From an uncultured Myxococcales bacterium (GTDB lineage Bacteria; Myxococcota; Kuafuiibacteriia; Kuafuiibacteriales; Kuafuiibacteriaceae), in the NCBI GenBank assembly GCA_964463485.1, contig CAYXDO010000014.1, positions 34,063 through 98,062 on the forward strand: a stretch of DNA of 64,000 nucleotides, given 5' to 3'. The stretch's first letter is position 1. The number at the start of each line of letters is the position of its first letter. The translations under genes were made by a program, and so were the position numbers. The notes beneath the pieces were generated by a model that did no database searches, was not told where the DNA came from, and saw only the letters and a list, made by a program, of their open reading frames with translations. Positions 1-64,000 of this stretch are shown here, in pieces.

Positions 1-1365
1 CGGATCGGTGTCACGGGTGGCCGAACACCCCGCGAGCAGGGCGACGTCAATGGCGCGGTCGACTGTGAGAGTGTTGTCTTGGAAAGTCGTGACTCGGTCG
101 TCGGATGTCAGCCTAGCGAACGTCGAAGGTGTCGGTGCAGCGAGGTCGAGCGCGTAGTCCTCGGGCTCGTCCGACCTTCCGATCGCTTCGAGGCTCGAAC
201 GGCCCCAAGTCATGATCGACCCCCTGCTCGCTCCGGACACACTCTGGATCGAGGCTCCCACTGCGTCTTGGTTGAGTGCGAGCCCGGTGATGACGGCGTC
301 CTCTGCGATGCCTTCGAGGACGATGCGACCCGTCTCGACCCCGGTGGCGTCGAACCTCACGATCGCCGGCTCGGCCCCGCCGATCGCGGCGAAAATGTCC
401 CCGTCGGCGCGGAGCTTCACGACACAGCCAGGAGCCTCCACTGATCGGTCGATCACCGGAGGGTCTCCGGCGAGCCAGACGAGGGAGCCGCCGGCGGCAC
501 AATCCAAGCCGGCGCTCACGGCGACGACCGCCCGGTCGCCGGGGAGCGCACTCATCGCCGCGGGGCGGCCAGCGAGCTCGATGCGCGAAACGTCGAAGGA
601 CAAGGACGACGGTTCGTGGATGAATCGGACCTCGCACTCAGGAAAGTCGGACTCGGAGGTCCCTCTGCAGCGCATCGTGAAGTCGCCGCCATCGCAGGTC
701 CCGACAGGTCGGTCGTCCGCGACATGAAGGCCCCCTCGTCCGTCGACCGCGGCGCGTATTCGGAACGCGGCACAATCGCCGGCGCTGACTTCCAATAGGC
801 AGCCCTCCTGAGTCACTCGCCAAGGACAACTCCTCGACGCACAACCCACGTCGGCGAATCCGACCAGGCCCGGCTGCACGATGTGAGGACAGCGCGCCAG
901 CCCTTTCGAAGTGAGGCTTGGCGCGAGGGTCACGGGCTCGAGGATGGCGACGCCGTCTTTGATGAGTCCTTGGAAAGTATCGTTCGGGGGCGGCCAGAGC
1001 GGGTCCTCCGGGAGGGCCAGCATGAGCGGCCCCGCGTCGCCTGGAGCAGCGTTCGGGATCGCCGACTCGAGTCGGTCCTCCGAGTACGCTACCAAGGTGA
1101 CCGAGGCCGCTTCGGTCCGCTCGAGCGAGACCTCGGTTTCGATGACCTCGGCGCCCGCTGAAATGAGTGGCGTCGATGCAACCACTCGATCCTGGCTGGA
1201 TTGGAAAACGAGACCGACAAAGTCCAGAGACAGGTCGGGCACGACGATGCTGAGTCGATCCTCGCACGCCACGGACCACACACCGAGGGCCAGCGCCAGG
1301 ATGATCTCCGAGCTCCGAGCGAGCTCCAGCGAGCGCCCTCGTTGGTGTGGAAATTCGCTCGTCAC
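1..1365 (-). CDS. Putative secreted/lipoprotein, 3'-partial (runs off window start). GTG start at 1365 followed by a signal-peptide-like N-terminus (RGRSLELARSSEIILALALGVWSVAC).
   Basis: Only minus-strand frame with high GC3, checked by hand at 1-300, 600-660 and 1140-1380. The other five frames give Arg-rich or Ala/Ser-rich junk. No closed ORF is listed in this frame because it is open to position 1. Confidence 0.35.
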   Translation of the reverse strand, partial: MTSEFPHQRGRSLELARSSEIILALALGVWSVACEDRLSIVVPDLSLDFVGLVFQSSQDRVVASTPLISAGAEVIETEVSLERTEAASVTLVAYSEDRLESAIPNAAPGDAGPLMLALPEDPLWPPPNDTFQGLIKDGVAILEPVTLAPSLTSKGLARCPHIVQPGLVGFADVGCASRSCPWRVTQEGCLLEVSAGDCAAFRIRAAVDGRGGLHVADDRPVGTCDGGDFTMRCRGTSESDFPECEVRFIHEPSSLSFDVSRIELAGRPAAMSALPGDRAVVAVSAGLDCAAGGSLVWLAGDPPVIDRSVEAPGCVVKLRADGDIFAAIGGAEPAIVRFDATGVETGRIVLEGIAEDAVITGLALNQDAVGASIQSVSGASRGSIMTWGRSSLEAIGRSDEPEDYALDLAAPTPSTFARLTSDDRVTTFQDNTLTVDRAIDVALLAGCSATRDTDP

Positions 1366-1484
1366 TCGAGATCAACTTCGCCGCGTGAGCCGAGCCGGTC
1401 AACTCGCATTCGCTCGGTCCGAGAGCACATGGCTCACGGGCCGACGACGGTCGCGGACGCAGGAATTGGTGGTATGGAACAGAG

Positions 1485-3002
1485 GTGCTTCGCGCTGTCG
1501 CTCTCGTCGTCCTCACTTGCTCTGGCACGGTCTACGCGGCCGAAACCGCGACTGTCACTTCGACCACCCAGAATTCGGCGTCCGCGGTCTTGCCCGGAGC
1601 GACGCCCCCTCGACTTGCGGTGACCTTTCGGAACCAGCCGGTGTTTTACATCGCCGACGACGGAGGCGCGTCTGGCAAGCAGCGAGCCTTGGCGATGTCA
1701 GAGGCGCTCGAGGGCGCATTGGAATCGTCCACCCGCGGGAGAAGGGACGCGCCCAATGCCTCGATCAAGACTCAAGGGACATTTGCGGTCCTCCAAGTTC
1801 GCGGCTACTTGGTCGGCGAGCTCCACGTGCGAGACGCCCACGCCGCGGGCTACGACGATCTGCCGGCGTTCGCGCGATCGCTCGAGGACGGGCTTGGCTT
1901 ATTCGTCGCCGATCAGCGGCGGCGCGCGGCCCTCCAAGGCAATGCGCTCCATGTCTTCACGGCCGGAGTGATTCTCTTCGTGGGACTGCTGTTGCTGCGA
2001 CTCGCTCGCTACCTATTTCGGCGAGCCGATGAGTACCTGGACGATCGGAGCAGCACGCTGCGTCCCATCGAATTGTTCAGCGTACCCATCATCGGGGTGG
2101 AGGGTGTCGGCGCTGCAGCGGCGCTCGGCGTGGCGATCGGACGCGTCGGAGCTTACGTGGGAATCATCCTCACCACTCTGTCCTTGTCGTTGTCCCAATT
2201 CGAAGTGGCTCGGGAATGGGTCACCGCCGCGTTGAGCTGGGCGTCGAAGCCGATACTCACCGGGTTGGAGGATGCGGTCGGAGCGGTCCCGCGACTCGTG
2301 TTGGCGGCATTCCTCGTCGTGGTGGCGAGCGGTGCCTTGAGAGTGACACGGTTGCTGCTCGGACAAGACGGGCTGACGAGGACCTCTCGCGGAGCGCTCA
2401 CGCCGTCTCGCGCCAGAGTGCTCGAAATCGTCGTTTCGCTCGCGGTGGTCCTGTTGATGGCGCCGTTGGCGATCGGCGCTGGGTTTGGGCGATTTCACAC
2501 GCCGATGGAAATTCTCGTTCTGGCGCTCGCCTCGAGCGGAGCGCTCGCGCTGACACCTTCGCTCGCCAGCGCGGTGGTCGGACTCCTGACGATCTGGCGA
2601 GGGACGCTCAGCGAGGGTCAGATGGTGAACGTACGCGGAGTCCGTGGCCGGATCTCCGCGGTCACACCTTGGGAAGTGGAGGTCGAGGGGGAGAGGGCAC
2701 GGACGATCATACCCATGTTATCGCTCGTCGCGACTCCGGTCGTGCACGAAGATGGAGGCTCCACCCAGCTCCTCTTGACGGTGAAGAGGACCATCGGCAT
2801 TCGGGAGCTCGTCGATGCGGCACGACGTCTCACTCAGGAGCTCTCACCCAAGGCTTCCGTGCGGTGTGTGCGCTTCGATCTCGACCAACTCGAGCTCAAC
2901 GTGAATGGTCTGGAGGGGAGCGTCGACGCCGAGCAAATACTATTTCGGTTGACCGATCGTGACTCAGGACTCGAAATCGTGGGCGCGAGGATCGGCGACT
3001 GA
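1485..3002 (+). CDS. MscS-family mechanosensitive channel-like membrane protein
   Basis: N-terminal signal sequence and several TM helices. The C-terminal segment GQMVNVRGVRGRISAVTPWEVEVEGERARTIIPMLSLVATPV resembles the MscS beta-domain signature (G..V.....G.V..I....T.L..DG....IPN-like). Stop overlaps the next start (TGATG). Confidence 0.6.
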   Translation: MLRAVALVVLTCSGTVYAAETATVTSTTQNSASAVLPGATPPRLAVTFRNQPVFYIADDGGASGKQRALAMSEALEGALESSTRGRRDAPNASIKTQGTFAVLQVRGYLVGELHVRDAHAAGYDDLPAFARSLEDGLGLFVADQRRRAALQGNALHVFTAGVILFVGLLLLRLARYLFRRADEYLDDRSSTLRPIELFSVPIIGVEGVGAAAALGVAIGRVGAYVGIILTTLSLSLSQFEVAREWVTAALSWASKPILTGLEDAVGAVPRLVLAAFLVVVASGALRVTRLLLGQDGLTRTSRGALTPSRARVLEIVVSLAVVLLMAPLAIGAGFGRFHTPMEILVLALASSGALALTPSLASAVVGLLTIWRGTLSEGQMVNVRGVRGRISAVTPWEVEVEGERARTIIPMLSLVATPVVHEDGGSTQLLLTVKRTIGIRELVDAARRLTQELSPKASVRCVRFDLDQLELNVNGLEGSVDAEQILFRLTDRDSGLEIVGARIGD

Positions 3003-5191
3003 TGGCGCCCACGGTTCTCAAAGGACTGGAGCACCACGCGCTCTTTCTTCTGTTGGTCCAGATCTGTGTGCTCCTGGGGGTCGCTCGGGTTCTTGGGGAA
3101 GTGATGCGAGCGTTGAGGCAACCGCCCGTCGTCGGCGAGCTCTTGGCTGGCGTCCTCTTGGGGCCGACGACCTTTGGCCTGGCGTTTCCGGAGCTTCAGG
3201 CCGCGATCTTCCCGGCCGTTCAATCACAAGCGGACCTCTTGGCCGTCGTAGCTTGGCTCGGAGTGCTGTCCCTCTTGGTCGTCACCGGGCTCGAGACGGA
3301 CATACGACTCATCGTCCAAAAAGGAGGGACGGCGCTGCTGATTTCCGCCGGAGGAATCATCGTCCCGTTCGCCACGGGTCTGGCGCTCGGCTGGATGCTT
3401 CCGGAGGGACTCCTCACCAGCCCCGAGCGGAGGTCGGTGTTCGCGTTGTTCATGGCCGTCGCGATGAGTATTTCGGCAGTGCCGGTCATAGCCAAGGTGC
3501 TCTTCGACCTGAAGCTCGTGCGAAGGGACATCGGCCAACTCACCCTAGCCGCCGCGATGACGGACGACACGATCGGCTGGATCCTCCTTTCGGTGGTGGC
3601 CGGCTTGGCGTCGCGCGGATCCGTGGAGCTCAGTGGGGTGGCTGTTTCGGTGGGTGCAGCGGTCGTGTTCTTGGCCCTTGCGCTCACCGTCGGCGGGCCG
3701 ATCGTCGCAGGGGTGCTGACCATCGTCGACCGCCTCGGAACGGGCGTCGCCGGGCAGTTCTCCGTCGTGCTAGTGTTGGCCTTCGGGGCGGCCGCCTTCA
3801 CCCAAGAGATGGGTATCGAGGCCGTACTCGGAGCCTTCGTCGTCGGCATCTTGGTGGGTCAAGCCAAACGCTTCAAGGCGGAAGTCTCTCACACGCTCGA
3901 GCTCGTCACAGCTGGCTTTCTCGCGCCCATCTTCTTCGCGTCGGCGGGCCTGAAGGTGGATCTGGTGCGATTACTCGATCCAGAAATCATGGTGGTCGGA
4001 TCGATCGTGCTCTTCATTGCCTGTCTCGGGAAGATGGTTGGATGTTATCTCGGTGCCTGGGCGGGTGGCTTGTCCCACTGGGAGCGCCTGGCCCTGGGTT
4101 CTGGGATGAATGCTCGCGGGGCAATGGAAATCATCGTGGCCACCGTCGGACTCGGACTCGGTGTGCTCACAGCAGAGATGTACTCAGTGATCGTCATGGT
4201 CGCGATCGTCACTTCGCTCATGGCCCCGCCGCTCCTTCGATGGACATTGTCTCACATCGAGATGAGCGAGGAGGAGACGCAGCGGCTCGAACGCGAGAGT
4301 CTCGCGGCGACCAGCTTTGCTCGGTCGATCCGCCGTGTGTTGATCGTAGCGCGGGACGAAGAGCAGGCCGAGCTGATTTCGGGACTCATGACGCACCTGA
4401 AGAGCGCTCAGCCGGTAGAGCTCACCGCGATTTACGCCAACCTGGATCAAGGCCCAATGGCGTGGTGGAGTATTTTCGGCGCCGATTCGCGACGGGCGCG
4501 AAGGGAGTTTCGGCAGGCGCTGGGTGGGGTGCGACGGGCCGTTGCGCGAATCGATGGGGCGCCGTTCGAGATGAAGGTGGCGACGGGCCAGAACGCGGCT
4601 GACGAGGTGCTACGGGAGGCCGCCCGCGGGTATGATTTGGTGGCCATGGGGGTCACGGCCTCGGCTGGCAGCGACGAGTTCTTGTTTGGAAGCGTACTCG
4701 ACCGCGTCGTGCAGGAGGCGCCTTGTCCGGTGCTCGTCCTCAAAGCGGCAGTCGAGCCCCATCGCGAGCCCGTTCGACGCATACTCGTGCCGACCGCGGG
4801 TGCCGAGCACAACCGACCAGCGGTGGAGGCTGCGTCGCTGCTGGCGCAAGGCGCCCGCGCAAAGGTGACCCTGCTGCACGTGCTCACGAACACGGGTGAC
4901 GTCCTTGCTGGCGAAGCCATGGCGCCAAATCGAAGTCGGGAGATTGCAGAAGACATGATCGAACAGCAGGCGACGATCGTGCGCAAACTCGGAGCCGATG
5001 TGGCCGAGCGCATCGTAGAGGCTGGCTCACCGGAGACCGCGATTCTGGAGATCGCTCAACGAGAGTCTTTCGATCTGGTGATCCTCGGCGCCAGCGCGCG
5101 CAGCGTGCGAAGTCGGGCGTATCTTGGACCCCGTGCGGAGGCGCTCCTTCGCTCGGCCCCGTGCGCGGTTGCCATCGTGTGCAGCGGCTGA
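3002..5191 (+). CDS. CPA2-family cation/proton antiporter (Kef/NhaP-like) fused to two C-terminal universal-stress-protein (UspA) domains
   Basis: 12-13 TM helix N-terminal domain (GELLAGVLLGPTTFG... typical Na+/H+ exchanger). C-terminal soluble part has two Usp-like modules (RVLIVARDEEQ... and RILVPTAGAEHNRPAVEAASLLAQGARAKVTLLHV...VILGASARS). Translationally coupled to the upstream gene. Confidence 0.8.
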   Translation: MAPTVLKGLEHHALFLLLVQICVLLGVARVLGEVMRALRQPPVVGELLAGVLLGPTTFGLAFPELQAAIFPAVQSQADLLAVVAWLGVLSLLVVTGLETDIRLIVQKGGTALLISAGGIIVPFATGLALGWMLPEGLLTSPERRSVFALFMAVAMSISAVPVIAKVLFDLKLVRRDIGQLTLAAAMTDDTIGWILLSVVAGLASRGSVELSGVAVSVGAAVVFLALALTVGGPIVAGVLTIVDRLGTGVAGQFSVVLVLAFGAAAFTQEMGIEAVLGAFVVGILVGQAKRFKAEVSHTLELVTAGFLAPIFFASAGLKVDLVRLLDPEIMVVGSIVLFIACLGKMVGCYLGAWAGGLSHWERLALGSGMNARGAMEIIVATVGLGLGVLTAEMYSVIVMVAIVTSLMAPPLLRWTLSHIEMSEEETQRLERESLAATSFARSIRRVLIVARDEEQAELISGLMTHLKSAQPVELTAIYANLDQGPMAWWSIFGADSRRARREFRQALGGVRRAVARIDGAPFEMKVATGQNAADEVLREAARGYDLVAMGVTASAGSDEFLFGSVLDRVVQEAPCPVLVLKAAVEPHREPVRRILVPTAGAEHNRPAVEAASLLAQGARAKVTLLHVLTNTGDVLAGEAMAPNRSREIAEDMIEQQATIVRKLGADVAERIVEAGSPETAILEIAQRESFDLVILGASARSVRSRAYLGPRAEALLRSAPCAVAIVCSG

Positions 5192-5231
5192 CCCCCGCAA
5201 TCGAGGGCGCCTGCACTGGGTCGGTCGGCCT

Positions 5232-7283
5232 TCAGTCCACGGTGATCGATTTGCTCACGTTCTTCGGGACATCCGGATGTACGCCGTGCCCGCGCAACCC
5301 GAGGGCGTCGAGGTGACTCGCCTTCTTCGTGCTCATCTCGAGCGCGAGCAACTGCAACACGACCGTCGCAGAGAACATGGCCGAGAGAGTGTCTCCGGTC
5401 CGCGGGAGCTCGATGAATTGGGACACGTACCGCGGGTTGTCGGCCGGTGGCTTGGTGGCGGCCTGGCGTAACGCGGCGTCGTCCTCGGCGATGACGATGG
5501 TCTTGGCTCCTCTGATCTTGTGAGTGTTCATTTGGGACACCGTCAAGTCCACATCTCGGACGTTCGGGCCAGTCACGTAAATCAGAGGATAGTCTGCATC
5601 CAAAGTCTCGAGCAAATCAGCACGGCGAGACGGATCGAAGCCAGGGACCGAGGCGTCGAAGAGTCCGTGCAAATTCTCGACCGCACCAGCCTCGACCGCT
5701 CGCGTCACGGCCTCGAAGAGTGCGCGGACTTGGTCGATGCCGTACACCGTACTCTTCCCAAGAATCGTGTTGGGTCCGTGTTTGAACTCGGAGGCTTCGA
5801 AGCCCTCGGTGTGATTGAGCACGACCTCGCGGATCTTGAGCGCACCTTCCTTGGCGATCGCGGCCATCCGAGTGGCCAGGATGTGAAGGCTCGGCGCCAT
5901 GAACAGAGCCGCGGCGGCGCGCTCGATGGCGGGCTTGGTTTCGCGCAGCGTGGTCTCGATGAGCACAGGGAGCCCGGCGAAGCGACGCCTGCGCTCGGAT
6001 AGTCCCAGGGCGATCGCAGCGCGGGTAGCCGGATCGACCGAAGGGTCCTCCGCGCGTTTTTCGGCGACGCGGAGCGCGAGGCCGTAGAAGACGGCCATCT
6101 GATTCAGGAAGCTCTTGGTGGCCGGCACGGCGATCTCGGGGCCGCATCGGAGCGGGATCACGAGCTCACTCTGTTCCTGACCTAGCGTAGAGCTCACGTT
6201 GTTCACGATCCCGACGCGGGTCACTTTCTTCCCTGACGCGGCGACCAAGGTCATCACGTCGACGAGATCCTTGGTCTCTCCGCTCTGCGACACTGCGACG
6301 ACCAGGTCGCCGTCCGCGAGGGTGTCCGCGTACTGACCGCGAAACTCACCGGGGAGCACGGGAAAGATCGGCGCCCTCGCGAGCTCATCGAAGAACAGCG
6401 CGCCGGCCTTGGCCGCGTGAAAGGAGCTCCCGCAAGAGACGACGTAGACATGACGGCCGCTCTGAATCGCGTGGAGGACGAGGTCCGCGAAGGAGCTCGC
6501 GGCTCGTTCGACCTCGAGGAGCTCGTCTTTGGCGAGCACCGCGTCGAACAAGATCAGCGGGACGCGGTCACCGGCGAGGGGCTCGAGCTCCGAAAAGCTC
6601 GGCGCGTCCGTGGACGACAGGGACTCGAGGAGGGGCGCCGTTCGGAGCGCGGTCTTCGTCGCCTCGGGCAACCCATCGAGAATTCCGCGCACGGAGGGCG
6701 CTCCGACGAGCTCCGCGAGCGCCGCGCGAGCGCCCGCTTCGCCCTGCGCGTCGATGAGTGCGTCGACGCGAGGCCGCAGCTCGTCGAGCGTGCGCTCGTC
6801 GAGCGCCGCGGAGAACGTTCTCAGCGCGTCGGACCCGCCAGAGAACGAGGTCACGACGTCACGGACAGTCTTCACCTGCGCATGGATCTCTTGCTCCATG
6901 AAGGTGCGAAAGCCCGGCAACAAGACGGTGTCGCGCGCTCGCAACCTGCTCTTCTTGGGCGATTTCTCGACGCGACCGCCGGCCGCGACACTCCCCTTGG
7001 CTCTGACCGCGTACACTGCCCAAGCCGCGCCGTCGTGCTCGACGAAATCACCCTCCGAAATCGGAACGACCAAGCGAGTTAGTTTGAGCACCGACGACAG
7101 ATCGGAAGAAGCCAGCGTGAAGCTCCGACCTTGCTCATCCTTCCCGAAACCGAAATACAGCGAGGAGCCCAGCTTGATCGCCCAAGAGGCGCGAGAGACG
7201 GGATCGACCACGACCGCCGCGAAAGATCCCTTGAGCATCGCCGCCGCGTCCACGATCGCCGCACGCATCGCCGCGCGCCGATC
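5232..7283 (-). pseudogene. glmS 3'-fragment (aa ~152-835 of the intact copy at 21503-24010). Lacks the N-terminal Ntn-glutamine amidotransferase domain and catalytic Cys1. Read-through N-terminus (to 7445) is non-homologous junk.
   Basis: 100 % nucleotide identity over 2052 bp with 21503-23554 (constant ORF offset of 16271 for all six frames). Identity starts exactly at the stop codon and ends inside the GATase-coding region. Confidence 0.8.
5232..7283. repeat. Left copy of 2052-bp perfect direct repeat (DR-L)
   Basis: Boundaries mapped by hand: 5231 t vs 21502 c (differ), 5232=21503 onward identical, 7283=23554 last identical base, 7284 t vs 23555 c. Confidence 0.9.
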
Positions 7284-7290
7284 TCGCGCC

Positions 7291-7326
7291 TGTTCGAACA
7301 GTGCCGCGCTTGTTCGAACAGTGCCG
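7291..7326. repeat. 16-bp direct microduplication tgttcgaacagtgccg x2 (7291-7306, 7311-7326) immediately outside the DR-L boundary
   Basis: Read directly from the sequence. Absent from the corresponding position after DR-R. Confidence 0.8.
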
Positions 7327-7372
7327 GGCCCCTTGTTCACTTTTCGGGAACAGTCGCCGGGGCCCCTTTTTT
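7323..7372 (+). terminator. Intrinsic-terminator-like GC hairpin (GGGCCCC ... GGGGCCC) followed by TTTTTT
   Basis: 7-bp all-GC stem 7326-7332 / 7359-7365, loop with an internal ttgttc/gaacag pairing, then cTTTTTT 7366-7372. No obvious plus-strand gene ends here, so the role is unclear. Confidence 0.3.
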
Positions 7373-7650
7373 GACTCTTGGTGCGAACCCTTCTGCTTGG
7401 CAGCCAGTGCTTGCACCGAGGATTCGAAGAGCGGAGCCCAGCCACGATCTTGGCTTCGGAGAATCAGTCGACTCACCGTCGGCTCCTCGCCTCCCGTGGG
7501 CAGCGGAGGGAGAGCGTCGTTTCGGACCTTCCTCGTGGTGCAGAGCATAATTAATAAGTAGGAGCATCCCGGTCGAGATCGATCTCGGCGACCCGAGCTC
7601 GGCCCGACTCGATCTCACCAGTGCCCGAGCTCGATCTCAAGCCGACGATA

Positions 7651-7680
7651 TCAGAGTCCGGGACTTGCCCGGACTCAGAG
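7651..7680. promoter_or_regulatory. Near-perfect inverted repeat tcagagtccggg-acttg-cccggactcagag, with an unusual AT-rich patch ataattaataagta at 7547-7560, upstream of the first insert gene
   Basis: Stem gagtccggg / cccggactc with a 5-nt loop. The AT-rich 14-mer is exceptional in this ~66 % GC DNA. Lies 65-200 bp upstream of the 7746 start, which has an AAGGAG-like RBS (gaaggag) 8 nt upstream. Confidence 0.3.
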
Positions 7681-7745
7681 GGCGACGCTACTCATAACGA
7701 GTCGAATTCGACACATTAGTCGAGATCGAAGAAGGAGCACCCGAA

Positions 7746-9149
7746 ATGAACCCGGTCCCAATCGTTGCGTTGGTCGCCCTGATCCACGCTACCTCGCCCT
7801 CCCCCGCTACGTCCCCGCCTTTGATCGCTCGTCAGGAGTTTGACGGGAGTCGCCCGCTCGAAGCCAGAGCTCAGCTTGGTCCGAACCGAGGCCGCCTCGT
7901 GATCTCCGGCGGCCAGCTCGCACAAGTCCTCCCCGGACCCGGCATCCGCGAGCGCTTCTGCTTCGACGCGCTTCCCGGCGATCGGCACGCTGCCCTGCGG
8001 ATGAATCTCGCCAGCGGCGCCGCCGCGGAGTTGTTCATCCAATACGACGATCCGAGCTCTTTCGTCAGCGTCGTCGCTTTCGCGTCCGGCGCCGGTCGAA
8101 TCGTCACGCGCACCGCGGGCGGCGACACGATCGTCGCCAACTTCTCCACGGGCATCGTGCGGAACTTGTGGTCGCGAATGCGAGTCGAGGCCAGTCAGAT
8201 CGACCTCGGTAACTCCGAGATCCTGATCTCGATCGATGGCGCGCCGATCGCTTCCGCGGTGGTTCCGCGAGCGATTGAAGGGTCTGCGGTGTGTTATGGC
8301 GTGCGCGGACAAGCGCGCCTAGCGTGGACCGCGCTTTGGGGCTGTGCTGCGGGTGAGATGTTCACAGAAGCTTCGTGCCAGGCACGCGAAGCCAACAGGT
8401 GCGCCGACGGGGTGACCACGAGCTCCGAGGAGTGCGACGACGGCAACACCTCAGACGGTGACGGTTGCTCCGCTGTCTGCACGGCTGAGTTCTGCGGCGA
8501 CGCGCTCCTCTCCGGCGTCGAAGAGTGCGACGACGGCAACACCTCAGCCGGTGACGGTTGCTCCGCCGTCTGCACGATCGAGTCATGCGGTGACTCGATC
8601 CTCACGGGCACCGAAGAGTGCGACGACGGCAACACCGCAGGCGGTGACGGTTGCTCCTCCCTTTGCAGGATCGAGCCCACTGTCTTGTACTCTCAGCCCT
8701 TTGACGCTCCGAACTTCGTGGAAGGGATCGTGGGCTCGCAGGCGTTGTTCGACGGCGCTTCGTGGCTCGACATGGGCGGCGGATCGCAGCTCTACCACTC
8801 CAACTCGGGCCGACCGAGCTCAGGCTCCATGTCCGTTCGCAAGAGCTTCATCTCTTCGTGGTCCGGAGCCCTCGTCTACTCGATTCCGGCTCCGGCTCGG
8901 TCCGACGAAGTCCTTCGCGTTCGGTTCTGGATTTACAGCGCGCTCGGCTCGTTCGACCTCGGCGTGAACCGTGCCGGTGGTGCCACCGTCACTCGAACGA
9001 TTCCGATGGGCGGTTGGACGCTCGTCGACGCCCAGCTCTTGAGCAGCCTCGACACGAGTGAGGCCTACATTCTGTTGGGCGCCATGCCGCCTGACCCGTC
9101 TGGTTGGAGCGTGAAGGTCGACACGATCATCGTCGAGCTCACCCCGTAG
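7746..9149 (+). CDS. Secreted protein with three myxobacterial cysteine-rich repeats (TIGR02232-like: ECDDGNTxxGDGCSxxCxxExCGD)
   Basis: Three ~20-aa Cys-rich repeats (8390-8690 at DNA level, ~60-bp period). Hydrophobic N-terminus. RBS-like gaaggag upstream of the ATG. Confidence 0.7.
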   Translation: MNPVPIVALVALIHATSPSPATSPPLIARQEFDGSRPLEARAQLGPNRGRLVISGGQLAQVLPGPGIRERFCFDALPGDRHAALRMNLASGAAAELFIQYDDPSSFVSVVAFASGAGRIVTRTAGGDTIVANFSTGIVRNLWSRMRVEASQIDLGNSEILISIDGAPIASAVVPRAIEGSAVCYGVRGQARLAWTALWGCAAGEMFTEASCQAREANRCADGVTTSSEECDDGNTSDGDGCSAVCTAEFCGDALLSGVEECDDGNTSAGDGCSAVCTIESCGDSILTGTEECDDGNTAGGDGCSSLCRIEPTVLYSQPFDAPNFVEGIVGSQALFDGASWLDMGGGSQLYHSNSGRPSSGSMSVRKSFISSWSGALVYSIPAPARSDEVLRVRFWIYSALGSFDLGVNRAGGATVTRTIPMGGWTLVDAQLLSSLDTSEAYILLGAMPPDPSGWSVKVDTIIVELTP

Positions 9150-9653
9150 CCGCCAATCGTCGACACGTAGCCGTCGACGAATCATGCCTTCGGCCGCCCT
9201 GCCGCGGGACTACTCGCGGCGCTGCCAAGGGCTACCCGACTCCGACCTACCCACGTCGACCCCAATCGGGTTCGTTCTCGACGAGCCGACTTCAAACTCA
9301 TCCAGACGTTTGCGTCGAACGCGTTTGTACTCATCAACTCGCACGCCGCATTCTTGCCTCATGAATACTGCCCCCCGCCGCCAAGTCGTCCGAGCGTTAC
9401 ATCGATTGGGCTTCAACGCCACGAAAGGAAACGGAAGCGGCCACACTGTGTTCGTAGACCTCTGCGGTCGAAAAGTCCAAGCGGTCGTTCGCTCGAAGAA
9501 GACTCACCACGTCGAGGCCACGGCGCGGAGCCTGGAGCACTTCGGTGTCTGCACCAGGCGGGAGTTCTTCGAATTGGTGCGGCGATCGTGAAGAATTTGT
9601 CGATCGTGTGGGACTCACGCGGAGGCTCGGCGCACCTTGACTCCGCGCCAGCC

Positions 9654-11165
9654 ATGGCAGAGCCTGCGTCCATGACGGGTGCGGATCTGGCTTGGCAGTC
9701 CACCATGGAGCGAATTCGGGACGTCACGGCGACTCAGAGTCACGTCACCTTTTTCGGAGAGCCCGGAAGTGGCCGCAAATTCGCCGCGACAACCCTCTGC
9801 GCCGAAATTCGGACAACTGACTCGGGCGCCAGCTTTCGATTCCTCGAGTGCCGCGGCCTCGCGGTCCAGGCGGCAACGGAAGCGCTCGCGGCCGGTGGCG
9901 AGCTCGTCGTGCTCGTGTTGGCTCACGCCGACGAGCTGCGCGAAGAGCCCGCGAGCGTGATCCTGTCACGGCTGGGTACGCTCGAGCTGGAGCCGACGGC
10001 CCGGCCGAAACTTCGCGTTGTTGCGACGGTTTCGAAGCTTGATCAGGGCCCCCTCTCGACGCTCGAGACTGTCGAAGTTGCCACGCCGAGCCTGGCCCAG
10101 CGAGAGGATCAGAGCTTCGACACGATCCGCAAGTACTGGCAGCTTTTTGGCGGTCAGGGCTCGAGCCCCTCACTGGCAGAGCTCCGATCGGGCAACTTAC
10201 GCGAGCTGAAGGTTCGGGCACGTCGGAGCCAAGACGCACCGACTCAGAGTCAGGCCGCCCGATCCGAAGGGCTAGATTCGCATCCGGCTACTCCTGCCGA
10301 GCGCTCCGTCGATTTGGAAGTCGCGGCACCGCTACGGGCCCTCCTTACCGGACCTCCTCGAGGGCAGCTACTCACCGATTGGTTCCGCGAAGGCAACCAC
10401 TCGAAAACGCCAATCGGTGTCCTCAACGGTCTCTTTAGGAAAGGCCCAGGCAAAACGGATCATTCGCTGTTGAAGCAATGCGTCGCAGAACAGGCCAAGC
10501 TCATCATGGACCGAAACGGGGGCCTCGATCCGTCACGACCCCTGGACCGACACCTCTTGCTTGGGCAACTGTTCGACAACTGGCCGACGTTTCGTCCTGG
10601 TGCGGACGGAGACATACGTGTTGGTTTCCTCATCTCCGAGGCGAGAGAGAGAAGGGAGGCGCGCGAGCTTTTGGCGCAAATTCCGGAGCTGATGAACGTC
10701 TTTCCTGAGTTGGCCCAACTCTACGGCTTCGTACCAACCGAGGTCGATTCCACAGACTATGATGACCCCGCAAAACTCGCAAAACTGTTGAAGAAGAGCG
10801 TCGACGGACTCGAGAAGATCGGATATCACGTGCATCAGAAGCGCGGCGACGCGGAGTACCCGACCCTCGAACACGACGCACTGTCAGCAATCGGCACAAT
10901 GTTGTCCAAAGGTGGCAACCTAGGCGCCCACTCGAACCTGCTCACAGATCATGAGATGAAAAGCGTCAATTTCGAATCTACTGAAGCCGGCTATCATCTC
11001 GCATGCAGCGAAGGCGAGGGCAAGCCGTGCGTCTTCGTCGTCCGCGCCGACTCGCTACCGGTTGCGAAGAAGTCGATGTTCTGGGTGCCACTCATCGTTC
11101 TCGTTCGAAAGACGGCCTTGCGTCGTGGCTCTATACCGGCCATGGATCAACTCCGCTTGCCATGA
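9654..11165 (+). CDS. Degenerate sigma-54-activator-like AAA+ domain protein (pseudo-bEBP), gene A of the insert operon
   Basis: Residues after MAEPASM align with a bEBP AAA+ core. HVTFFGEPGSGRKF matches VLVTGESGTGKE but with K->R at the Walker A lysine position. LVVLVLAHADEL matches TLFLDEIGDMSL with DE->AH. The GAFTGA loop is absent. VEVATPSLAQREDQSF matches I.lPPLReRxeDI. Listed ORF begins at 9354, but the first ~100 codons look like leader, so 9654 ATG is chosen (uncertain). Stop overlaps gene B start (ATGA at 11162-11165). Confidence 0.6.
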   Translation: MAEPASMTGADLAWQSTMERIRDVTATQSHVTFFGEPGSGRKFAATTLCAEIRTTDSGASFRFLECRGLAVQAATEALAAGGELVVLVLAHADELREEPASVILSRLGTLELEPTARPKLRVVATVSKLDQGPLSTLETVEVATPSLAQREDQSFDTIRKYWQLFGGQGSSPSLAELRSGNLRELKVRARRSQDAPTQSQAARSEGLDSHPATPAERSVDLEVAAPLRALLTGPPRGQLLTDWFREGNHSKTPIGVLNGLFRKGPGKTDHSLLKQCVAEQAKLIMDRNGGLDPSRPLDRHLLLGQLFDNWPTFRPGADGDIRVGFLISEARERREARELLAQIPELMNVFPELAQLYGFVPTEVDSTDYDDPAKLAKLLKKSVDGLEKIGYHVHQKRGDAEYPTLEHDALSAIGTMLSKGGNLGAHSNLLTDHEMKSVNFESTEAGYHLACSEGEGKPCVFVVRADSLPVAKKSMFWVPLIVLVRKTALRRGSIPAMDQLRLP

Positions 11166-14100
11166 CCGAGTCTCTCGAGCGTCAAGGCCTCGGGGGCCGC
11201 TCCGCCGAGGCAAATTGGCTGACTCACAAGCTCGGTCGCGCTCCCATCGTTTGGGTGACTGGCCCACGCGGTATCGGAAAAACGACGATCGTGGAGCTCA
11301 CGCTCCAGGCAGCGACCGGTGCGCACTGGATCTTCCTGGACGCGCGACATTTCACCAGGGCAGACGCGAAGGTCGAGCGTGCCTCGCTCCTCGAGGCGCT
11401 CGCCACGGCTGTACTCACCGAGCTCGAACAGCAAGTACATCTTCCTCCGGCCGCCTGGGCCGCGGACGGTCGTTGGAGGGCCTTCGTCGATCACGCGCTT
11501 CCGTGCCTTGGCAGCGCGACCTGGGTCTTCGCTCTGGACGAGACGGATGTTTGGTCCTCAAACGTTCTCGTCGAGGTTACGGCCGCGCTGCGAGGCGTCG
11601 CCAATCGGCTCCGGTACCCGAGTCGAGCGATGACATGGATTCTGATTCGAGGGGATCGTTGGGGTGAGGATCGGGCGGATCTCCCGCGTATGGCGGATCC
11701 CGTGCTCGAGGTCGGGCCGCTCGACTCGAGCGCGATCGTCGCGGTCTGTGCGAAGCTTGCGGACCAGGGAAAGAATGCGTCTGCCGAGGCTCTCGCACTC
11801 ATCGAGCAACTCACAGCTGGCTATCCGCTCGCCTTGGCCGCACTCGTCGAAGCGCTGAAGACCGTTGAGCCAGATGAATCCGGACAGGAAATCTGGCCGT
11901 ACCCACCTTCGTCTCTCCAACCGTGGGGAGTATGGCGGGCGCTCGAGCGCCTCGAGGCGCAGGCGATGGGTCACGGTTCTGCGTTGTCGAGGGGCGAGAG
12001 CTTCGAACGGATGGAACACGCGCTGCTCCAGGCCGATCCTCCGGCGCGCAAAATGCTTTTGACCGTCGCGACCGTCGAGCAGCTCGAGTGGACGGAGATT
12101 TCGCTCTTGGAGGCGCTCGAACGAGCTTGGCCGGAAGAGCTATGGAACAATCCGGAAAGTGTCTCCCTCTTCGAGTCCACACTCCGAGGACTCGTACGGA
12201 CTCACATGCTGGTGCGCGTCGGCGTCGATGGCGCGCGCCACGTCGTGCCGATGCTCGCGAGATTTTGTCTCGCGCTCGGGACTGCCAAAATTCGGGCCTG
12301 GGAGAGACCGCACCTTCACGAGGTTGACCTCTTGCTCCAAGAGGTCAACACCGCGACGACTGACGAGACGAGGACGGAGTTGCTCCGACGGGCGCTGGAC
12401 GCCGACGATAGTGATCCCCGGGCCCTCCTCGCTCTCGCGAGGATTTGTGCACGTGGTTCGGAGTCGACTCAAGCCGAGTCGTTGGGTGAGGCGCGGCGAC
12501 TCTATTCGCGGGCACTGCGGGTGCTGCCCCAGCGAGCGTCCGAGCGGCGAGGTGTCGAGAGCGAGCTGCTGCACGTGCTCCAGCGGCTCGTCGCAGCGGG
12601 CGCTCCGGAGGATGCGATCGGAGAGTTGGCGAGAGGTGATCCGTATTTTGCGGACGACTCTCGAACGGCGAGAGCGCTGCATTTGTGGCTCGAGCGGCGC
12701 TGGTCCCAGGCGTGGGAGACTCCTCCGCCCAAGGAGATCGACCTCGCCTCATCGCGGCATCGATGGGAACAGCGAGCGGAGGGTCTCTTCGTTACTCTCC
12801 CTGGACATCGAGAGTTCGTCGCCAGAGCCCTTGGGTCGCACCTGGCCACTTGGCCCAGCCCGGATCTCGAGTGGCTGAACGCGCTGCTGGCGATCATGCC
12901 CGATCTTCCGGCTGTCGACCTCGATCGAGCGCCTTCTCCCGTGCTGTGGTCGATGCTCTATTCGGCGTGGAACACTCGAGACCGACTGTTCACGCCGGCT
13001 GCGCATGCACTTTCGTCCAAGGACTGGCTTGCGTTGGTCCGCTGGTGTCCGGGCTCGGGCCCGGCCATCTCGGTGCTGACCCAGTATCTCGCCGAAACTG
13101 TCTCCGCACTGGGAGGGGCCGACGCCCTCGAATTCGGGCCGCTCCTTCTGTGGCTTAGGGAGCGCGACAAACCAATGGGCGACGCGGCCGTTTCCCATGT
13201 GCTCCGCTCGCTCAAGCGCCCTGCCGTCGGGCCTGTGAGTCGAGACGCGGTCCGGGCGTGGCGCGAGCTCGCTCCAGACCTCGAGCTGACCTCCCACGAT
13301 ACCGCCGATCAATTCAAGAAGACCTTCATCTCCGGTTGGCGCCAAATCAGCGAACCCGAGAAGCTGGACGGCGTGGAACATCGGTTGATCGAGCGCGACT
13401 CCGGACCCGAGCCACGTCCGCGAGCCCTCCATCGACTGTTTCCCTCTCAACAAGGGCTTGAGCTCGACTTGGCCGAGGCTTCGTTTGCACGTGAGCAGCG
13501 CCTGCTTGAATGGCTTGGCGACTCGCGAGTGAACGCGGTTCCTCGCCTCCTCGATACCGGCTCGTTGGTCGACGACTCTAACAACAAACTCGGCTTCTAC
13601 TCGGTCGTGTCCGAGCCTGCATCGGAGCGCGAGGCGACCTCGCTGCGCACGCTCATCCGAAGACAAACCTCGAACGGCCGCAGTGTGGCCAGCCTCAGCC
13701 GAAGCTCCTTCTGGCACATGATCGCCTCGCTCTTCGAGGCTTTGAGCCACATGCACCAGAGGGCCGTGTTTCATCGATCCGCGCGGCCCGACTACGTCCG
13801 TGTGAGTCTTCCCGAAGATCCGAAGCGCGAGCCCTGGCGGGTGACCTTGATCGGCATGGAATGGAGCTATTACCTCCGGAACCCAACGGGTATGGGTGCC
13901 TATCCGCGTCGACGCCTGGACTACTCGCTCGCCCCAGAGACTCTTTCAGCTCCGTACGGCGAGACTTTCGGCACCGACCTCTTTTCGATGGGCGTACTCA
14001 TCGCTGAATGCCTCGCGTCCGATCGGCTCGACCTCGGCCCGTTCGCTGAAGGTGAGTACAGCCGCGCAACCCAGATCAGGCACATAGAAGCTTGGCTGAG

Positions 14101-16867
14101 CAAGCTCGAGCACGAATCGAGCTCGGTCCGCGCCTTCGTGCGCTGGCTCCTGTCCATCGAGCCAAAGGACCGCCCCAGCGCCGCCGTCGCCCGCCTCGAG
14201 GCCCAACGCCAAGCCCTCGACCCCAAAGAGCTCGGAGCCTTACCGATTTTCGCGCACCTCGGAGGCTCAGATCCCCTGGCGAGCAGCGCGACGCTTCCTC
14301 ACTGGCTGCGCGACCGTGCCGAGTGGATCGACCAGATCCCCTTCGACGAGCCCAACACCTGGCGGAGACTCTTCCGCAGACAACTCTGCCAGGAGCTTGC
14401 AGGCGCCTCCATTTTTGTGAACTCGATCGGCCTCGCCCAGCGAGCTCTCGATGGTCCCGAGGCCCCCGAAAAATGGCCCTTGTTTCTGATGAGCAAGAGC
14501 GGCCTGGAATTCCGGCTGGGAAAGGCGTCCCTCGAGCTCGAAGGCGAGCCCCGCAGGCAGAGAGAGTCGGGGGCGTTTCTCGAGGTCGCGCGCCGATTTG
14601 AGGGCGACTCTCCCTTTGGTCCTCCCATCGGACAGCTCCCAGAAGCCGGTGACATCCGGTTTTTCGCGATAGACGAGGTCGACTCGCTCCAAGGAGTCGA
14701 CAGTGAGTCGTATGAGATTCTCCGAAGCCGTGATCGTGGCTGGGCGCCGCTGTTCGAGTCCGCCGAGCAAGCACTGAAGGCCGAGCAGACCGAGACTTCG
14801 ATCGTGCAGAGGCGACTGGCCCTCCATGCCATGCTCAACCTCGCCAACGAAGCCGAGTACGAGCTCGTCGGAGGAGAAATCGAATACGTTCGAGTAGAGG
14901 ACCCTGCTTTCCCGAACATGCTCCTCGTTCGTGAGCCATCGGCGGCAAGTGCGTCCGCCTCGAGCGCGCCCAGCCCCCTCCAGCGTATTTTCGCCGCTTG
15001 GACCGATGTGGATCCCGTGGTGGAGGTGGCCTCCAAACAGGGCGCGCGAGCCATCACCGAGATTCCTTTTCCCGACCCATCCCTCGCCATCGGACCCAAT
15101 GGCACCGTGGCCCTCGCTGGCATGAAGTTCGGCCTGAGTCCGGCACGGTGGAGCCTGATACCGCCTATGGGCGTGCTGCGAAGCCCGGTCGCCGAGTTGG
15201 CGCTGAGCTTGTTTCGCCGACGCCGTCGGGTCCTACGAGAGCTGCTCGACCAGCCGAACGTCCTCGATGCGTTGGCCGATCCCACAAACTCGTCCCGCGT
15301 GGTGCCTGGCTTGCGAAAACCGTTCGAGTATCCAGGTCTCGACGACGACAAGAAAGCCTGTCTGCGGCAAATGGACGAAGTCCGGCCCCTGCTGGCCGTA
15401 CGCGGGCCTCCCGGTACCGGCAAGACTCAGCTAAGCCTGGCCACTCTCCATCGCGAGCTGAATCGAAATCCCCACGCCCGAATCGCTGTGGTCGCGCCTA
15501 CTCACGACGCTCTCGATCACTTGCTCGAGAGCTTTCTGGCCTCCTCGGATCGGGGACCGGCTTTCGAGAGGCGAGTTTTGTCCGCGACCGTCGTCCGGAT
15601 TCCTTCTGGCAAGCGTCCTCTCGACCAATATCCTGCGACCGTCAAAACCAAGTTACCCTCGGTGCAGGCGGAGGAGCTTTACCGCAGGCTGCGAGGCTGG
15701 ATCGACGGATCTCGAGCTCGACCTCACTCACCCGCCGGGCAACTCGCCTCCGCGGTCGAGGCGGAGTTGAAGCTCCTCGGCGGCACCAGCGAAGATCCGA
15801 CCAGCGGGCTGGCCGCCTGGTTGGCTGACTCGGCGAACGTCCTGTTGGCGACGGCCAACTCCGGTCCCATTGCGCGAGTTGCGCCTGACAGCTTCGACCT
15901 CTTGATCGCAGAGGAGTCCGGAAAATGTGGAGCCGTCGAGCTCGCCGGAGCCATGCGTGTCGCGCCGAGGTGGCTCATGATCGGTGACGAGCGCCAACTC
16001 CCGGCCTTTGGCCTTCAAGACGTCGAGGACAAAGTCTTCGACTCGATCAACGCGGCGTCGGAGGCAGGGTCGAGCCAGATACCTTCTCCGGTCGATACGT
16101 TGAACCTGTTCGGTCACGTCATTGCGCAGGAGGGGCCCCACACGCAAACGCTCACACACGCTTGGCGATTCCATCCAAAGCTCCTTGCCGTCGTCGCTTC
16201 GTTCTATGATGACAAAGCGACACTCATCCCCGGCGACGTCGACCTAGCCAGGAGGAAGACTCATGAGCTCCGTGCTTCTCGTCTTGGCAAGAATCTGAAG
16301 GATAATCTGAAGGATAAGCAGCTCGTCTGGGTCGATTTCGAAAACAGTGAGGCCTATCGGGAGCGCCGGGAGCTGGGCGGGGGAATTCACAATGAAGCCG
16401 AACGCCGAGCGATCGTAGGCTTCCTACGTGCCCTGGACGCACGGTGCGCCCAGCCTCGACTCACGGTGTTATCGTTCTACAAGCGACAGGTCGAGCACCT
16501 TCGAGGATTGCTCGCAAACCAGGTGAATACCTTCGATGTCTTTGGAAAGCGCGGGATTGAAGACTTCGTGTCGACGGTCGACTCCTTTCAGGGTCGCCAA
16601 GCCCCGGTCGTCTTGCTGAGTATGTGCCGCAACAACACCGAAACCGAGGCCTCACGACGTTTTGGGTTCCTGACGGACCGACGACGCGGAAACGTGGCCT
16701 TCTCGAGGGCGGAGAGTCTTCTCGTGATCTTCGGATGCCGCGCCCATTTCGCGGAGCTGAAGTGGGTCAAAGACCAAGTTCTGAGTCGGGTCCAGCTCTT
16801 CCTCAAGGCCTCGGATATCTTGAGTGATTCCGAGACATCCAAGCTCATGGAGAGCGTCGGGCCGTGA
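11162..16867 (+). CDS. Giant (1901 aa) multidomain protein: N-terminal STAND/AAA-type P-loop NTPase + helical/TPR-like region + degenerate Ser/Thr protein-kinase-like domain (pseudokinase) + C-terminal Upf1-like SF1 helicase (COG1112-type). Gene B.
   Basis: Walker A VWVTGPRGIGKTTIVEL and Walker B WVFALDETDVW. Kinase-like segment HMHQRAVFHRSARPDYVRV (HRD->HRS), TLIGMEWS (DFG->LIG), YSLAPETL (APE), DLFSMGVLIAECL, EPKDRPS, with no VAIK Lys. Helicase motifs LAVRGPPGTGKTQ (I), VLLATANSG, FDLLIAEESGKCG (II-like), WLMIGDERQLPAF (III), VDSFQGRQAPVVLLS (V), NVAFSRAESLLVIFG (VI). Start chosen at ATG 11162 overlapping the gene A stop (listed ORF starts upstream at 11003 inside gene A). Confidence 0.85.
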   Translation: MTESLERQGLGGRSAEANWLTHKLGRAPIVWVTGPRGIGKTTIVELTLQAATGAHWIFLDARHFTRADAKVERASLLEALATAVLTELEQQVHLPPAAWAADGRWRAFVDHALPCLGSATWVFALDETDVWSSNVLVEVTAALRGVANRLRYPSRAMTWILIRGDRWGEDRADLPRMADPVLEVGPLDSSAIVAVCAKLADQGKNASAEALALIEQLTAGYPLALAALVEALKTVEPDESGQEIWPYPPSSLQPWGVWRALERLEAQAMGHGSALSRGESFERMEHALLQADPPARKMLLTVATVEQLEWTEISLLEALERAWPEELWNNPESVSLFESTLRGLVRTHMLVRVGVDGARHVVPMLARFCLALGTAKIRAWERPHLHEVDLLLQEVNTATTDETRTELLRRALDADDSDPRALLALARICARGSESTQAESLGEARRLYSRALRVLPQRASERRGVESELLHVLQRLVAAGAPEDAIGELARGDPYFADDSRTARALHLWLERRWSQAWETPPPKEIDLASSRHRWEQRAEGLFVTLPGHREFVARALGSHLATWPSPDLEWLNALLAIMPDLPAVDLDRAPSPVLWSMLYSAWNTRDRLFTPAAHALSSKDWLALVRWCPGSGPAISVLTQYLAETVSALGGADALEFGPLLLWLRERDKPMGDAAVSHVLRSLKRPAVGPVSRDAVRAWRELAPDLELTSHDTADQFKKTFISGWRQISEPEKLDGVEHRLIERDSGPEPRPRALHRLFPSQQGLELDLAEASFAREQRLLEWLGDSRVNAVPRLLDTGSLVDDSNNKLGFYSVVSEPASEREATSLRTLIRRQTSNGRSVASLSRSSFWHMIASLFEALSHMHQRAVFHRSARPDYVRVSLPEDPKREPWRVTLIGMEWSYYLRNPTGMGAYPRRRLDYSLAPETLSAPYGETFGTDLFSMGVLIAECLASDRLDLGPFAEGEYSRATQIRHIEAWLSKLEHESSSVRAFVRWLLSIEPKDRPSAAVARLEAQRQALDPKELGALPIFAHLGGSDPLASSATLPHWLRDRAEWIDQIPFDEPNTWRRLFRRQLCQELAGASIFVNSIGLAQRALDGPEAPEKWPLFLMSKSGLEFRLGKASLELEGEPRRQRESGAFLEVARRFEGDSPFGPPIGQLPEAGDIRFFAIDEVDSLQGVDSESYEILRSRDRGWAPLFESAEQALKAEQTETSIVQRRLALHAMLNLANEAEYELVGGEIEYVRVEDPAFPNMLLVREPSAASASASSAPSPLQRIFAAWTDVDPVVEVASKQGARAITEIPFPDPSLAIGPNGTVALAGMKFGLSPARWSLIPPMGVLRSPVAELALSLFRRRRRVLRELLDQPNVLDALADPTNSSRVVPGLRKPFEYPGLDDDKKACLRQMDEVRPLLAVRGPPGTGKTQLSLATLHRELNRNPHARIAVVAPTHDALDHLLESFLASSDRGPAFERRVLSATVVRIPSGKRPLDQYPATVKTKLPSVQAEELYRRLRGWIDGSRARPHSPAGQLASAVEAELKLLGGTSEDPTSGLAAWLADSANVLLATANSGPIARVAPDSFDLLIAEESGKCGAVELAGAMRVAPRWLMIGDERQLPAFGLQDVEDKVFDSINAASEAGSSQIPSPVDTLNLFGHVIAQEGPHTQTLTHAWRFHPKLLAVVASFYDDKATLIPGDVDLARRKTHELRASRLGKNLKDNLKDKQLVWVDFENSEAYRERRELGGGIHNEAERRAIVGFLRALDARCAQPRLTVLSFYKRQVEHLRGLLANQVNTFDVFGKRGIEDFVSTVDSFQGRQAPVVLLSMCRNNTETEASRRFGFLTDRRRGNVAFSRAESLLVIFGCRAHFAELKWVKDQVLSRVQLFLKASDILSDSETSKLMESVGP

Positions 16868-18987
16868 CCGAGGAGCGCTCCGAGGACGGTCGACGAACGC
16901 TCTACGCTCGGGGCAGAGTCTATCGTCTGACCCTGTCGGGGCGCGTCCAGGAATCATGGCTGGAACGCGCGATCCTGGCGGCCTGCGCGCAAACCAAACT
17001 CACTCTGTCGGACCTGCTGTCCGCCGCGCGTCTCGACCACCGGGCCCCGAAGAGAGTCCCGCTACCCGAGGGTCTGTTCGTCGACGCCGTGGCGAAGCTG
17101 TTGGAGCGAGGACGACTGTCCGTGAAGCCTTCCGACGGAAGCCTCTGCGTAGGCGGTACGCCGTCCCCGGAGCTCGACGCTGCGAACTCTGTCGACGTCG
17201 AGGTCTGGCGAGACGACGCCACGGGTACCATCTGGCCGCTCGACTCGGTTGGGGCTCCGAGGGTCCGCACGGCGGCATCCAGGGACCAAATCCGAAGGAG
17301 CGGACCGGTGCTCGGCGTCGATCTTATGAGGGCCTCGAGCGCCCGAATCATCGAAGAGCTCCGGCTTCGAATGCCCGGCGCAGTACCCGACGTCGCGTCG
17401 GAGGTACTCGGGCGCCAAATGGCCCAGCAGTTTGAGTTTCTCAAGATCGAGGCCGTCGAACGCGAGGACGGCCGCTTGGCCGTGACCTCGCTCGTTCCGT
17501 GGCGCTTGCGCGCCGCCTGGGCCCGAGTTTCCCTGCCCGGAATCGAGCTTGCCCCACGAGATTCGATCCGCGTCGAAGCGACCCCGGAGCCCCCTAGCTG
17601 GAATCGCTCCTTCGATCGGTGGGTCGCGGCGATCGATAGCAACGAGGAAACCGGTCCCGCTCAGAGCGAGCTGCTGAGTCTTTTGGATCGTCGCCTATAT
17701 CCCCGACTCGTGCGGTCCACCGACATATTCGAGAGTGTACCCTCGACGCGCCACCAGACTTACATGGGAGCCGGCCCGAACTCTGCCGGGCACCTCCGTG
17801 CGCTCATGAAGGAGGTCCCCGCTGGGCTAGCCATCAAAGTGGACTCGACGGAGGCCTTTGTCGCTGTCGATTCCCACACCCTTTTTCTCGGGGGCTCCTT
17901 CAATCCCCAGCACAAAGGAAGCCATAGCTTCAAAGTCATGGGCTGGGTCGCCGTCACCGCCTTTCTGCGGGCCGCAATCGGCGAAGAAGTCGCTATCTCT
18001 TCCGAGCCCGACTCACCGACCGTCTCGCGCCTCCGTAACGCGATCGACGGCGCGGCTCGCTCGATGGACCCCGAGCTCGCGCGCCGTGTACCCATCGAGG
18101 TCGACGTCGGCCACCCGGTCATTTGGCTGAGCACCGACGACGCCGAGTTTCTCGCGGCCTCCATCGAGTGGACGATCATTGCCCTCTCTCCCAAGCTCGA
18201 CCGCCCCCCCGCGTGGATTCGAAATGCCTCCGGCGAGCCTACCGTCGGCCTCTACTGCACCACCCCAACCGAGCCGACGAGCCCACCAGACGTGTGGATC
18301 TCGAACACTGGCGGCTGGGTCTTGGTGGGCTACTGGTCGATCGGATATTTCGGCTGCAGGCAATCGGCCGAGCTCGGCTCCACTCTTCGAGACATGATCG
18401 GTGACTGGGAGCTTCAGGCTCTGGAGACGGATGCGCCAACCGTCGCTCCCAGCCCTCCAAACCACAATCCGTCCCCACTGTCGAAACCTGTCCCGCCGAT
18501 CGGAGCTCCGAAGCCGACGCCGACAAACGAACCCAATCCACCGAATGCGCCCTCTCCCCTGCAATCGGACGTGACGAGTTCGAAGGCACCAGTGGCCAAG
18601 GCACCCGGGGCTCCTTCAGTCGCACCTGGACCTGAAAATATTGTCAGATCGATACTCGCTCAGCTCGGCCAGACGCCCGTCGAAGGGGACTGGCAGCTCG
18701 AGTACGATAGACTCTTCAAAGCCATAGGCAAGCTCGACTTCGTCTCGAAGAACGACCGTGGCGCAAAGCTCTTGGTCGCCCTGCTCGCTGCTCGAGTCAA
18801 CGCGCTCCAAGAAGGTTGGCCAAAGCCCTTGCCCAACCTCATCAAAGCCCTGATCGGGTTCACGAAGAAGACTCAAATTGGACTCATCCATGGACTCAGC
18901 AGGCAACACACGAGTCAATCATGGCTCGAGGAAGCCCACAGCGCTGAGCAGGCGCTGGTCGAGCTCTTCGAGCCCAAGGGGCCTTAG
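16864..18987 (+). CDS. Hypothetical 707-aa protein, gene C of the operon. Globular N-terminal ~480 aa, Pro-rich linker (PSPPNHNPSPLSKPVPPIGAPKPTPTNEPNPPNAPSP), C-terminal ~110-aa helical domain.
   Basis: GTG start at 16864 overlapping the gene B stop (GTGA). Good coding GC3. No recognisable catalytic motif; HxKx4D PLD, PD-(D/E)xK and HNH were looked for and not found. Confidence 0.7.
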   Translation: MTEERSEDGRRTLYARGRVYRLTLSGRVQESWLERAILAACAQTKLTLSDLLSAARLDHRAPKRVPLPEGLFVDAVAKLLERGRLSVKPSDGSLCVGGTPSPELDAANSVDVEVWRDDATGTIWPLDSVGAPRVRTAASRDQIRRSGPVLGVDLMRASSARIIEELRLRMPGAVPDVASEVLGRQMAQQFEFLKIEAVEREDGRLAVTSLVPWRLRAAWARVSLPGIELAPRDSIRVEATPEPPSWNRSFDRWVAAIDSNEETGPAQSELLSLLDRRLYPRLVRSTDIFESVPSTRHQTYMGAGPNSAGHLRALMKEVPAGLAIKVDSTEAFVAVDSHTLFLGGSFNPQHKGSHSFKVMGWVAVTAFLRAAIGEEVAISSEPDSPTVSRLRNAIDGAARSMDPELARRVPIEVDVGHPVIWLSTDDAEFLAASIEWTIIALSPKLDRPPAWIRNASGEPTVGLYCTTPTEPTSPPDVWISNTGGWVLVGYWSIGYFGCRQSAELGSTLRDMIGDWELQALETDAPTVAPSPPNHNPSPLSKPVPPIGAPKPTPTNEPNPPNAPSPLQSDVTSSKAPVAKAPGAPSVAPGPENIVRSILAQLGQTPVEGDWQLEYDRLFKAIGKLDFVSKNDRGAKLLVALLAARVNALQEGWPKPLPNLIKALIGFTKKTQIGLIHGLSRQHTSQSWLEEAHSAEQALVELFEPKGP

Positions 18988-20095
18988 AGGTCGTTTCGTC
19001 GTCGCGATTCCATGCTCACGGATGGATACGCTGATCCCCCGCTCTGGGAATCGCAAGAGGTATCAACAATCTCGCGCGGCTAGTCTAGGGCCCGCATCGC
19101 GCAACTGATTTCGCGGCCGGAGCCCAGATCCTGGGCGCCGGATCGTCGTTGGTGTCATGTCGCGTCGGCGGTCGCGACCGCGTGGGTGATTGCTTCGGTG
19201 CGGACGAGGAGACTGTGGGCGGAGCATTGGTATCTCAAGGTCGTCCTCACGAAGTCGGTGGCCGAGGTCGCCGGCACGCCGGCCGAAGACCTGACACGTT
19301 CTTTGGTCGAACTTGAGATAGGAAGCTCCTGGATTTCGACGAGACCCAGGTGACGAGAGTTCGGGTCTCGGAGGGTGCGACATTTCTCAAGTTCGAAAAG
19401 AACGCGGCCGACGAGTGGGGGGCCACGCTCGCCCACACTAGGCAAGCCCAAAGGCTACAAGCTCGACGGAATCATCGACACGGTTCCGACCGTGCGAGCG
19501 ACTCGATACGACACTAACGATCCGGCCGCGGAGCTTCGACCCGCGACGAAATCAGTGGCACATTACGGGCCCAAGGGATTGCTTGGCACGCTGTTGGTAG
19601 GTCGTTCATGGAAAGTGGTGAACGTGCTGACGTTTGCGATGGTCGAGGGGCGAAGAAGGTAGCCGTGGTGGAGACCTCGGCGGTGGACTCGATCCCCGAC
19701 GAACTCGGGGAGCTACTCGACGGCAAGTGGGAAACCGACTTCCGCGCGTCGCCGAGATCGATCTCGGTGCCAGCCCGAGACCCGCCAATGTCAACTTCGC
19801 AGGCGCCGAGCTTCGGGGACTCGGGGTCGGTCGGGTTGACCGATCTCGACGGAATCTCTATTCATTTTCGACGCCGCCGTTCGTAACGGGACGCGGCCAT
19901 CGCTCCGAGATTAATCTCACTGCAATTCAAGTCATCTCTGACTTCGATCTCGGCTGGTGTAATCTCCGTCGCCGCTATTTACGGGGTGTGTTGGGCTGGG
20001 CTTGAATCGGGCGGCTCGATAAAACGTCGGGCAAGGAGGCCGTCTGTGACAAAAATTGGATTGATAAGCACGCTGGTCGTGCGGGAGGTACACCG

Positions 20096-21097
20096 ATGAT
20101 CGCGAACCACATGATGAAGGAGAAAGTCTCCGCCGAGGGGAGCCTTCGCAGGCTCTTCAGAAACCTCGTGGTGGCAGCGCTGCTGATTGGCGTGGCGTGC
20201 GGTGGTATCGAGCAAGACGGTGACGAGGAGGTCGGTGAGTCCAAGGAGGCCCTCGTGGCGGGTCTCTACTGTGGCGACGGCAGCGCCGGTCGACCCACGC
20301 GCGGCACTCTCTACCGATACAACGGCGCCACGTTCTCCGTGGATCGGGTCTGCGGCGGCGCGGGGACGTGCGGCGTCAACGCTGCCGGCGTGAACGACGC
20401 TTGCGTCACGAACTCATCCGTCCTCGAGAACGCCATCGCCAACGCAGCCCGCAGCGTTCACGGCTCAAACGCTCCGGTGGCGGCTCCGGCGTCGTTGGTG
20501 AGCGCCAACCCGGCGGCTACGTGGCTCACCGACGTGTCCGGTTTGGCGGGAGCGCAGGTCCGCGCGGCGATCTTGGACTACAGCCGCTTCATGGGTTCGG
20601 CGACGAACCAGCCGCCGTCGGCCAGTGTGCGGGCGTCGATGGTCGCTCGCCTCACGAGCTTCAACGCCGTCGACCGAGATGCCGTCGTGAATCGAATCGT
20701 AGCGCGCTACGCTCGCACCGTGCCGACCACTGACCAGCAGACTCTCGATTTCTTGGGAGTTCGGACGCAGTGCAAGGAGTTCGCCGACCGCATGGTGCGC
20801 CTCGGCGGCGGGACGTCGGCGACGTACGCGTCGTACTTGACGAGGAAGGTCAGCCGACACAGCGAGTTCCGACGGGGGCTCGTGGCGGTCAAGGGCACCA
20901 ACGCCCACGCCGGAATCATCACCGCCGTGACGCGGGACGCCACCGGAAACATCACGGGGATCGAGTTGACGGAGACAAATTGGGGCACCGGTTGGAATAG
21001 CCCGATCGGGCAGGTGCCTTGGAGCCGAGTGATCGCGAAGCGAACCCTCACGGTCGCCCAGTTCACCGCGGCGTACTCGGCCACGCGAAACCAATAG
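20096..21097 (+). CDS. Putative lipoprotein/secreted protein of unknown function (possible Cys/His papain-like or NlpC/P60-like fold, speculative)
   Basis: N-terminal LLIGVACGG signal/lipobox-like sequence. AT-richer promoter-like region 19900-20095 with aaggagg RBS upstream. Candidate Cys (TQCKEF) and His (NAHAGIITAV) but no confident family assignment. Confidence 0.55.
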   Translation: MIANHMMKEKVSAEGSLRRLFRNLVVAALLIGVACGGIEQDGDEEVGESKEALVAGLYCGDGSAGRPTRGTLYRYNGATFSVDRVCGGAGTCGVNAAGVNDACVTNSSVLENAIANAARSVHGSNAPVAAPASLVSANPAATWLTDVSGLAGAQVRAAILDYSRFMGSATNQPPSASVRASMVARLTSFNAVDRDAVVNRIVARYARTVPTTDQQTLDFLGVRTQCKEFADRMVRLGGGTSATYASYLTRKVSRHSEFRRGLVAVKGTNAHAGIITAVTRDATGNITGIELTETNWGTGWNSPIGQVPWSRVIAKRTLTVAQFTAAYSATRNQ

Positions 21098-21315
21098 GTC
21101 CTACCTTCGGCCCTCCGGGTCCTCTCCTCTCCTCTCCCGACGAGGCGTCCGAGATCGAACCCATCCGCACCGGCCCCCAGTGGCCGCGATAGTGAAGGTC
21201 ATGATGTGGGGTCAACAACCCGAAGGCGCCGAGCATCGTCCGATCCCGAGTCGTCCGCAAACATGCCCGCTCGGTTCGACAGCACCGTCACCACGAGCTC
21301 CCACCCGCCAGGTCG

Positions 21316-21392
21316 ATGTCGGACTCAAATGTCGGACTCAAATGTCGGACTCAAATGTCGGACTCAGATGTCGGACTCGGATGTCGGACTCC
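21316..21392. repeat. 13-bp tandem repeat atgtcggactcaa x ~6 (last units degenerate: ...cag, ...cgg, ...cc)
   Basis: Read directly from the sequence. Lies ~110 bp downstream (3') of the glmS stop / DR-R boundary, in an intergenic stretch. Confidence 0.85.
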
Positions 21393-21502
21393 AGGGATTA
21401 GTGGTGTACAGACGTACTTTGCGGCGTCGCTCGGCGCCGTGCCGTCGCCATCGTGCCCCCGAGTCGAAGACGCCCGCGCTCTGATGCGGCCCGTGCCGCC
21501 AC

Positions 21503-23554
21503 TCAGTCCACGGTGATCGATTTGCTCACGTTCTTCGGGACATCCGGATGTACGCCGTGCCCGCGCAACCCGAGGGCGTCGAGGTGACTCGCCTTCTTCG
21601 TGCTCATCTCGAGCGCGAGCAACTGCAACACGACCGTCGCAGAGAACATGGCCGAGAGAGTGTCTCCGGTCCGCGGGAGCTCGATGAATTGGGACACGTA
21701 CCGCGGGTTGTCGGCCGGTGGCTTGGTGGCGGCCTGGCGTAACGCGGCGTCGTCCTCGGCGATGACGATGGTCTTGGCTCCTCTGATCTTGTGAGTGTTC
21801 ATTTGGGACACCGTCAAGTCCACATCTCGGACGTTCGGGCCAGTCACGTAAATCAGAGGATAGTCTGCATCCAAAGTCTCGAGCAAATCAGCACGGCGAG
21901 ACGGATCGAAGCCAGGGACCGAGGCGTCGAAGAGTCCGTGCAAATTCTCGACCGCACCAGCCTCGACCGCTCGCGTCACGGCCTCGAAGAGTGCGCGGAC
22001 TTGGTCGATGCCGTACACCGTACTCTTCCCAAGAATCGTGTTGGGTCCGTGTTTGAACTCGGAGGCTTCGAAGCCCTCGGTGTGATTGAGCACGACCTCG
22101 CGGATCTTGAGCGCACCTTCCTTGGCGATCGCGGCCATCCGAGTGGCCAGGATGTGAAGGCTCGGCGCCATGAACAGAGCCGCGGCGGCGCGCTCGATGG
22201 CGGGCTTGGTTTCGCGCAGCGTGGTCTCGATGAGCACAGGGAGCCCGGCGAAGCGACGCCTGCGCTCGGATAGTCCCAGGGCGATCGCAGCGCGGGTAGC
22301 CGGATCGACCGAAGGGTCCTCCGCGCGTTTTTCGGCGACGCGGAGCGCGAGGCCGTAGAAGACGGCCATCTGATTCAGGAAGCTCTTGGTGGCCGGCACG
22401 GCGATCTCGGGGCCGCATCGGAGCGGGATCACGAGCTCACTCTGTTCCTGACCTAGCGTAGAGCTCACGTTGTTCACGATCCCGACGCGGGTCACTTTCT
22501 TCCCTGACGCGGCGACCAAGGTCATCACGTCGACGAGATCCTTGGTCTCTCCGCTCTGCGACACTGCGACGACCAGGTCGCCGTCCGCGAGGGTGTCCGC
22601 GTACTGACCGCGAAACTCACCGGGGAGCACGGGAAAGATCGGCGCCCTCGCGAGCTCATCGAAGAACAGCGCGCCGGCCTTGGCCGCGTGAAAGGAGCTC
22701 CCGCAAGAGACGACGTAGACATGACGGCCGCTCTGAATCGCGTGGAGGACGAGGTCCGCGAAGGAGCTCGCGGCTCGTTCGACCTCGAGGAGCTCGTCTT
22801 TGGCGAGCACCGCGTCGAACAAGATCAGCGGGACGCGGTCACCGGCGAGGGGCTCGAGCTCCGAAAAGCTCGGCGCGTCCGTGGACGACAGGGACTCGAG
22901 GAGGGGCGCCGTTCGGAGCGCGGTCTTCGTCGCCTCGGGCAACCCATCGAGAATTCCGCGCACGGAGGGCGCTCCGACGAGCTCCGCGAGCGCCGCGCGA
23001 GCGCCCGCTTCGCCCTGCGCGTCGATGAGTGCGTCGACGCGAGGCCGCAGCTCGTCGAGCGTGCGCTCGTCGAGCGCCGCGGAGAACGTTCTCAGCGCGT
23101 CGGACCCGCCAGAGAACGAGGTCACGACGTCACGGACAGTCTTCACCTGCGCATGGATCTCTTGCTCCATGAAGGTGCGAAAGCCCGGCAACAAGACGGT
23201 GTCGCGCGCTCGCAACCTGCTCTTCTTGGGCGATTTCTCGACGCGACCGCCGGCCGCGACACTCCCCTTGGCTCTGACCGCGTACACTGCCCAAGCCGCG
23301 CCGTCGTGCTCGACGAAATCACCCTCCGAAATCGGAACGACCAAGCGAGTTAGTTTGAGCACCGACGACAGATCGGAAGAAGCCAGCGTGAAGCTCCGAC
23401 CTTGCTCATCCTTCCCGAAACCGAAATACAGCGAGGAGCCCAGCTTGATCGCCCAAGAGGCGCGAGAGACGGGATCGACCACGACCGCCGCGAAAGATCC
23501 CTTGAGCATCGCCGCCGCGTCCACGATCGCCGCACGCATCGCCGCGCGCCGATC
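21503..23554. repeat. Right copy of 2052-bp perfect direct repeat (DR-R), part of intact glmS
   Basis: See DR-L. Offset 16271 bp. Confidence 0.9.
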
Positions 23555-24010
23555 CATGGGGCCCAGGCCTTCGCGCAGGCGCTGGGCGAAGAGGTGCTCG
23601 ATCGTGTGAACGACCATCTCTCCGTCGTTGTCGGAGACGACCGCGTGGCCTTCCTGAATGAGCCATTTTTTCTGATCGTCGGAGTTGGTGACGTTGCCGT
23701 TGTGGGCCCCGTACATGAAGGTCTTGCAGCGCACGACGTGGGGTTGGCTGTTCTGCTCGTCGACCGCGCCGAACGTCGCCCAACGCACCTGACCCGCCAT
23801 GATTTGGCCGGCGAGGTTCACGATGCCGAGCTCATGAACCATGACGGAAGGAGCTCCCACGCCCTTCCTCAGTGTGACTTCCTCACCGTCCTGGATGGCC
23901 GCTCCGGTCGAGTCGTACCCGCGATACTCGAGCATCTGAAGGAGCTCGGCCGCGACACGCCCGAGGTCGTTTCTCTTCTGGTCGAACACGAGTCCGATCA
24001 CGCCGCACAT
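21503..24010 (-). CDS. glmS: Glutamine--fructose-6-phosphate aminotransferase (isomerising), long 835-aa form with a ~200-aa insertion between the GATase and SIS domains
   Basis: N-terminus MCGVIGLV (Cys1 Ntn-amidotransferase), RWATFG and HNGNVTN motifs, FMEQEIHAQ linker. Two SIS domains (VSCGSSFHAA..., VAVSQSGETKD). C-terminus ...KSITVD, like E. coli ...KSVTVE. Confidence 0.85.
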   Translation of the reverse strand: MCGVIGLVFDQKRNDLGRVAAELLQMLEYRGYDSTGAAIQDGEEVTLRKGVGAPSVMVHELGIVNLAGQIMAGQVRWATFGAVDEQNSQPHVVRCKTFMYGAHNGNVTNSDDQKKWLIQEGHAVVSDNDGEMVVHTIEHLFAQRLREGLGPMDRRAAMRAAIVDAAAMLKGSFAAVVVDPVSRASWAIKLGSSLYFGFGKDEQGRSFTLASSDLSSVLKLTRLVVPISEGDFVEHDGAAWAVYAVRAKGSVAAGGRVEKSPKKSRLRARDTVLLPGFRTFMEQEIHAQVKTVRDVVTSFSGGSDALRTFSAALDERTLDELRPRVDALIDAQGEAGARAALAELVGAPSVRGILDGLPEATKTALRTAPLLESLSSTDAPSFSELEPLAGDRVPLILFDAVLAKDELLEVERAASSFADLVLHAIQSGRHVYVVSCGSSFHAAKAGALFFDELARAPIFPVLPGEFRGQYADTLADGDLVVAVSQSGETKDLVDVMTLVAASGKKVTRVGIVNNVSSTLGQEQSELVIPLRCGPEIAVPATKSFLNQMAVFYGLALRVAEKRAEDPSVDPATRAAIALGLSERRRRFAGLPVLIETTLRETKPAIERAAAALFMAPSLHILATRMAAIAKEGALKIREVVLNHTEGFEASEFKHGPNTILGKSTVYGIDQVRALFEAVTRAVEAGAVENLHGLFDASVPGFDPSRRADLLETLDADYPLIYVTGPNVRDVDLTVSQMNTHKIRGAKTIVIAEDDAALRQAATKPPADNPRYVSQFIELPRTGDTLSAMFSATVVLQLLALEMSTKKASHLDALGLRGHGVHPDVPKNVSKSITVD

Positions 24011-24066
24011 GGGCGCGTCCTACTCGAAGCGGCGGCGAGCAGAAATCGTTCTCTAGGCGCCGAGTC

Positions 24067-26367
24067 TCAGCTCTGAGTCAGGAAAAGCTTCATGAAGATC
24101 ACCCCGATCAGCACTCCGGCGAGAATCAAGAGGGCGCCGAGCACGACGGCGATCGCGGGTGTGAGCTTGAAGCCCATTCGCGGCGGAGGAGGAGGACCAC
24201 GTAGCAGGGGGCCGGGGTCGATCGGGATGTCGATGGGAGCCGCGGGCGAGGGCGTCACCGGCGCCTGCTGCACGAGCTCCATGAGGGCGCTGGGGCTCAA
24301 GGCGCTCATGGGCGCCAGGGCGGGCGTGGCGGGCTTTGGGAGCTCGAGGGGCGGCGGGGGCGGGTCGGTGTCCGGCCCTTTGCTCTCGGTCTCGGTCTCG
24401 TCGTGGACGAGGGCGCTTATGGGGCGTTGAGCTTTCGCAGGGACACCATTTCCGGGGCGCTCGAGGAAGTTCGTGGGCTCCAGCGCAGGAGACTCCTCGC
24501 CGTCGGCTCCTTTGACCGCGGGCGCCTTCTGGCTCGGGCTCGGCGGGCGGCGGCCGACGGTTTCGTTGGCTTCGCTCGGGGCGCGGCCCTTCGGCTTGAC
24601 CCCTTGCGGAGGCGTGGCGGAGTCGGGGGGCTTCTTGGACACGCCGTCCTTCTTCGCCGCTGGCGTCGGCGTTCGATCTCCGCGCGTTCGAACGAGGTCC
24701 GGACGCGGCGTAGCGACCTCCTCGTCGACCATGTCGAGCGAAGGCGCCCGCGGCAACGGACGCGTCGCGACCCCGCCCACTCCCTTCTTCGGGTTGAGCG
24801 GACCGAGCGTACGCGCGCTCACCGGATTCTTCTGGCTGTAAGAAGAATCCAGCGATCCACCTCCGCGCCCACGTGGCACGGCCGACGCGTCCACCGTCCG
24901 CTCAGCCTCGAACTCCGCGGGCTGTGAGTCGCGGCGCATCGAAAACCGCGCCGAAAACTCGTCCGGCACCAACCCGATCGTGGCGTCGTCCTCGGAGATG
25001 ATCGAGAGGAGCTCGTCTTCCGGGACTAAGGTCCGGGTGCTTCCGTCCCAGTCGTTTCCGGTCGATTCGTCGACCTCTTCCTCGGCCAGGATCTCGTCGT
25101 GAACGTCTTCGTATTCGGCGCTCTTGGATTCTTCGGCGGCTTCGTCGAGGTCGATGTCGAGGGCCGGAAAGCTCCGCGTGAACTCGACTTCGGCGATCGC
25201 GGGCATCGCTTCTTTGGACTCTGCGGGCGGCGGCGGCTCGGGCTCCATCCGCTGCTCGAAGAGGTGGAGCGGGTCGTCGTCGGTGACCCCGCCTTCGGTC
25301 ATCTCGGGGAGCTGCTCCTCTTGGAGCTTGGAGCCTCCGAGCGTCTTGGCGAGCTCGTCGATGTCGGCTTTTCCGGCCATCGCTTGGCGAAGCGCGATCG
25401 CACGCTGGACGATGACGTCGCCGAAGATCTCGGCGAACTCGCGCGAGATCGTTTGAGCATCAATCGTGACGTTGGCGCGCCGGATAAGCTCTTCGATGTC
25501 GTCGCGCATCTCGAGGGCGGTCTGGTAGCGCTGCTTGGGCGAGCGCCGCAGAGCCTTCATGACGATCGGATCGACGATCGGGGAGAGACCCTTCACGACC
25601 TTGCTGGGAGGGTCGATGGGCTGCTTTTGAATCGCCTCGAGGACTTCGATTGGGGACGAGCCTTTGAAGAGCTCACGGCCGGTGAGGGCCTCCCAAAGCA
25701 CGATCCCGGCGCAGAAAATGTCCGAGCGCCGGTCGACTTTTTTCCCGAGCGCCTGCTCGGGCGACATGTACGAGAACTTGCCTTTGAGAATGCCGGCCTG
25801 AGTCTCCCAGCCGCGGTTGGTGGCTTTGGCGATGCCGAAGTCGGTGAGCTTTGGAGATCCGTTGAAGCCTATGAGGATGTTTTGAGGGGTGACGTCGCGG
25901 TGGACGACGCCCATCGGGCGGCCCTGCTCGTCCTTCAGCTCGTGGGCATAGTGGAGCGCATCACAGGTGGCAGCGGTGATGCGCAACAAAACGCCGACGG
26001 TGAGCGGCTTTCGCGCGCGAGCGCTCTGCCGCAGCACCTGGGACAGCGTGGCCCCAAACACGTACTCCATGGCCAGGCAGTGCACGCCCTGCACCTGGCC
26101 AAAACCGGCGATCGCCACGATGTTCGGATGTCGAAGCCGCGAGGCGATTTTCGCCTCGGCGAAGAACATGTTGACGAAGTCTTCGTTCACCGCGAGCGAG
26201 GGCAGCAAGACCTTCATCGCGAGCAGCCGACCGGGCGGTGGGGCTTTGGTGTCCCTCACGAGGAACACGTTCGCTGCTCCTCCCGACGCGAGGCGGATGA
26301 GCAGCTCATGCTGACCGAGCATGCGCGGCACGGGGGTCGACTCCGCCCTGCTATAACACGAGTCCAA
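24067..26367 (-). CDS. Membrane-anchored eukaryote-like Ser/Thr protein kinase (N-terminal kinase domain, long Pro-rich disordered region, C-terminal TM helix)
   Basis: GxGxxG-like LASGGAANVF, AMKVL, HRDVTPQNIL, DFGIA, SPE, C-terminal TM LTPAIAVVLGALLILAGVLIGVIF. Real start may be the internal Met (MLGQHELL, ~26322). Confidence 0.85.
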   Translation of the reverse strand: MDSCYSRAESTPVPRMLGQHELLIRLASGGAANVFLVRDTKAPPPGRLLAMKVLLPSLAVNEDFVNMFFAEAKIASRLRHPNIVAIAGFGQVQGVHCLAMEYVFGATLSQVLRQSARARKPLTVGVLLRITAATCDALHYAHELKDEQGRPMGVVHRDVTPQNILIGFNGSPKLTDFGIAKATNRGWETQAGILKGKFSYMSPEQALGKKVDRRSDIFCAGIVLWEALTGRELFKGSSPIEVLEAIQKQPIDPPSKVVKGLSPIVDPIVMKALRRSPKQRYQTALEMRDDIEELIRRANVTIDAQTISREFAEIFGDVIVQRAIALRQAMAGKADIDELAKTLGGSKLQEEQLPEMTEGGVTDDDPLHLFEQRMEPEPPPPAESKEAMPAIAEVEFTRSFPALDIDLDEAAEESKSAEYEDVHDEILAEEEVDESTGNDWDGSTRTLVPEDELLSIISEDDATIGLVPDEFSARFSMRRDSQPAEFEAERTVDASAVPRGRGGGSLDSSYSQKNPVSARTLGPLNPKKGVGGVATRPLPRAPSLDMVDEEVATPRPDLVRTRGDRTPTPAAKKDGVSKKPPDSATPPQGVKPKGRAPSEANETVGRRPPSPSQKAPAVKGADGEESPALEPTNFLERPGNGVPAKAQRPISALVHDETETESKGPDTDPPPPPLELPKPATPALAPMSALSPSALMELVQQAPVTPSPAAPIDIPIDPGPLLRGPPPPPRMGFKLTPAIAVVLGALLILAGVLIGVIFMKLFLTQS

Positions 26368-26394
26368 GAAGTCGAGCGACCGTGTTATCCCTTG

Positions 26395-27078
26395 TCAGAC
26401 GGGCTCGCGCAGCGCGGTCCAAAGCCCAAGGGCCAACACCGAGAACGAAACCAACGCGACGAGTCCGCCCCACACCCAGTACGGGAGAAACAGGGCCTGG
26501 GAGATCGACATGGAGTCCGAGACCTGCCCGCCCTGGCCCGGGCTGAACATGTAACTCAGGTCTTGAAACACCGAGAGCCCCAACTGCACGCCCATCAAGC
26601 GCACGGCCAAGACATTCGCGCCCACCGAGCCGAACTTCAGGAGCGCAGCGGCGGTTACGGCCAAAGTCGCCAGAAACGCTGCCGTGAAGACACTGCCTAC
26701 GCGAAAAAACGCGAACAGAGAAAACAGCAGCAGCAGCGCGATGAGCGGCCGACCGGCTTTCTCTCGGCTGGAGGCTACGAGCAAGCCTGCGCCGAGGAAC
26801 GCCGGACCGATGAGGCCGCCAGCGGCCACCATCGCTCGGCCAAAGCGCCCGAGCGAGCCCGACCAAGTCGCCACACCCGACCCGTCTGCCCGCATCAGGA
26901 TCGTCTCGAAATCCGCGCCCAACAACATCGCGGTGAGACCGTGACCCATCTCGTGCGCAAACGTCGCGAGCAGCGTGAAGGGCCACAACACCAAGCGGCC
27001 GAGCGGAAACTGCCAAGCCACGATCGTGACGGCCACCGCCACCAACACGACGAAGCGGAGCTCTCGACGGCGACGCAT
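26395..27078 (-). CDS. Integral-membrane HExxH zinc-metalloprotease-like protein (M50/site-2-protease-like family)
   Basis: FAHEMGHGLTAML HExxH motif inside a TM helix, 5-6 TM segments. Start set at internal Met 27078 because the listed start (27135) overlaps the upstream gene. Confidence 0.55.
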   Translation of the reverse strand: MRRRRELRFVVLVAVAVTIVAWQFPLGRLVLWPFTLLATFAHEMGHGLTAMLLGADFETILMRADGSGVATWSGSLGRFGRAMVAAGGLIGPAFLGAGLLVASSREKAGRPLIALLLLFSLFAFFRVGSVFTAAFLATLAVTAAALLKFGSVGANVLAVRLMGVQLGLSVFQDLSYMFSPGQGGQVSDSMSISQALFLPYWVWGGLVALVSFSVLALGLWTALREPV

Positions 27079-27109
27079 ACGGACCCCTAACACGCCGGCG
27101 TGGCGCGGT

Positions 27110-28054
27110 TCATCCAGCCAAGAGCGCCGCCGCAACGGGGCGGATCATCGTATCGAAGCGGATCGGCGTGCCCTCGAAGTCGTCGCGGATGTAATTCAGG
27201 GCCTCGAGCCGGTGCGACGACGCCGTGTAGTCTTGCCTCGGATCGACGACCCCGAGCTGTTCCGTTCCGAGATAAACCTCGGTGCCAAAAGGCTTGCCGC
27301 GCAAGGCTGAGAGCGCCCCAGCTCCTCGAATCACCCAGCGGAACTTCTCGAAGAGCGCCGCTTGACTCGGGTAGGCCTCGAACACGCGCTGCTTCGCCGC
27401 ACGCTCCTCCTCGCTGAGCGCGAAGCGACGTACGTCCCCACGAAACCAAGGTTTGAACCGCAGCGCGCACAGGATGACGTACTCGTAGGCTGGCGCCTGG
27501 ATGATCGGAATGGGCCGACCAGTCTCTCGTCGTAGCTGTCGCACCGTTCGCGCGGTCATGAGGTGCACGAGGTCGTGCTCGGGGTGGCCGCCTTGCCAAG
27601 CCAACACGAACACTCTGTCGGGATCGGCGCGGCGAATCGCCGCGTCCAAACGCCCGGCTTCTGCGCGAAAGTAGTCGAGCGCGACCTTCGACCTCTTCGG
27701 CAACGCGACCTCCGTCATTTTTCGGTAGTTCTCGATCTCCGAGCTCCACAAGTCGACCTTGTGAGCGGGGTCCGCACCCAACGCGCGCAACGACTCCGTC
27801 GCTTCGGCCACACGGATCGAGGCGTACGCGCTCGGATCGGCACCGACCGCTGGCGCGAGCCCATCTCCGTTGGTCCACCAAATGAACGTGCCGCGCTGGC
27901 CGTCCCCCACGATCCGATGCATGAGGCCGGCGAGCACCGTCTCGTCGTCCTGGTGTGCGAAGACGAAAGCCGGACGACCTTCTCGGGCAAGCATCCAAGC
28001 GCTGGAGACGTCGTCGGGATCGGCGGAGCTCGGAGTCATCGGCGTCGAAGACAT
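27110..28054 (-). CDS. PIG-L/LmbE-family N-acetylglucosaminyl deacetylase-like protein
   Basis: PAFVFAHQDDETVLAG (HxDDE) and GGHPEHD motifs. Start uncertain: ORF open to 28402 but the upstream part is low-complexity. MSSTPM (28054) or MKDLS (28147) are candidates. Confidence 0.65.
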   Translation of the reverse strand: MSSTPMTPSSADPDDVSSAWMLAREGRPAFVFAHQDDETVLAGLMHRIVGDGQRGTFIWWTNGDGLAPAVGADPSAYASIRVAEATESLRALGADPAHKVDLWSSEIENYRKMTEVALPKRSKVALDYFRAEAGRLDAAIRRADPDRVFVLAWQGGHPEHDLVHLMTARTVRQLRRETGRPIPIIQAPAYEYVILCALRFKPWFRGDVRRFALSEEERAAKQRVFEAYPSQAALFEKFRWVIRGAGALSALRGKPFGTEVYLGTEQLGVVDPRQDYTASSHRLEALNYIRDDFEGTPIRFDTMIRPVAAALLAG

Positions 28055-28268
28055 CGCCTCCGAGGCCGCGAAGTCACGCTGCGACAAACCCTTCAGCTTC
28101 TTGTGTTGCGTCGCGGCCGCGGCGGGTTCGCGTGAAAGGTCTTTCATCGAAGGTGACGGAACGACCGCGGCGCGCCATTCTCGGAGGCTGGTGCACACGA
28201 GGTCCGTCCGTCGCTCGCGTCGCCAGAAGGCGTCGGCTGTGGCGTCCCCGTCCGGAGCGGGGATCCAA

Positions 28269-30125
28269 GTGTTCGTAAGCCGGCTCGAGGCCTTCTTGGG
28301 AGCAGAGCTCTTCACCGCCGAAAAGCCGCTGATCATTGGGCGGCATAGCGAAGCGCTGCTTCGGCTCGACGCGGACACGGTCTCTCGGCGCCATTGTCGC
28401 ATTCAGGTTCGGGACGGTGCGCTGTGGGTCGAGGACCTCGGCAGTGCGAACGGCACGCTCGTCAACAGGAAGCGCATCCAGGGTCCCATGCGCATCAAGC
28501 CGGCCGACGCGGTGCAGGTGGGTCCTTACACGCTCAAGCTTCGGCTGATGATGCCGGCCGGACACAGAAACCGAGCGGACAGTCGAGCGAGCGATCAAAT
28601 CACGCGAGTGGAGGCGATTTTTTCGGTCGAAGGGAGTCAAGGTACGACCGATGCCCGGCTCTCGTTGCCGGCGCTCGCGGCTGCGGCAGCGAGCGAGTTG
28701 ATCGACCGCAGGCTCTACGACGACGCGGTATTCCGCGCAACGGGTATGGAGCGCCCGAGGACTCCAGGCGAGGCGTCTGCTGCCGCACGGCGGGAGGGCA
28801 GCGGGTCGGCGCCGCCACGACCGTTGTCCCTGGCTGACACCGAGTCCGAGCTTGCGCTGTCGGAGGTCGAGGAGCGCGAGGCGACGAGTCGGCACGAGCT
28901 TTACGACAACGGGGAAGACTCACTTCGTGAGCCGACGAGCCGGTTCAAGCTGGATGAGAAAGCAGAAGCACGCATGAACGAGCTCGAGCGGGCGGTGAGC
29001 CTGCTCGAGTCGGCGCCCGACACTTCCGTGCAGGTCGCTCCGCCGCGCCAGCACAGCGACCTTCGGGAAGAAGACCTAAAGTGGGTGGACGACATCTCCG
29101 AGCTCGAGCTCGGGGACCCTGCCGAGCTTGGACCGGGCTCGTTCACCCGGCGCCTGCAAGACGACCTGCTGCGACCCGCCGGAGAGCGCGCCATGTCGTC
29201 GGCGTTCGAGGTCGTGCCGCTCGAACGTATGGCGGAGTTCGGCAGCACGGCAGGCACGGAGACGGAGCGCGGAGCGCTGTTCGAGCCATCTGGGCCTACC
29301 GAGCCGGAGCAGCGGGCGCGCAAGGTCGCGTCGATCAAGCGCGTAGGATCGAGCAAACGCACGCGCCCCGAGCGATCGGTGGCGCACGATGGCGCAGGCA
29401 GCACTCGCGAGGCTGGGGTGCTGTCGCGCCCTGCCACACGCTTTCCGGAAGTGTCAGCGCCTCCGGTGCAAGAGCCCGTAGGCAGTGCGGAGCTCGCCTT
29501 GCGTGCGAAGACCAACGCGGGTCGGTCTCGAATTCCCGCTCGCCTCGTCACGCCTACGGGTGTCCGGCCACAGGCTCCGATGGCCGACCCAGTCACTGCG
29601 CCTACTACTCGGCGCTCGGAATCCGAGATGCGTAGCCATCTGATCGCCGAGCCCGAGATCGAACCAGCCGAAGAAACCACCGGCGCCACGCAGGAGGTCT
29701 CGTTCTTGGAGAACTACTTCGATGCGGTCGAAATTACCGCCCGAACGGGCGACGAGCTGCTCGACATCGCGGTGCTGAGGAAGGAGGGCGAGCAGTACGT
29801 GCTCGGCCACAAGACGCCGCAGGGCGCCGTCGCTCCTTACCGCGCCCACCCCGGCCTGCGGCTGTTGCGCATCAACGACGAACGTCAAGTCGACCTCGTC
29901 TTTCCGCACGATGTCGCCGGGACGCTGGTGCGAGATGGAGAGACCGTCGCCTTGGTCGAGCTCACCGAAGGTCGCAAATATTCGTCGCTCCGATTGCGCG
30001 CCATGGACGTCGCGACGGTGATCCTGGGCGCTGCGCCCTCGCAGGTCTCGTACACGATCCGTTTCACGCGAGCGCCGCGCTTCGAAGGACGCCGACGCTC
30101 GACCGCACCGCCGCCGAAGACCTGA
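28269..30125 (+). CDS. FHA-domain protein with long acidic/Pro-rich middle and C-terminal conserved domain of unknown function
   Basis: FHA signature LIIGRHSEALLRLDADTVSRRHCRIQVRDGALWVEDLGSANGTLVNRKRI...VGPY. GTG start at 28269 chosen (listed ORF extends upstream antisense to the deacetylase gene). Confidence 0.7.
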   Translation: MFVSRLEAFLGAELFTAEKPLIIGRHSEALLRLDADTVSRRHCRIQVRDGALWVEDLGSANGTLVNRKRIQGPMRIKPADAVQVGPYTLKLRLMMPAGHRNRADSRASDQITRVEAIFSVEGSQGTTDARLSLPALAAAAASELIDRRLYDDAVFRATGMERPRTPGEASAAARREGSGSAPPRPLSLADTESELALSEVEEREATSRHELYDNGEDSLREPTSRFKLDEKAEARMNELERAVSLLESAPDTSVQVAPPRQHSDLREEDLKWVDDISELELGDPAELGPGSFTRRLQDDLLRPAGERAMSSAFEVVPLERMAEFGSTAGTETERGALFEPSGPTEPEQRARKVASIKRVGSSKRTRPERSVAHDGAGSTREAGVLSRPATRFPEVSAPPVQEPVGSAELALRAKTNAGRSRIPARLVTPTGVRPQAPMADPVTAPTTRRSESEMRSHLIAEPEIEPAEETTGATQEVSFLENYFDAVEITARTGDELLDIAVLRKEGEQYVLGHKTPQGAVAPYRAHPGLRLLRINDERQVDLVFPHDVAGTLVRDGETVALVELTEGRKYSSLRLRAMDVATVILGAAPSQVSYTIRFTRAPRFEGRRRSTAPPPKT

Positions 30126-30175
30126 AGGAAAAGGCGGAGAATCGACGGGGCGATGAGGGCGAGGGGTCGCGAGCC

Positions 30176-30625
30176 TTGCGGCGTGGCCAACATGGGCCTA
30201 TGATCTTCGGCTCGCCCATGACCGACCCGAAAACGCCCGGCAATCCGACTCCTTCAGCGGATCTCGCCGCTCTTCAGGAAAAGTACCCCTTTCACAAGCG
30301 CTTCCTCAGGAAGGACATCGTGGTCCGCGTCGAGGTGGAGCGCGCGTCCGAGTCGATCACCAGCTCGAGCGTGAACATCAGCCCGGTCGGCATCTGCTTG
30401 GTGCTGCCAGAGGCCCTAGAGAACAACGAGGAGACCCGTACGCTCCTGTATCTGCCTCGCGGCAAGGAGATGGAGATCCTCAAAGTGCAGACGCGAGTCG
30501 TGTGGCAGGAGCCTCACCGCGACGGCTTCCGCGTCGCTGCGCTCTTCACGAAGTACGCTCCCGGCGACGAGCGCCGGTTGCGACTGTGGCTTCAAGAGCT
30601 CGAGAAGCCGCCGGGCAAACGCTGA
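30176..30625 (+). CDS. PilZ-domain (c-di-GMP-binding) protein
   Basis: HKRFLRKDIVVRV (RxxxR) and SSVNISPVGICL (D/NxSxxG) motifs. Start could be a later Met (MIFGSPM at 30200). Confidence 0.6.
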   Translation: MRRGQHGPMIFGSPMTDPKTPGNPTPSADLAALQEKYPFHKRFLRKDIVVRVEVERASESITSSSVNISPVGICLVLPEALENNEETRTLLYLPRGKEMEILKVQTRVVWQEPHRDGFRVAALFTKYAPGDERRLRLWLQELEKPPGKR

Positions 30626-30690
30626 GGGATCACTGCGGCGCTACGGGCGCGGCCCTTGACGTGTCGCGCCCGCGCCTTAGTCTCGCGCTC

Positions 30691-30954
30691 ATGCCCTACT
30701 ACGACTACGAATGCCCGCGTTGTGGAACCTTCGAGCTGAAGCAAAGCATCTCCGAGCCGGCCATCACCCACCACGACGTGTGCGGTGAGCCGGTCGAGCG
30801 CACCATCGCGCCCGTGGCCTTCACGCTCAAGGGCGACGGATGGTCTCGCGACGGATACAAAGGCTCTTCCAAGATGTCTGCCTCCGACGGGCCCTCCTGC
30901 AGCCCGGGCGGCTGCGACAGGCCGACGTGCGCGGCCAAGATGGCTGACGCTTGA
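30691..30954 (+). CDS. FmdB-family zinc-ribbon regulatory protein
   Basis: MPYYDYECPRCGTFE...HDVCGEPVER (CxxC...CxxC) typical of the TIGR02605/FmdB family. ATG at 30691 inside a longer listed ORF. Confidence 0.75.
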   Translation: MPYYDYECPRCGTFELKQSISEPAITHHDVCGEPVERTIAPVAFTLKGDGWSRDGYKGSSKMSASDGPSCSPGGCDRPTCAAKMADA

Positions 30955-30959
30955 CACTC

Positions 30960-31001
30960 TAAGTCACGAGACGCCCGCCATAAGTCACGAGACGCCCGCC
31001 A
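30960..31001. repeat. Perfect 21-bp tandem duplication (taagtcacgagacgcccgcca x2) spanning the mgtE stop codon. On the minus strand it duplicates the last codons L-M-A-G-V-S-stop.
   Basis: Read directly. Copy 30981-31001 is the real 3' end of mgtE (stop at 30985-30987). Copy 30960-30980 repeats MAGVS+TGA just downstream. Confidence 0.85.
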
Positions 31002-32370
31002 TGAGCGCACGGACCACGGACGTGTAGATCAACACCCCGGTCACGTCGTTGATCGACGTGATGAGTGGGCCAGCCGCGATCGCCGGGTCGACGCCGAATC
31101 GCTTGAGCAACGGCGGCTCGACGGACCCGAGGAACGCCGCGCACACCATCGACAAGAACAACGAGATCGCCACGCAAGCCCCGATGAAGAGGCCGCGCTG
31201 CCAAACACCGACCACGCCGAACACGATGATCGCGCAGCAGAGCGCCATCAACGCCCCCACCAACAGGTCTTTGGCCACGGTCTTGTACAAGGCGTTGGTG
31301 TCGATATGCCCAGTCGCTAGGCCGCGAATCATGATCATCGCGGATTGCGTGCCGACGTTGCCGCTCATTCCGGTGATCACGGGGACGAACGTGAGGAGCA
31401 CGACCATCTGTCCGAGCACGTGCTGAGCGTCTTGCAAGACAGCGGTCGCCGCGAGACCCGCGCAAAACGTCGAGAGCAGCCAGGGCAACCTCACGCCGAC
31501 GATCTTGAAGATCTTGTTGGAGTAAACGACCTCCGGCTCGGATCCGGCGCCGGCCATGACGAGCACGTCTTCATCGGCCTCCTCGACGAGGACCTCGTGC
31601 ACGTCGTCGGCGGTGATTCGGCCGCGCAGCCGCCCCCATTTGTCGACGACGCCTGCTTCGACGAGGCTGTAGCGATCGAAGATCTTGGCGACTTGTTCCT
31701 GGTCGAGGTCGGTGAAGATCTCGACGGACTTCGGCGTCATGACCTCGCGGACCTTGGCCTCGGCAGGTGAGAACACGAGATCTTGGAGCGCGAGGTTGCC
31801 CACGTAGCGATCGTCTTCGTCGACGACGAAGACCGAAATAATCCCGATCTTCTTTGCCGCACGCCGGGTCGATTCGAGCGCCGAGGCGACGGTGGCCTCG
31901 ACCGGCACCGACACGAGCTCCATCTGCATGATGCCGCCGGCAGTGTCGGGCTCGTAGCGGAGGAGCTCGGTGATCTCTTCTCGCTCCTCGACCGGCAGGG
32001 CTTGGAGCACGGCTTCGGCAGTCTTCGGATCGATCTCCTGCAGGAGGTCGGTGATGTCGTCGGTCTCCATTTCGCCGACGATCGGCGCGAGCTCTTGGGG
32101 GCGTAGGAGTTGCGTGACCTCGTCCTGACGCGAGGGCTGGAGCTCGGACAACGTATCGGCGGCACGCTCGGACCCGAGGTGCTGCAAGATCTTCTTGCTG
32201 GTCTCGGCGGGAAACTCGCTGATGAGCTCGGCGACGTCTGCGGGATCGAGGAGCCGGAGGAAGGTGCGAAGCTCCTCCTCGCGTCCGGGCCGAGTCAGAA
32301 GCTCGAGCTCGTCCGCCTCCTCTTCGAGGCTCACGGCCGCGACGTTTGGCTGACCGAGCGACGCGGTCAA
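30985..32370 (-). CDS. mgtE: Magnesium transporter MgtE (MgtE-N, tandem CBS, C-terminal 5-TM MgtE domain)
   Basis: Typical MgtE architecture and sequence (e.g. GGIMQMELVSV, CBS pair, membrane domain ending ...VVRALMAGVS). Confidence 0.85.
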   Translation of the reverse strand: MTASLGQPNVAAVSLEEEADELELLTRPGREEELRTFLRLLDPADVAELISEFPAETSKKILQHLGSERAADTLSELQPSRQDEVTQLLRPQELAPIVGEMETDDITDLLQEIDPKTAEAVLQALPVEEREEITELLRYEPDTAGGIMQMELVSVPVEATVASALESTRRAAKKIGIISVFVVDEDDRYVGNLALQDLVFSPAEAKVREVMTPKSVEIFTDLDQEQVAKIFDRYSLVEAGVVDKWGRLRGRITADDVHEVLVEEADEDVLVMAGAGSEPEVVYSNKIFKIVGVRLPWLLSTFCAGLAATAVLQDAQHVLGQMVVLLTFVPVITGMSGNVGTQSAMIMIRGLATGHIDTNALYKTVAKDLLVGALMALCCAIIVFGVVGVWQRGLFIGACVAISLFLSMVCAAFLGSVEPPLLKRFGVDPAIAAGPLITSINDVTGVLIYTSVVRALMAGVS

Positions 32371-32389
32371 GGACTTCGAATATCGAGGA

Positions 32390-33865
32390 GTGCCGCGGCG
32401 CTCGGTCGAGTATAGTCAGCTCGTGAGCGCCTCCGAGGCCGATCGGCCGCTCCGTCGCGTCCTGATCGTCGACGATGAGAAGAACATTCGACGCACCCTC
32501 GAGATGGTGCTGTCGGGCGAGGGCTACACGGTCGAGTCCGTCGGCTCCGCAGAAGAAATGTTTCCCAAAGTCGCGGAGACTCGCTTCGACGCGATCTTGC
32601 TCGACGTACGGCTGCCGGGAATCGACGGCCTCACCGCGCTCGAAAAGCTCAACACCGACTCACCCGAGGCGCCCGTGATCATGATCAGCGGGCATGCGAA
32701 CCTCTCGGACGCCGTTCGCGCGACGAAGCTCGGCGCGTTCGACTTCCTCGAGAAGCCGCTGAATCGGGAGCGCGTGCTCGTCAGCGTTCGCAACTGTGTC
32801 GAGCGGAGATCTCTGGCCGCTCGCATCCGCGCCCTCGAGATCGCCGAAGGCGGCGACGAGCCGATGCTTGGAGACTCCGAACCCATGCGCAAGGTTCGAG
32901 AACAGATCGCCAAGGTCGCGATCGCCGGCGTGCGTGTGCTGGTGACCGGTGAGTCCGGGACCGGAAAAGAGCTCGTGGCGCGAGCCATTCACCGGGCCTC
33001 GCGCCGGAGCAACGGGCCCTTCGTGAAAGTGAATTGCGCTGCGATCCCCGCCGAGCTCATCGAGAGCGAGCTCTTTGGGCACGAAAAAGGCGCCTTCACC
33101 GGCGCCATCCAGAGAAAACGCGGCCACTTCGAGGTCGCCGACGGAGGGACGCTCTTTCTCGACGAGATCGGCGACATGAGCCTCGACGCCCAGGCCAAGG
33201 TTCTTCGCGCGCTTCAGACCGGAGAGATCTCTAGGGTCGGGGGCGAAAAGAGCTTCGTCGTCGACGTCCGAGTCGTGGCCGCCACCAACAAAGACCTCGA
33301 AGACGAGGTCCGAGAGGGCCGTTTTCGCGAAGACCTCTATTACAGGCTCAGCGTCGTGCCTATTCACACGCCGCCGCTTCGCGAGCGCGGCCAAGACGTC
33401 CTCGTACTCATGCACGCGTTCCTCGACCGCTTCGCCGCCGAGCATGGTACCCCCAGAAAGCTCATGCTCCCCGAAGTCGAGACTTCGCTGCTCGCCTACA
33501 GCTTCCCCGGCAACGTACGCGAGATGCGAAACCTCGCCGAACGGCTCGTGATCCTCGCCGGTGACCCCGTTCGCCTCGAAGACTTGCCTCCCCAAATCGC
33601 CGGCTCTCGCGGCCGAGAGCGACCTCCGGCCCTGGAAGCGCCCGATACCAAGTCCGGAGTCGAGCTCTCCGCTTACGGGACCCACCTCACGCTCCGCGAG
33701 CTCCGGGAGCTCGTCGAACGCGACTACGTGCTCCGAAAGCTCGAAGAAACGGGATGGAACGTCACCCGCGCGGCCGAACAGCTCGGGATCGAACGCACCA
33801 ACCTCCACAAGAAACTCAAGCAGCTCGGCCTCAAGAAGGACTCCGGCCTCCCCGAAAAAACCTGA
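32390..33865 (+). CDS. Sigma-54-dependent response regulator (NtrC family): REC + AAA+ sigma-54 interaction + Fis-type HTH
   Basis: RVLIVDDE...LLDVRLPGIDG (REC). VLVTGESGTGKE, GAFTGA, LFLDEIGDMS, RVVAATN, LYYRLSV...PPLRER (bEBP). C-terminal HTH. Real start is probably the internal GTG near 32426, given only 19 bp to divergent mgtE. Confidence 0.85.
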   Translation: MPRRSVEYSQLVSASEADRPLRRVLIVDDEKNIRRTLEMVLSGEGYTVESVGSAEEMFPKVAETRFDAILLDVRLPGIDGLTALEKLNTDSPEAPVIMISGHANLSDAVRATKLGAFDFLEKPLNRERVLVSVRNCVERRSLAARIRALEIAEGGDEPMLGDSEPMRKVREQIAKVAIAGVRVLVTGESGTGKELVARAIHRASRRSNGPFVKVNCAAIPAELIESELFGHEKGAFTGAIQRKRGHFEVADGGTLFLDEIGDMSLDAQAKVLRALQTGEISRVGGEKSFVVDVRVVAATNKDLEDEVREGRFREDLYYRLSVVPIHTPPLRERGQDVLVLMHAFLDRFAAEHGTPRKLMLPEVETSLLAYSFPGNVREMRNLAERLVILAGDPVRLEDLPPQIAGSRGRERPPALEAPDTKSGVELSAYGTHLTLRELRELVERDYVLRKLEETGWNVTRAAEQLGIERTNLHKKLKQLGLKKDSGLPEKT

Positions 33866-33922
33866 TCCTTCTCTCGTCCGATCCCCGATCCACGAAGGAG
33901 CCTCTTCGGGTAGGGTGCCGCT

Positions 33923-36900
33923 GTGGCTCGGATCCTGGTGGTCGAGGACACCTCTGCGGTCCTCGCTCTGTACAAGGACGTCCTCGAAGAGCGAGGACAC
34001 GAGGTCGACACCGCCACCGACGGCGACACCGCCCTGCAGAAGCTCGAAAAAAAACCCGAGCTCCTCATCCTCGACCTTCACCTTCCAAAAGGCGGCTTCG
34101 AGCTCCTCGACAAGATCCGCGCCCAGTTCGGACGCGAGCTTCGCGTGATCGTCGTCAGCGGCGTGTACCGAGGCACCGTCCATCGCGAAGCCCTGACCAA
34201 AAAACACAAAATCGTCGCCTACCTCGATAAACCCATCGAGCTCGACACCTTCACCGCGAACGTCGACGCCGCGCTCGCCACCGAGAACCCCAAAGACCTC
34301 CCCTACGCCCCACTCTCCAGCCTGATTCTCCCCGGCGACAACCTCGCCGAACCCAGCAAGGCAAACCTTCGAGCCAAAGACTCCGCCTCGGATGGCGTGC
34401 GAGGCAGACTCGACGACGTCCCCTTCGCGCGGCTCCTCGGCAACCTATACGCGCGCCGCGCCGACGGCGCCTTGATGATGAAGAAAGGCACCGTCAAGAA
34501 AATCGTCTATTTGAAAGCTGGAACACCCATCTTCGTGCGCTCGAACCTCGTCCATGAGTGTCTCGGTCACGTGATGGTCCGCGAACGACTCATCGACGCG
34601 CGCGAGTGCGAGCTCAGCGTCGAGCGAATGCGCGCCGAGAAACGAAAACAAGGCGAGATCCTCATCGAAATGTCGGCCATTTCTGCGAAAAATCTCGAAT
34701 ACGCGCTCGAGCGACAAATGGAGATCAAACTCTTCGATCTCTTCGGGTGGACGGAAGGCCAATACCTCTTCAACGAACAGAAAGCTCAGCCTGGCGTCGA
34801 AATCCCGATGTCTTCGAGTGTCCTCGAAATCCTCACCGAAGGCATCCGGCGAGGCATGCCCGAGAGACGAATCCTGGCCGACATCGCCCGAATGAGTGAC
34901 GCCCCGCTGGCTCCACCGGACCCCGCAAGTCGCGAGAAGCTCCTCGATCACGAACCTCGATTCGAGCCGGTGTTGGCCAAAATCGATGACAAAAGATCCC
35001 TGCTCGCCCTAGCTCGCGAGCCCGAGTCAGGCGCGGTGTGGGCCGCGCTGTACGCAGCGGCCTGCCTGAATCTGCTCGGGCCCGCACAATCGAAGGTCCT
35101 CTCGGCAGAGCCGCCACCGCTCCGAACGAACGCGTCCCGCGCCGGGCTCGAAGCCGCGCGCACCAAAGCGAGAGAAGCCGCGGAAGCCAGCAAGGCGAGG
35201 ATCCCGAAGCTTCCCTCCGGCGCCCTCTCGAGTCCCGCTGGAATCGCCCCAGATCGCCCAACCGCTCCGGAGCCGGAGAGTATGATGGTGATCAGGGACG
35301 GACCGGTGACTCTCCCGCTCCCACGTCGACGGCGGCGCGCCACGCCCGAACCGCCGACCCGAGAGATCCAAGTCATCGAGCTCACGCCAGAGGACGCCGA
35401 GCCTCTGGAGGACGAAGACCTCGACGAGCTCGAAGCGGAGCTGATCGAGATTGGGCCTGACTCACGGTCGATCGTCGCTGACTCACCCCTGAAAAAGGAG
35501 AGAGTCGAGGTTGCCGAGCTCGCTGGCGACAAAGTCTCCGAGAACCCTTTTGCAGAGAGGGAAAAGCTGGCCGCAGAGAGAGCCGCCGTAGAGAGAGCCG
35601 CCGCAGAGAGAGCCGCCGCAGAGAGAGCCGCCGCAGAGAGAGCCGCCGCAGAGAGAGCCGCCGCAGAAAGAGCCGCCGCAGAGAAAGCCGTCGCGGAGAA
35701 GGAACGACTCGCCGCAGAGAGAGCCGTCGCGGAGAAGGAACGACTCGCCGCAGAGAAGGCCGTCGCGGAGAAAGAAAGGCTCGCCGCAGAAGAACTCGCC
35801 GCAGAAAAGGCCGCGGCGAAGAAAGAGAAGCTCGCTGCTGAAAAAGCCGCTGCGGACGAAGAGAAGCTCGCCGCGGAGAAAGCTGCCGCGGAGCGACTTG
35901 CCACGGAGAAAGCCGCCGCGGAGCGACTTGCCGCGGAGAAAGCTGCCGCGGCAAAAGCCGCGGTCGAGAAGGAGCGACTCGCCGCGGAGAAGGCCGACGC
36001 GGACAGAGTGGCGGCAGAGAAGCTGGAAGCTGAAAAAATCGCCGCAGAGAGAGAGAGACTTGCCGCGGAAAGAGCCGCTGCGGAGAGAATGGCGGTGGAG
36101 AAGCTCGCCGCGGAGCGACTCGTTGCGGAACGAGAAGAGCTCGCCGCCGACAAGGCCGCCGAAAAGCTCGCTGCGGAAAAGGCCGTTGCGGAAAGAGTGG
36201 CGGCGGAGAAGCTCGCCGCGGAGCGACTCGTCGCGGAACGAGAAAAACTCGCCGCCGAAAAGGCCGAAAGACTCGCTGCGGAAGAAAAGCTTGCCGCCGA
36301 AAGGGCCACCGCCGAGAAGCTCGCCGCCGAGAACGGCAGGCTTGTTGTCGGAAAGGCGGTCACCGAGAGAGAGAAGCTCGCGGCGCAGCGGCTCGCCGCG
36401 GAAAAGGCGATCGCCGAGCGCGGCAGACTCCTCACGGAGAGACTCCAGGCTGAAAAATCGGCCGCTCACCGCGACGCGTTCGACTCGGCGGAGCACGAAT
36501 CGAGCCTGGCCAACTCTCAACCTCCCGACGAGCCACCCCCGTGGGCACAACGCGGTCCTTTTGGAACGGCAGTCGACGTTCCAAGTCTGAGTCGAGACGG
36601 ACTCACGCCCCGCCGAATTCAGTTGCCTCAACCCATCGTCTCCGCGGTCTTGAGTCCGCTTCCGCCTGATTCGGCCCCGCTGGAGCAGCCCAAACCCAGC
36701 GTCCCGCCGAGCCTTCGCCCGCGCCCCTCGGCACCGCCGCCGGTCCGACCAAGTGTGCCCGCCCCCAAAGCCACGAGGGAACCAACCCCGGAGCCCGCTC
36801 GGAACCCGACCTTCGCGGCCTTGCTCGATCCCAGCACCACGGGACCCGCCGTCCGCCGCACCGAGCCGCCTCCTGCCCCGCGGGTCGACCTGCTCCGCCC

Positions 36901-38119
36901 CGAGCCGCGCTCCCTTCGGCTCGATGACGATGAGTACGTTCCGGTGTCTCGTCCCATTCCGAGGCCGCCCCCGCCCCCCCCGCCGGACGAGCCTTTTGAA
37001 GACGAACCCACGGACAACTCGGAGCGGTGGGCCGCTCAGGCGCTCTCGGCGAAGGCATCCGTCCCTGCGCAGGCTCGCGGAACGTCGCTGGCCGAGATCC
37101 CGACGGAGACTTCGGCGGTGGTCCCCGAACTCTCCACGTTGGGACCGGGAGAGGAGATGGCGATCCGAGCCGCGCGGCTGCTCTCTGCTCCGTTCGATGA
37201 GGAATTCAGCTCCGCGCCGACCGAAGAAATCCCCGCGCTGACTCGCCCCCCGCCGGAGCCGCTGCCGAGCGTTGACGTTCCCAACCTCGCCCCGTCTCGC
37301 ATCGAGGTACTACGGGACGGCGTTCCCGAGGAACGAACCCGCAGCGCGCGCGACCCCTCCCTCATCGCTCGGCCGCCTCCTCCGCCCGATGAGTCCATCC
37401 AGCCGGAGGTCGTGCGCCAAGACGAAATCAGCGCGCTGCGTGTGCGGCTCGAAGAGGCCCGGGCACGACTCAGGAACCGAAATCACTACGAGCGCCTGGG
37501 CCTGGATCGGTCCGCCACGAAGGCGGATGTTGAGCTGGCAGAAGAGTCGGTTCAACGTGCCTGGGTCGACGCGCTGCCTTCCGACGCTCCGTGGACACTC
37601 AGACTCCTCGCAGAAGAAGTCGGTGCGATGCTCGCCGAGTCGGCGCGGATTCTCGGAAACTCGGGAGCTCGTCGGGCCTACAATCGAACCCTCGACGGCC
37701 GCGCGCCCGCGCAGCGGCTCGCCCGATCGATCGCCGCGGAGAAGGCGTTCCAGGCGGCCGCGAGAATTCCAGACGAACCTGCCGCTCGAATCGAAGCGCT
37801 CCGCCACGCCGTCGAGCTCGATGGGCGCCAGGCGGCGTATCACGCCGGCCTCGCCGCCGCCCTCTTTGCGCAAGACCCAAAGTCGGAAGACGCCCGCGCG
37901 AGCCTCGCCCGAGCCCTCGAGTGGGACGGGAGCCACGAGCCCGCCATCGTGCTCGCCGCAAAAATGGCCGCCCAAAAAGGTGACCTCGATACCGCGAGGT
38001 CCAGATACGAAGCCGCCCTCCTCTCCGATCCCGACAACATCGTCGCACTCACCGGCCTGAGAGCGCTCGGAAAACCGGCTGAGAAAAAGAGCTTCCTGAA
38101 ACGGATCTCGGGAAGCTGA
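33923..38119 (+). CDS. Large REC-domain protein with DUF4388-like domain, ~300-aa Ala/Glu-rich coiled-coil repeat tract, Pro-rich segment, J-domain-like segment (no HPD) and C-terminal TPR (AglZ/FrzS-like architecture)
   Basis: N-terminal receiver (VVEDTSA...LILDLHLP...VIVVSG...LDKP). DUF4388-like block (LLGNLYARRADGALMMKKGTVKKIVYLKAGTPIFVRSNL...LGHVMV). AERAAAERAAAEKAVAEKERLAAE repeats (DNA 35570-36480, 18-bp period). NHYERLGLDRSATKADVELA J-like. TPR at the end. Confidence 0.75.
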   Translation: MARILVVEDTSAVLALYKDVLEERGHEVDTATDGDTALQKLEKKPELLILDLHLPKGGFELLDKIRAQFGRELRVIVVSGVYRGTVHREALTKKHKIVAYLDKPIELDTFTANVDAALATENPKDLPYAPLSSLILPGDNLAEPSKANLRAKDSASDGVRGRLDDVPFARLLGNLYARRADGALMMKKGTVKKIVYLKAGTPIFVRSNLVHECLGHVMVRERLIDARECELSVERMRAEKRKQGEILIEMSAISAKNLEYALERQMEIKLFDLFGWTEGQYLFNEQKAQPGVEIPMSSSVLEILTEGIRRGMPERRILADIARMSDAPLAPPDPASREKLLDHEPRFEPVLAKIDDKRSLLALAREPESGAVWAALYAAACLNLLGPAQSKVLSAEPPPLRTNASRAGLEAARTKAREAAEASKARIPKLPSGALSSPAGIAPDRPTAPEPESMMVIRDGPVTLPLPRRRRRATPEPPTREIQVIELTPEDAEPLEDEDLDELEAELIEIGPDSRSIVADSPLKKERVEVAELAGDKVSENPFAEREKLAAERAAVERAAAERAAAERAAAERAAAERAAAERAAAEKAVAEKERLAAERAVAEKERLAAEKAVAEKERLAAEELAAEKAAAKKEKLAAEKAAADEEKLAAEKAAAERLATEKAAAERLAAEKAAAAKAAVEKERLAAEKADADRVAAEKLEAEKIAAERERLAAERAAAERMAVEKLAAERLVAEREELAADKAAEKLAAEKAVAERVAAEKLAAERLVAEREKLAAEKAERLAAEEKLAAERATAEKLAAENGRLVVGKAVTEREKLAAQRLAAEKAIAERGRLLTERLQAEKSAAHRDAFDSAEHESSLANSQPPDEPPPWAQRGPFGTAVDVPSLSRDGLTPRRIQLPQPIVSAVLSPLPPDSAPLEQPKPSVPPSLRPRPSAPPPVRPSVPAPKATREPTPEPARNPTFAALLDPSTTGPAVRRTEPPPAPRVDLLRPEPRSLRLDDDEYVPVSRPIPRPPPPPPPDEPFEDEPTDNSERWAAQALSAKASVPAQARGTSLAEIPTETSAVVPELSTLGPGEEMAIRAARLLSAPFDEEFSSAPTEEIPALTRPPPEPLPSVDVPNLAPSRIEVLRDGVPEERTRSARDPSLIARPPPPPDESIQPEVVRQDEISALRVRLEEARARLRNRNHYERLGLDRSATKADVELAEESVQRAWVDALPSDAPWTLRLLAEEVGAMLAESARILGNSGARRAYNRTLDGRAPAQRLARSIAAEKAFQAAARIPDEPAARIEALRHAVELDGRQAAYHAGLAAALFAQDPKSEDARASLARALEWDGSHEPAIVLAAKMAAQKGDLDTARSRYEAALLSDPDNIVALTGLRALGKPAEKKSFLKRISGS

Positions 38120-38412
38120 GTCGCCGACGGCGCGCGGAGACCCGGCACCCGTCGAATTCGTAGTCGAATTCGTAGTCAGTAGCCGCATGGACGGCTCCGC
38201 TGCATCGAGACAGGGGCCGGCGCGACGATGATTGACCCATCTCGGACTACGACCTCGAGCGCGCTCCCCGCGCCGAGTCCCAGTTGCTCTGCATTGTACG
38301 GGCATCAGAAACAATCTAGTATTGATCATAACGATATTCGCCTCCGCCGAACCCGGTATCCTGCGAACGTTGGTCGTCGCCGAAGGGCTGCAACGAACGA
38401 AGGAGGTCGAAA

Positions 38413-38886
38413 ATGAGACTGTCGAAGAACGAGGTGCGTCTCCGGGCGCTCAAGGCCGCCGCTGGCGTCGCCCTGTTCACGGGCGCGGTGGCTTGCGGAG
38501 AGCTGCCGACCCAAAATCTGGCGGGACGAGGTAGCCCTCATGTCGAGCCGGCCGACGAGCAACTCACCCCCGACGCGGGTGCGACCACCTCGGACGCTCA
38601 GCCCTCAGCCTCCTACAGAGACGCCACGGCGCGAACCGAGGTCGTCCCCCCGGACGCGGGCTTGGTCGCCGCACTGGACTCGGGGCTGCTCGACTCGGGG
38701 GTGGAGGTGGCGGACGCAGGGGACACGGACGCGGAGAGCGTCGATGCGGGGGACAACTGCTTCGGCCTCGAGGGTACCGGTGAAGACTGGTTCGCTTGCT
38801 GCGAACGCATCGGCTGGGACTGGAATCGCGGCTGCCAGGCCTGGGGCCCCCCGGTGCCTCCCGAGGCCCGCGCGGAGGTGGTGTGA
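38413..38886 (+). CDS. Small secreted/lipoprotein with C-terminal Cys-rich module (CFGLEGTGEDWFACCERIGWDWNRGC)
   Basis: Signal peptide with lipobox-like FTGAVAC, acidic low-complexity middle, 5 Cys in the last 35 aa. Stop overlaps the next start (TGATG at 38884-38888). Confidence 0.5.
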   Translation: MRLSKNEVRLRALKAAAGVALFTGAVACGELPTQNLAGRGSPHVEPADEQLTPDAGATTSDAQPSASYRDATARTEVVPPDAGLVAALDSGLLDSGVEVADAGDTDAESVDAGDNCFGLEGTGEDWFACCERIGWDWNRGCQAWGPPVPPEARAEVV

Positions 38887-39677
38887 TGTTGCTCGACCTA
38901 CGGCGAGAAGCCTCCGCGGCTGAGCTTTTGATCGAGCCCCCGCCCTTTCGAGACGATCGCGAGCACCAGATCGCGCTGTCCACCTGGCGAGGCCGCATGG
39001 TCAACGAACACATCTCCGCCAGCGTCTTCGCTCAACTCATCCCCCAACTCATGCGCGCGGGCATCGACGCCGCGCGCCAGGCCGAGGTCGCGGAGATGGT
39101 GAGTGAGGAGCTCCGCCATGCACGGCTTTGTGCGGCGGTGTTGGTGGGACTGGGGGGAGAGCCGGTCGCGCCCCTGCCGGAGATTCGCGCGATGCCGAGC
39201 CACGAGGGAGTATCCAACAAAGAAGCGCTGCTGCGAAATGTGCTGAGTGTGTCGTGCCTTAGTGAGACCGTGGCGGTCGCACTCATCGACGCCGAACGCT
39301 TGGAGCTCCTCGATGTGGCCCGAGAGCGAGACGAAGCCACGCCCAAGACGATCTCCGGCGTATTGCGACAGATCCTGGCCGACGAAGTTCGCCACGCCCG
39401 CTTTGGCTGGAAGCTCCTCGAAGCCGACCCAGTCGATTCAGAGCTCGCGGATCGGTTGGGTGAGTACCTTCGAACGGCGTTCGCACACCTCGAGCGGCAC
39501 GAGCTCGCGCACCTATCCCCGATGCCTGCCCCGAGCTCTGAGGCCGAGGCTGCGGGCGTATGCGATGGGTCGAACGCCCGCGTGCTCTTCTTCGAGACCG
39601 TCGAGCAGGTGATCGTTCCTCGGCTCGAGCAACACGGAATTCCGGCGCGAAAGGCGTGGGAGCGACGATTCGACTGA
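38886..39677 (+). CDS. Ferritin-like (di-iron carboxylate superfamily) domain protein
   Basis: Two ExxH motifs in predicted helices (EELRHARL and ADEVRHARFGW), all-helical composition. Start ATG 38886 overlapping the upstream stop. Confidence 0.5.
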   Translation: MLLDLRREASAAELLIEPPPFRDDREHQIALSTWRGRMVNEHISASVFAQLIPQLMRAGIDAARQAEVAEMVSEELRHARLCAAVLVGLGGEPVAPLPEIRAMPSHEGVSNKEALLRNVLSVSCLSETVAVALIDAERLELLDVARERDEATPKTISGVLRQILADEVRHARFGWKLLEADPVDSELADRLGEYLRTAFAHLERHELAHLSPMPAPSSEAEAAGVCDGSNARVLFFETVEQVIVPRLEQHGIPARKAWERRFD

Positions 39678-39695
39678 GCTCGCAAAACGGCGGAG

Positions 39696-41048
39696 TTGAC
39701 AGCCACGGGCATTCGCCGCGAGTCTCCGCGCATGAAGATTCCTGGACCAACTACGGGAGCCGAAGTTCGAACGAAGCCTCTCGAGCCGGTTTTGGAGGTC
39801 GCACCCGCGCCCTCCGAGCAACGGGCGGAGCCACCCACGGAGCCCGCCGGTTACTCCGCGCTGCGCGCCGAGGCTAGCTCGGCCGGCCCTACCCACGGCG
39901 GTCGGCCGCTGAACGACCCGAGGCTCCGAACTCAGGCGCAACCTTCGACGGGCGCCAGGACCGTCTTGGACCGGGCTCGGAGCAAGATCGACGGGCTCGC
40001 GACCACACACGAGCAGGTCGAGGCGACGACGTCGATCTTCGGCAGAGTCATGGCCCACCTGGGCGCCCCCCTCGGCGAGAAGAGCTCGGTGGCGCTGACC
40101 GGGCCCGAGCTGATGGCGCTGATGGGTTCGGCCAAGGACCTCGCACGCATCGACGGCATCCGCGTCACCTATGACGACAACGTCTTCGGGCTCAAAACGC
40201 CCAACACCGAGAGTCACACGGTGCTCGTGTCGGCCCGCGTACTCATGGGAGAGAGATATCCCAACTTCCTCGACGACGAGGGCGCCTCCAACCGCATGAA
40301 CCCCGAGGCGTCGAACGCGGCTGCCTTCATCGCTCAGCGGTTCGTCGGCAAAGATAAGATCAACGTGCTCCAGATCGAGGCGGTTCGGAATCTCCACGCC
40401 GACCGCGCCGAGTTCGAGACGTTCTCCAAGATCCCCGACCCGCGGGCGTTGCCCGACGGGGCTCCGATCGCAGCTCACTTCGTCGATATGTTCTCGCACT
40501 ACCACCAAGGGGGCTTCGGAGGCGCCAAGGATGGATTCTCAGAGTACGCGAAAGGCGAGATCCTGCGGATGGCCGGGGAGCCCTACTTGGCGCTGGAGGA
40601 CGGCAGAGTCCTCCGCATGAACCGCCAGGTGTTCGAAGTCCGGACGCGGGTCGAGTCGGAGACGACCGACCGAGAAAAGACGATGGATCGGGCTTTTGAT
40701 GCGTACGGAGTCACTTGGGGGCACAATGACAACGGGGGGCACGGAGGGGCGACCCACACCTTCGAGCGCGGCAAGGGTGCTTCGGCGGAGGTCCTGAACG
40801 AGCTTCGCTCGTTGGTGCAAGAAGATAACCCGTATTTGCTGTCCGGGATCCTGCTTCGATACCATGACGAAGCAACTCAGACCTCGAAGCTCGCCACGTT
40901 TTCGATTCGCGAGCTGAAGCCGTCCGCCTTCACCACGGAGGGTCTCGAGCTGCCTGGGTTGCCTTTGATCAAGTACACGAACGTCCTTGGCCTCAAAGGG
41001 CGTGCGGGAGACGGCTACGGCCATCTCATGCCGACCATGGAGGCCTAG
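39696..41048 (+). CDS. Hypothetical protein (450 aa)
   Basis: Good GC3, no recognisable motifs. Start may be MKIPGP (39732). Confidence 0.5.
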   Translation: MTATGIRRESPRMKIPGPTTGAEVRTKPLEPVLEVAPAPSEQRAEPPTEPAGYSALRAEASSAGPTHGGRPLNDPRLRTQAQPSTGARTVLDRARSKIDGLATTHEQVEATTSIFGRVMAHLGAPLGEKSSVALTGPELMALMGSAKDLARIDGIRVTYDDNVFGLKTPNTESHTVLVSARVLMGERYPNFLDDEGASNRMNPEASNAAAFIAQRFVGKDKINVLQIEAVRNLHADRAEFETFSKIPDPRALPDGAPIAAHFVDMFSHYHQGGFGGAKDGFSEYAKGEILRMAGEPYLALEDGRVLRMNRQVFEVRTRVESETTDREKTMDRAFDAYGVTWGHNDNGGHGGATHTFERGKGASAEVLNELRSLVQEDNPYLLSGILLRYHDEATQTSKLATFSIRELKPSAFTTEGLELPGLPLIKYTNVLGLKGRAGDGYGHLMPTMEA

Positions 41049-41096
41049 AATTCGGGGGGCGTTGCCAAAAACGCCCGGTCGATCCAGACTGTCCGC

Positions 41097-41705
41097 ATGG
41101 GTTGGCTCAAGACCATCGTGTTTCTCATCTTGGTTTGGCTCGTGGCCAAGCTGATCGGCCTCGGTTGCCGTCCCGAGGAGCCGTCCACGCGCGCCCCCCA
41201 TCTGGTGAATCGTTTCTGGATCGAGAAGATGCCGCAGGACGAGCGGGAGTTCGTGACTCATTTGCTGCTGGTCGATCACGAGCGGATCCACGCCGGCATG
41301 GTGGGGCGATCTTCTGCCTGGCGAGTCAACGTCGAGGGCGCTCGATGGACGTTCGATGGAGAGAAGCTTCAGATGGAGTTTCCGCAGGACCGAAAACGCG
41401 CCGAGTTCTCCGCTCGCACCTGGGAGTGTAACGACGGACCGCGTGGGTTCGATTTGTGCCTCGAGCTCGCCCACCCGCGCGAGCACCCCATGCGATTCTA
41501 CAGCTGCAAAAAATGTGAGATCCGACCCGACGGGTCGCTGACTCTGCCGGATGAGGTCGCTAAGATGCGCTCCGCGGCCGAGGTCTCCCTTGCGATCGGT
41601 TCGTCTCGGGTGGCCGCGCCGAACACGCCGAACGAGGCGCTCGACTCTGGATGGCCGAGTGTGTGGTCTGACTTGGTGTCGCCGCCGGCCCGGGTCGCAC
41701 CATGA
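41097..41705 (+). CDS. Hypothetical N-terminally membrane-anchored protein (202 aa)
   Basis: N-terminal TM helix WLKTIVFLILVWLVAKLIGLG. No family assignment. Confidence 0.45.
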   Translation: MGWLKTIVFLILVWLVAKLIGLGCRPEEPSTRAPHLVNRFWIEKMPQDEREFVTHLLLVDHERIHAGMVGRSSAWRVNVEGARWTFDGEKLQMEFPQDRKRAEFSARTWECNDGPRGFDLCLELAHPREHPMRFYSCKKCEIRPDGSLTLPDEVAKMRSAAEVSLAIGSSRVAAPNTPNEALDSGWPSVWSDLVSPPARVAP

Positions 41706-41768
41706 TGCGGTGATGCGACGGGCGGCGCGGATCCGTAGCACATCCGTGGCACCGGTCGGGCACCCTAC

Positions 41769-43205
41769 TCAGAACGCTGTGGCCCGCGCGGGCAGGCCGT
41801 GGCTGGTCGTCGTTCCGTCGCCGAGGTGGCCTGGGTTGTTGCCCCAACACCAGACTTCGCAGTTGGACCGGACCGCACACGTCGAGAACCCACCCGCCTC
41901 GATTTCCGCGACATCGTTCAGTCCCGCCACCTCCACGGGAGCGCGGCTGCAATCACCGTTCGCGCAAGCCTCGTGCGAGGTGAGTCCGTCCCCGAGCTCC
42001 CCGTACTGATTGTTGCCCCAGCACGAGACTCGGCCCGTCGAGTGCAAAGCGCACGTGTGAGTATGGCGACTGGAGAGATCGACGACGTCCGCTAGGCCTC
42101 GAACCACCTGCGGAGAGAGCGCGCACGCGTAGCCTCCGCACGAATCGCTCGCGGCCGCACCCACTTGGCCGTAAGTGTCCCAGCCCCAGCAGAGGACCTC
42201 CCCGTTCGCACGCTTCGCGCAAGTGTGACAGTAGCCAGCCTCGACCTCCACGGCGTCCGAGATGCCGAGGACCTCGACAGGACGATATTGATCCGCCGTC
42301 GACCCATCCCCGAGCTGCCCGAATACGTTGTGCCCCCAGCAGACGAGGTGACCGTTCGGCCTTCGCGCGCACGCGTGAAAGCCACCCACCGTGAGCTCCA
42401 CCGCGTCGCTCAGGTCGGCGACCTCGACGGGTGCTCGGCTGCATTCGTACCCACCGGCCCAGTCGCAAGTCTCGTGACTCATCAGCCCGTCGCCGAGCTG
42501 CGCGTCGGCGTTTGCGCCCCAACACGCAACTTTGCCGGACTCGAGGCGAGCGCAGGCGTGGCCGTAGTCGCTGACTTCCAACTGAATGACCGCGCCGAGC
42601 CCCGCCACCGTGACCGGTACGCGGCTGCAATCGAATGATCCGCACCTGTCGTGGCTCGCCACGCCGTCCCCGAGCGCTCCTTGCGAACCCAGGCCCCAGC
42701 AGGAGACGCCAAAAGGTCGCCGCACGCAGCTCGTGTTCCCCACCTCCAAGTCGAGCCCATCTCGGATCTCCGCCACCTGCACCGCGGTGAGGGAACAATC
42801 GCTCTGGCTCGGGCAACTCATGTGACTCGCCAGCCCGTCACCAAGCTGTCCCTCCGTGTTCGTACCCAGGCAGCGCACCGCCCCGGATGCATAGACGGCG
42901 CAAGTCACCGAGCCTCCTAGGCCGACGTGAGCCACTTGCTGGTCCGGCAGCGTACCCTCGGGCGCCCGACAGGCCGAAATCACCGGAACGCCGACGTCCG
43001 GCACGGAAGCGTCCTCGAAGCCGCCGTCCTCGTCGCCCGCGTCCATAGGCTGCGCGGCATCTCGGGCGGCGTCCGCCACGGCATCCAAGACTCTCGCGTC
43101 CCGAGTGGTCGTCGACGCAGGGCGTCGCTCGTCCGCGCAACTCCAGCCCAGAAGGCAAAGCCACAGAAATACGCACCAAAGCCACAAGCAACTCGTCCGC
43201 CGCAT
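41769..43205 (-). CDS. Secreted RCC1-repeat (beta-propeller) protein
   Basis: Seven-plus repeats of the CWGxNxxGQLGDG type (e.g. ACWGANADAQLGDG, VCWGHNVFGQLGDG, SCWGNNQYGELGDG). Signal peptide MRRTSCLWLWCVFLWLCLLGWSC chosen as start (43205). Confidence 0.8.
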   Translation of the reverse strand: MRRTSCLWLWCVFLWLCLLGWSCADERRPASTTTRDARVLDAVADAARDAAQPMDAGDEDGGFEDASVPDVGVPVISACRAPEGTLPDQQVAHVGLGGSVTCAVYASGAVRCLGTNTEGQLGDGLASHMSCPSQSDCSLTAVQVAEIRDGLDLEVGNTSCVRRPFGVSCWGLGSQGALGDGVASHDRCGSFDCSRVPVTVAGLGAVIQLEVSDYGHACARLESGKVACWGANADAQLGDGLMSHETCDWAGGYECSRAPVEVADLSDAVELTVGGFHACARRPNGHLVCWGHNVFGQLGDGSTADQYRPVEVLGISDAVEVEAGYCHTCAKRANGEVLCWGWDTYGQVGAAASDSCGGYACALSPQVVRGLADVVDLSSRHTHTCALHSTGRVSCWGNNQYGELGDGLTSHEACANGDCSRAPVEVAGLNDVAEIEAGGFSTCAVRSNCEVWCWGNNPGHLGDGTTTSHGLPARATAF

Positions 43206-43264
43206 CGCGGCAACATCGCAAGAAGGGACCGAGTCGTCCAGCGCTTCGCGATGGGTCCGCCCCG

Positions 43265-46150
43265 CTATTTCGCGCGGCCGACGCATTCGCGAAATCGTAT
43301 CGAAAACGCGCGCAGGCTCGGCCGCTCCTCGGGATCGATCGCCGTGGACTCTTCGATGAGACTCAGCAGGGGCTTCGGCAGATCCTTTGGCCATTTCTCC
43401 AGATTCCGAGGGTCACTCATTGGCGCTCGCCCCTGATGCATCAGCAACCGGGAAGTCAAGCTGTCCACGGTCTCGAAGAACGAGCTGCCGCTCAGCGCTC
43501 GAAAAACCGTCGCCGCCAACCCGTACACGTCGGTTCGTGCATGGACTCGACCCTCGGTCTGTTCGGGCGCCAGATACCCGGGCGTGCCGCTCAGGAGCCC
43601 CGCGCCCGACAGCGCTCGACTCCTCGCTATGCCGAAGTCGATGACGACCGCGCCCAGAACCCGGGCCTGGGTTCGATGTCGATCTGGCTCGAACCGATCG
43701 CTGGGCCCGAGCGGGAGCCGCACGAAGATGTTCTGCGGGTTGACGTCGGAGTGCACCAACCCAAAGGACTCGAGCGCCATCAACCCATTCGTGACGTCGT
43801 CGACGATGGGTTCGAGCTCTTGGAGGGTCAAAAGCTTGGCTCGGGCGAAACCGAGCAAGTCGACACCGACGAGCCGCTCGAGCACGAGGAACCGGCTCTC
43901 CCCCTCCCCGCCAGCGTCGATGAAGCTCGCGACGTTGGGGTGATAAATTTGCTTCAAGATCTCGGACTCGGCGAGCAGCGCGCGATCGAGGCGATCTCGT
44001 ACGTCCTTGGTCACGTCGGGCCGAAGGACCTTCATGACGAACTTTCTCCCGAGCGGTGGACGTTCCACCAGCCACACCTCACCTTGTGCGCCGCCACCGA
44101 GTCTCTGGATGAGTTTGTACCCTCCGAGCGATTTCCGCTCGGGCTCGGGAGCAACGGATGAGGTCGCGAGCAGCCGCTCCACCGACGCCTTGACGATCGG
44201 GCCGAGCACGGGGCCTAGCGCCAGCCGCCATCGCTCACCCGTGCTGGGCCCGAGCTCGTCGCGCTCTCCTCCGGACAACAGCTGAATCGAACGAACGACC
44301 AACTCTTCCACCTGTTCGTCGCGACCCCACCCTGCGGGTCGAGCGAGCGCGCGGCACGGATCGGTCAAGAGAGGAGCGACCTCGCGCGCGGCCGCTCCGA
44401 GGGCGAGGAGCGCGTCCTTCTTGGCTTCGGCCGAGGGAGTCATCCGCGCCCTTCGCGCCTCTTCGAGCGCCGCGTCGAGGGCCCGCAGGCCCACGTACAA
44501 TGCGGTGTCCTCGGTTCCGAGGCTTCTGAGCGCGTTCAGGACGACTCCCGACAGAGTCTCGACCCGGTCACTCGGACGAAGAGTCTCTCGGATGGTCTCG
44601 ACGGCCCGACTCACGTCGTGCTCGCGCGCCGCCGCCTCGGCTCGTCCAAGATGCTCGAGCGGACCGAGCCCATGCGCGGCGATCGCCCACCACGCGGCAA
44701 ATCGGGAGAGCTCCACGGACTCCGGGATCGCGCCCCCTCGCACCCTCGTGGCGTCGAAGAGGCGGTACGAAACGTCCGCCAGGGGCTTTTGAAACCTGGA
44801 GGCGGTCCGCTTGTCCGGATGTCGCAGCCACTCCGTACTGTCGATCGACGAAAAGACGAACTCAGCGGCCCGAGCCCGCTGCTGCTCCGCTGCGGAGTCG
44901 AGAAACGAGGACAGCACACGCAGGGTCGTGCGGTGGAGCGCAAACTCGGGCTCCCCTCGGTGCAACGCCGAGGACATTCGCGCCGCGATCACCTCTCGGA
45001 GCGCGCTCGAATCGAACGTAGCCACTCCGGCGGCCCGGGCGATGGGATTGGACAAATCGAGCGCGACCGCCCGCGCCACGGACTCGAGAGTGTAAAGTGC
45101 CCTGGCCCGCTCGGGCACCGACCCTTCGAGCGCGGCAGGAAGGGCCGCCTCGAACAACCCACCGAGCGAACCGGCAAGGCCCAAGGCCCTCGAAGCCACC
45201 TTGTCAGCTCCAGCCCGAACGGCCGCGCTGAGTGTACGCTCGAAGAGCAGCTCCGGGTCGGTTGGGTCTGGATCCAACCCATCGAGGTGATCGGTCGCTC
45301 GCACGATCTTCAACCAGAGTTGAGCCTCGGTGATCGATCGAGTTTCGACTTCGAGGGCGACACCCCGAATACGATCGAGCAGCCTGTCCGTGGCTCGATC
45401 GGAGAATCCTCTCCTCCCAATCGTCAGCAACCCATCCGTGAGGCTCCAAAAGACCTCCACGCCGAGCTGAGTCGATTTCCGCCGACCCCGCGAAAAGGAC
45501 TCCAGGCTCTCGTCGAGCCTCCGGACGATCTCGTCGAAGAGCTCCCTGCGATCGCAGGCAATGAACGGCAGCGAGGGCCCGAGCGCCGCCACCGCCCACG
45601 GATCGGCGTCCGCGTGAAACAGCTCGTCGAGCCGCGCTTCGAGCCACCAGACGTCGCCAGGCATGGCCCCGAGCGCGGTGGTCGCGCGGCGTCGCTCCCC
45701 CAAGCTCCCGCTCGAGAGCCACTCGAAGAGGAGCGTACGCGCGTCCGACACCCGCCCGGCCAGTCGCCCGAGCGATCGAGCGGCAGGAATCCACACGAGC
45801 GGCTCCGGATGGGTCGCCAACGACCGAGCGACGGAAGTGGCACTGGACGCTCGGGCGGGATCCAAACCTTCGACCGCCGCTGAAAGGGCCCGCGCGGCAA
45901 GAACGCGCTCTCGAAGAGTACCCCGGACTCGGCCTTCGATGAATCGAGTGAAACGATCGCCCGCGCCGAGCCACTGCGCGACCAGAGGCAGACTACGCGC
46001 CGCTGCGCCAGCTTCGAGCAAACAGAGCTCGACCTGCGCCTCGCGCGCGCTCGACGTGTCGCGCTCGAAGCCGTCGAATGCACGACGCGTCGCTTCGGCC
46101 AGGAAGTCGGCCACGTCGAGTGGTATCGCCCGGAGCGGGCCCCGCTGCAA
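43265..46150 (-). CDS. Ser/Thr protein kinase with large (~650 aa) N-terminal helical (HEAT/TPR-like) domain and C-terminal kinase domain
   Basis: C-terminal GGGAQGEVWL, VMKVL, HSDVNPQNIF, DFGIA, APE, DVYGLAATVF motifs. Confidence 0.8.
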   Translation of the reverse strand: MQRGPLRAIPLDVADFLAEATRRAFDGFERDTSSAREAQVELCLLEAGAAARSLPLVAQWLGAGDRFTRFIEGRVRGTLRERVLAARALSAAVEGLDPARASSATSVARSLATHPEPLVWIPAARSLGRLAGRVSDARTLLFEWLSSGSLGERRRATTALGAMPGDVWWLEARLDELFHADADPWAVAALGPSLPFIACDRRELFDEIVRRLDESLESFSRGRRKSTQLGVEVFWSLTDGLLTIGRRGFSDRATDRLLDRIRGVALEVETRSITEAQLWLKIVRATDHLDGLDPDPTDPELLFERTLSAAVRAGADKVASRALGLAGSLGGLFEAALPAALEGSVPERARALYTLESVARAVALDLSNPIARAAGVATFDSSALREVIAARMSSALHRGEPEFALHRTTLRVLSSFLDSAAEQQRARAAEFVFSSIDSTEWLRHPDKRTASRFQKPLADVSYRLFDATRVRGGAIPESVELSRFAAWWAIAAHGLGPLEHLGRAEAAAREHDVSRAVETIRETLRPSDRVETLSGVVLNALRSLGTEDTALYVGLRALDAALEEARRARMTPSAEAKKDALLALGAAAREVAPLLTDPCRALARPAGWGRDEQVEELVVRSIQLLSGGERDELGPSTGERWRLALGPVLGPIVKASVERLLATSSVAPEPERKSLGGYKLIQRLGGGAQGEVWLVERPPLGRKFVMKVLRPDVTKDVRDRLDRALLAESEILKQIYHPNVASFIDAGGEGESRFLVLERLVGVDLLGFARAKLLTLQELEPIVDDVTNGLMALESFGLVHSDVNPQNIFVRLPLGPSDRFEPDRHRTQARVLGAVVIDFGIARSRALSGAGLLSGTPGYLAPEQTEGRVHARTDVYGLAATVFRALSGSSFFETVDSLTSRLLMHQGRAPMSDPRNLEKWPKDLPKPLLSLIEESTAIDPEERPSLRAFSIRFRECVGRAK

Positions 46151-46195
46151 CCCTCTCGACCCGCCTGAGTTCAGCGGGGCGATCGATCGCTGCTC

Positions 46196-47017
46196 CTAGA
46201 CGGGTTTGGAGCCTTTAACGAGGGGCGAGAGCTCCCTCACGTCGTGCGCCGAAAACACCGATACTTCCTTGGATCTCGCGAGCTCCGCGAGACGCTCGGT
46301 GTTGGTGAGTCGATCGTGATCATCCATGGCGATGATCGACTGAAAGAGCGAGAGCGCCGGAGGGCAGCTCGGAGACTCGGGACGAATCTGTCCCTCCGAG
46401 AAATACGCATCTCCTGCGTGAAACAACCAACCGCGATCGGTCGAGACGGCCACCCCTGCGTGGCCTCGTGTGTGACCCACGAGCGGCACGAGCAAGATTT
46501 CAGGCGAGACCCCGGGAAGCGCTCGGACCGCAGCAAACCCATGGAACGGCTCGCCCGTGGCCTCGTGCGCGACCAGCTTCGGACGATGAGACCACTGAAT
46601 GGGTCGGTACCGCTCGGTCTCGAGCAAGGTCGCCCGTCGAGTAGCTGCGAGAAGCTCGTCGCGCATGACGTGAATTTCGGCCTCCGGAAAATCCGAGATA
46701 CCCCCCACATGGTCGAGATCCATGTGGGTGAGTACGATGTGGCGCACGTCTTTGGGGCTGTATCCGAGCTTTTCCACCTGACGGATCGCGGTCTCCGCTT
46801 CGTCCAACGCGGGCCTCGCGAGACTCATGAAGAGTCGTCCAAGCCTCTGCTTCGCGTTTCGCAGGTCCACGAGGCCTAGGCCTGCGTCGACCAACACCAA
46901 GCCTTCGGGCGCTTCGACGAGCAGGACGTGGCAGCAGATTTCACGCGCGCCTTTGGTGTAGACGAGTCGACCGCCGAACGGTCGCATCGAGGCGCAATTC
47001 AGGTGATGGACCTTCAT
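46196..47017 (-). CDS. MBL-fold metallo-hydrolase
   Basis: THMDLDHVGG (HxHxDH), downstream His/Asp ligands. ATG verified by reverse complement at 47015-47017, ATGA-overlapping the upstream gene stop. Confidence 0.8.
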   Translation of the reverse strand: MKVHHLNCASMRPFGGRLVYTKGAREICCHVLLVEAPEGLVLVDAGLGLVDLRNAKQRLGRLFMSLARPALDEAETAIRQVEKLGYSPKDVRHIVLTHMDLDHVGGISDFPEAEIHVMRDELLAATRRATLLETERYRPIQWSHRPKLVAHEATGEPFHGFAAVRALPGVSPEILLVPLVGHTRGHAGVAVSTDRGWLFHAGDAYFSEGQIRPESPSCPPALSLFQSIIAMDDHDRLTNTERLAELARSKEVSVFSAHDVRELSPLVKGSKPV

Positions 47018-49143
47018 AGGCCCACGGCCCAAATCGAAATCGCGACGTGGGCGACCAGCATCACGAACATGACGACGGAGACAGCGATGTGAAAAGCACG
47101 CCACTTCGCGAGCAGCTTCCGCACCGCGCCGAGGAACCGGACGCGCCGCTCGATCTTGGCGCGCTGTCCCATGAGCTCGATGGCGGTCTTTCGCAGCTTG
47201 GTGTCCTTCATCTCGCCGAGCAACCCGAAGCGGAGCGAAATCGCCGCCGAGATACTCTTGAGCTCGGTGGAGACGAGATAACCGAGGAAACCGATCGCAC
47301 CCATGTCGTCTTCTTCGCGAACCTCCTCGTTCTTCTCCTGAGCCTTGAGAAACTGCTGCAACACATTGGCGCTCATGGTCATGGACGACCATTGGTCCGC
47401 CGCCTTCTGAATGCCTTCGTCGAGCCGAGTCTTCGCGCGGTTCGCGGCAAACTCGGCCTTCGGCAGCGCCGTGTACAAATACCGACCCACCACTCCCGAG
47501 AGTAAGACCACCACTACGGCCCACCACAACCACACGACCCAGTACCAACTCAGGACGTGGAGGTTGGTGTGGAGGAGCGCCAGAGCGGGCCCCGCGAGAC
47601 CAAACACCACGTGAAAGTCGAACCACGTCCGCGACCCACCAATCCGCCGAAGACCCGGGACATGCAGGCGAAGCGTGTATAACGCGGAGACGATCATCAT
47701 GCCGCCTCCGATGTAACCCATCCAACGGCCCATGCCGAAGCCGGCCGTATATTTGAGGGTGAGCTTCGCCGCCGCGTCTGCTCCGGCTAAGAGCGCCACG
47801 AGCGGCTTGTAGATCGACAAGCCCGGAGAGAGCTTTCGCGCCCCGAACTCCCAGGCACAACCGAGCACGGCGAGCGCCGCCAGCGCAAACAACGTCCGCA
47901 TGAACGTGACGCCCTGCGCCGCCGCCACCTGTGAGTAGCCGACTTCGAAAGGCTTTGGATCGAAATACTTGGAGACTTGGTCGGCCTGCCCTCCGTCGCG
48001 CCTGAAGAGCTCGTTGGGATTGATCTGAATGATCGCTCCGGTCGGACAGGCGGTGATACACGCCATGTCTTCGTAACCCACGCAGTGGTCGCACTTGTTG
48101 GCGATTCGCTTGGGTTTCTTCTTCTCCTTCGGCTTCTCCTCGCCCTTGGCGATCACCGTCTTGGGTCGGTCGTCGCGGGCCGCTTTGACCTTGTCGACGA
48201 TGTCGATCTCTTCGGCGACGACGTCCACCATCCGAATCGCTTCATGCGGGCACGCCTTGGCGCATTTCGTACAACCCACGCAGTTGTCGTAGACGATGAC
48301 TTCGTGGTGTTCCGGCTCGAGCTCGATCGCGTCGAAGTTGCACTCGGGAATGCACCGCGCGTCCTCGCAAGTGCGACAATTGAGGGTGAATTGGATCAGG
48401 CCGAGGCTAGGCCCAAAGCGTTCGATGCGCGAGATGCCGTGGCGTTGCTCGCAGGCCATGACACACTCGTCGCAATCGATACACTTGTCGGTCTGGATGA
48501 CTTTGACGGCCTTGGCGTATTCGAGACCCTCGCGAACGAAGAAGTCGAGAATCTCTTGCCTATTCTCGAGCTTGAGGAAGGACTGTCGATAGTAGGACGA
48601 CTCGGCCCGTTTTTCGATCGCGGCGCGCGCGGTCGGGACCCTCGCGAGGATTTGATCGAGGTCCGCCTTTTGGATCTTGATGAGGACGACGGGGAGGCAG
48701 GTATAGAGTGCGACATCGTACTTGCGCCCGTCGCTCCCGCGCACATCGGGGACGTGATCGTTGGCGAAGAAGTCGCCCGGGTCGAAGAGGGCGATGTTCT
48801 TCTTCGTGAGTTGCATGACCGGCGGCGGTCGCTTCTTCGGCGAGGGGGGCGGCGGGACTTGGCCGCGTTCGAACTCGGCGAAGGCGACCTGGCCTTTGGA
48901 GAGAAAGTAGTAAGCGGGGACTTCGGCGCCGTCGTCGGCGCGCGGGAGCACTCGGTCTTGAGCGAGGGTGACGAGGGTGGAGACGGCGGCAATTTCGCGC
49001 CGCTCGACGACGGTCAGGTCGCGAAAGGCGTCGAGTTTCTGGAGCTCGGCGTCGACGTCGACGTCCGACTTCGGACTCGCGTCGCGCTTCTCGGTCGCCT
49101 TCTTGCCTTCCGGCTTCTCTTTCTTCTCCAACGCACTCATCAT
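47014..49143 (-). CDS. Membrane protein with N-terminal cNMP-binding-like domain, three to four 4Fe-4S ferredoxin-type Cys clusters and C-terminal polytopic membrane domain
   Basis: CIDCDECVMAC, CRTCEDARCIPEC, CVGCTKCAKACP, CDHCVGYEDMACITACP. 6+ TM helices in the C-terminal half. ATGA overlap with the upstream TPR gene at 49140-49143. Confidence 0.75.
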   Translation of the reverse strand: MMSALEKKEKPEGKKATEKRDASPKSDVDVDAELQKLDAFRDLTVVERREIAAVSTLVTLAQDRVLPRADDGAEVPAYYFLSKGQVAFAEFERGQVPPPPSPKKRPPPVMQLTKKNIALFDPGDFFANDHVPDVRGSDGRKYDVALYTCLPVVLIKIQKADLDQILARVPTARAAIEKRAESSYYRQSFLKLENRQEILDFFVREGLEYAKAVKVIQTDKCIDCDECVMACEQRHGISRIERFGPSLGLIQFTLNCRTCEDARCIPECNFDAIELEPEHHEVIVYDNCVGCTKCAKACPHEAIRMVDVVAEEIDIVDKVKAARDDRPKTVIAKGEEKPKEKKKPKRIANKCDHCVGYEDMACITACPTGAIIQINPNELFRRDGGQADQVSKYFDPKPFEVGYSQVAAAQGVTFMRTLFALAALAVLGCAWEFGARKLSPGLSIYKPLVALLAGADAAAKLTLKYTAGFGMGRWMGYIGGGMMIVSALYTLRLHVPGLRRIGGSRTWFDFHVVFGLAGPALALLHTNLHVLSWYWVVWLWWAVVVVLLSGVVGRYLYTALPKAEFAANRAKTRLDEGIQKAADQWSSMTMSANVLQQFLKAQEKNEEVREEDDMGAIGFLGYLVSTELKSISAAISLRFGLLGEMKDTKLRKTAIELMGQRAKIERRVRFLGAVRKLLAKWRAFHIAVSVVMFVMLVAHVAISIWAVGL

Positions 49144-52100
49144 CGACCGCGCAGGAGCTTCTGAGCTTCCTTCGCCAAATCACCGTCAGGACGGGCCTTT
49201 CGAAAGAGCTCGAGCTCCTTTTGACCCTGCCGTTTGGTTTTTGGCTGTTTGATCAGATGCCGCCCGAGGTAGAAATGGGCCTCGTCGGGGGCGTCGTCGT
49301 GCGTGAGAGCGGCCTCCAGCATCGCAACGCCTCGTTTGGCGTCTTCTTCGAGCACGATGCGACCGAGGTAATAGAGGTCGACGCCGGATCTTTCGTCTTT
49401 AGCGCCCTTCTTCGGCGGCGTCCCGAGGCTCTTGTTCAGCTTGAGCGCGGACGTGTACCGGTTGAGTGCGGCCTCATAGTCCTTTTGAGCATGCTCCACC
49501 GAGCCGAGCTCGAGGAGCGTTTGAGTATCACTGCCAGAGACGTCGGCGATTCGAGAGAGCGCGTCCTTGGCACCACGGTCGTCTCCGCGCTCCTTTCGGA
49601 GCTTGGCGAGGAGCTTGAGCGCCTTGGGAATGAGTTGGTTCGACTCGAGGATGGGCTCGAGCGCAGCGAGCGCTTCGATCGGTTTGTTCTTGGCCGCCAA
49701 GATCTGAGCGAGCCCGAAGCGAGCATCGACGGAGGTCGGGTCGGCGGCGATCGCCGCTTCGAAGGCGGAGCGAGCGTCCTCCGGTTTTTGGGAAGCCAGC
49801 ATGACTTGACCGAGCTCGGCATCCCAAGCCGGGTCCTTCTCGAGCTTCCGCGCTTGTTCGACGAGCCCGAGCGCCTCTTCGACTCGGCCCGCCATGCGGG
49901 CGCGGCGAGAAAGCTCGGCAAAATTGGCGGCCTCGAGCGCGTCTTCGAGCTTCTCCGAGCTCATCAACTTCGAGGTGATCGGGGGAAAGGCGCCCGTTCG
50001 CGGAGTCACCGCGACGAGCGCAAACGTGCCGGGCGTGAGGCGCACGGAGCCATACGGGAGCTCGACTTGGCCGAGTCCGTCGGTCCTCGAGTCACCTTTC
50101 CAGTCAGAGTCGAGCTTCGCGGCCACGCCGAAGCGGGCGCGAGCAAGACCGACCTGAATTTCTGGACTCTTTGGGTCGAGCTTCGCCGCCGCCTCGTACA
50201 GCTCGACGGCGCGGTCCCAACCTCCGGCCGCCAGATACAAATCGGCGACCACAGTCTTGAAGGCCGCGCTGCTCGCGTACGCTGCCTCGGCCCTCCCAAG
50301 CTGCTCGATGGCTCCCTCTCGGTCTCCGCGGGAGAAGTCGGCCACCGCAAACAAGAGCGCACCGCGCCCCGCTTCGTCCTTGGCGACTTCCTTTCTCTCC
50401 TCCTTGAGCAGCCCAAACAAGATGGCCTGAGTCTGCACGGCCTCCGGGTCCTTGCCTGAGCTCTGCCCGAGAGTGTATCGCTCGAGCGCCGCCTGCACGT
50501 CGTGCGGCCTCTTCGACAGGATCTCACCGTAATATCGAAACGCGGCGTCGAGATTTCCGTTTCTCGCGTGCCAACGCGCGAGCTCCAGCAAAGTCTCTCT
50601 GCGAGCAGGGTGGAGCGCCCGCGCTTCGTGCAACGCCGCGAGCGCCGCCTTCTCGTCGCCGAGCTTGACCGCCATACGCGCCTTCTGCAGCAGCGCTTTG
50701 GGACTGCCAGGGAAACGAACGAGCGCGGCGTCTACCTCGCGCTTTGCGATCTCCAAACCCTTGGCTCCGGAGCTCGTGATCGCCATGGCCGCGACGGCCT
50801 CCACGGTCGGCGTGGTCGCGCTCAGCGAGCCCAGCGCGGATTTGGCTCGAAGCAGAGCGTCTGCGCTCTGACCGAACTCCAGCCACTCCCTGGCGGCAAT
50901 CTCCGCACGCGCCGCAGTGAGTACGCTCCTCAAGTCCGGGTAGCTTCCGATCAGCGCGTCGAGCGCTTCGTCGGCCGACAGGAGCGAGGCAAGGCTGGCG
51001 TCTTCGAGGTCGTGACCCAGGTTGCGAAGCTCCTCTTCGGCGTCGTTGACTCCGGCCGGAGCCCGCCGGGACATCGCCACGTACCCACCCCAGGCAGAGA
51101 GTCCGCCCACGACCATTACCGTGCCCCACCAGGTCAGGCGGCCCATACCCTTGCCGGTCCGGACGACCATGACTTCGCGGCGCCCACCGGCCTCGGCTCG
51201 GCCTGCTTCTTTGTCCTTCTCCCTAGCCTTGGGCTTGGGCTCGTCGACCGACGGGTCCTTCTTGGCCGTCGGTTTGTCCCCGCCATACAGCGCCCAAATG
51301 GCCTCGTCCACCATCTGAGTTGCCGGGCGCTCCTCACTCGGACGCTTGGGATCTGGCTTGAGTTTGGGCTTTTCTTCGTCGGCCTTGCCTGCCTTCGGCT
51401 CCGGAGACTTCTCCGGCTTCGCAGCCTTCTCCGGCTTGAGTGGCTTCTCCGTTTTTTCAGGCTTCTCGGGCTTCTCTGATTTGTCCGGCTTCTCCGATTT
51501 ATCCTGCTTTTCTGACTTCTCGGGCTTCTCGAATTTTTCCGCTTTTTCGTGCTTTTCGGCTCTTTCGTCGCCCTTCGGTGCGACGCCTTCGGCCGCTTTC
51601 GCTGCTTCCTCCGCCTTTTTGGCCTTGGCCGCTTTGGCTGCGGCGATCCGGGCCTCCCGCTGAGCGGCCTTGTCGTCGGCAGGCGCCGCACCAGCCTCCC
51701 GCACTTCATCCGCGGCCTTCTCTGGTTTGGCTTCAGGCGGAGGTTTGGTCGGAGCCTCGTCAGGCGGCGGCGCCGGGGGCGGAACAGATCGGCGAGACTC
51801 GGACTTGGGCGGCTCGGCGGCGTTCGACACGGGCGGCGGCGGCGGCATCGAGCTGGGCTTCGAAGACGCAACGGGCCTCGACGATGGCGCGGAAGGCGCT
51901 TTCTTCGGGTCGGAGCGCTCCACGCGGGTCGGCTGATTCTCCTTGGGCGGCTCCGGAGGTTCAGGAAGGCCCGCCGGCATCGAAAGCTCAGCAGACACTG
52001 CAATGCCCTCCGTGAGCGGCTCCGGCTCGGACACCGGCGTGTCGAAGAGCGGGCTCACGATGCGGCTGTAATCCGCGGCGCTCCCACCCACCTTGGGAGG

Positions 52101-52814
52101 CGGGGGCTTGGAGGGGGCCTGCTTCTTGCCGTCGAACAACAAATTGCGGACGTCGTAGGTCGTCCGATCAAGCGGCTCTAGGGGCTCCGCTGGCTCACCA
52201 AGCCCTTCCAGCTGCCGAGAAAGCAGATCTGGCTTGGGCGAAGGCGAAGGGCCGCCGGAGCCAGCGAAAACGGTCGCCTCCTCCCCGCCAGCCAAGAACT
52301 CCGTGGCGCCATCGTCGGTCGCGGTCCACGGGCTCGCCCCCTGAGGTACGTCTTCGCCACGCATGACCGGCAACTCCACCGGCTTCTCGGCCTCCGCCAA
52401 GCGCTTGGCACGCTTCAAGAGGTCCGCGTACTCACGAGACTCCGGCTCGAGCCGCACCGCTTGCCCGAGGAATTGTATGGCCCGCTTGGCCATACCCTTC
52501 TGCAACAGCAGCGAACCCATCAACGCGAGCGCCTGCGGATTGTCTTGATCTACAATCAGCGCTTCTTTGATCTGCTCCAACGCTTCGCGGAATCGGCCTC
52601 GGCCCGACTCCGCCACCGCCAACGCAAGGCGCCCTCCTACCGAGCTTGGGTGAAAATTGAGCCCCCTGCGCGCGATCTCCGCCGCGCGCTCATGACTTGC
52701 CTGCCGGTTGTATTCCTCCGCGAGGGTGATGAACACCAACGAGCGGGGATTTGCTTCGAGCTCTGCCTCGTACGCCGTGATCCTGCGCCGGTCCTTGTCG
52801 TCGGGCTCCGCCAA
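49140..52814 (-). CDS. Large TPR-repeat protein with central Lys/Glu/Pro-rich low-complexity tract (EKPEKSEKQDKSEKPDKSEKPEKPEKTEKP) and one TM segment
   Basis: Multiple TPR-like helical pairs at both ends, a TM helix after the charged tract (LTWWGTVMVVGGLSAWGGYVAM). First gene of a three-gene coupled operon. Confidence 0.75.
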   Translation of the reverse strand: MAEPDDKDRRRITAYEAELEANPRSLVFITLAEEYNRQASHERAAEIARRGLNFHPSSVGGRLALAVAESGRGRFREALEQIKEALIVDQDNPQALALMGSLLLQKGMAKRAIQFLGQAVRLEPESREYADLLKRAKRLAEAEKPVELPVMRGEDVPQGASPWTATDDGATEFLAGGEEATVFAGSGGPSPSPKPDLLSRQLEGLGEPAEPLEPLDRTTYDVRNLLFDGKKQAPSKPPPPKVGGSAADYSRIVSPLFDTPVSEPEPLTEGIAVSAELSMPAGLPEPPEPPKENQPTRVERSDPKKAPSAPSSRPVASSKPSSMPPPPPVSNAAEPPKSESRRSVPPPAPPPDEAPTKPPPEAKPEKAADEVREAGAAPADDKAAQREARIAAAKAAKAKKAEEAAKAAEGVAPKGDERAEKHEKAEKFEKPEKSEKQDKSEKPDKSEKPEKPEKTEKPLKPEKAAKPEKSPEPKAGKADEEKPKLKPDPKRPSEERPATQMVDEAIWALYGGDKPTAKKDPSVDEPKPKAREKDKEAGRAEAGGRREVMVVRTGKGMGRLTWWGTVMVVGGLSAWGGYVAMSRRAPAGVNDAEEELRNLGHDLEDASLASLLSADEALDALIGSYPDLRSVLTAARAEIAAREWLEFGQSADALLRAKSALGSLSATTPTVEAVAAMAITSSGAKGLEIAKREVDAALVRFPGSPKALLQKARMAVKLGDEKAALAALHEARALHPARRETLLELARWHARNGNLDAAFRYYGEILSKRPHDVQAALERYTLGQSSGKDPEAVQTQAILFGLLKEERKEVAKDEAGRGALLFAVADFSRGDREGAIEQLGRAEAAYASSAAFKTVVADLYLAAGGWDRAVELYEAAAKLDPKSPEIQVGLARARFGVAAKLDSDWKGDSRTDGLGQVELPYGSVRLTPGTFALVAVTPRTGAFPPITSKLMSSEKLEDALEAANFAELSRRARMAGRVEEALGLVEQARKLEKDPAWDAELGQVMLASQKPEDARSAFEAAIAADPTSVDARFGLAQILAAKNKPIEALAALEPILESNQLIPKALKLLAKLRKERGDDRGAKDALSRIADVSGSDTQTLLELGSVEHAQKDYEAALNRYTSALKLNKSLGTPPKKGAKDERSGVDLYYLGRIVLEEDAKRGVAMLEAALTHDDAPDEAHFYLGRHLIKQPKTKRQGQKELELFRKARPDGDLAKEAQKLLRGR

Positions 52815-52866
52815 GCCGGGCTGATGCTAGCCGGCCCCACGAGAGGAGGAAAGTGTTCGGTCGCTT

Positions 52867-55719
52867 TTGGGCCGAAGGCTCGAGGAGCGCGGGATTCTGA
52901 CCACGGGCGTTTCAACCGGGTCGAGCTGCGGCGTTGGCGAGAATCACGGGAAGCTTGCTCGGTCGCACCCGTCCGTGGTTTCGGTGCCCATGGTGTACGA
53001 CAGAGGCCGCGGCGGGCAGCGGGATGGACGAAGCGGCGGAGCGCGCGGCACCGGCGGAGGACGCGGACGCTCCTTCGGAGACGCACGCCCCGGCGCTCGC
53101 GGCCCGGGGCTCAAACCTCGGTCCGATCGGCGATTCGAAGGACGCGGAGAGCGGAGCTTCGATCGAGAACGCCCCGCTCGCACCTTCTCGGGGAGCCGAG
53201 ATGAACGAAGCTCCGACCGACCCCGACGCTCGTTCGACGAGCGCGGCGATCGCCCAGACCGCGGACGACGACCTTTCGAAGACCGCCGCGAAGACCGCGG
53301 AAGACGGCCCTTTGAAGACCGTGGACGACGGCCCTTCGAGAACCGCGGTCGGTCCGAAGATCGACGATCATTTGGGGATCGAGGGCAACGAGCGTTCGGC
53401 GATCGGGGGCAGCGGCCGTTCGAAGACCGCGGACGACCCTTCGAAGATCGCGGGCGTAGGTCCTTTGAAGATCGGGGACGACGGCCCTTCGAAGATCGGG
53501 GACGACGACCCTTCGAAGATCGGGGACGACGGCCCTTCGAAGATCGGGGACGACGGCCCTTCGAAGATCGTGGGCGCAGGCCCTTCGAAGATCGTGGGCG
53601 CAGGTCCTTCGAAGATCGGGGACGACGGTCTCTTGGCTCCACCGATCGCGGCCGCTCGTTCGAAAATCGCGGTCAGCGTAGGTTCGACGACCGCGGCCCG
53701 CGCAGGTCCGAAGACCGGGGCTTCGGCGGCGCGCGCTCCTTCGACCGCGGACGCTCCTTCGACCGCCAAGATCGATACCGAGACCGTCCGAGCCAAGACC
53801 GACCTCGAGACTCGAGAGAGCTCGAAAGTCGGCCCGATCGGCCCGATCGCAAAAGCTCGAGCGACGCGCGCGGAGGCTCGCGAGAGCTCGTCGGGGTCGA
53901 TGAATCGAAGCTCGACAGCCAATTCGAAGCCTGGAACGAGGCCGAAGACGAAGATGACTTCGACCCGGCCTGGGACGACGCGGAAGACGACGCCTTCGAT
54001 GACGCGGGCGACGAGGAAGACGGCGCCGCTGAGGACGTCGCAGGTGACGAGTCCGACGTACGTGATGAGTCCGACGTGGGTAATGAGTCCGGCGGAGGTG
54101 ATGAGTCCGGCGGAGGTGATGAGTCCGATGTAGGTGATGAGTCCGACGCAGATGAATCCGACGTGGACGAAGAGTCCGACCTAGGTGACGAGTCCGACGT
54201 AAGTGATGGGTCCGACGTAGGTGATGGGTCCGACGTAGGTGATGAGTCCGACGTAGGTGATGAGTCCGACGCAGATGAATCCGACGTGGACGAAGAGTCC
54301 GAGGCCGTTGATGGAGACGTCGAGTCCCGTCAAGACGACGGGTCCGTGGCCGTCAAGCCCAACGTCGGAGACACCTCCAGAGTGCCCGATGAATCGGCCG
54401 CCCGTGGTGAGGCCCAAGAGGCCCAACGATCCGAAGCAGCGGCCGCGGAGTCCGAGGAAGAGGATGCCGAGGCGCCCTTCGATCAAGGGGACGATCTCGA
54501 GCCGGCCGGAGAGTCACGGTCGCGGCCGAGCGCAGGTTTTGGCCCGCGGATCGTAGAGAAGCGCGGCGCCTCGCTTCTGCTTCGTCGCGGCCGCATCCGA
54601 GCGTACTCACACCCGTGGATCTTCCGCGGAGACGTCGAGGAGGTCGGGGTCCCCGAGGGACCCGTCCGGATCATCGACGGGCTGGGGCGTTTCGTCGGCC
54701 GTGGCTTCATGAACGCCCACACCTCGCTCTGTTGTCGCATCCTCTCGCGAGAGGACGTACCGATCGACGAACGCTTCTTTGCCGCTCGGATCGCCGGCGC
54801 GCGGGCGCGACGCCTTTCGATCGACCGCGAGGCCTACAGGCTCGTGTTCAGCGAGGGGGACGGACTTCCTGGGTTGATCGCGGATCGGTACGGATCCGTG
54901 TTGGTCATTCAGTGTCTGACTCTCGGAATGTCGAGGCTTCGACCTCTGATCGTATCGGCGCTTCGGAGTGAGCTCGGAGAGTTGGCCGTGTTCTCGGCCG
55001 ACGATCCGCACTCGGCCGAGCTCGAAGGGTTCACGCCGGTCCGAGGTTGGTTCGACAAAGAGGGTCCGGCGTCGCTCGTCATCGACGAGAACGGAGTGAA
55101 ATCGACGGTTCGGTTTGGAGTCGGCCACAAGACCGGCCTCTACCTCGACCAAGCCGAGAACCGTGTTCGGATCGCGAAGCTCGCCGAGGGTCGCAGAGTT
55201 CTGGACGCGTTTTCGTATGCGGGCGGGTTCGCGATTCAAGCGGCGAAGCGAGGCGCCGCCAGCGTAGTCAGCGTCGACTCCTCCCCCGACGCGATCTCCC
55301 TGCAGAAAGCCAACCTGGAGCTCAACGGGCTGACGGGGGAAGTTCAGCTCGTCGAAGCCAACGCGTTCGACGAGCTACGGCGTCGGGAGCGCAGCCGAGA
55401 GAAGTTCGGATTGGTCGTCCTCGACCCACCTCCGTTCGCTCCGAGCCGTCGGAGCCTCGAGTCCGCCGCGCGAGGGTACAAAGAGGTAAATCTGCGCGCC
55501 ATGCGGTTGCTCGATCGCGGTGGCCTGCTAGCTACGTTCACTTGCTCTCACCATGCCTCGGACGCCTTCCTCGAAGACGTCTGTCGGGAGGCCGCCGCAG
55601 ACGCGCGCTGCTCGTTCCGAGTTCGCGAGCGGCTCGACCAACCGTCCGACCACCCCGTCGATCTGGCCGTGCCCGAGTCGCGATATCTTCGGGGACTGCT
55701 CTTAGAAGTCGTCGACTGA
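52867..55719 (+). CDS. RlmI/RlmK-like class I SAM-dependent rRNA (m5C) methyltransferase (PUA-like + MTase) with a ~650-aa N-terminal disordered extension: RG-rich FEDRGRRP tandem repeats followed by acidic DESDVG repeats
   Basis: C-terminal ~390 aa. IVEKRGASLLLRRGRIRAYSHPWIFRGDVE (PUA/RlmI N-terminus), VLDAFSYAGGFAIQAA (motif I), VVLDPPPFA (motif IV DPP). DNA repeats of 24 bp (53400-53640) and 18 bp (54040-54300). Start uncertain (52867 or ATG 52990). Confidence 0.75.
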   Translation: MGRRLEERGILTTGVSTGSSCGVGENHGKLARSHPSVVSVPMVYDRGRGGQRDGRSGGARGTGGGRGRSFGDARPGARGPGLKPRSDRRFEGRGERSFDRERPARTFSGSRDERSSDRPRRSFDERGDRPDRGRRPFEDRREDRGRRPFEDRGRRPFENRGRSEDRRSFGDRGQRAFGDRGQRPFEDRGRPFEDRGRRSFEDRGRRPFEDRGRRPFEDRGRRPFEDRGRRPFEDRGRRPFEDRGRRSFEDRGRRSLGSTDRGRSFENRGQRRFDDRGPRRSEDRGFGGARSFDRGRSFDRQDRYRDRPSQDRPRDSRELESRPDRPDRKSSSDARGGSRELVGVDESKLDSQFEAWNEAEDEDDFDPAWDDAEDDAFDDAGDEEDGAAEDVAGDESDVRDESDVGNESGGGDESGGGDESDVGDESDADESDVDEESDLGDESDVSDGSDVGDGSDVGDESDVGDESDADESDVDEESEAVDGDVESRQDDGSVAVKPNVGDTSRVPDESAARGEAQEAQRSEAAAAESEEEDAEAPFDQGDDLEPAGESRSRPSAGFGPRIVEKRGASLLLRRGRIRAYSHPWIFRGDVEEVGVPEGPVRIIDGLGRFVGRGFMNAHTSLCCRILSREDVPIDERFFAARIAGARARRLSIDREAYRLVFSEGDGLPGLIADRYGSVLVIQCLTLGMSRLRPLIVSALRSELGELAVFSADDPHSAELEGFTPVRGWFDKEGPASLVIDENGVKSTVRFGVGHKTGLYLDQAENRVRIAKLAEGRRVLDAFSYAGGFAIQAAKRGAASVVSVDSSPDAISLQKANLELNGLTGEVQLVEANAFDELRRRERSREKFGLVVLDPPPFAPSRRSLESAARGYKEVNLRAMRLLDRGGLLATFTCSHHASDAFLEDVCREAAADARCSFRVRERLDQPSDHPVDLAVPESRYLRGLLLEVVD

Positions 55720-55727
55720 CAGACTCC

Positions 55728-56747
55728 TCAGGCCTTCCGCATCGCCGCGACCATTTTCTGAATTCGCCCGGGCATTCGATGGTGGTGACCCGAGTGCCTG
55801 CCTGGGTACTCCTCAACCACCGGCTCGACCCCTAGAGCGCGAAGCTTCCTGCCGAGCTGGCGGTGACCCAGGCACAGGCCATACTCGTCGTCCGTCCCCG
55901 CCTCGAGGTGAATGAGACGGAGAGATTGGAGCGCGTCCACGTGGCGATCGACCATGTGAATCGGATCCCACGCCAAAAAACGCTCGAACACGGCCGGAAT
56001 CAAAGCACCCGTGTCGAGATCGAAATACACGTCTCCGAGGAGCGGCGGGGCCCCCACGTTGGGCGCGAAGCAGGGACACATGGAGAGATTCAACATCGCG
56101 GCCTCGTCCCCGCGGCCGGCGAGCGCCCGTGGATTCGGGCTGCCCAGCCAACGCTCGAGAAAGGAATTCACCCCGCCGGCTCGGCGAATCGCCCCGACCG
56201 TGATCGGGAGGGTATGAGTATACAGGTATTCATACCAGGAGTCTCCGGCAGAGCTCATGACACACGAAAAACGATCGGACCGTAACATACCCAACACGAG
56301 CGCACCGAAGCCCCCGCTCGAGTGACCCAGCACTCCCCGAAATTTGCGATCCCGATGAGTATGAAAGCGCCCGTCGACGAACTCGACGAGCTCGTCCGCC
56401 ACGTAGTCCATGTGGGGGCCATGGGCCGGAGAATTGACGTACTGGCTCGCGCCGAGCTTGGTCGTCCCGTCTGGAAAGACCACGATGGCCTTGTCCTCCT
56501 CGCGAGCCATGACTCGATCGAGCGCGTCGGCGAGGGCGGGAGCAAATATTCCAGGGTCGTTCAAGTACCCCGCGCCGCGCCCCGACCAACCCGCCAGCAG
56601 GAACACCACCGGATAAGGCTCCTTGCGGGCTTCGTCATATCGCGGCGGAACATACACCGGCAAGCGCCGAACGTGAGGATCCCCCATGAGATTGCCGAGC
56701 AGGAGCTGACTCTCGTGCTCGAACACGCGGACGTCAGGCAGAGCCAC
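55728..56747 (-). CDS. Esterase-family alpha/beta hydrolase (enterochelin-esterase/esterase-D-like)
   Basis: GHSSGGFGA nucleophile elbow, overall esterase-like order of motifs. Confidence 0.7.
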   Translation of the reverse strand: MALPDVRVFEHESQLLLGNLMGDPHVRRLPVYVPPRYDEARKEPYPVVFLLAGWSGRGAGYLNDPGIFAPALADALDRVMAREEDKAIVVFPDGTTKLGASQYVNSPAHGPHMDYVADELVEFVDGRFHTHRDRKFRGVLGHSSGGFGALVLGMLRSDRFSCVMSSAGDSWYEYLYTHTLPITVGAIRRAGGVNSFLERWLGSPNPRALAGRGDEAAMLNLSMCPCFAPNVGAPPLLGDVYFDLDTGALIPAVFERFLAWDPIHMVDRHVDALQSLRLIHLEAGTDDEYGLCLGHRQLGRKLRALGVEPVVEEYPGRHSGHHHRMPGRIQKMVAAMRKA

Positions 56748-56779
56748 GACTACGAGCTAACACGAACCGGCGGGAATGG

Positions 56780-57784
56780 TCACGTCTGGCCCAGCGGCTC
56801 GCCGTTCTTGCCGCGTAGCCAACTCCCAAGGGGGTCGAAGACCAACTCCCGGGCGCGGTCGTTGATGAACAAGTCTGCGTGCGCAAACCAATCGCGATCA
56901 TCCCCGACCTCCAACAGATCGACCGAAGGTAAGACTCTCTCGATCGAGCGGACCGTCTCTTTGGGAACGATGCCATCGGCGTTCGCGATGATGGCGAGCG
57001 CTGGGATGGGACGGCCCGCGATCGCTTCGGTGACGTTGAGTCCGTCGAGGTGAAGGTCCTTTGTGCGGAACCACTCGGCGAGCTCACGGTTTAGCTCGGG
57101 GCTCGGATCGTCGACGGTTTGAGTCAAGATCTCGGGGTTGGACAGGTCGATGTTCTTGGCGTTCATGTAGAGCGACAAAGCCCCCGGCACCCGCCGCAAG
57201 GCCGGCAACGCGACTCGCGCAAACGATCGAGTGCCCCTGATCTTCAGCGCTCCGGCGACACGTCGAGATGCAAAAGCGACCCGCAACAGCGGATGAATTC
57301 GCTCCCATCGCAACGGCGCACCCATCGAAACGATCGCGCCGACAGGAGCCTCGCGCTCGTGAGCGAGGTACCCGTACACAATCGCGCCCCCGAGGCTGCA
57401 CCCAATCACGTCCACCTCGTTGCGATCGGACTCGGTCAGCGCGAAAATCTCTTCGATGACTCGCGGAAGATCGATCCGCGCAAGGGGCGACAACCCGATC
57501 GGGCCGAGCCCGTTGGAGCCCTCTCCGTGGGATCTCGACGCCCCCCCCTGCCCGCGCAGGTTCGTGGTCCATACCTCAAACCCATCCAGCGCGAGGTGCT
57601 CGACCAAAGAAACGCCCCGCGGATGATACGCTAGAATGAAGCTGTTCATGCCGTAGCCGGGCACGATCAAGAGCGGCTTCAGCGAACGGTCACGCCGATC
57701 GGGCGCCGAGTACCGAAACAACTCGAGAGTCCAGCCGTCCTTGGTGCGCGGCCTGCCATTCCACTGCAGAAGTCGAGAAGTCAC
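56780..57784 (-). CDS. Alpha/beta-hydrolase-fold protein
   Basis: GCSLGG GxSxG motif, typical length and hydrophobic core pattern. Confidence 0.7.
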   Translation of the reverse strand: MTSRLLQWNGRPRTKDGWTLELFRYSAPDRRDRSLKPLLIVPGYGMNSFILAYHPRGVSLVEHLALDGFEVWTTNLRGQGGASRSHGEGSNGLGPIGLSPLARIDLPRVIEEIFALTESDRNEVDVIGCSLGGAIVYGYLAHEREAPVGAIVSMGAPLRWERIHPLLRVAFASRRVAGALKIRGTRSFARVALPALRRVPGALSLYMNAKNIDLSNPEILTQTVDDPSPELNRELAEWFRTKDLHLDGLNVTEAIAGRPIPALAIIANADGIVPKETVRSIERVLPSVDLLEVGDDRDWFAHADLFINDRARELVFDPLGSWLRGKNGEPLGQT

Positions 57785-57881
57785 TCGTTCACACTCGAAA
57801 TGACTCCGCTGTCATCGACCGCGGAGCGACTCGCATTCCTTCCCATACCGAATGGTAGGGGCCCAAAGCCAATTTTGACAA

Positions 57882-58808
57882 CTAGGGTGATTGGGGAGGA
57901 TCTCGGTCCAACCCCACGTCTTGCCAGCTTGCAGGGTCTTCAACCGCCTCGAGATGGGTTAGCACGGTCACCTGGGGAATGGCCTGGCGAATGTCGCGCT
58001 CAACCTGCTCCAGAAGATCGTGACCGCGTCGAACGGTCCACTCACCTGGCACGAGCACGTGCATCGAGACGAATTTTCTCGATCCCGCCTGGCGAGTCCG
58101 CACCGCATGAAACTGGATCGTCTCGGTCGTGTAACTTTTCAGGACGCGGTCGAGGGCGGTGAGATCTTCGGCCGCCAGGGCGACGTCCAGCAGGCCGTGA
58201 GCCGATCGATGCATGAGTTTGGCGCCCGTCCACACGATGTTGGCAGCGACGAGCAGCGCGACGATCGGATCGAAGATCAACCAACCCGTGGTCACGGCGA
58301 GCCCAAGCCCGACGAGCACGCCGGCCGAGGTCAAGACGTCCGTCATGAGATGATGTGCGTCGGCCTCGAGCGCGATGGAGTGGTGCCGCTTTCCCGCCGA
58401 AAGAAGAGTCCTGGCGGTCGCGAAATTCACGACCGACGCCAACACGGAGACGCCCAAACCCAGGCTGATTTGCTCGATGGGTTTCGGGTGAAACAAGCGA
58501 GGGATCGAGGCCCAGACGATGGCGCCGGCCGCGATCATGATCAGGCCTCCTTCGAGGCCGCTCGCGAAATACTCGGCCTTGGTGTGCCCATGCGGGTGCT
58601 CGTCGTCGGGAGGCTGAGCAGCCAGCGTGAGCATCGCCAAAGTCACCACGGCAGCCACGAGATTCACGACCGACTCGAGCGCATCGGAGAGTAGACCCAC
58701 GGACCCCGTGAGCAAGTATGCGAGGGCCTTCAGCGCGATGGTGAGGACCGCCGCGGCAATGGAGAGCCAGGCGAAGCGAGTCAGCGCAGCCGGGCCCGTC
58801 GTCTCCAT
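57882..58808 (-). CDS. Cation diffusion facilitator (CDF) family divalent-metal efflux transporter
   Basis: Six TM helices, HxxxD-type metal sites ([14 protein letters not shown]), C-terminal cytoplasmic domain. Confidence 0.85.
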
Positions 58809-58860
58809 GCCCCTTCATGGTCCCGTTGCCCGACCGTGACAAGCGAAGCGTCGCGTGAGC

Positions 58861-60627
58861 TCAGGCTCCCGGCTCCGGCAGCTCCATCGCGAAGGTGGTC
58901 CCTTCGGGTCCGGAGCTCTTGATTCGGATTTCTCCGCGGTGCGCGCGCAACACTCGCCGCGCGATGGCGAGGCCGAGGCCAGTGCCCTTCGGGGATTTGA
59001 TGCCCGGTCGGTGAACCCGCTCGAACTCATCGAAGACCCGGGCTCGCTCGGACTCTGGAATGCCCAACCCATTGTCCGAAAACTCGATGATCGTAGCGCC
59101 GTTCTGCTTGGTCGCGTGGACCTCGATGCGCGCGGTCTCCCGCTCGTTGTAGGTGATCGCGTTCTTTCCGAGATTGTACAGGACGAGCGTCAGGAGCTCC
59201 TTGTCGACCGAGAGCTCGATCCCTTCGACGTCCCCCACCCACTCGAAGCGCCGCCCCGTTCCGAGCAAGTCCGTCTTGGCCCGATCTACGAGCTCGGCGA
59301 GCGAGACTCTCTCGACGTTCGGCACCCAGCGGTCCTTCGAAAGCCGGGAGAACGAGAGGATATTCTCGACGAGTGTACTCAGACTATCCACCTCCCTCAC
59401 GATTCGAGCCGGATAGTCCTGCCCCTTCGACAGGTCCGAGGCCCGCCGCTCGAGGGACTCTGCCAGAAGCCGAATCGATGCCAGCGGAGTGCGCAACTCG
59501 TGAGAGACAGTCGCCACGAACTGACTCTTGAGCTCGAGCAAACGCCTCTCGCGAGACACGAGCGTGGCCACCACCGCGATCACGGCGATGGCCAGGCCGA
59601 AACAGACCGCGAGCAACCCGACCTTGACCAAGAAACGCTCCTCGGCCGTCGAGGCGGCCCGATCCCACCGCTTCGAGTGCGCTGCTATCGGAAGCTCAGC
59701 GAGCAAGTGTCGCCCCGCCGGAGCGAGTGTCACGTCCACTGCGTCAGGCCCAGTGGCGGACAGGCTCTTTGAAATCTCGAAGAGTATGGCTGAGATTTCG
59801 AGCTCAACGCCGGCCAGACCCTCGCTCGTCGGTTGGACCCCAAGCCGTCCGTCGATGAGCATGGGTTCCTCCACCTTGTCCGGGAGCTCTACGGGCGGTG
59901 TGGATCGCCGCGAGCTCTCCCGCGCAAAGTCCTCGGTCACCAGTCCGGCGAAGCGACCGAGTGACAGGATCCGATCGGCGACAGCACGAAAGTCGGCCTC
60001 CGAAAACCGCTCGCGGGCGAGCAACAACTGTCGCATCGATCCAGGCAAGCCACGATCGGGCAGGCCATCACGAAGTACGACTCGGAACAGAGCGGGAGCA
60101 GGGTCCGACTTTGCGCGCAACGTCTCGAGCATCGAGAGGGTCGCTGCCAAGTCCCTCTCCGGCGAGACGACGAACACGGATCGGTGTGCGACGATCTCTC
60201 GAACGAGGCTCTCGATCTCGGCCCGGTCTCGCCGATTCAGCGCGACGTCCAGGGACGCGAGCAACTCCTTTCGTCGCATCCAGGGAGACTCGGGCTCGTC
60301 GAGCGGGGGCGGAGTGGTTTCGGCTCGAAACCGCACGGGCCGAGGAAGGAGCAACTCACCTTCCGATGACACCAGAAGCAACCCTTCACTCGGAACGAGC
60401 GGGTCTCGGAGGGCCTCCTCGCGCCGCTCGCGGGATGCCTCTAGCTGGTCGAGGATCCGAGACCGGAGGACCTCCGCGGAGTAGGCTTCGAGCGCGCGCC
60501 GCTCGGCCTCGGCAGATTGAAGCACGTCCTCGCGCTCACGAAGGAATACGCGAAAAAGAGCCCCTAGCCCGACCACGAGCACGCCCGTGGCCAAGACCAG
60601 CATCGCGACGACGCGCGGCACACTCAC
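58861..60627 (-). CDS. Sensor histidine kinase (TM + HisKA + HATPase_c)
   Basis: H-box ATVSHELRTPLASI. N, G1, G2 boxes (LGKNAITYN, DNGLGIP, GTGLGLAIARR). GTG start overlapping the upstream vWA gene stop (GTGA). Confidence 0.85.
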   Translation of the reverse strand: MSVPRVVAMLVLATGVLVVGLGALFRVFLREREDVLQSAEAERRALEAYSAEVLRSRILDQLEASRERREEALRDPLVPSEGLLLVSSEGELLLPRPVRFRAETTPPPLDEPESPWMRRKELLASLDVALNRRDRAEIESLVREIVAHRSVFVVSPERDLAATLSMLETLRAKSDPAPALFRVVLRDGLPDRGLPGSMRQLLLARERFSEADFRAVADRILSLGRFAGLVTEDFARESSRRSTPPVELPDKVEEPMLIDGRLGVQPTSEGLAGVELEISAILFEISKSLSATGPDAVDVTLAPAGRHLLAELPIAAHSKRWDRAASTAEERFLVKVGLLAVCFGLAIAVIAVVATLVSRERRLLELKSQFVATVSHELRTPLASIRLLAESLERRASDLSKGQDYPARIVREVDSLSTLVENILSFSRLSKDRWVPNVERVSLAELVDRAKTDLLGTGRRFEWVGDVEGIELSVDKELLTLVLYNLGKNAITYNERETARIEVHATKQNGATIIEFSDNGLGIPESERARVFDEFERVHRPGIKSPKGTGLGLAIARRVLRAHRGEIRIKSSGPEGTTFAMELPEPGA

Positions 60628-62730
60628 CTCAACACGGGCAAATCGTCGAAGCTCATGAGCGCGATGGGCGCATATTGTTCGAAACGATCCTTCCGCACGT
60701 CGATCGCCCGCGCCCGACCGATCAAACCTTTGAGCTCGACGACGTCCTTGCGGTTCGCGAGCTCGGGAGGCAGCTCCGAGAGCTCCGAGAGGAGGTCCGC
60801 GTAGCTCGTCGCGCGGACCCAGTAGGAGCCGCGTAGCTTCTCGGCGAACCCTGCCGCCACGAGCGCCAACCGCGTCGCTCCGAGCGCCTCGTTGGGTGAC
60901 GCGCGAACGATTCGGCGAAAGAGCGGACGCTCGACGAGCCGCGAAGTCTTCCCGTCAGGCTCCTTGTAACGAACCCGGAGAGTACCGAGATCGCCTGGCC
61001 CGGATAGCTTGATTTCGTAGAGCGCGGTCACGGTATGTCCCGCGCCGATCTCGCCAGCGTCGACCTTGTCGTCCTCGAAGTCCTTCTTCTTGAGCGCGCG
61101 GTTCTCATAGCCTACGAGGCGGTACCGCGACACGACGGCGGGATCGAACTCGACCTGGATCTTCACGTCCTTCGCGATCACCTCGAGCGTCCCCGTGAGT
61201 CCTTCGACGAAGACTCTTCGCGCTTCTTCGAGCCGATCGACGTAAGCGTAGTTGCCGTTGCCCGAGTCAGCGAGCTTCTCCATGAGTACGTCGTTGTAGT
61301 TGCCCATGCCGAAACCCACCGTGGAGATCGTGATTCCCTGGTCGGCCTGAGACTTGACACGGGCGAAGATCCCGTCGGCCTCCACGATCCCGTTGTTGGC
61401 GACGCCGTCCGAGCACAAGATGATTCGGTTGTTGGTCCCGCGATCGGCGCGCTCGGCGGCGAGCTTGTATCCCAGCTCGAGCCCAGCCTGGACATTGGTC
61501 GATCCTTCCGGCCGCAGAGCCCCGATCGCCGCCAAGATCGTACCCTTGTCGGTCCCTGGAGTCGGAGCGAGCACGGTATGCGCGCTGTCGCCGTAGACGA
61601 CGATGGAGACCGCGTCGCGTCCGTCGAGCTGTTCCACGAGCAACTGAAGCGCTCGCTTCACCAACCCGAGTCGATTGTCGAGGTTCATGGAGCCGGAGAC
61701 GTCGACGACGAAGACCAGGTTGGAAGGCTTGCGGCGGTTCTTCTCGACCTTCTTCCCGGCCACCCCGACGCGAAGGACGTGATACCCGCGACGACTCTTT
61801 GAAGGGAACACTTCGGCGTCGACCGCGAACGCGGCGTCCGACGGTGACTCATACCCGTAGTCGAACGAGTTGACGAACTCCTCGACACGAACCGCAGCCG
61901 GCGCCGGCAACTCACCGCGAAGCAAGAACGCCCGGGCCATCGAATACGCCGCGGTGTCGACGTCGATCGAGAAGGTCGAAAAACGCTCCGCGCTCGTGTC
62001 GATCGTGGGATTGACGCCGTAGCTCTGGAAGATCATGTCCCGAGCTCGCGGGTCGCGAAGCACCTTCACCTCGAGCGGAACGTCGTCGGGAACGGGAGTC
62101 GCGGAGGGGAGCTTCTGGCCCAACTCCCGCAGCTTGTCCGGTGACTTGGTCGCCTCGGTATTCTTGGGCGGCCCCCGCCGATCGGCCGCAGCGTGGAGCT
62201 CGGCGAGCTTCTTGTCTTCCGCAGAAAGCTCTTTGGCGGGATCGGGCTTCGGGTCGCGAGCGGGACTCTGTGACTTTGGCTTGGTCTCGGTCGTGACGGG
62301 CTGCAGCTCGTCAAAGTATCCCGTGGCTTCGTCGCCCTCGTCGGCCGGCTCGTCGGCGTCCAACTCCAACTCCCCCGACGGCTGAGTCGGTCGGGAGGCG
62401 TAGTTCGGCGGCTCCGGCTTCTCCTCGACGGGACTCGCGGGCTGCTCTGCGGGCTTCGCGGACGGAGTCCCACCCACGGTCTCGTTGCTCGTCTGGTAGC
62501 TGAAGTTGCCCGAGTTTCCGTCGCCGTCGAGATCGGCCCCTCCAGGTTCGCTCTCCTGCCGAGCCGTCCCAGCCGATTGCGGAGCAGCCGTTGGACGAAC
62601 GCTCTTCTCGGCCATGGAACACGCGCCCATGATCGCCACGGCCGCGAGCGTCACGACGCCCATCCCGCAGAGAGCAATCCGCCGTTTCCCGCCGCTCGGC
62701 GCACCGTTCGAGCTCAGCCTTCGTTCCTTC
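60624..62730 (-). CDS. von Willebrand factor A (vWA) domain lipoprotein, YfbK-like (vWA + C-terminal DUF3520-like domain)
   Basis: Lipoprotein signal IMGACS. MIDAS VVDVSGSMN. Start ATG 62728-62730 verified by reverse complement, with ggagg RBS 5 nt upstream. The listed ORF extends further upstream through the tandem-repeat region, which is probably non-coding. Confidence 0.8.
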
Positions 62731-62830
62731 GACCCATTCATGATGGCCTCCTGTTTTGTACTCTGACGGAGCGCGTTTGGAGAAGGGTCATCCGTTCGAC
62801 ATCGAACGGTCACGAAACAGTCACAACCGT

Positions 62831-62914
62831 CGGATCGTCTGCCTCGGATCGTCTGCCTCGGATCGCCTGCCTCGGATCGCCTGCCTCGGATCGCCTGCCT
62901 CGGATCGCCTGCCT
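62831..62914. repeat. 14-bp tandem repeat cggatcgyctgcct x6 in the divergent intergenic region between the vWA-HK operon and the flavoprotein gene
   Basis: Read directly from the sequence. Two units have t, four have c at position 8. Lies 100-185 bp upstream of the vWA start. Confidence 0.85.
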
Positions 62915-63075
62915 CAGGAGTATCGACCCGAAATGCACGCCGCGTACATGCGAGCCCGTGTGGACTTCGAGACGCCGATCGCGCACTTGTTTCTGGTGGA
63001 TGCCACGGCCCGCTTTCAGAGCATCGAAGGGACCGCGGGCCTGCAATTGTTCGCCCGTCCGAACGGAGCGCGTGG

Positions 63076-64000
63076 GTGAGAGTTGCCGTGATCGGCGCCG
63101 GCATCTCGGGGCTGACGTGTGCGTACCGTCTCCAACAGGGTGGGTGTGAGATCGACGTTTTCGAGGCGGAGACTCATCCAGGTGGTCGTATGTGGTCGAT
63201 TCGAGCAAATGGGTTCGACATCGACCTAGGAACCGCGATGCTGCTTGGGTGCTACGACCGTTGTAGAGCGCTGAGTGCGGAGCTCGGACTGGAAGATCGC
63301 TGGTATCCGCTCGAGGCATCGGGGCATGGCGGGGTGTTGCACGGGAGCGAAGTCACGCCGTTCTCGCCCGCCCGGGCCTTCGACGTGCTTCGCTATCAGG
63401 GGCTCCATCTGAGCGGACGCATCAGGTTGTTCCTCGCGCTCCTCGAGGCCTGGAAAGGGCGACACGAGGTCGATTTCTTCGATCTATCGGTGGGTGACTC
63501 GAGTCTGGACGAGGAGGACTGCGACAGCTTTGCTCGGCGGAGGTTGGGGGACGAAGCGACGGACTACGTGGTGGACAGCTTCATTCGTACGTTTCATTTC
63601 CACGGCGCCAAGCGGATGAGTGCGAAGTACTTCGAAGCGCTCGCCGCGCTCCTGGTCTCACGGGGTGAGTTTCAGCTGTTCGGCCTCCGCGGCTCGATGT
63701 TGGCGCTCCCGTCGGCGCTCGCGGCCCGGCTGAATGTGTCGTATCAAACGCCAGCGTCCGTAAGCGGGACGACCGTGACCTCCAGGCTCGGCGTCGAGAC
63801 CTACGATTCTGTCGTGCTCGCTACGTCCGCAGGCCGGGCGCGGGCGACTCTGAGTTTGGACTCGTCACCCCAACGCGCGCTGCTCGAGCGCGTCGAGTAC
63901 TCATCGACGATCCTATGTTCCTTCGCGGTTCCGCGCGAGATCGCAGGGGATTTCGAAGGGATCTGGGTTCCGTTTCGGGAGAGCCGAATCGTGTCTGGTT
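63076..64000 (+). CDS. FAD-dependent oxidoreductase (protoporphyrinogen/amine-oxidase/phytoene-desaturase family), 3'-partial
   Basis: GTG start giving MRVAVIGAGISGLTCAYRL (Rossmann GxGxxG dinucleotide-binding motif) ...HPGGR. Frame open to the window end with high GC3. Confidence 0.65.
   Translation, partial: MRVAVIGAGISGLTCAYRLQQGGCEIDVFEAETHPGGRMWSIRANGFDIDLGTAMLLGCYDRCRALSAELGLEDRWYPLEASGHGGVLHGSEVTPFSPARAFDVLRYQGLHLSGRIRLFLALLEAWKGRHEVDFFDLSVGDSSLDEEDCDSFARRRLGDEATDYVVDSFIRTFHFHGAKRMSAKYFEALAALLVSRGEFQLFGLRGSMLALPSALAARLNVSYQTPASVSGTTVTSRLGVETYDSVVLATSAGRARATLSLDSSPQRALLERVEYSSTILCSFAVPREIAGDFEGIWVPFRESRIVSG

Follow-up and report, generated by a model that had tools for sequence, protein, structure and literature searches.

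Sigma-54 activators of the bEBP type have been viewed as remodellers of sigma-54 or, in their atypical form, as sigma-70 transcription factors. The RtcR/PspF-type regulators (CARF-AAA-HTH), which are included in PADLOC, bring a bEBP-type AAA+ module into a defence or stress context; these proteins activate through sigma-54, have intact motifs and carry an HTH. STAND-NTPase immune sensors of the Avs/AVAST-like type are usually a single sensor-effector polypeptide and, to our knowledge, no bEBP-derived partner subunit has been described for STAND immune sensors. [quoted passage not shown] Type I Mokosh consists of MkoA, with a kinase-like domain and an Upf1-like helicase, and the PLD nuclease MkoB (Millman et al., bioRxiv 10.1101/2022.05.11.491447). 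A literature search returned no mechanistic study of Mokosh, a widespread defence system.

The locus analyzed here lies in the window (the whole stretch of DNA that was analyzed, 64,000 nucleotides) and comprises three genes, A, B and C (Table 1). They form a translationally coupled operon that is related to type I Mokosh and extended by a STAND part. Gene B contains a full-length MkoA module (PADLOC MkoA model PDLC03920, 1.4e-125, residues 752-1880 of B on profile positions 32-1090 of 1112), within which Pfam identifies AAA_11, AAA_12 and Pkinase and the helicase has an unaltered Walker A (GPPGTGKT). Relative to canonical MkoA, the protein has an additional N-terminal extension of ~750 aa with matches to AAA_16 (2.2e-11) and nSTAND6 (1.1e-7), followed by a TPR-like region, an arrangement like that of the Avs/AVAST-like and nSTAND immune sensors. 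The ATG of B overlaps the stop of A (ATGA at 11162-11165) and the GTG of C overlaps the stop of B (GTGA), and both overlaps resemble that of mkoA and mkoB on plasmids. The three genes are also alike in GC3, in keeping with a single operon. The coupling of A to a STAND/helicase giant, proposed in the earlier note, thus holds, with the refinement that the giant is an MkoA extended by STAND and TPR regions, in a system like type I Mokosh. The canonical plasmid systems differ in consisting of two genes, for an MkoA of ~1,190 aa and an MkoB bearing two HKD motifs, with nothing coupled to them upstream.

Gene C has no PADLOC or Pfam match and is tied to MkoB only via its family members C'' (MkoB match of 3.4e-8) and C'. 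The HxK(x)4D motif is absent from C, C' and C'' but occurs twice in each of two plasmid MkoB proteins. The loss of the canonical nuclease active site from this offshoot raises the question of what its effector is.

Table 1. Positions in the window of the genes, of the motifs and regions of gene A, and of the flanking repeats.
Feature	Positions	Strand	Remarks
HicA-like small ORF, 76 aa	9361..9591	+	stop overlaps GTG 9588 in the gene A frame
Gene A	9654..11165	+	503 aa from ATG 9654
Predicted diverged bEBP-type AAA+ module, aa 1-190 (alpha/beta subdomain and lid)	9654..10223	+	profile, hhalign, shuffles
Degenerate Walker A GEPGSGRK, aa 35-42	9756..9779	+	Arg41 at the P-loop Lys column, Lys42 next
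QAATEA, aa 72-77, GAFTGA L1 loop remnant	9867..9884	+	hhalign and MAFFT
LVVLVLAHADEL, aa 84-95, Walker B region	9903..9938	+	A90-H91 or D93-E94 at the DE position; not significantly alignable
LDQGPLSTL, aa 129-137, aligned to FREDLYYRL	10038..10064	+	D130 and T136 at the two Arg-finger columns
Lid hallmarks PSLAQRED (aa 145-152) and GNLRELK (aa 180-186)	10086..10211	+	sensor II Arg183 kept
Low-complexity linker, then orphan C-terminal region, aa 191-503 (~310 aa in all)	10224..11162	+	no detectable relative or family
Gene B, 1901 aa	11162..16867	+	STAND P-loop, TPR-like region and MkoA module (kinase-like domain, Upf1-like SF1 helicase)
Gene C, 707 aa	16864..18987	+	MkoB relative without HKD motifs; Pro-rich linker and extra C-terminal domain
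Direct repeat, left copy	5232..7283		perfect, 2,052 bp
Direct repeat, right copy	21503..23554		perfect, 2,052 bp; inside intact GlmS-like gene 21503-24010 (-)

Only two relatives of the three-gene locus were found (L001 and L003), both with the same gene order, the same stop/start overlap as A and B, and a STAND/TPR extension on MkoA, so that conservation statistics, with just three loci in the collections searched, are thin. The word-index search with B returned a single homologue (P0007), what tblastn of plasmids and a scan of viral contigs turned up was either canonical two-gene Mokosh or unspecific matches to helicase domains, and nothing was recovered by scanning genome contigs with a pattern from the B/B' alignment or metagenomes with EVARRxEGDxPxGPP. 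In genome contigs the latter pattern matched once (L002), out of frame in the gene of an ordinary Ser/Thr kinase, and this match was rejected as due to chance. The first gene of L001 (A') overlaps the B homologue and encodes a canonical bEBP lid (REDLYYRLN...PPLRSRPED...FPGNVRELK; AAA_lid_14, E=2e-18), over which it also matches the PADLOC RtcR/PspF CARF_AAA_HTH models at 5e-23; A' is cut by the contig end, and its available sequence does not extend to the Walker and GAFTGA part. No bEBP similarity was detected in the first gene of L003 (A''), and thus the bEBP module is not essential to the system family. By eye, A'' could be read as an OmpR-type winged helix with a degenerate P-loop, but this has no profile support and was set aside. 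The first gene evidently evolves fast: A, A' and A'' cannot be aligned with one another (BLASTP, phmmer, hhalign and MAFFT detected no C-terminal homology), whereas B retains 31% and 25% identity with its homologues and the C proteins are mutually detectable. At their C-terminal ends the three proteins share nothing beyond a very short motif, [DE][NDV]W[PG]x[FY], on which no claim of homology is based.

The frame of gene A is open from 9354 to the TGA at 11163-11165. Two alternative starts are an ATG at 9672 (497 aa, P0001, the NCBI call) and a GTG at 9588 (525 aa, P0002, the Logan call). All three candidate starts are 5' of the Walker A codons, and the region aligned to bEBPs is therefore translated from any of them; the ORF is genuine. 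Its codon-position GC is of the coding type (GC1>GC2<GC3) and resembles that of B and C, while GC3 indicates that the frame is non-coding upstream of ~9590. The HicA-like ORF that ends there may be a fourth cistron of the operon.

Several lines of sequence evidence support the first ~190 residues of A as a highly diverged bEBP-type AAA+ module, and for this N-terminal third the derivation proposed in the earlier note is borne out. A custom bEBP HMM scored gene A at 12.4 bits (E=3.8e-6 with one target), a score reached by none of 2000 shuffles of A, nor by those in which the P-loop octamer was held fixed. In hhalign, residues 5-191 aligned with columns 6-234 of the bEBP profile (179 columns, P=2.5e-5) with a score of 39.0, compared with 14.0±2.6 (maximum 22.4) for shuffled sequences. 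Among the 426 six-frame ORFs of the window, A ranked second with 11.7 bits, exceeded only by the true NtrC (32390-33865); the next ORF scored 3.6 bits, and the two genuine P-loops of B also reached just 3.6 bits on the same profile. Residues 1-72 and 126-200, scored separately and collinear, each exceeded all 3000 shuffles (the lid segment has 8.9 bits, equalled by 0 of 3000). The intervening Walker B/sensor I core (residues 73-130) has 0.4 bits, and 586 of 3000 shuffles score as high. The homology support is thus located in the Walker A end and the lid, with the Walker B/sensor I core not alignable above chance, so that of the alignment with the local NtrC that had been described as clear, the two ends stand and the Walker B and sensor part does not.

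Standard searches were less favourable. PF00158 matched gene A at 12.9 bits (E=0.092) for the full protein and at 14.9 bits (E=0.022) for residues 1-200, in alignments covering residues 9-66 only, and both are below the Pfam gathering score of 20.2 bits; the proposed check for a significant match to this family formally failed. The homology claim therefore rests on the custom statistics and synteny. The best weak matches of A in two independent libraries are bEBP models (PF00158, PF14532, PgtA and NtrX, all sub-threshold), and Hda and IstB match at comparably weak E-values. BLASTP of A against the NtrC of the window gave E=0.2, and phmmer against the PDB returned no bEBP, only spurious fluorescent-protein matches. 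These sub-threshold Pfam and NCBIfam results, together with the unalignable middle third, are what would be expected if the resemblance were coincidental, or that of a generic P-loop, and the N-terminus were an unrelated or differently derived NTPase-like domain. We regard this as highly improbable, given the independent signal at both ends of the module, the failure of P-loop-fixed shuffles and of the P-loops of B to imitate it, the bEBP hallmarks PxLxxRxED and GNxRELK in the lid, and, as the strongest support for the bEBP derivation, the unmistakable bEBP at the equivalent position in L001.

Motif states were read off an alignment of 64 bEBPs. Surviving in A are the P-loop glycines of Walker A, the helix that precedes this motif and the beta-strand that follows it, and the two lid motifs, in which A matches the invariant columns at P145, L147 and R150 and at G180, N181 and R183 (the G, N and R of GNxRELK are invariant in 64/64 bEBPs). 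The Walker A stretch reads GEPGSGRKF (residues 35-43), where Arg41 occupies a column that is Lys in 62 of 63 aligned bEBPs. QAATEA, in place of GAFTGA, has F replaced by A and G by E, and has lost 22 flanking bEBP residues (13 and 9, corresponding to xLLESELFGHEKG and xxxRxGxFE). The replaced P-loop lysine and the missing GAFTGA loop, both pointed out previously, are thereby confirmed. The L2 insertion before sensor I is also deleted, the sensor I Asn/His column has S127, and both Arg-finger columns, Arg in 64/64 bEBPs, have other residues in A. Apart from Walker B, whose register is ambiguous, every catalytic residue tested is lost except the sensor II Arg.

The state of Walker B depends on the alignment. 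The reading of its DE as AH in the earlier note is obtained from the ungapped alignment only; in hhalign and MAFFT a 6-residue insertion brings D93-E94 to the invariant DE, in a segment that is not significantly alignable. An AF2 model built with the bEBP alignment assigns residues 87-90 to a strand and 92-95 to a helix, at low confidence (pLDDT about 58). If D93-E94 were a functional Walker B, a weak ATPase using Arg41/Lys42 would be conceivable. Given the loss of L1 and L2, the P-loop Lys, the sensor I Asn and both Arg fingers, we predict that A cannot remodel sigma-54 and that ATP hydrolysis in a ring is very unlikely, whereas nucleotide binding may still be possible. The AF2 model (pLDDT 72.6 for the module) matched the folds of PspF, NtrX, FlrC and also VpsR in Foldseek; it is driven by the supplied bEBP alignment, and the result is therefore circular and serves as illustration only. 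A single-sequence AF2 model (pLDDT 38) was unusable.

Such losses could also indicate that A is a decaying relic of a bEBP-type partner gene, now functionless and drifting to loss. In keeping with this, GC3 in the C-terminal part of A (0.65) is lower than in B or C, the first gene of L003 is of another kind, and C also lacks HKD motifs, so that the whole system could be degenerating. Searches for homologues of A, both by word index and by exhaustive phmmer of 1.84 billion representatives, recovered only A itself, which likewise fits a relic. (Two candidates, P0005 and P0006, were rejected as repeat proteins with scores inflated by multiple weak stretches.) However, the 503 codons are uninterrupted and keep the coding pattern, as well as the precise ATGA overlap with B; the STAND and helicase motifs of B are intact; and the P-loop glycines, lid motifs and sensor II have been selectively retained, rather than decaying uniformly. 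On balance, we consider a relic quite unlikely.

Beyond the module, A gave no match to HTH_8 or another DNA-binding family, for residues 201-503 not even with a cut-off of E<=10, and its AAA+ module is not preceded by a receiver or sensor domain. A second P-loop-like stretch noticed by eye (GPGKT, residues ~263-267) has no profile support. These absences bear on the possibility that A is a transcription factor in the style of the atypical EBPs VpsR, NtrX and TyrR, acting with sigma-70 RNA polymerase through C-terminal DNA binding on the Mokosh-like operon or on other genes. Established EBPs that lack GAFTGA and have odd Walker motifs, among them the myxobacterial HsfA (PMC6158489), provide a precedent for this. 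Further points in its favour are that the alignment-driven model of A resembles NtrX and VpsR, and that A' matches a class of bEBP-type regulators already included in PADLOC. We nevertheless judge it unlikely: a DNA-binding family was not detected in A' or A'' either, and genes whose stop overlaps the start of a structural gene more typically encode complex subunits than regulators. Furthermore, no sigma-54 promoter (TGGCAC-N5-TTGCW, <=2 mismatches) was found in 8253-12011 and no sigma-70-like site in 8900-11300.

Compared with the atypical EBPs, A shares a bEBP AAA+ core without GAFTGA, and NtrX and VpsR are among its top alignment-driven fold matches, but those proteins are HTH-bearing transcription factors, most of which also have a receiver or sensor domain. 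The whole L1 and L2 insertions and both Arg fingers are missing from A as well; in known atypical EBPs, the Arg fingers and the P-loop Lys are generally much better conserved. Unlike them, A carries a 310-aa orphan C-terminal region and is a coupled cistron in a defence-type operon. It likewise differs from the RtcR/PspF-type regulators in having no PADLOC match to their models and no HTH. Since atypical EBPs without GAFTGA are already known (PMC6158489), motif erosion is not in itself unusual. What is unusual is the setting in a defence operon and the lack of a DNA-binding domain.

We favour the explanation that A consists of an eroded bEBP module and an orphan domain and, within a STAND-MkoA operon, serves B as an adaptor or regulator without catalysis of its own, and would give this specific reading an even chance of being correct. 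From the coupling and synteny, which are indirect evidence, a non-hydrolysing adaptor or regulator of B is the most likely function of A, and a regulatory or assembly role is plausible. As the first cistron, or the second after the HicA-like ORF, A would be made in fixed proportion with B by translational coupling, and would bind to B, adapting or regulating it as a subunit with no catalytic role. In such a complex the AAA+ remnant may serve as a docking module, either nucleotide-dependent or purely structural, and the fast-evolving C-terminal domain may sense a trigger or restrain the STAND/helicase machine until infection. A broader proposal, which we consider improbable though worth stating, is a three-component immune system derived from type I Mokosh in which the nuclease was inactivated, the STAND/TPR region was fused to the helicase as a switch, and a new, fast-diversifying first gene, bEBP-scaffolded in 2 of the 3 loci, was recruited for the missing input or output. 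The orphan C-terminal domain of A would then be the trigger receptor or a new effector.

A role of A as a subunit of a STAND-MkoA machine would mean that a bEBP AAA+ module is open to exaptation for tasks other than transcription, and the locus would define a three-gene, STAND-gated offshoot of Mokosh. If the three-component proposal is true, A would be the first case in which the ATPase of a sigma-54 activator has been co-opted into an anti-phage machine instead of serving as a transcription factor. In practical terms the value is limited, given the extreme rarity of the family and sequence-based inference throughout.

The surroundings of L003 include EAD7/NYN and CHAT-STAND conflict-system genes. 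In the window, the two copies of the 2,052-bp direct repeat bracket a 14-kb segment that bears the operon.

Gene A belongs to a STAND-extended Mokosh-like operon as one of its coupled cistrons. Its stop codon overlaps the ATG of B (ATGA at 11162-11165), bearing out the translational coupling to a STAND/helicase giant proposed in the earlier note, and the B stop in turn overlaps the GTG of C. The 1901-aa B protein carries an N-terminal STAND-type P-loop (AAA_16 2e-11, nSTAND6 1e-7), a TPR-like region and, from residue 752, a complete MkoA module (PADLOC PDLC03920, 1.4e-125) with a kinase-like domain and an Upf1-like SF1 helicase. Type I Mokosh is defined by MkoA (STK and RNA helicase) with MkoB, a PLD nuclease (bioRxiv 10.1101/2022.05.11.491447). 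Taken alone, C matches no family; it includes a Pro-rich linker at aa ~520-590, and its C-terminus bears an additional domain of ~110 aa.

Sister loci were identified for the operon (see the table). The protein index holds one homologue of B (P0007, 31% identity), on a Logan contig (SRR28842990; locus L001) that encodes the same three genes, here A', B' and C', with A' overlapping the B homologue by 11 nt. A metagenome scan yielded a third locus (L003, JGI Ga0068859, ~53% GC; genes A'', B'' and C''), where a TTG start lies across the A'' stop (TTGA), with a perfect AGGAGG ahead of it. B'' matches MkoA at 3e-162 and C'' matches MkoB at 3.4e-8; the C proteins are interrelated (C/C' 4e-11, C'/C'' 4e-6, C/C'' 0.01). 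Three loci are thus known; the word-indexed and pattern-based searches are of limited sensitivity, and further relatives may exist. The sole genome_contigs match to the MkoA-core DNA pattern (L002, JBFMHF010000166.1, a Myxococcota MAG) was rejected as an out-of-frame chance match inside an ordinary Ser/Thr kinase gene.

Canonical type I Mokosh on plasmids consists of two genes without a coupled one upstream, whereas the loci described here have three. Each of the two canonical plasmid MkoB proteins carries a pair of HKD motifs; C, C' and C'' have none. C'' retains HALVIDD..GGNW at the second site. By eye, C and C' have Asp at the expected His position. The Mokosh offshoot is a three-gene system with a STAND fusion and without HKD motifs. 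In the kinase-like domain the catalytic Asp of HRD is missing (HRS in B, aa ~865-878, window ~13750-13790; HRA in B' and B''; HRN in the two canonical plasmid MkoA proteins), and GxEWS stands in place of DFG. In each of these five sequences, the 'STK' domain of Mokosh has the appearance of a pseudokinase.

Features of the window and of related loci
Feature	Coordinates	Strand	Remarks
Window, A	9654-11165	+	
Window, B	11162-16867	+	
Window, C (MkoB-like)	16864-18987	+	no HxK(x)4D
Window, NtrC-family gene	32390-33865		PF00158 8e-74
Window, HicA-like ORF	9361-9591	+	76 aa; Pfam HicA_toxin E=0.009, PHROG 'toxin' E=0.055, both sub-threshold; coding frame by GC3
Window, DUF4215 gene	7746-9149		467 aa
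Window, perfect direct repeat	5232-7283 and 21503-23554		2,052 bp; 3' part of GlmS-like GATase+SIS gene
Window, full GlmS-like copy	21503-24010	-	
Window, 5'-truncated GlmS-like copy	5232-7445	-	
Window, 333-aa ORF	20096-21097		signal-peptide-like N-terminus, no family
Window, ~1.5 kb 3' of C	18988-20095, 21098-21502		in the segment between the repeats; no convincing gene
L001, C' (MkoB-like)	7572-9329		no HxK(x)4D
L003, A''	5925-7151	+	408 aa; no family match, no bEBP similarity
L003, C'' (MkoB-like)	13413-15575		no HxK(x)4D
L003, flanking gene	3840-5705	-	NYN nuclease with Effector-associated domain 7
L003, flanking gene	16162-18459	+	CHAT protease/STAND NTPase
L038, plasmid MkoA	5174-8746		canonical
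L039, plasmid MkoA	5222-8767		canonical

The similarity of A to bacterial enhancer-binding proteins (bEBPs) is marginal by standard criteria. BLASTP against the NtrC-family protein of the window gives E=0.2, the top segment pairing TPSLAQRED...GNLRELK with TPPLRERGQD...GNVREMR. The significant Sigma54_activat (PF00158) match implied by the earlier reading was not reached (E=0.092, or 0.022 for aa 1-200; 12.9-14.9 bits, below the 20.2 cut-off). Sigma54_activ_2 (Pfam) gives E=0.059, the strongest of the weak NCBIfam matches are the bEBPs PgtA and NtrX, and phmmer against the PDB found nothing relevant. A custom profile was therefore built from 120 bEBP AAA+ domains, a by-product of the search with A'. 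In a single planned comparison it scores A at 12.4 bits (E=3.8e-6). The real score of aa 1-200 (15.7) lies above those of all 2000 shuffles (maximum 8.5) and also above the shuffles that keep the P-loop octamer fixed (maximum 13.0). With hhalign, aa 5-191 align to profile columns 6-234 (P=2.5e-5, score 39.0; 200 shuffles, 14.0±2.6, maximum 22.4). Of the 426 six-frame ORFs in the window, the true NtrC (356 bits) is the only one to score above A (11.7 bits), and B, which has two real P-loops, reaches just 3.6 bits. These results show the N-terminal third of A to be a genuine if strongly diverged bEBP-type AAA+ module, and uphold the proposed origin. A chance resemblance is unlikely in view of these statistics and of the synteny: of the three known loci, two encode a bEBP module in the first gene (A and A', not A'').

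The alignment claimed across Walker A, Walker B, sensor and lid stands for aa 1-72 (19.8 bits) and aa 126-200 (8.9 bits), each unequalled in 3000 shuffles, but not for the Walker B/sensor I third (aa 73-130; 0.4 bits, equalled or exceeded by 586/3000). The catalytic core is thus the most eroded part. Motif columns were scored in an alignment with 64 bEBPs. Walker A reads GEPGSGRK, with Arg41, as had been claimed, at the column of the P-loop Lys (62/63 aligned bEBPs) and Lys42 at a column with Glu in 60. The GAFTGA loop is indeed lost: QAATEA is its counterpart, and the consensus segments on either side, xLLESELFGHEKG and xxxRxGxFE, are deleted. Further deletions take out the pre-sensor-I VGGxxxxx as well as 10 residues ahead of the Arg finger and 11 in the lid. 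The sensor I Asn position is Ser127, and both Arg fingers (Arg in 64/64) are replaced, by Asp130 and Thr136. Kept are G35, G38, G40, G82, P145, L147, R150 and G180-N181-R183 (sensor II). The reading of Walker B as AH holds in an ungapped alignment only; in both the hhalign and the MAFFT alignments a six-residue insertion brings D93-E94 onto the invariant DE. AF2 run with the bEBP alignment gave a model of mean pLDDT 72.6, but only ~58 across aa 61-120, in which residues 87-90 of the Walker B region form a strand and 92-95 a helix. Its best PDB matches, PspF, FlrC, NtrC1, NtrX and VpsR, are circular because the alignment supplied was of bEBPs. By its motifs, the bEBP-derived N-terminus of A no longer has the features that sigma-54 activation and a ring ATPase require.

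No true homologue of A was identified by word-index search or by exhaustive phmmer over 1.84 billion representatives. A' is incomplete, interrupted by the contig end, and starts REDLYYRLNEVTISVPPLRSRPEDL...FPGNVRELK, a canonical bEBP Arg-finger/lid region (AAA_lid_14 2e-18; 50-58% identity to ordinary NtrC-family proteins); its remaining ~400 residues contain neither a known domain nor an HTH. Outside the bEBP lid motif, A, A' and A'' can be aligned with each other nowhere, unlike B, which is 25-31% identical across loci. Such fast divergence fits a component exposed to an arms race. One alternative is that A acts as a transcription factor of the atypical-EBP type, a well-known class (VpsR, NtrX, TyrR, HupR, HsfA, PhhR; PMC6158489), but all those named have an HTH and A has none. 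Another is that A is a decaying relic. We infer instead that A would partner B without hydrolysing ATP, as adaptor, regulator or trigger receptor. GAFTGA/Walker erosion in bEBP homologues and Mokosh itself are already known; new is the combination, a bEBP-derived module without a DNA-binding domain as a coupled subunit gene of a three-gene Mokosh offshoot with a STAND fusion and no HKD motifs.

Several short stretches were noted by eye. FRKGPGKT in the orphan C-terminal region of A (aa ~263-269; window 10440-10460) resembles a second Walker A and is followed ~45 residues later by LFDNWPTF, with weak counterparts EVDWPAY in A' and VENWGSF in A'', without statistical support. At its N-terminus A'' looks like a winged helix of the OmpR type (...LRAVVSDLNRVFKKL...IQNQRGTGYTL), after which comes a degenerate P-loop-like stretch (LPGNGAEL ... 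IVVENW); neither has profile support. The L003 neighbourhood is of the conflict-system type.

The A frame is open through to the TGA at 11163-11165. Candidate starts are ATG 9654 (503 aa), ATG 9672 (NCBI, same contig; P0001, 497 aa) and GTG 9588 (Logan; P0002, 525 aa). All lie 5' of the Walker A codons at 9756-9779, and the aligned region is therefore translated, as the earlier note assumed. GC3 places the coding frame at ~9375-9600 in the HicA-like ORF, for which no HicB-like partner was seen, and the A frame is coding only from ~9590. The TGA of this ORF overlaps GTG 9588 (GTGA), and thus A may begin there, giving a four-cistron operon. GC3 of A (0.73 in the N-terminal part, 0.65 in the C-terminal part) is similar to that of B (0.72) and C (0.74) and below that of the housekeeping NtrC gene (0.80).

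The direct repeats bracket 14.2 kb with the DUF4215 gene, the HicA-like ORF and A-B-C. Neither integrase nor tRNA is present at this segment. Its layout suggests insertion or duplication by a single crossover, or otherwise a MAG assembly artefact. Within the DUF4215 gene, three tandem 93-nt repeats (8400-8678; 75-100% identical) encode Cys-rich DUF4215 repeats.

Follow-up and report, generated by a model that had tools for sequence, protein, structure and literature searches.

A gene in DNA from an uncultured Myxococcales bacterium probably encodes a single RlmI-family enzyme of about 909 amino acids, in which a conventional rRNA methyltransferase core follows a long, predicted disordered tail made of a basic and an acidic block. 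One gene of this design, with a two-block tail working in the way proposed below, is the explanation we favour, with somewhat better than even confidence. The gene lies within a window of 64,000 nucleotides, the whole stretch of DNA that was analysed, and all coordinates refer to this window. Its open reading frame (52867–55719, forward strand) contains 950 codons counted from the first TTG, and the stop-to-stop frame contains 962 codons, from 52831; amino acid (aa) positions are those of the 950-codon frame unless product residues are named. The most probable coding sequence, 52990–55719, begins with an ATG and encodes 909 aa, plus the stop codon, with the N-terminus MVYDRGRGG.

The preliminary description of this locus had proposed an uninterrupted repeat tail in frame with the core. 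Tail and core are indeed joined without any stop codon or frameshift, and the frame is continuous in the window as well as in a close relative, L001, so the tail is not separated from the catalytic core in either genome. The length of about 650 aa given for the tail was an overestimate: counting from the TTG gives 563 aa, and counting from ATG 52990, the probable start, about 522 aa.

Catalytic core

The C-terminal 387 aa (54556–55716, aa 564–950) make up an RlmI-family core with PUA-like, central and class I SAM-dependent methyltransferase domains. The PUA-like domain (54610–54750, aa 582–628) is matched by the Pfam model PUA_3 (PF17785; E-value 1.7e-8, 34.5 bits with a cut-off of 22.6), and the methyltransferase domain (55057–55656, aa 731–930) by Methyltrans_SAM (PF10672; 5e-20). 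RlmI-type models of NCBIfam match aa 564–949 (NF053718, 1.4e-91; PRK15128, 7.3e-71). PDB 1wxw_A aligned with the core over its full length (E-value 7e-73), and 3c0k_A, the E. coli RlmI, aligned with query residues 11–388 corresponding to chain residues 5–394 (1.5e-70). These Pfam, NCBIfam and PDB matches bear out the earlier view of a conventional PUA and methyltransferase core.

The DPPPFA motif of the core aligns with DPPAFA and DPPKFV of solved structures, and its TFTCSHH motif with ASCSHH and FSCSG. D812, P813, P814, F816, C852 and S853 are invariant in an alignment of 46 sequences, and the conserved cysteine of the (S/T)CS motif is presumably the m5C nucleophile. The AlphaFold2 pLDDT of the core is mostly above 85. 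On sequence grounds, membership of the core in the RlmI/COG1092 family is secure, and it is predicted to be a 23S rRNA m5C methyltransferase, probably acting on the equivalent of C1962. The scores (307 bits for NF053718, 239 for PRK15128) do not reach the equivalog cut-offs of NCBIfam (575 and 712, respectively) and thus do not fix the exact target nucleotide; RSP_2647 (204) and Rlm_2499C5 (190), two related models, match the core too.

Architecture of the tail

All sequence upstream of the C-terminal ~387 aa is of low complexity. The tail begins with a basic polyampholyte block rich in RG and phenylalanine (52990–53877, aa 42–337; net charge +33, pI 11.6). This block consists of 31% R, 16% G, 13% D, 8% F and 8% E, with a fraction of charged residues of 0.52 and a GRAVY of −2.17, and contains 28 RG, 2 RGG and 24 Phe spaced by about 8 aa. 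The RG/RGG tract reported earlier is accordingly RG-rich, but it is not RGG-rich, being a polyampholyte and not a pure RGG box. At its centre is a 24-bp tandem array (53419–53631, aa 185–255) of about nine near-perfect FEDRGRR[PS] units. Tandem Repeats Finder placed this array at 53401–53628 (9.6 copies, 83% matches), flanked on both sides by degenerate 24-bp arrays (53289–53348, 53377–53422 and 53661–53721). Approximately 25 FEDRGRRP units had been described at 53400–53640, where only about ten near-perfect units are found; the higher figure holds only when all 24 Phe-anchored degenerate units across 53074–53760 are counted.

The basic block is followed by a conserved, non-repetitive acidic linker with Trp and Phe residues (SRELVGVDESKLDSQFEAWNEAEDEDDFDPAWDDA; 53878–53982, aa 338–372). 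The linker has a weak predicted helical propensity, including a low-confidence AlphaFold2 helix at product residues 305–317, and sequence searches gave no match to it beyond L001. Next to it lies the acidic block (53983–54510, aa 373–548; net charge −68), composed of 24% D, 18% E, 13% G and 12% S and ending 3' in an Ala/Glu-rich stretch. The previously noted 18-bp array of DESDVG-type units is present in this block, with about 14 units and one-codon register shifts (54042–54312). Tandem Repeats Finder reported 12.9 copies with 83% matches at 54042–54271, and the array also contains a 123-bp higher-order duplication (90% matches).

With an AlphaFold2 pLDDT below 50 over product residues 1–524, the whole tail is predicted to be intrinsically disordered. 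Its net charge is −45, and its kappa is 0.217 (0.223 in L001) versus 0.165 ± 0.02 for shuffled sequences, while the basic block of the window alone has a kappa of 0.078, meaning that its charges are well mixed. The repeats have a lower GC3 and a different codon choice than the catalytic core, which was the comparator used. Other coding tandem repeats are located at 35570–36331 and 51415–51546 of the window.

Relatives and similar tails

The only close relative is L001, a Deltaproteobacteria MAG with 82% identity in the core. The tail frame is open in L001 too, both genomes have the N-terminus MV[YF][DE]RGRGG, and the 35-aa linker is near-identical (83% identity). The repeat units are different: the 8-aa FEDRGRRP of the window's basic block corresponds to the 15-aa RRSFGDRDRGSGGGG in L001, and the 6-aa DESDVG of the acidic block to the 8-aa ADDEADEP. 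Net charge (window/L001: +33/+36 for the basic and −80/−73 for the acidic part), Phe content (24/25) and block order are conserved despite this turnover of repeat units. The basic blocks are 296 and 337 aa long and the acidic blocks 176 and 126 aa, respectively, and the basic block of L001 contains 24 RG and 7 RGG. The L001 protein is annotated as P0005, with 558 aa, from an internal GTG; the corresponding codon in the window is GTC, a non-start codon.

A word-indexed search with the full-length protein was swamped by low-complexity words and gave only four matches, and the core alone was used instead. Among its best 120 matches, 119 are 369–413 aa long, and over 99% of RlmI homologues function with no tail at all. 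The collection searched with the core does not contain the window's own protein. A word search with the tail only gave five matches, none with domains, and in a scan of genome contigs no relative exceeded 58% identity or carried a repeat tail. Scans of metagenomes yielded nothing that could be confirmed with two linker motifs, and one distant fragment with core motifs.

Similar tails were found on other, uncharacterised proteins with 23S rRNA methyltransferase cores. P0001, a metagenomic RlmI-family protein whose core is 33% identical, carries an N-terminal tail of FDRDDRPRKS repeats. P0002–P0004 are spirochaete stand-alone RlmK-like proteins, in which a C-terminal acidic block is followed by FDxDRPRR repeats. 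All four share with the window protein a tail of R/D/P/F repeats (FDRDDRPRKS; FDNDRPRGDRPFDRDRPPRR) and have an acidic segment between core and basic repeats, but their repeat units are different and they lack the conserved Trp/Phe linker; P0002–P0004 furthermore belong to another methyltransferase subfamily and have their tails at the C-terminus. Analogous tails have arisen independently on RlmI-like and RlmK-like 23S rRNA methyltransferases. An exhaustive search found similar repeats also on DEAD-box helicases, S4-pseudouridine synthases, and S1 and RRM proteins. Its matches are confined to the repeat region and occur on heterogeneous proteins, of which RNA-related carriers are a minority (about 8 of 64).

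Start of translation

Between the window and L001, substitutions in codons 1–36 are spread evenly over the codon positions (16, 14 and 16; dN/dS 0.79), and an excess at the third position sets in at about codon 42. Given this even spread upstream of codon 37, translation most probably begins near GTG 52975 or ATG 52990, giving a product of ~909 aa with a tail of ~520 aa, as judged from the comparison of these two genomes. ATG 52990 is kept as ATG in L001; GTG 52975, five codons 5' of it, is conserved too and is a possible alternative start. TTG 52867 was rejected as the true start: codons 1–36 lack a coding signature, and only 52 nt would be left to the divergent gene. About 37 nt directly 5' of the ATG (52953–52989) are conserved in the DNA alignment with L001 and probably represent a 5' leader or promoter-proximal region; further upstream of 52953 the similarity is lost. 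No Shine-Dalgarno sequence at suitable spacing was found 5' of 52975 or 52990, and a simple scan revealed no sigma-70-like promoter upstream of them and no promoters or terminators within 52500–56000. Rfam gave no match in the whole window.

The possibility that translation starts at the PUA domain, leaving the repeats as 5'-UTR, had been named earlier. It fails, because no ATG, GTG or TTG lies in frame between aa 506 and aa 615 and because selection acts on the tail's amino acids. In-frame start codons are also lacking between aa 43 and aa 404. In-frame GTGs are present in the acidic region between these intervals (54076, 54163, 54286, 54346 and 54382; aa 404–506), and a shorter isoform could be made from an internal start besides the full-length product.

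Selection on the tail

An open frame alone is weak evidence for translation, because G+C-rich DNA has long open frames by chance: this locus also contains several open shadow frames, and L003, L012 and L023 have long open frames upstream, without repeats. Chance does not account for the frame-specific synonymous excess in the tail. Among copies of the 24-bp repeat there are 85 synonymous and 15 nonsynonymous differences, a pN/pS of 0.07 in the coding frame compared with at least 0.24 in the other five frames. The antisense ORFs 52944–53642 and 53368–53922 were rejected as genes at this same value (pN/pS at least 0.24), and the L001 counterpart of the rejected antisense ORF runs through the conserved methyltransferase core.

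Between the window and L001, dN/dS is 0.30 for the N-terminus, 0.25 for the RG block, 0.06 for the linker, 0.35 for the acidic block and 0.11 for the core. Because L001 is the sole close relative, these values come from a single genome pair. They also depend on aligning low-complexity sequence under guidance of the protein, and wherever the repeats are gapped this lowers dN; no such bias affects the N-terminal and linker blocks, which are ungapped, or the comparison of copies within the array. No segment of the protein is more constrained than the linker: its dN/dS is below that of the catalytic core, and its constraint is frame-specific (0.17 versus 1.7 and 2.8 in the frame control). Conservation is lowest in the acidic block (34% identity), where substitutions are in excess at the third position (36, 54 and 74). 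A Nei-Gojobori test on the 18-bp array of this block gave no usable value, because one-codon register shifts bring fixed 18-bp slices out of register. Taken together, the frame-specific pN/pS of 0.07 and the dN/dS of 0.06–0.35 indicate that the tail is translated together with the core, as had been suggested, and that its amino acid sequence is under purifying selection.

Proposed role of the tail and alternative explanations

The tail would act through three segments. The distal block of ~300 aa, a well-mixed Arg/Gly/Asp/Glu repeat polymer with a Phe every ~8 residues and a net charge of +33, may bind rRNA non-specifically and multivalently through its Arg and Phe residues. This could raise the local concentration of the enzyme on nascent, protein-poor pre-50S RNA, or let the enzyme partition into an RNA-rich ribosome-biogenesis assembly. 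The proximal acidic block of ~175 aa (net −68), which adjoins the catalytic core, would contend with RNA for binding to the basic block, intra- or intermolecularly. In this way it would hold the enzyme in solution, curb unspecific binding to nucleic acids and permit release. Between the two blocks, the conserved 35-aa acidic Trp/Phe motif with its helical propensity might specifically dock a partner or the core. A function as RNA-tethering arm or condensate former is plausible from composition, predicted disorder and the analogy with RhlE, CsdA and fibrillarin. Strong self-coacervation by the basic block alone is disfavoured, because its charges are well mixed (low kappa). The net-negative charge of the tail as a whole (−45) disfavours RNA binding unless the blocks act separately.

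A more far-reaching version of this proposal is possible but rather unlikely. It holds that rRNA-modification enzymes resembling fibrillarin and nucleolin have been built here and, independently, in some spirochaetes and other bacteria, the two-block tail serving as scaffold or client of a nucleolus-like condensate to which the Trp/Phe-acidic motif recruits a partner. If true, bacteria would have arrived by convergence at a nucleolar type of "molecular grammar" for their rRNA-modifying enzymes.

We regard two further explanations as improbable, to about the same degree. The acidic block could be the functional centre, an electrostatic chaperone or sink that takes up basic ribosomal proteins, or a mimic of nucleic acid, while the RG block does no more than neutralise it. 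The charge of the acidic part is the larger one (−80 versus +33), this part adjoins the catalytic core in every independent example, and no element is better conserved than the acidic Trp/Phe linker; the acidic block itself, however, is the least conserved in sequence, and selection on the RG units is strong. Alternatively, the tail may be translated but neutral, a tolerated by-product of slippage in a repeat-prone G+C-rich genome. Nearly all homologues are tail-less, other proteins of the window contain coding tandem repeats, the units turn over, as they differ between the two genomes, and the atypical codon usage of the repeats would fit a founder unit that expanded recently. A neutral tail is nevertheless difficult to reconcile with a pN/pS of 0.07 among old copies (pS 0.47), with the maintenance of net charge, Phe number and block order through turnover, or with a linker under stronger constraint than the catalytic core. 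The architecture of acidic segment and basic repeats also evolved independently on other 23S rRNA methyltransferases.

It is very improbable that the repeats go untranslated, as a 5' leader or as tandem-repeat DNA between genes, with translation starting at an internal GTG within aa 404–506. The 558-aa public annotation of P0005 and the in-frame GTGs at 54076–54382 would suit such a start, as would the chance-open frames of G+C-rich DNA, the lower GC3 of the repeats and the upstream start without a Shine-Dalgarno sequence. But the 85:15 ratio of synonymous to nonsynonymous differences is seen in the coding frame only, the third-position excess and low dN/dS extend along the tail and stop upstream of codon 37 (0.79), the window has GTC where P0005 starts, and MV[YF][DE]RGRGG is kept at an ATG.

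Least probable of all is the "natural contingency locus" suggested earlier, in which frequent in-frame gain or loss of units tunes tail length within populations: both periods (24 and 18 bp) are multiples of 3, a few central 24-bp units are identical in DNA, the 123-bp duplication is 90% identical and block lengths differ between the two genomes, but the copies are only 83% alike with a pS of 0.47, approaching the 0.65 between genomes, so the RG array is old and slowly homogenised, such periods within a coding sequence make on/off switching impossible, and the bulk properties, including charge and Phe count, are held constant and not varied.

Implications

The preferred reading, one enzyme with a two-block tail, concerns a protein whose tail is invisible in public collections, as its sole close homologue is annotated from an internal GTG. 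The antisense gene annotated over the repeats is probably spurious. Both annotations suggest that long repeat-encoded disordered extensions of housekeeping enzymes are systematically truncated in G+C-rich genomes. Replacement of the repeat unit with retention of net charge, Phe number and block order in two genomes is a clear case of selection on composition and patterning, not on sequence.

The proposal of ribosome-biogenesis condensates in bacteria is very recent and concerns CsdA of E. coli. A methyltransferase with its own conserved 520-residue charged tail is a natural and genetically simple test case, since full-length and tail-deleted enzymes can be compared, and it is strengthened by the independent RlmI-like and RlmK-like counterparts. 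The question raised is whether disordered tails target bacterial rRNA-modifying enzymes to nascent rRNA.

Comparison with known systems

The window core has its architecture of PUA-like, central and Rossmann methyltransferase domains and its DPPxF and (S/T)CS motifs in common with E. coli RlmI (YccW, 3c0k) and Thermus TTHA1280 (1wxw). Known RlmI-type enzymes are 380–400 aa long without an extension, whereas the window enzyme has ~520 extra N-terminal residues. In the alpha-proteobacteria, the C-terminal domain of RNase E, the scaffold of BR-bodies, is likewise a disordered region of alternating or blocked charge on an RNA enzyme. RNase E differs in enzyme and sequence and has many short alternating charge blocks, not two large ones.

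The GAR domain of fibrillarin consists of RG repeats spaced by Phe and fused to an rRNA methyltransferase (PMC9957100, PMC7194090). It is reported to target the enzyme to nascent rRNA in eukaryotes. The window protein resembles fibrillarin in part, as an rRNA methyltransferase with N-terminal disordered, Phe-spaced Arg/Gly repeats, and nucleolar proteins of the nucleolin/Nopp140 type resemble the window protein in combining acidic tracts with RG. Fibrillarin is, however, not homologous and has another catalytic fold and family. Its GAR domain of ~80 aa compares with a repeat block of ~300 aa in the window that, unlike canonical GAR domains, has many interspersed D/E (21%), and only 2 RGG; fibrillarin is snoRNA-guided while the window enzyme is stand-alone, and Arg methylation is not expected in the window tail. 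The label "eukaryote-like" given to the tail earlier is therefore apt in the sense of convergence only: the core is bacterial, and the tail arose from tandem duplications in place, with no transfer from eukaryotes, its units differing by lineage. Horizontal origin from eukaryotes or descent from GAR domains was rejected on the basis of these local DNA repeats and of the different unit in each genome.

Bacterial DEAD-box helicases are another system for comparison. Arg-rich C-terminal disordered regions of RhlE1 and RhlE2 from Pseudomonas aeruginosa promote RNA binding and phase separation (PMC11260450). In E. coli, a condensate for ribosome biogenesis that resembles the nucleolus is driven by the C-terminal disordered region of CsdA (bioRxiv 10.64898/2026.09.17.752289). 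RhlE and CsdA (DeaD) share with the window protein an RNA enzyme core with a disordered Arg-rich extension, a long predicted disordered region being present here as well. The window protein differs from them in its catalytic family and in a tail that is N-terminal, much longer, strictly repetitive and paired with a large acidic block.

Catalytic core and repeat arrays

The open reading frame at 52867..55719 (+) runs without interruption through 950 codons, counted from the first TTG (the numbering used here for amino acids). It encodes an RlmI-like rRNA methyltransferase with a long N-terminal repeat tail. Tandem Repeats Finder located a 24-bp array at 53401-53628 (9.6 copies, 83% matches) with degenerate 24-bp arrays on both sides, and an 18-bp array at 54042-54271 (12.9 copies) that contains a 123-bp higher-order duplication. 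The core has Pfam matches to PUA_3 (aa 582-628) and Methyltrans_SAM (aa 731-930). Amino acids 564-949 match NCBIfam models of 23S rRNA m5C1962 methyltransferases (NF053718, 1.4e-91; RlmI PRK15128, 7.3e-71), both with scores under the equivalog cut-offs of these models, and the target nucleotide is therefore predicted only at the family level. The core can be aligned from end to end with two solved structures, those of Thermus TTHA1280 (7e-73) and E. coli RlmI/YccW (1.5e-70), and the aligned region includes the DPPxF motif and the (S/T)CS cysteine. Judged by its sequence, the catalytic part belongs to the RlmI/COG1092 family.

The coordinates, repeat periods and core identity claimed in the preliminary description are borne out by the open frame, Tandem Repeats Finder, Pfam/NCBIfam and the structure alignments. 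Of the ~25 units that it placed at 53400-53640, about 10 near-perfect FEDRGRR[PS] units are found there, and 24 Phe-anchored units are reached only over the whole basic block, 53074-53760. The tail, put at ~650 aa, measures ~520-560 aa.

Composition of the tail

The tail consists of three segments. A basic block (aa 42-337; R 31%, G 16%, D 13%, S 8%, F 8%, E 8%, P 7%) has a net charge of +33 and a pI of 11.6; it holds 28 RG dipeptides and only 2 RGG. It is followed by an acidic, non-repetitive linker (aa 338-372) with two Trp and three Phe, and by an acidic block (aa 373-548; D 24%, E 18%, G 13%, S 12%) with a net charge of -68, terminating in an Ala/Glu-rich stretch that runs into the PUA domain. 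Over the whole tail the R:K ratio is 101:4. Charges are well mixed within the basic block (kappa 0.078 vs 0.165 +/- 0.027 in shuffles) and segregated over the whole tail (0.217 vs 0.165 +/- 0.020). AlphaFold2, run with a 46-sequence alignment, predicted the core with confidence and product residues 1-524 with pLDDT < 50. Secondary structure in the tail was limited to two low-confidence helices, one over ESKLDSQFEAWNE and one in the Ala/Glu stretch.

Translation of the tail and its start site

An open frame alone is weak proof of translation, because the DNA is G+C-rich. Across the repeats two further frames are also open in the window, and chance upstream open frames of 260-475 codons are present at unrelated loci. 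Three independent tests nevertheless point to translation of the tail.

When eight consecutive 24-bp copies (53440-53631) are compared in the frame of the ORF, 85 of the changes are synonymous and 15 nonsynonymous, a pN/pS of 0.07 compared with at least 0.24 in the other five frames. The copies have drifted at the DNA level (TTC/TTT, GAC/GAT, CGN/AGG, GGA/GGG) and the peptide FEDRGRR[PS] is kept.

The second test is a comparison with the only close relative of the gene, in the Deltaproteobacteria MAG GCA_016183035.1 (core identity 82%). The annotated gene there begins at an internal GTG and encodes 558 aa, and the same frame stays open far upstream. This upstream frame also encodes an RG/Phe repeat block, a near-identical linker (ELVGVDESxLDSxFEAWNEAxDEDxFDPAWDD) and an acidic block, and both genomes have a common N-terminus at a conserved ATG (MVFERGRGGRRDGR versus MVYDRGRGGQRDGR). 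Over codons 1-36 substitutions are flat across codon positions (16, 14 and 16; dN/dS 0.79), and past these codons the codon-wise comparison gives a clear third-position excess. The dN/dS is 0.30 for aa 42-100, 0.25 for the RG repeats, 0.06 for the linker, 0.35 for the acidic block, 0.19 for the pre-core and 0.11 for the core. In two ungapped blocks used as a frame control, constraint was seen in the ORF frame only (0.38 vs 2.1 and 0.98; 0.17 vs 1.7 and 2.8).

The third test is the distribution of start codons. No in-frame ATG, GTG or TTG occurs in the window between aa 43 and 404 or between aa 506 and 615, and GTC stands where the relative has its annotated GTG start. The three selection tests and the missing start codon contradict the reading of the repeats as an untranslated leader with translation beginning internally. 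The earlier claim that the repeats are translated in frame with the core is thus upheld by the array, the two-genome dN/dS and the start-codon distribution.

From the selection and start-codon tests, translation most probably starts at ATG 52990 or else, five codons upstream, at the likewise conserved GTG 52975. The product would be about 909 aa long; an additional shorter isoform may arise from an internal GTG. The DNA is conserved for ~37 nt before ATG 52990, and further upstream similarity to the relative disappears. Neither a Shine-Dalgarno sequence at usable spacing nor a sigma-70-like promoter was found upstream of the inferred start. A strong AGGAGG at 52844-52849 lies 3 nt before GTG 52853, the first codon of a 15-codon ORF in a different frame from the methyltransferase; a typical start has a wider spacing, and 52844-52900 aligns weakly with the locus of the relative (L001). 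For the relative's gene (L001:8978-11677; JACPFK010000128), selection signals indicate ~899 aa.

Turnover of repeat units

The repeat units of the relative differ from those in the window: a 15-aa unit, RRSFGDRDRGSGGGG, with a 45-bp period, and an 8-aa unit, ADDEADEP, with a 24-bp period. Despite this, net charge is similar in the basic block (+36 in the relative vs +33) and in the linker plus acidic block (-73 vs -80), as is the number of Phe (25 vs 24). These bulk properties are kept although the units differ; what selection preserves is therefore composition, patterning and the order of the blocks, and in the N-terminus and linker the exact sequence as well. A neutral by-product of slippage, as another explanation of the tail, is contradicted by the pN/pS of 0.07 among repeat copies, the conserved bulk properties, the highly constrained linker and convergent recurrence elsewhere.

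The preliminary description regarded the gene as a natural contingency locus. Tail length does differ between the two genomes, as such a locus would have it, but the copies are 83% alike with a pS of 0.47 (0.65 for one genome against the other), which makes the RG array an old one. In addition, the units are in frame and the properties held constant, and a contingency locus is not supported.

Distribution of tailed methyltransferases

Almost all of the best core homologues (119 of 120) are 369-413 aa long and lack a tail, and neither species-representative genomes nor metagenomes yielded a further member of the clade. With aa 42-372 as query, an exhaustive HMMER search gave 142 hits. Every one aligned to the repeat part only, none (0/142) to the N-terminus or linker, and the tail as a unit is thus absent from predicted-protein collections.

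A tail architecture of this kind does recur independently on other methyltransferases. The metagenomic protein P0001, an RlmI-family member 33% identical, has a ~330-aa N-terminal tail of FDRDDRPRKS repeats. Three spirochaete stand-alone RlmK-like 23S rRNA methyltransferases (P0002-P0004) have a C-terminal acidic block followed by FDxDRPRR repeats. In every case the acidic part sits between the core and the basic repeats. Among 64 proteins with similar repeats, the sole coherent functional group was RNA enzymes and RNA binders (three DEAD-box helicases, three S4 plus pseudouridine synthases, one S1/CvfB and one RRM protein), and the remainder was heterogeneous. F[EG]DRGR repeats are present also on unrelated bacterial proteins.

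Neighbouring genes and other repeats

The linker (53878-53982) contains two Trp-acidic motifs, EAWNE and PAWDD, which recall the W-acidic ligands of kinesin light chain TPR domains. The divergent neighbour in the window is a 1224-aa TPR protein (49140-52814, -), and the independently tailed P0001 gene has TPR genes immediately upstream (L038:1-4965). L001 has no TPR neighbour, and the adjacency may be a coincidence, TPR genes being common.

In L001, a 240-aa antisense gene called over the RG repeats (9251-9973, -), without a Pfam match, is probably spurious. A (TCGGAA) hexamer microsatellite (L001:8726-8872; 24.7 copies, 95% matches) precedes the methyltransferase start by ~100 nt, and the window has nothing comparable.

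The expansion of coding repeats seems habitual in this genome. The TPR ORF (49140..52814, -) contains a repeat-encoded low-complexity block at 51415-51546, KPEKSEKPDKSEKPEKPEK, with 27-, 36- and 45-bp periods, and a 1401-aa ORF (33914..38119, +) has dense coding tandem repeats at 35570-36331 (15-, 30- and 108-bp periods). A 93-bp repeat at 8425-8675 (2.7 copies, 86% matches; ORF 7698..9149, +) looks, from its DNA consensus, like a Cys-rich CDDGN...DGDGC-type unit; the L001 contig has a gene with a faint DUF4215 match. In two near-perfect arrays the unit length is not divisible by three. One is at 21316-21391, between ORFs (13 bp x 5.8 copies, 96%), and the other at 62830-62915, within long open frames on both strands (14 bp x 6.1 copies, 98%, TCGGATCGCCTGCC). 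The long ORFs at 5232-7463 (-) and 21503-24019 (-) have shadow ORFs with the same length and composition statistics, and this suggests that a gene or element is duplicated within the window.

GATC is over-represented in the window (537 observed vs 211 expected) and in the basic blocks (19 vs 2.5 at 52990-53877; 27 vs 2.5 at L001:8978-9988), where it comes from Asp-Arg codon pairs (GAT-CGN). Codon use in the repeats and core differs (GAA 83% vs 21%; GAT 53% vs 16%).

Possible function and comparison with known systems

The substrate of E. coli RlmI is said, in work of Purta et al. from 2008, to be protein-free 23S rRNA, i.e. early assembly. The Arg/Phe block might bind RNA in a multivalent, sequence-independent manner, and would concentrate the enzyme either on nascent pre-50S RNA or inside a biogenesis assembly rich in RNA. 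Intra- or intermolecular competition from the adjoining acidic block would keep a very basic polymer soluble and its binding reversible, and the conserved Trp/Phe-acidic element could be a specific docking motif.

There are precedents for such a role. In RhlE helicases, Arg-rich IDRs improve the binding and unwinding of RNA and bring about phase separation (PMC11260450). CsdA forms, by means of its C-terminal IDR, a nucleolus-like condensate at rrn loci to which biogenesis factors are recruited (bioRxiv 10.64898/2026.09.17.752289), and fibrillarin is an rRNA methyltransferase with an N-terminal GAR domain of Phe-spaced RG repeats (PMC9957100, PMC7194090). We infer the mechanism by analogy with these three. 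Against it, the whole tail is net negative (-45), almost all homologues do without a tail, and the well-mixed charges argue against strong self-coacervation by the basic block alone. Possibly the acidic block is instead the functional centre, e.g. by chaperoning basic ribosomal proteins or serving as a sink for them.

As an anatomical and evolutionary observation in two genomes of the clade, the tail is a solid finding. It is topical given the recent proposal of a 'bacterial nucleolus', and readily testable. Our literature searches found no description of a bacterial rRNA methyltransferase with such a tail. Its nearest likenesses, which we draw without homology, are the GAR and acidic domains of eukaryotic nucleolar proteins and the IDRs of bacterial DEAD-box helicases.
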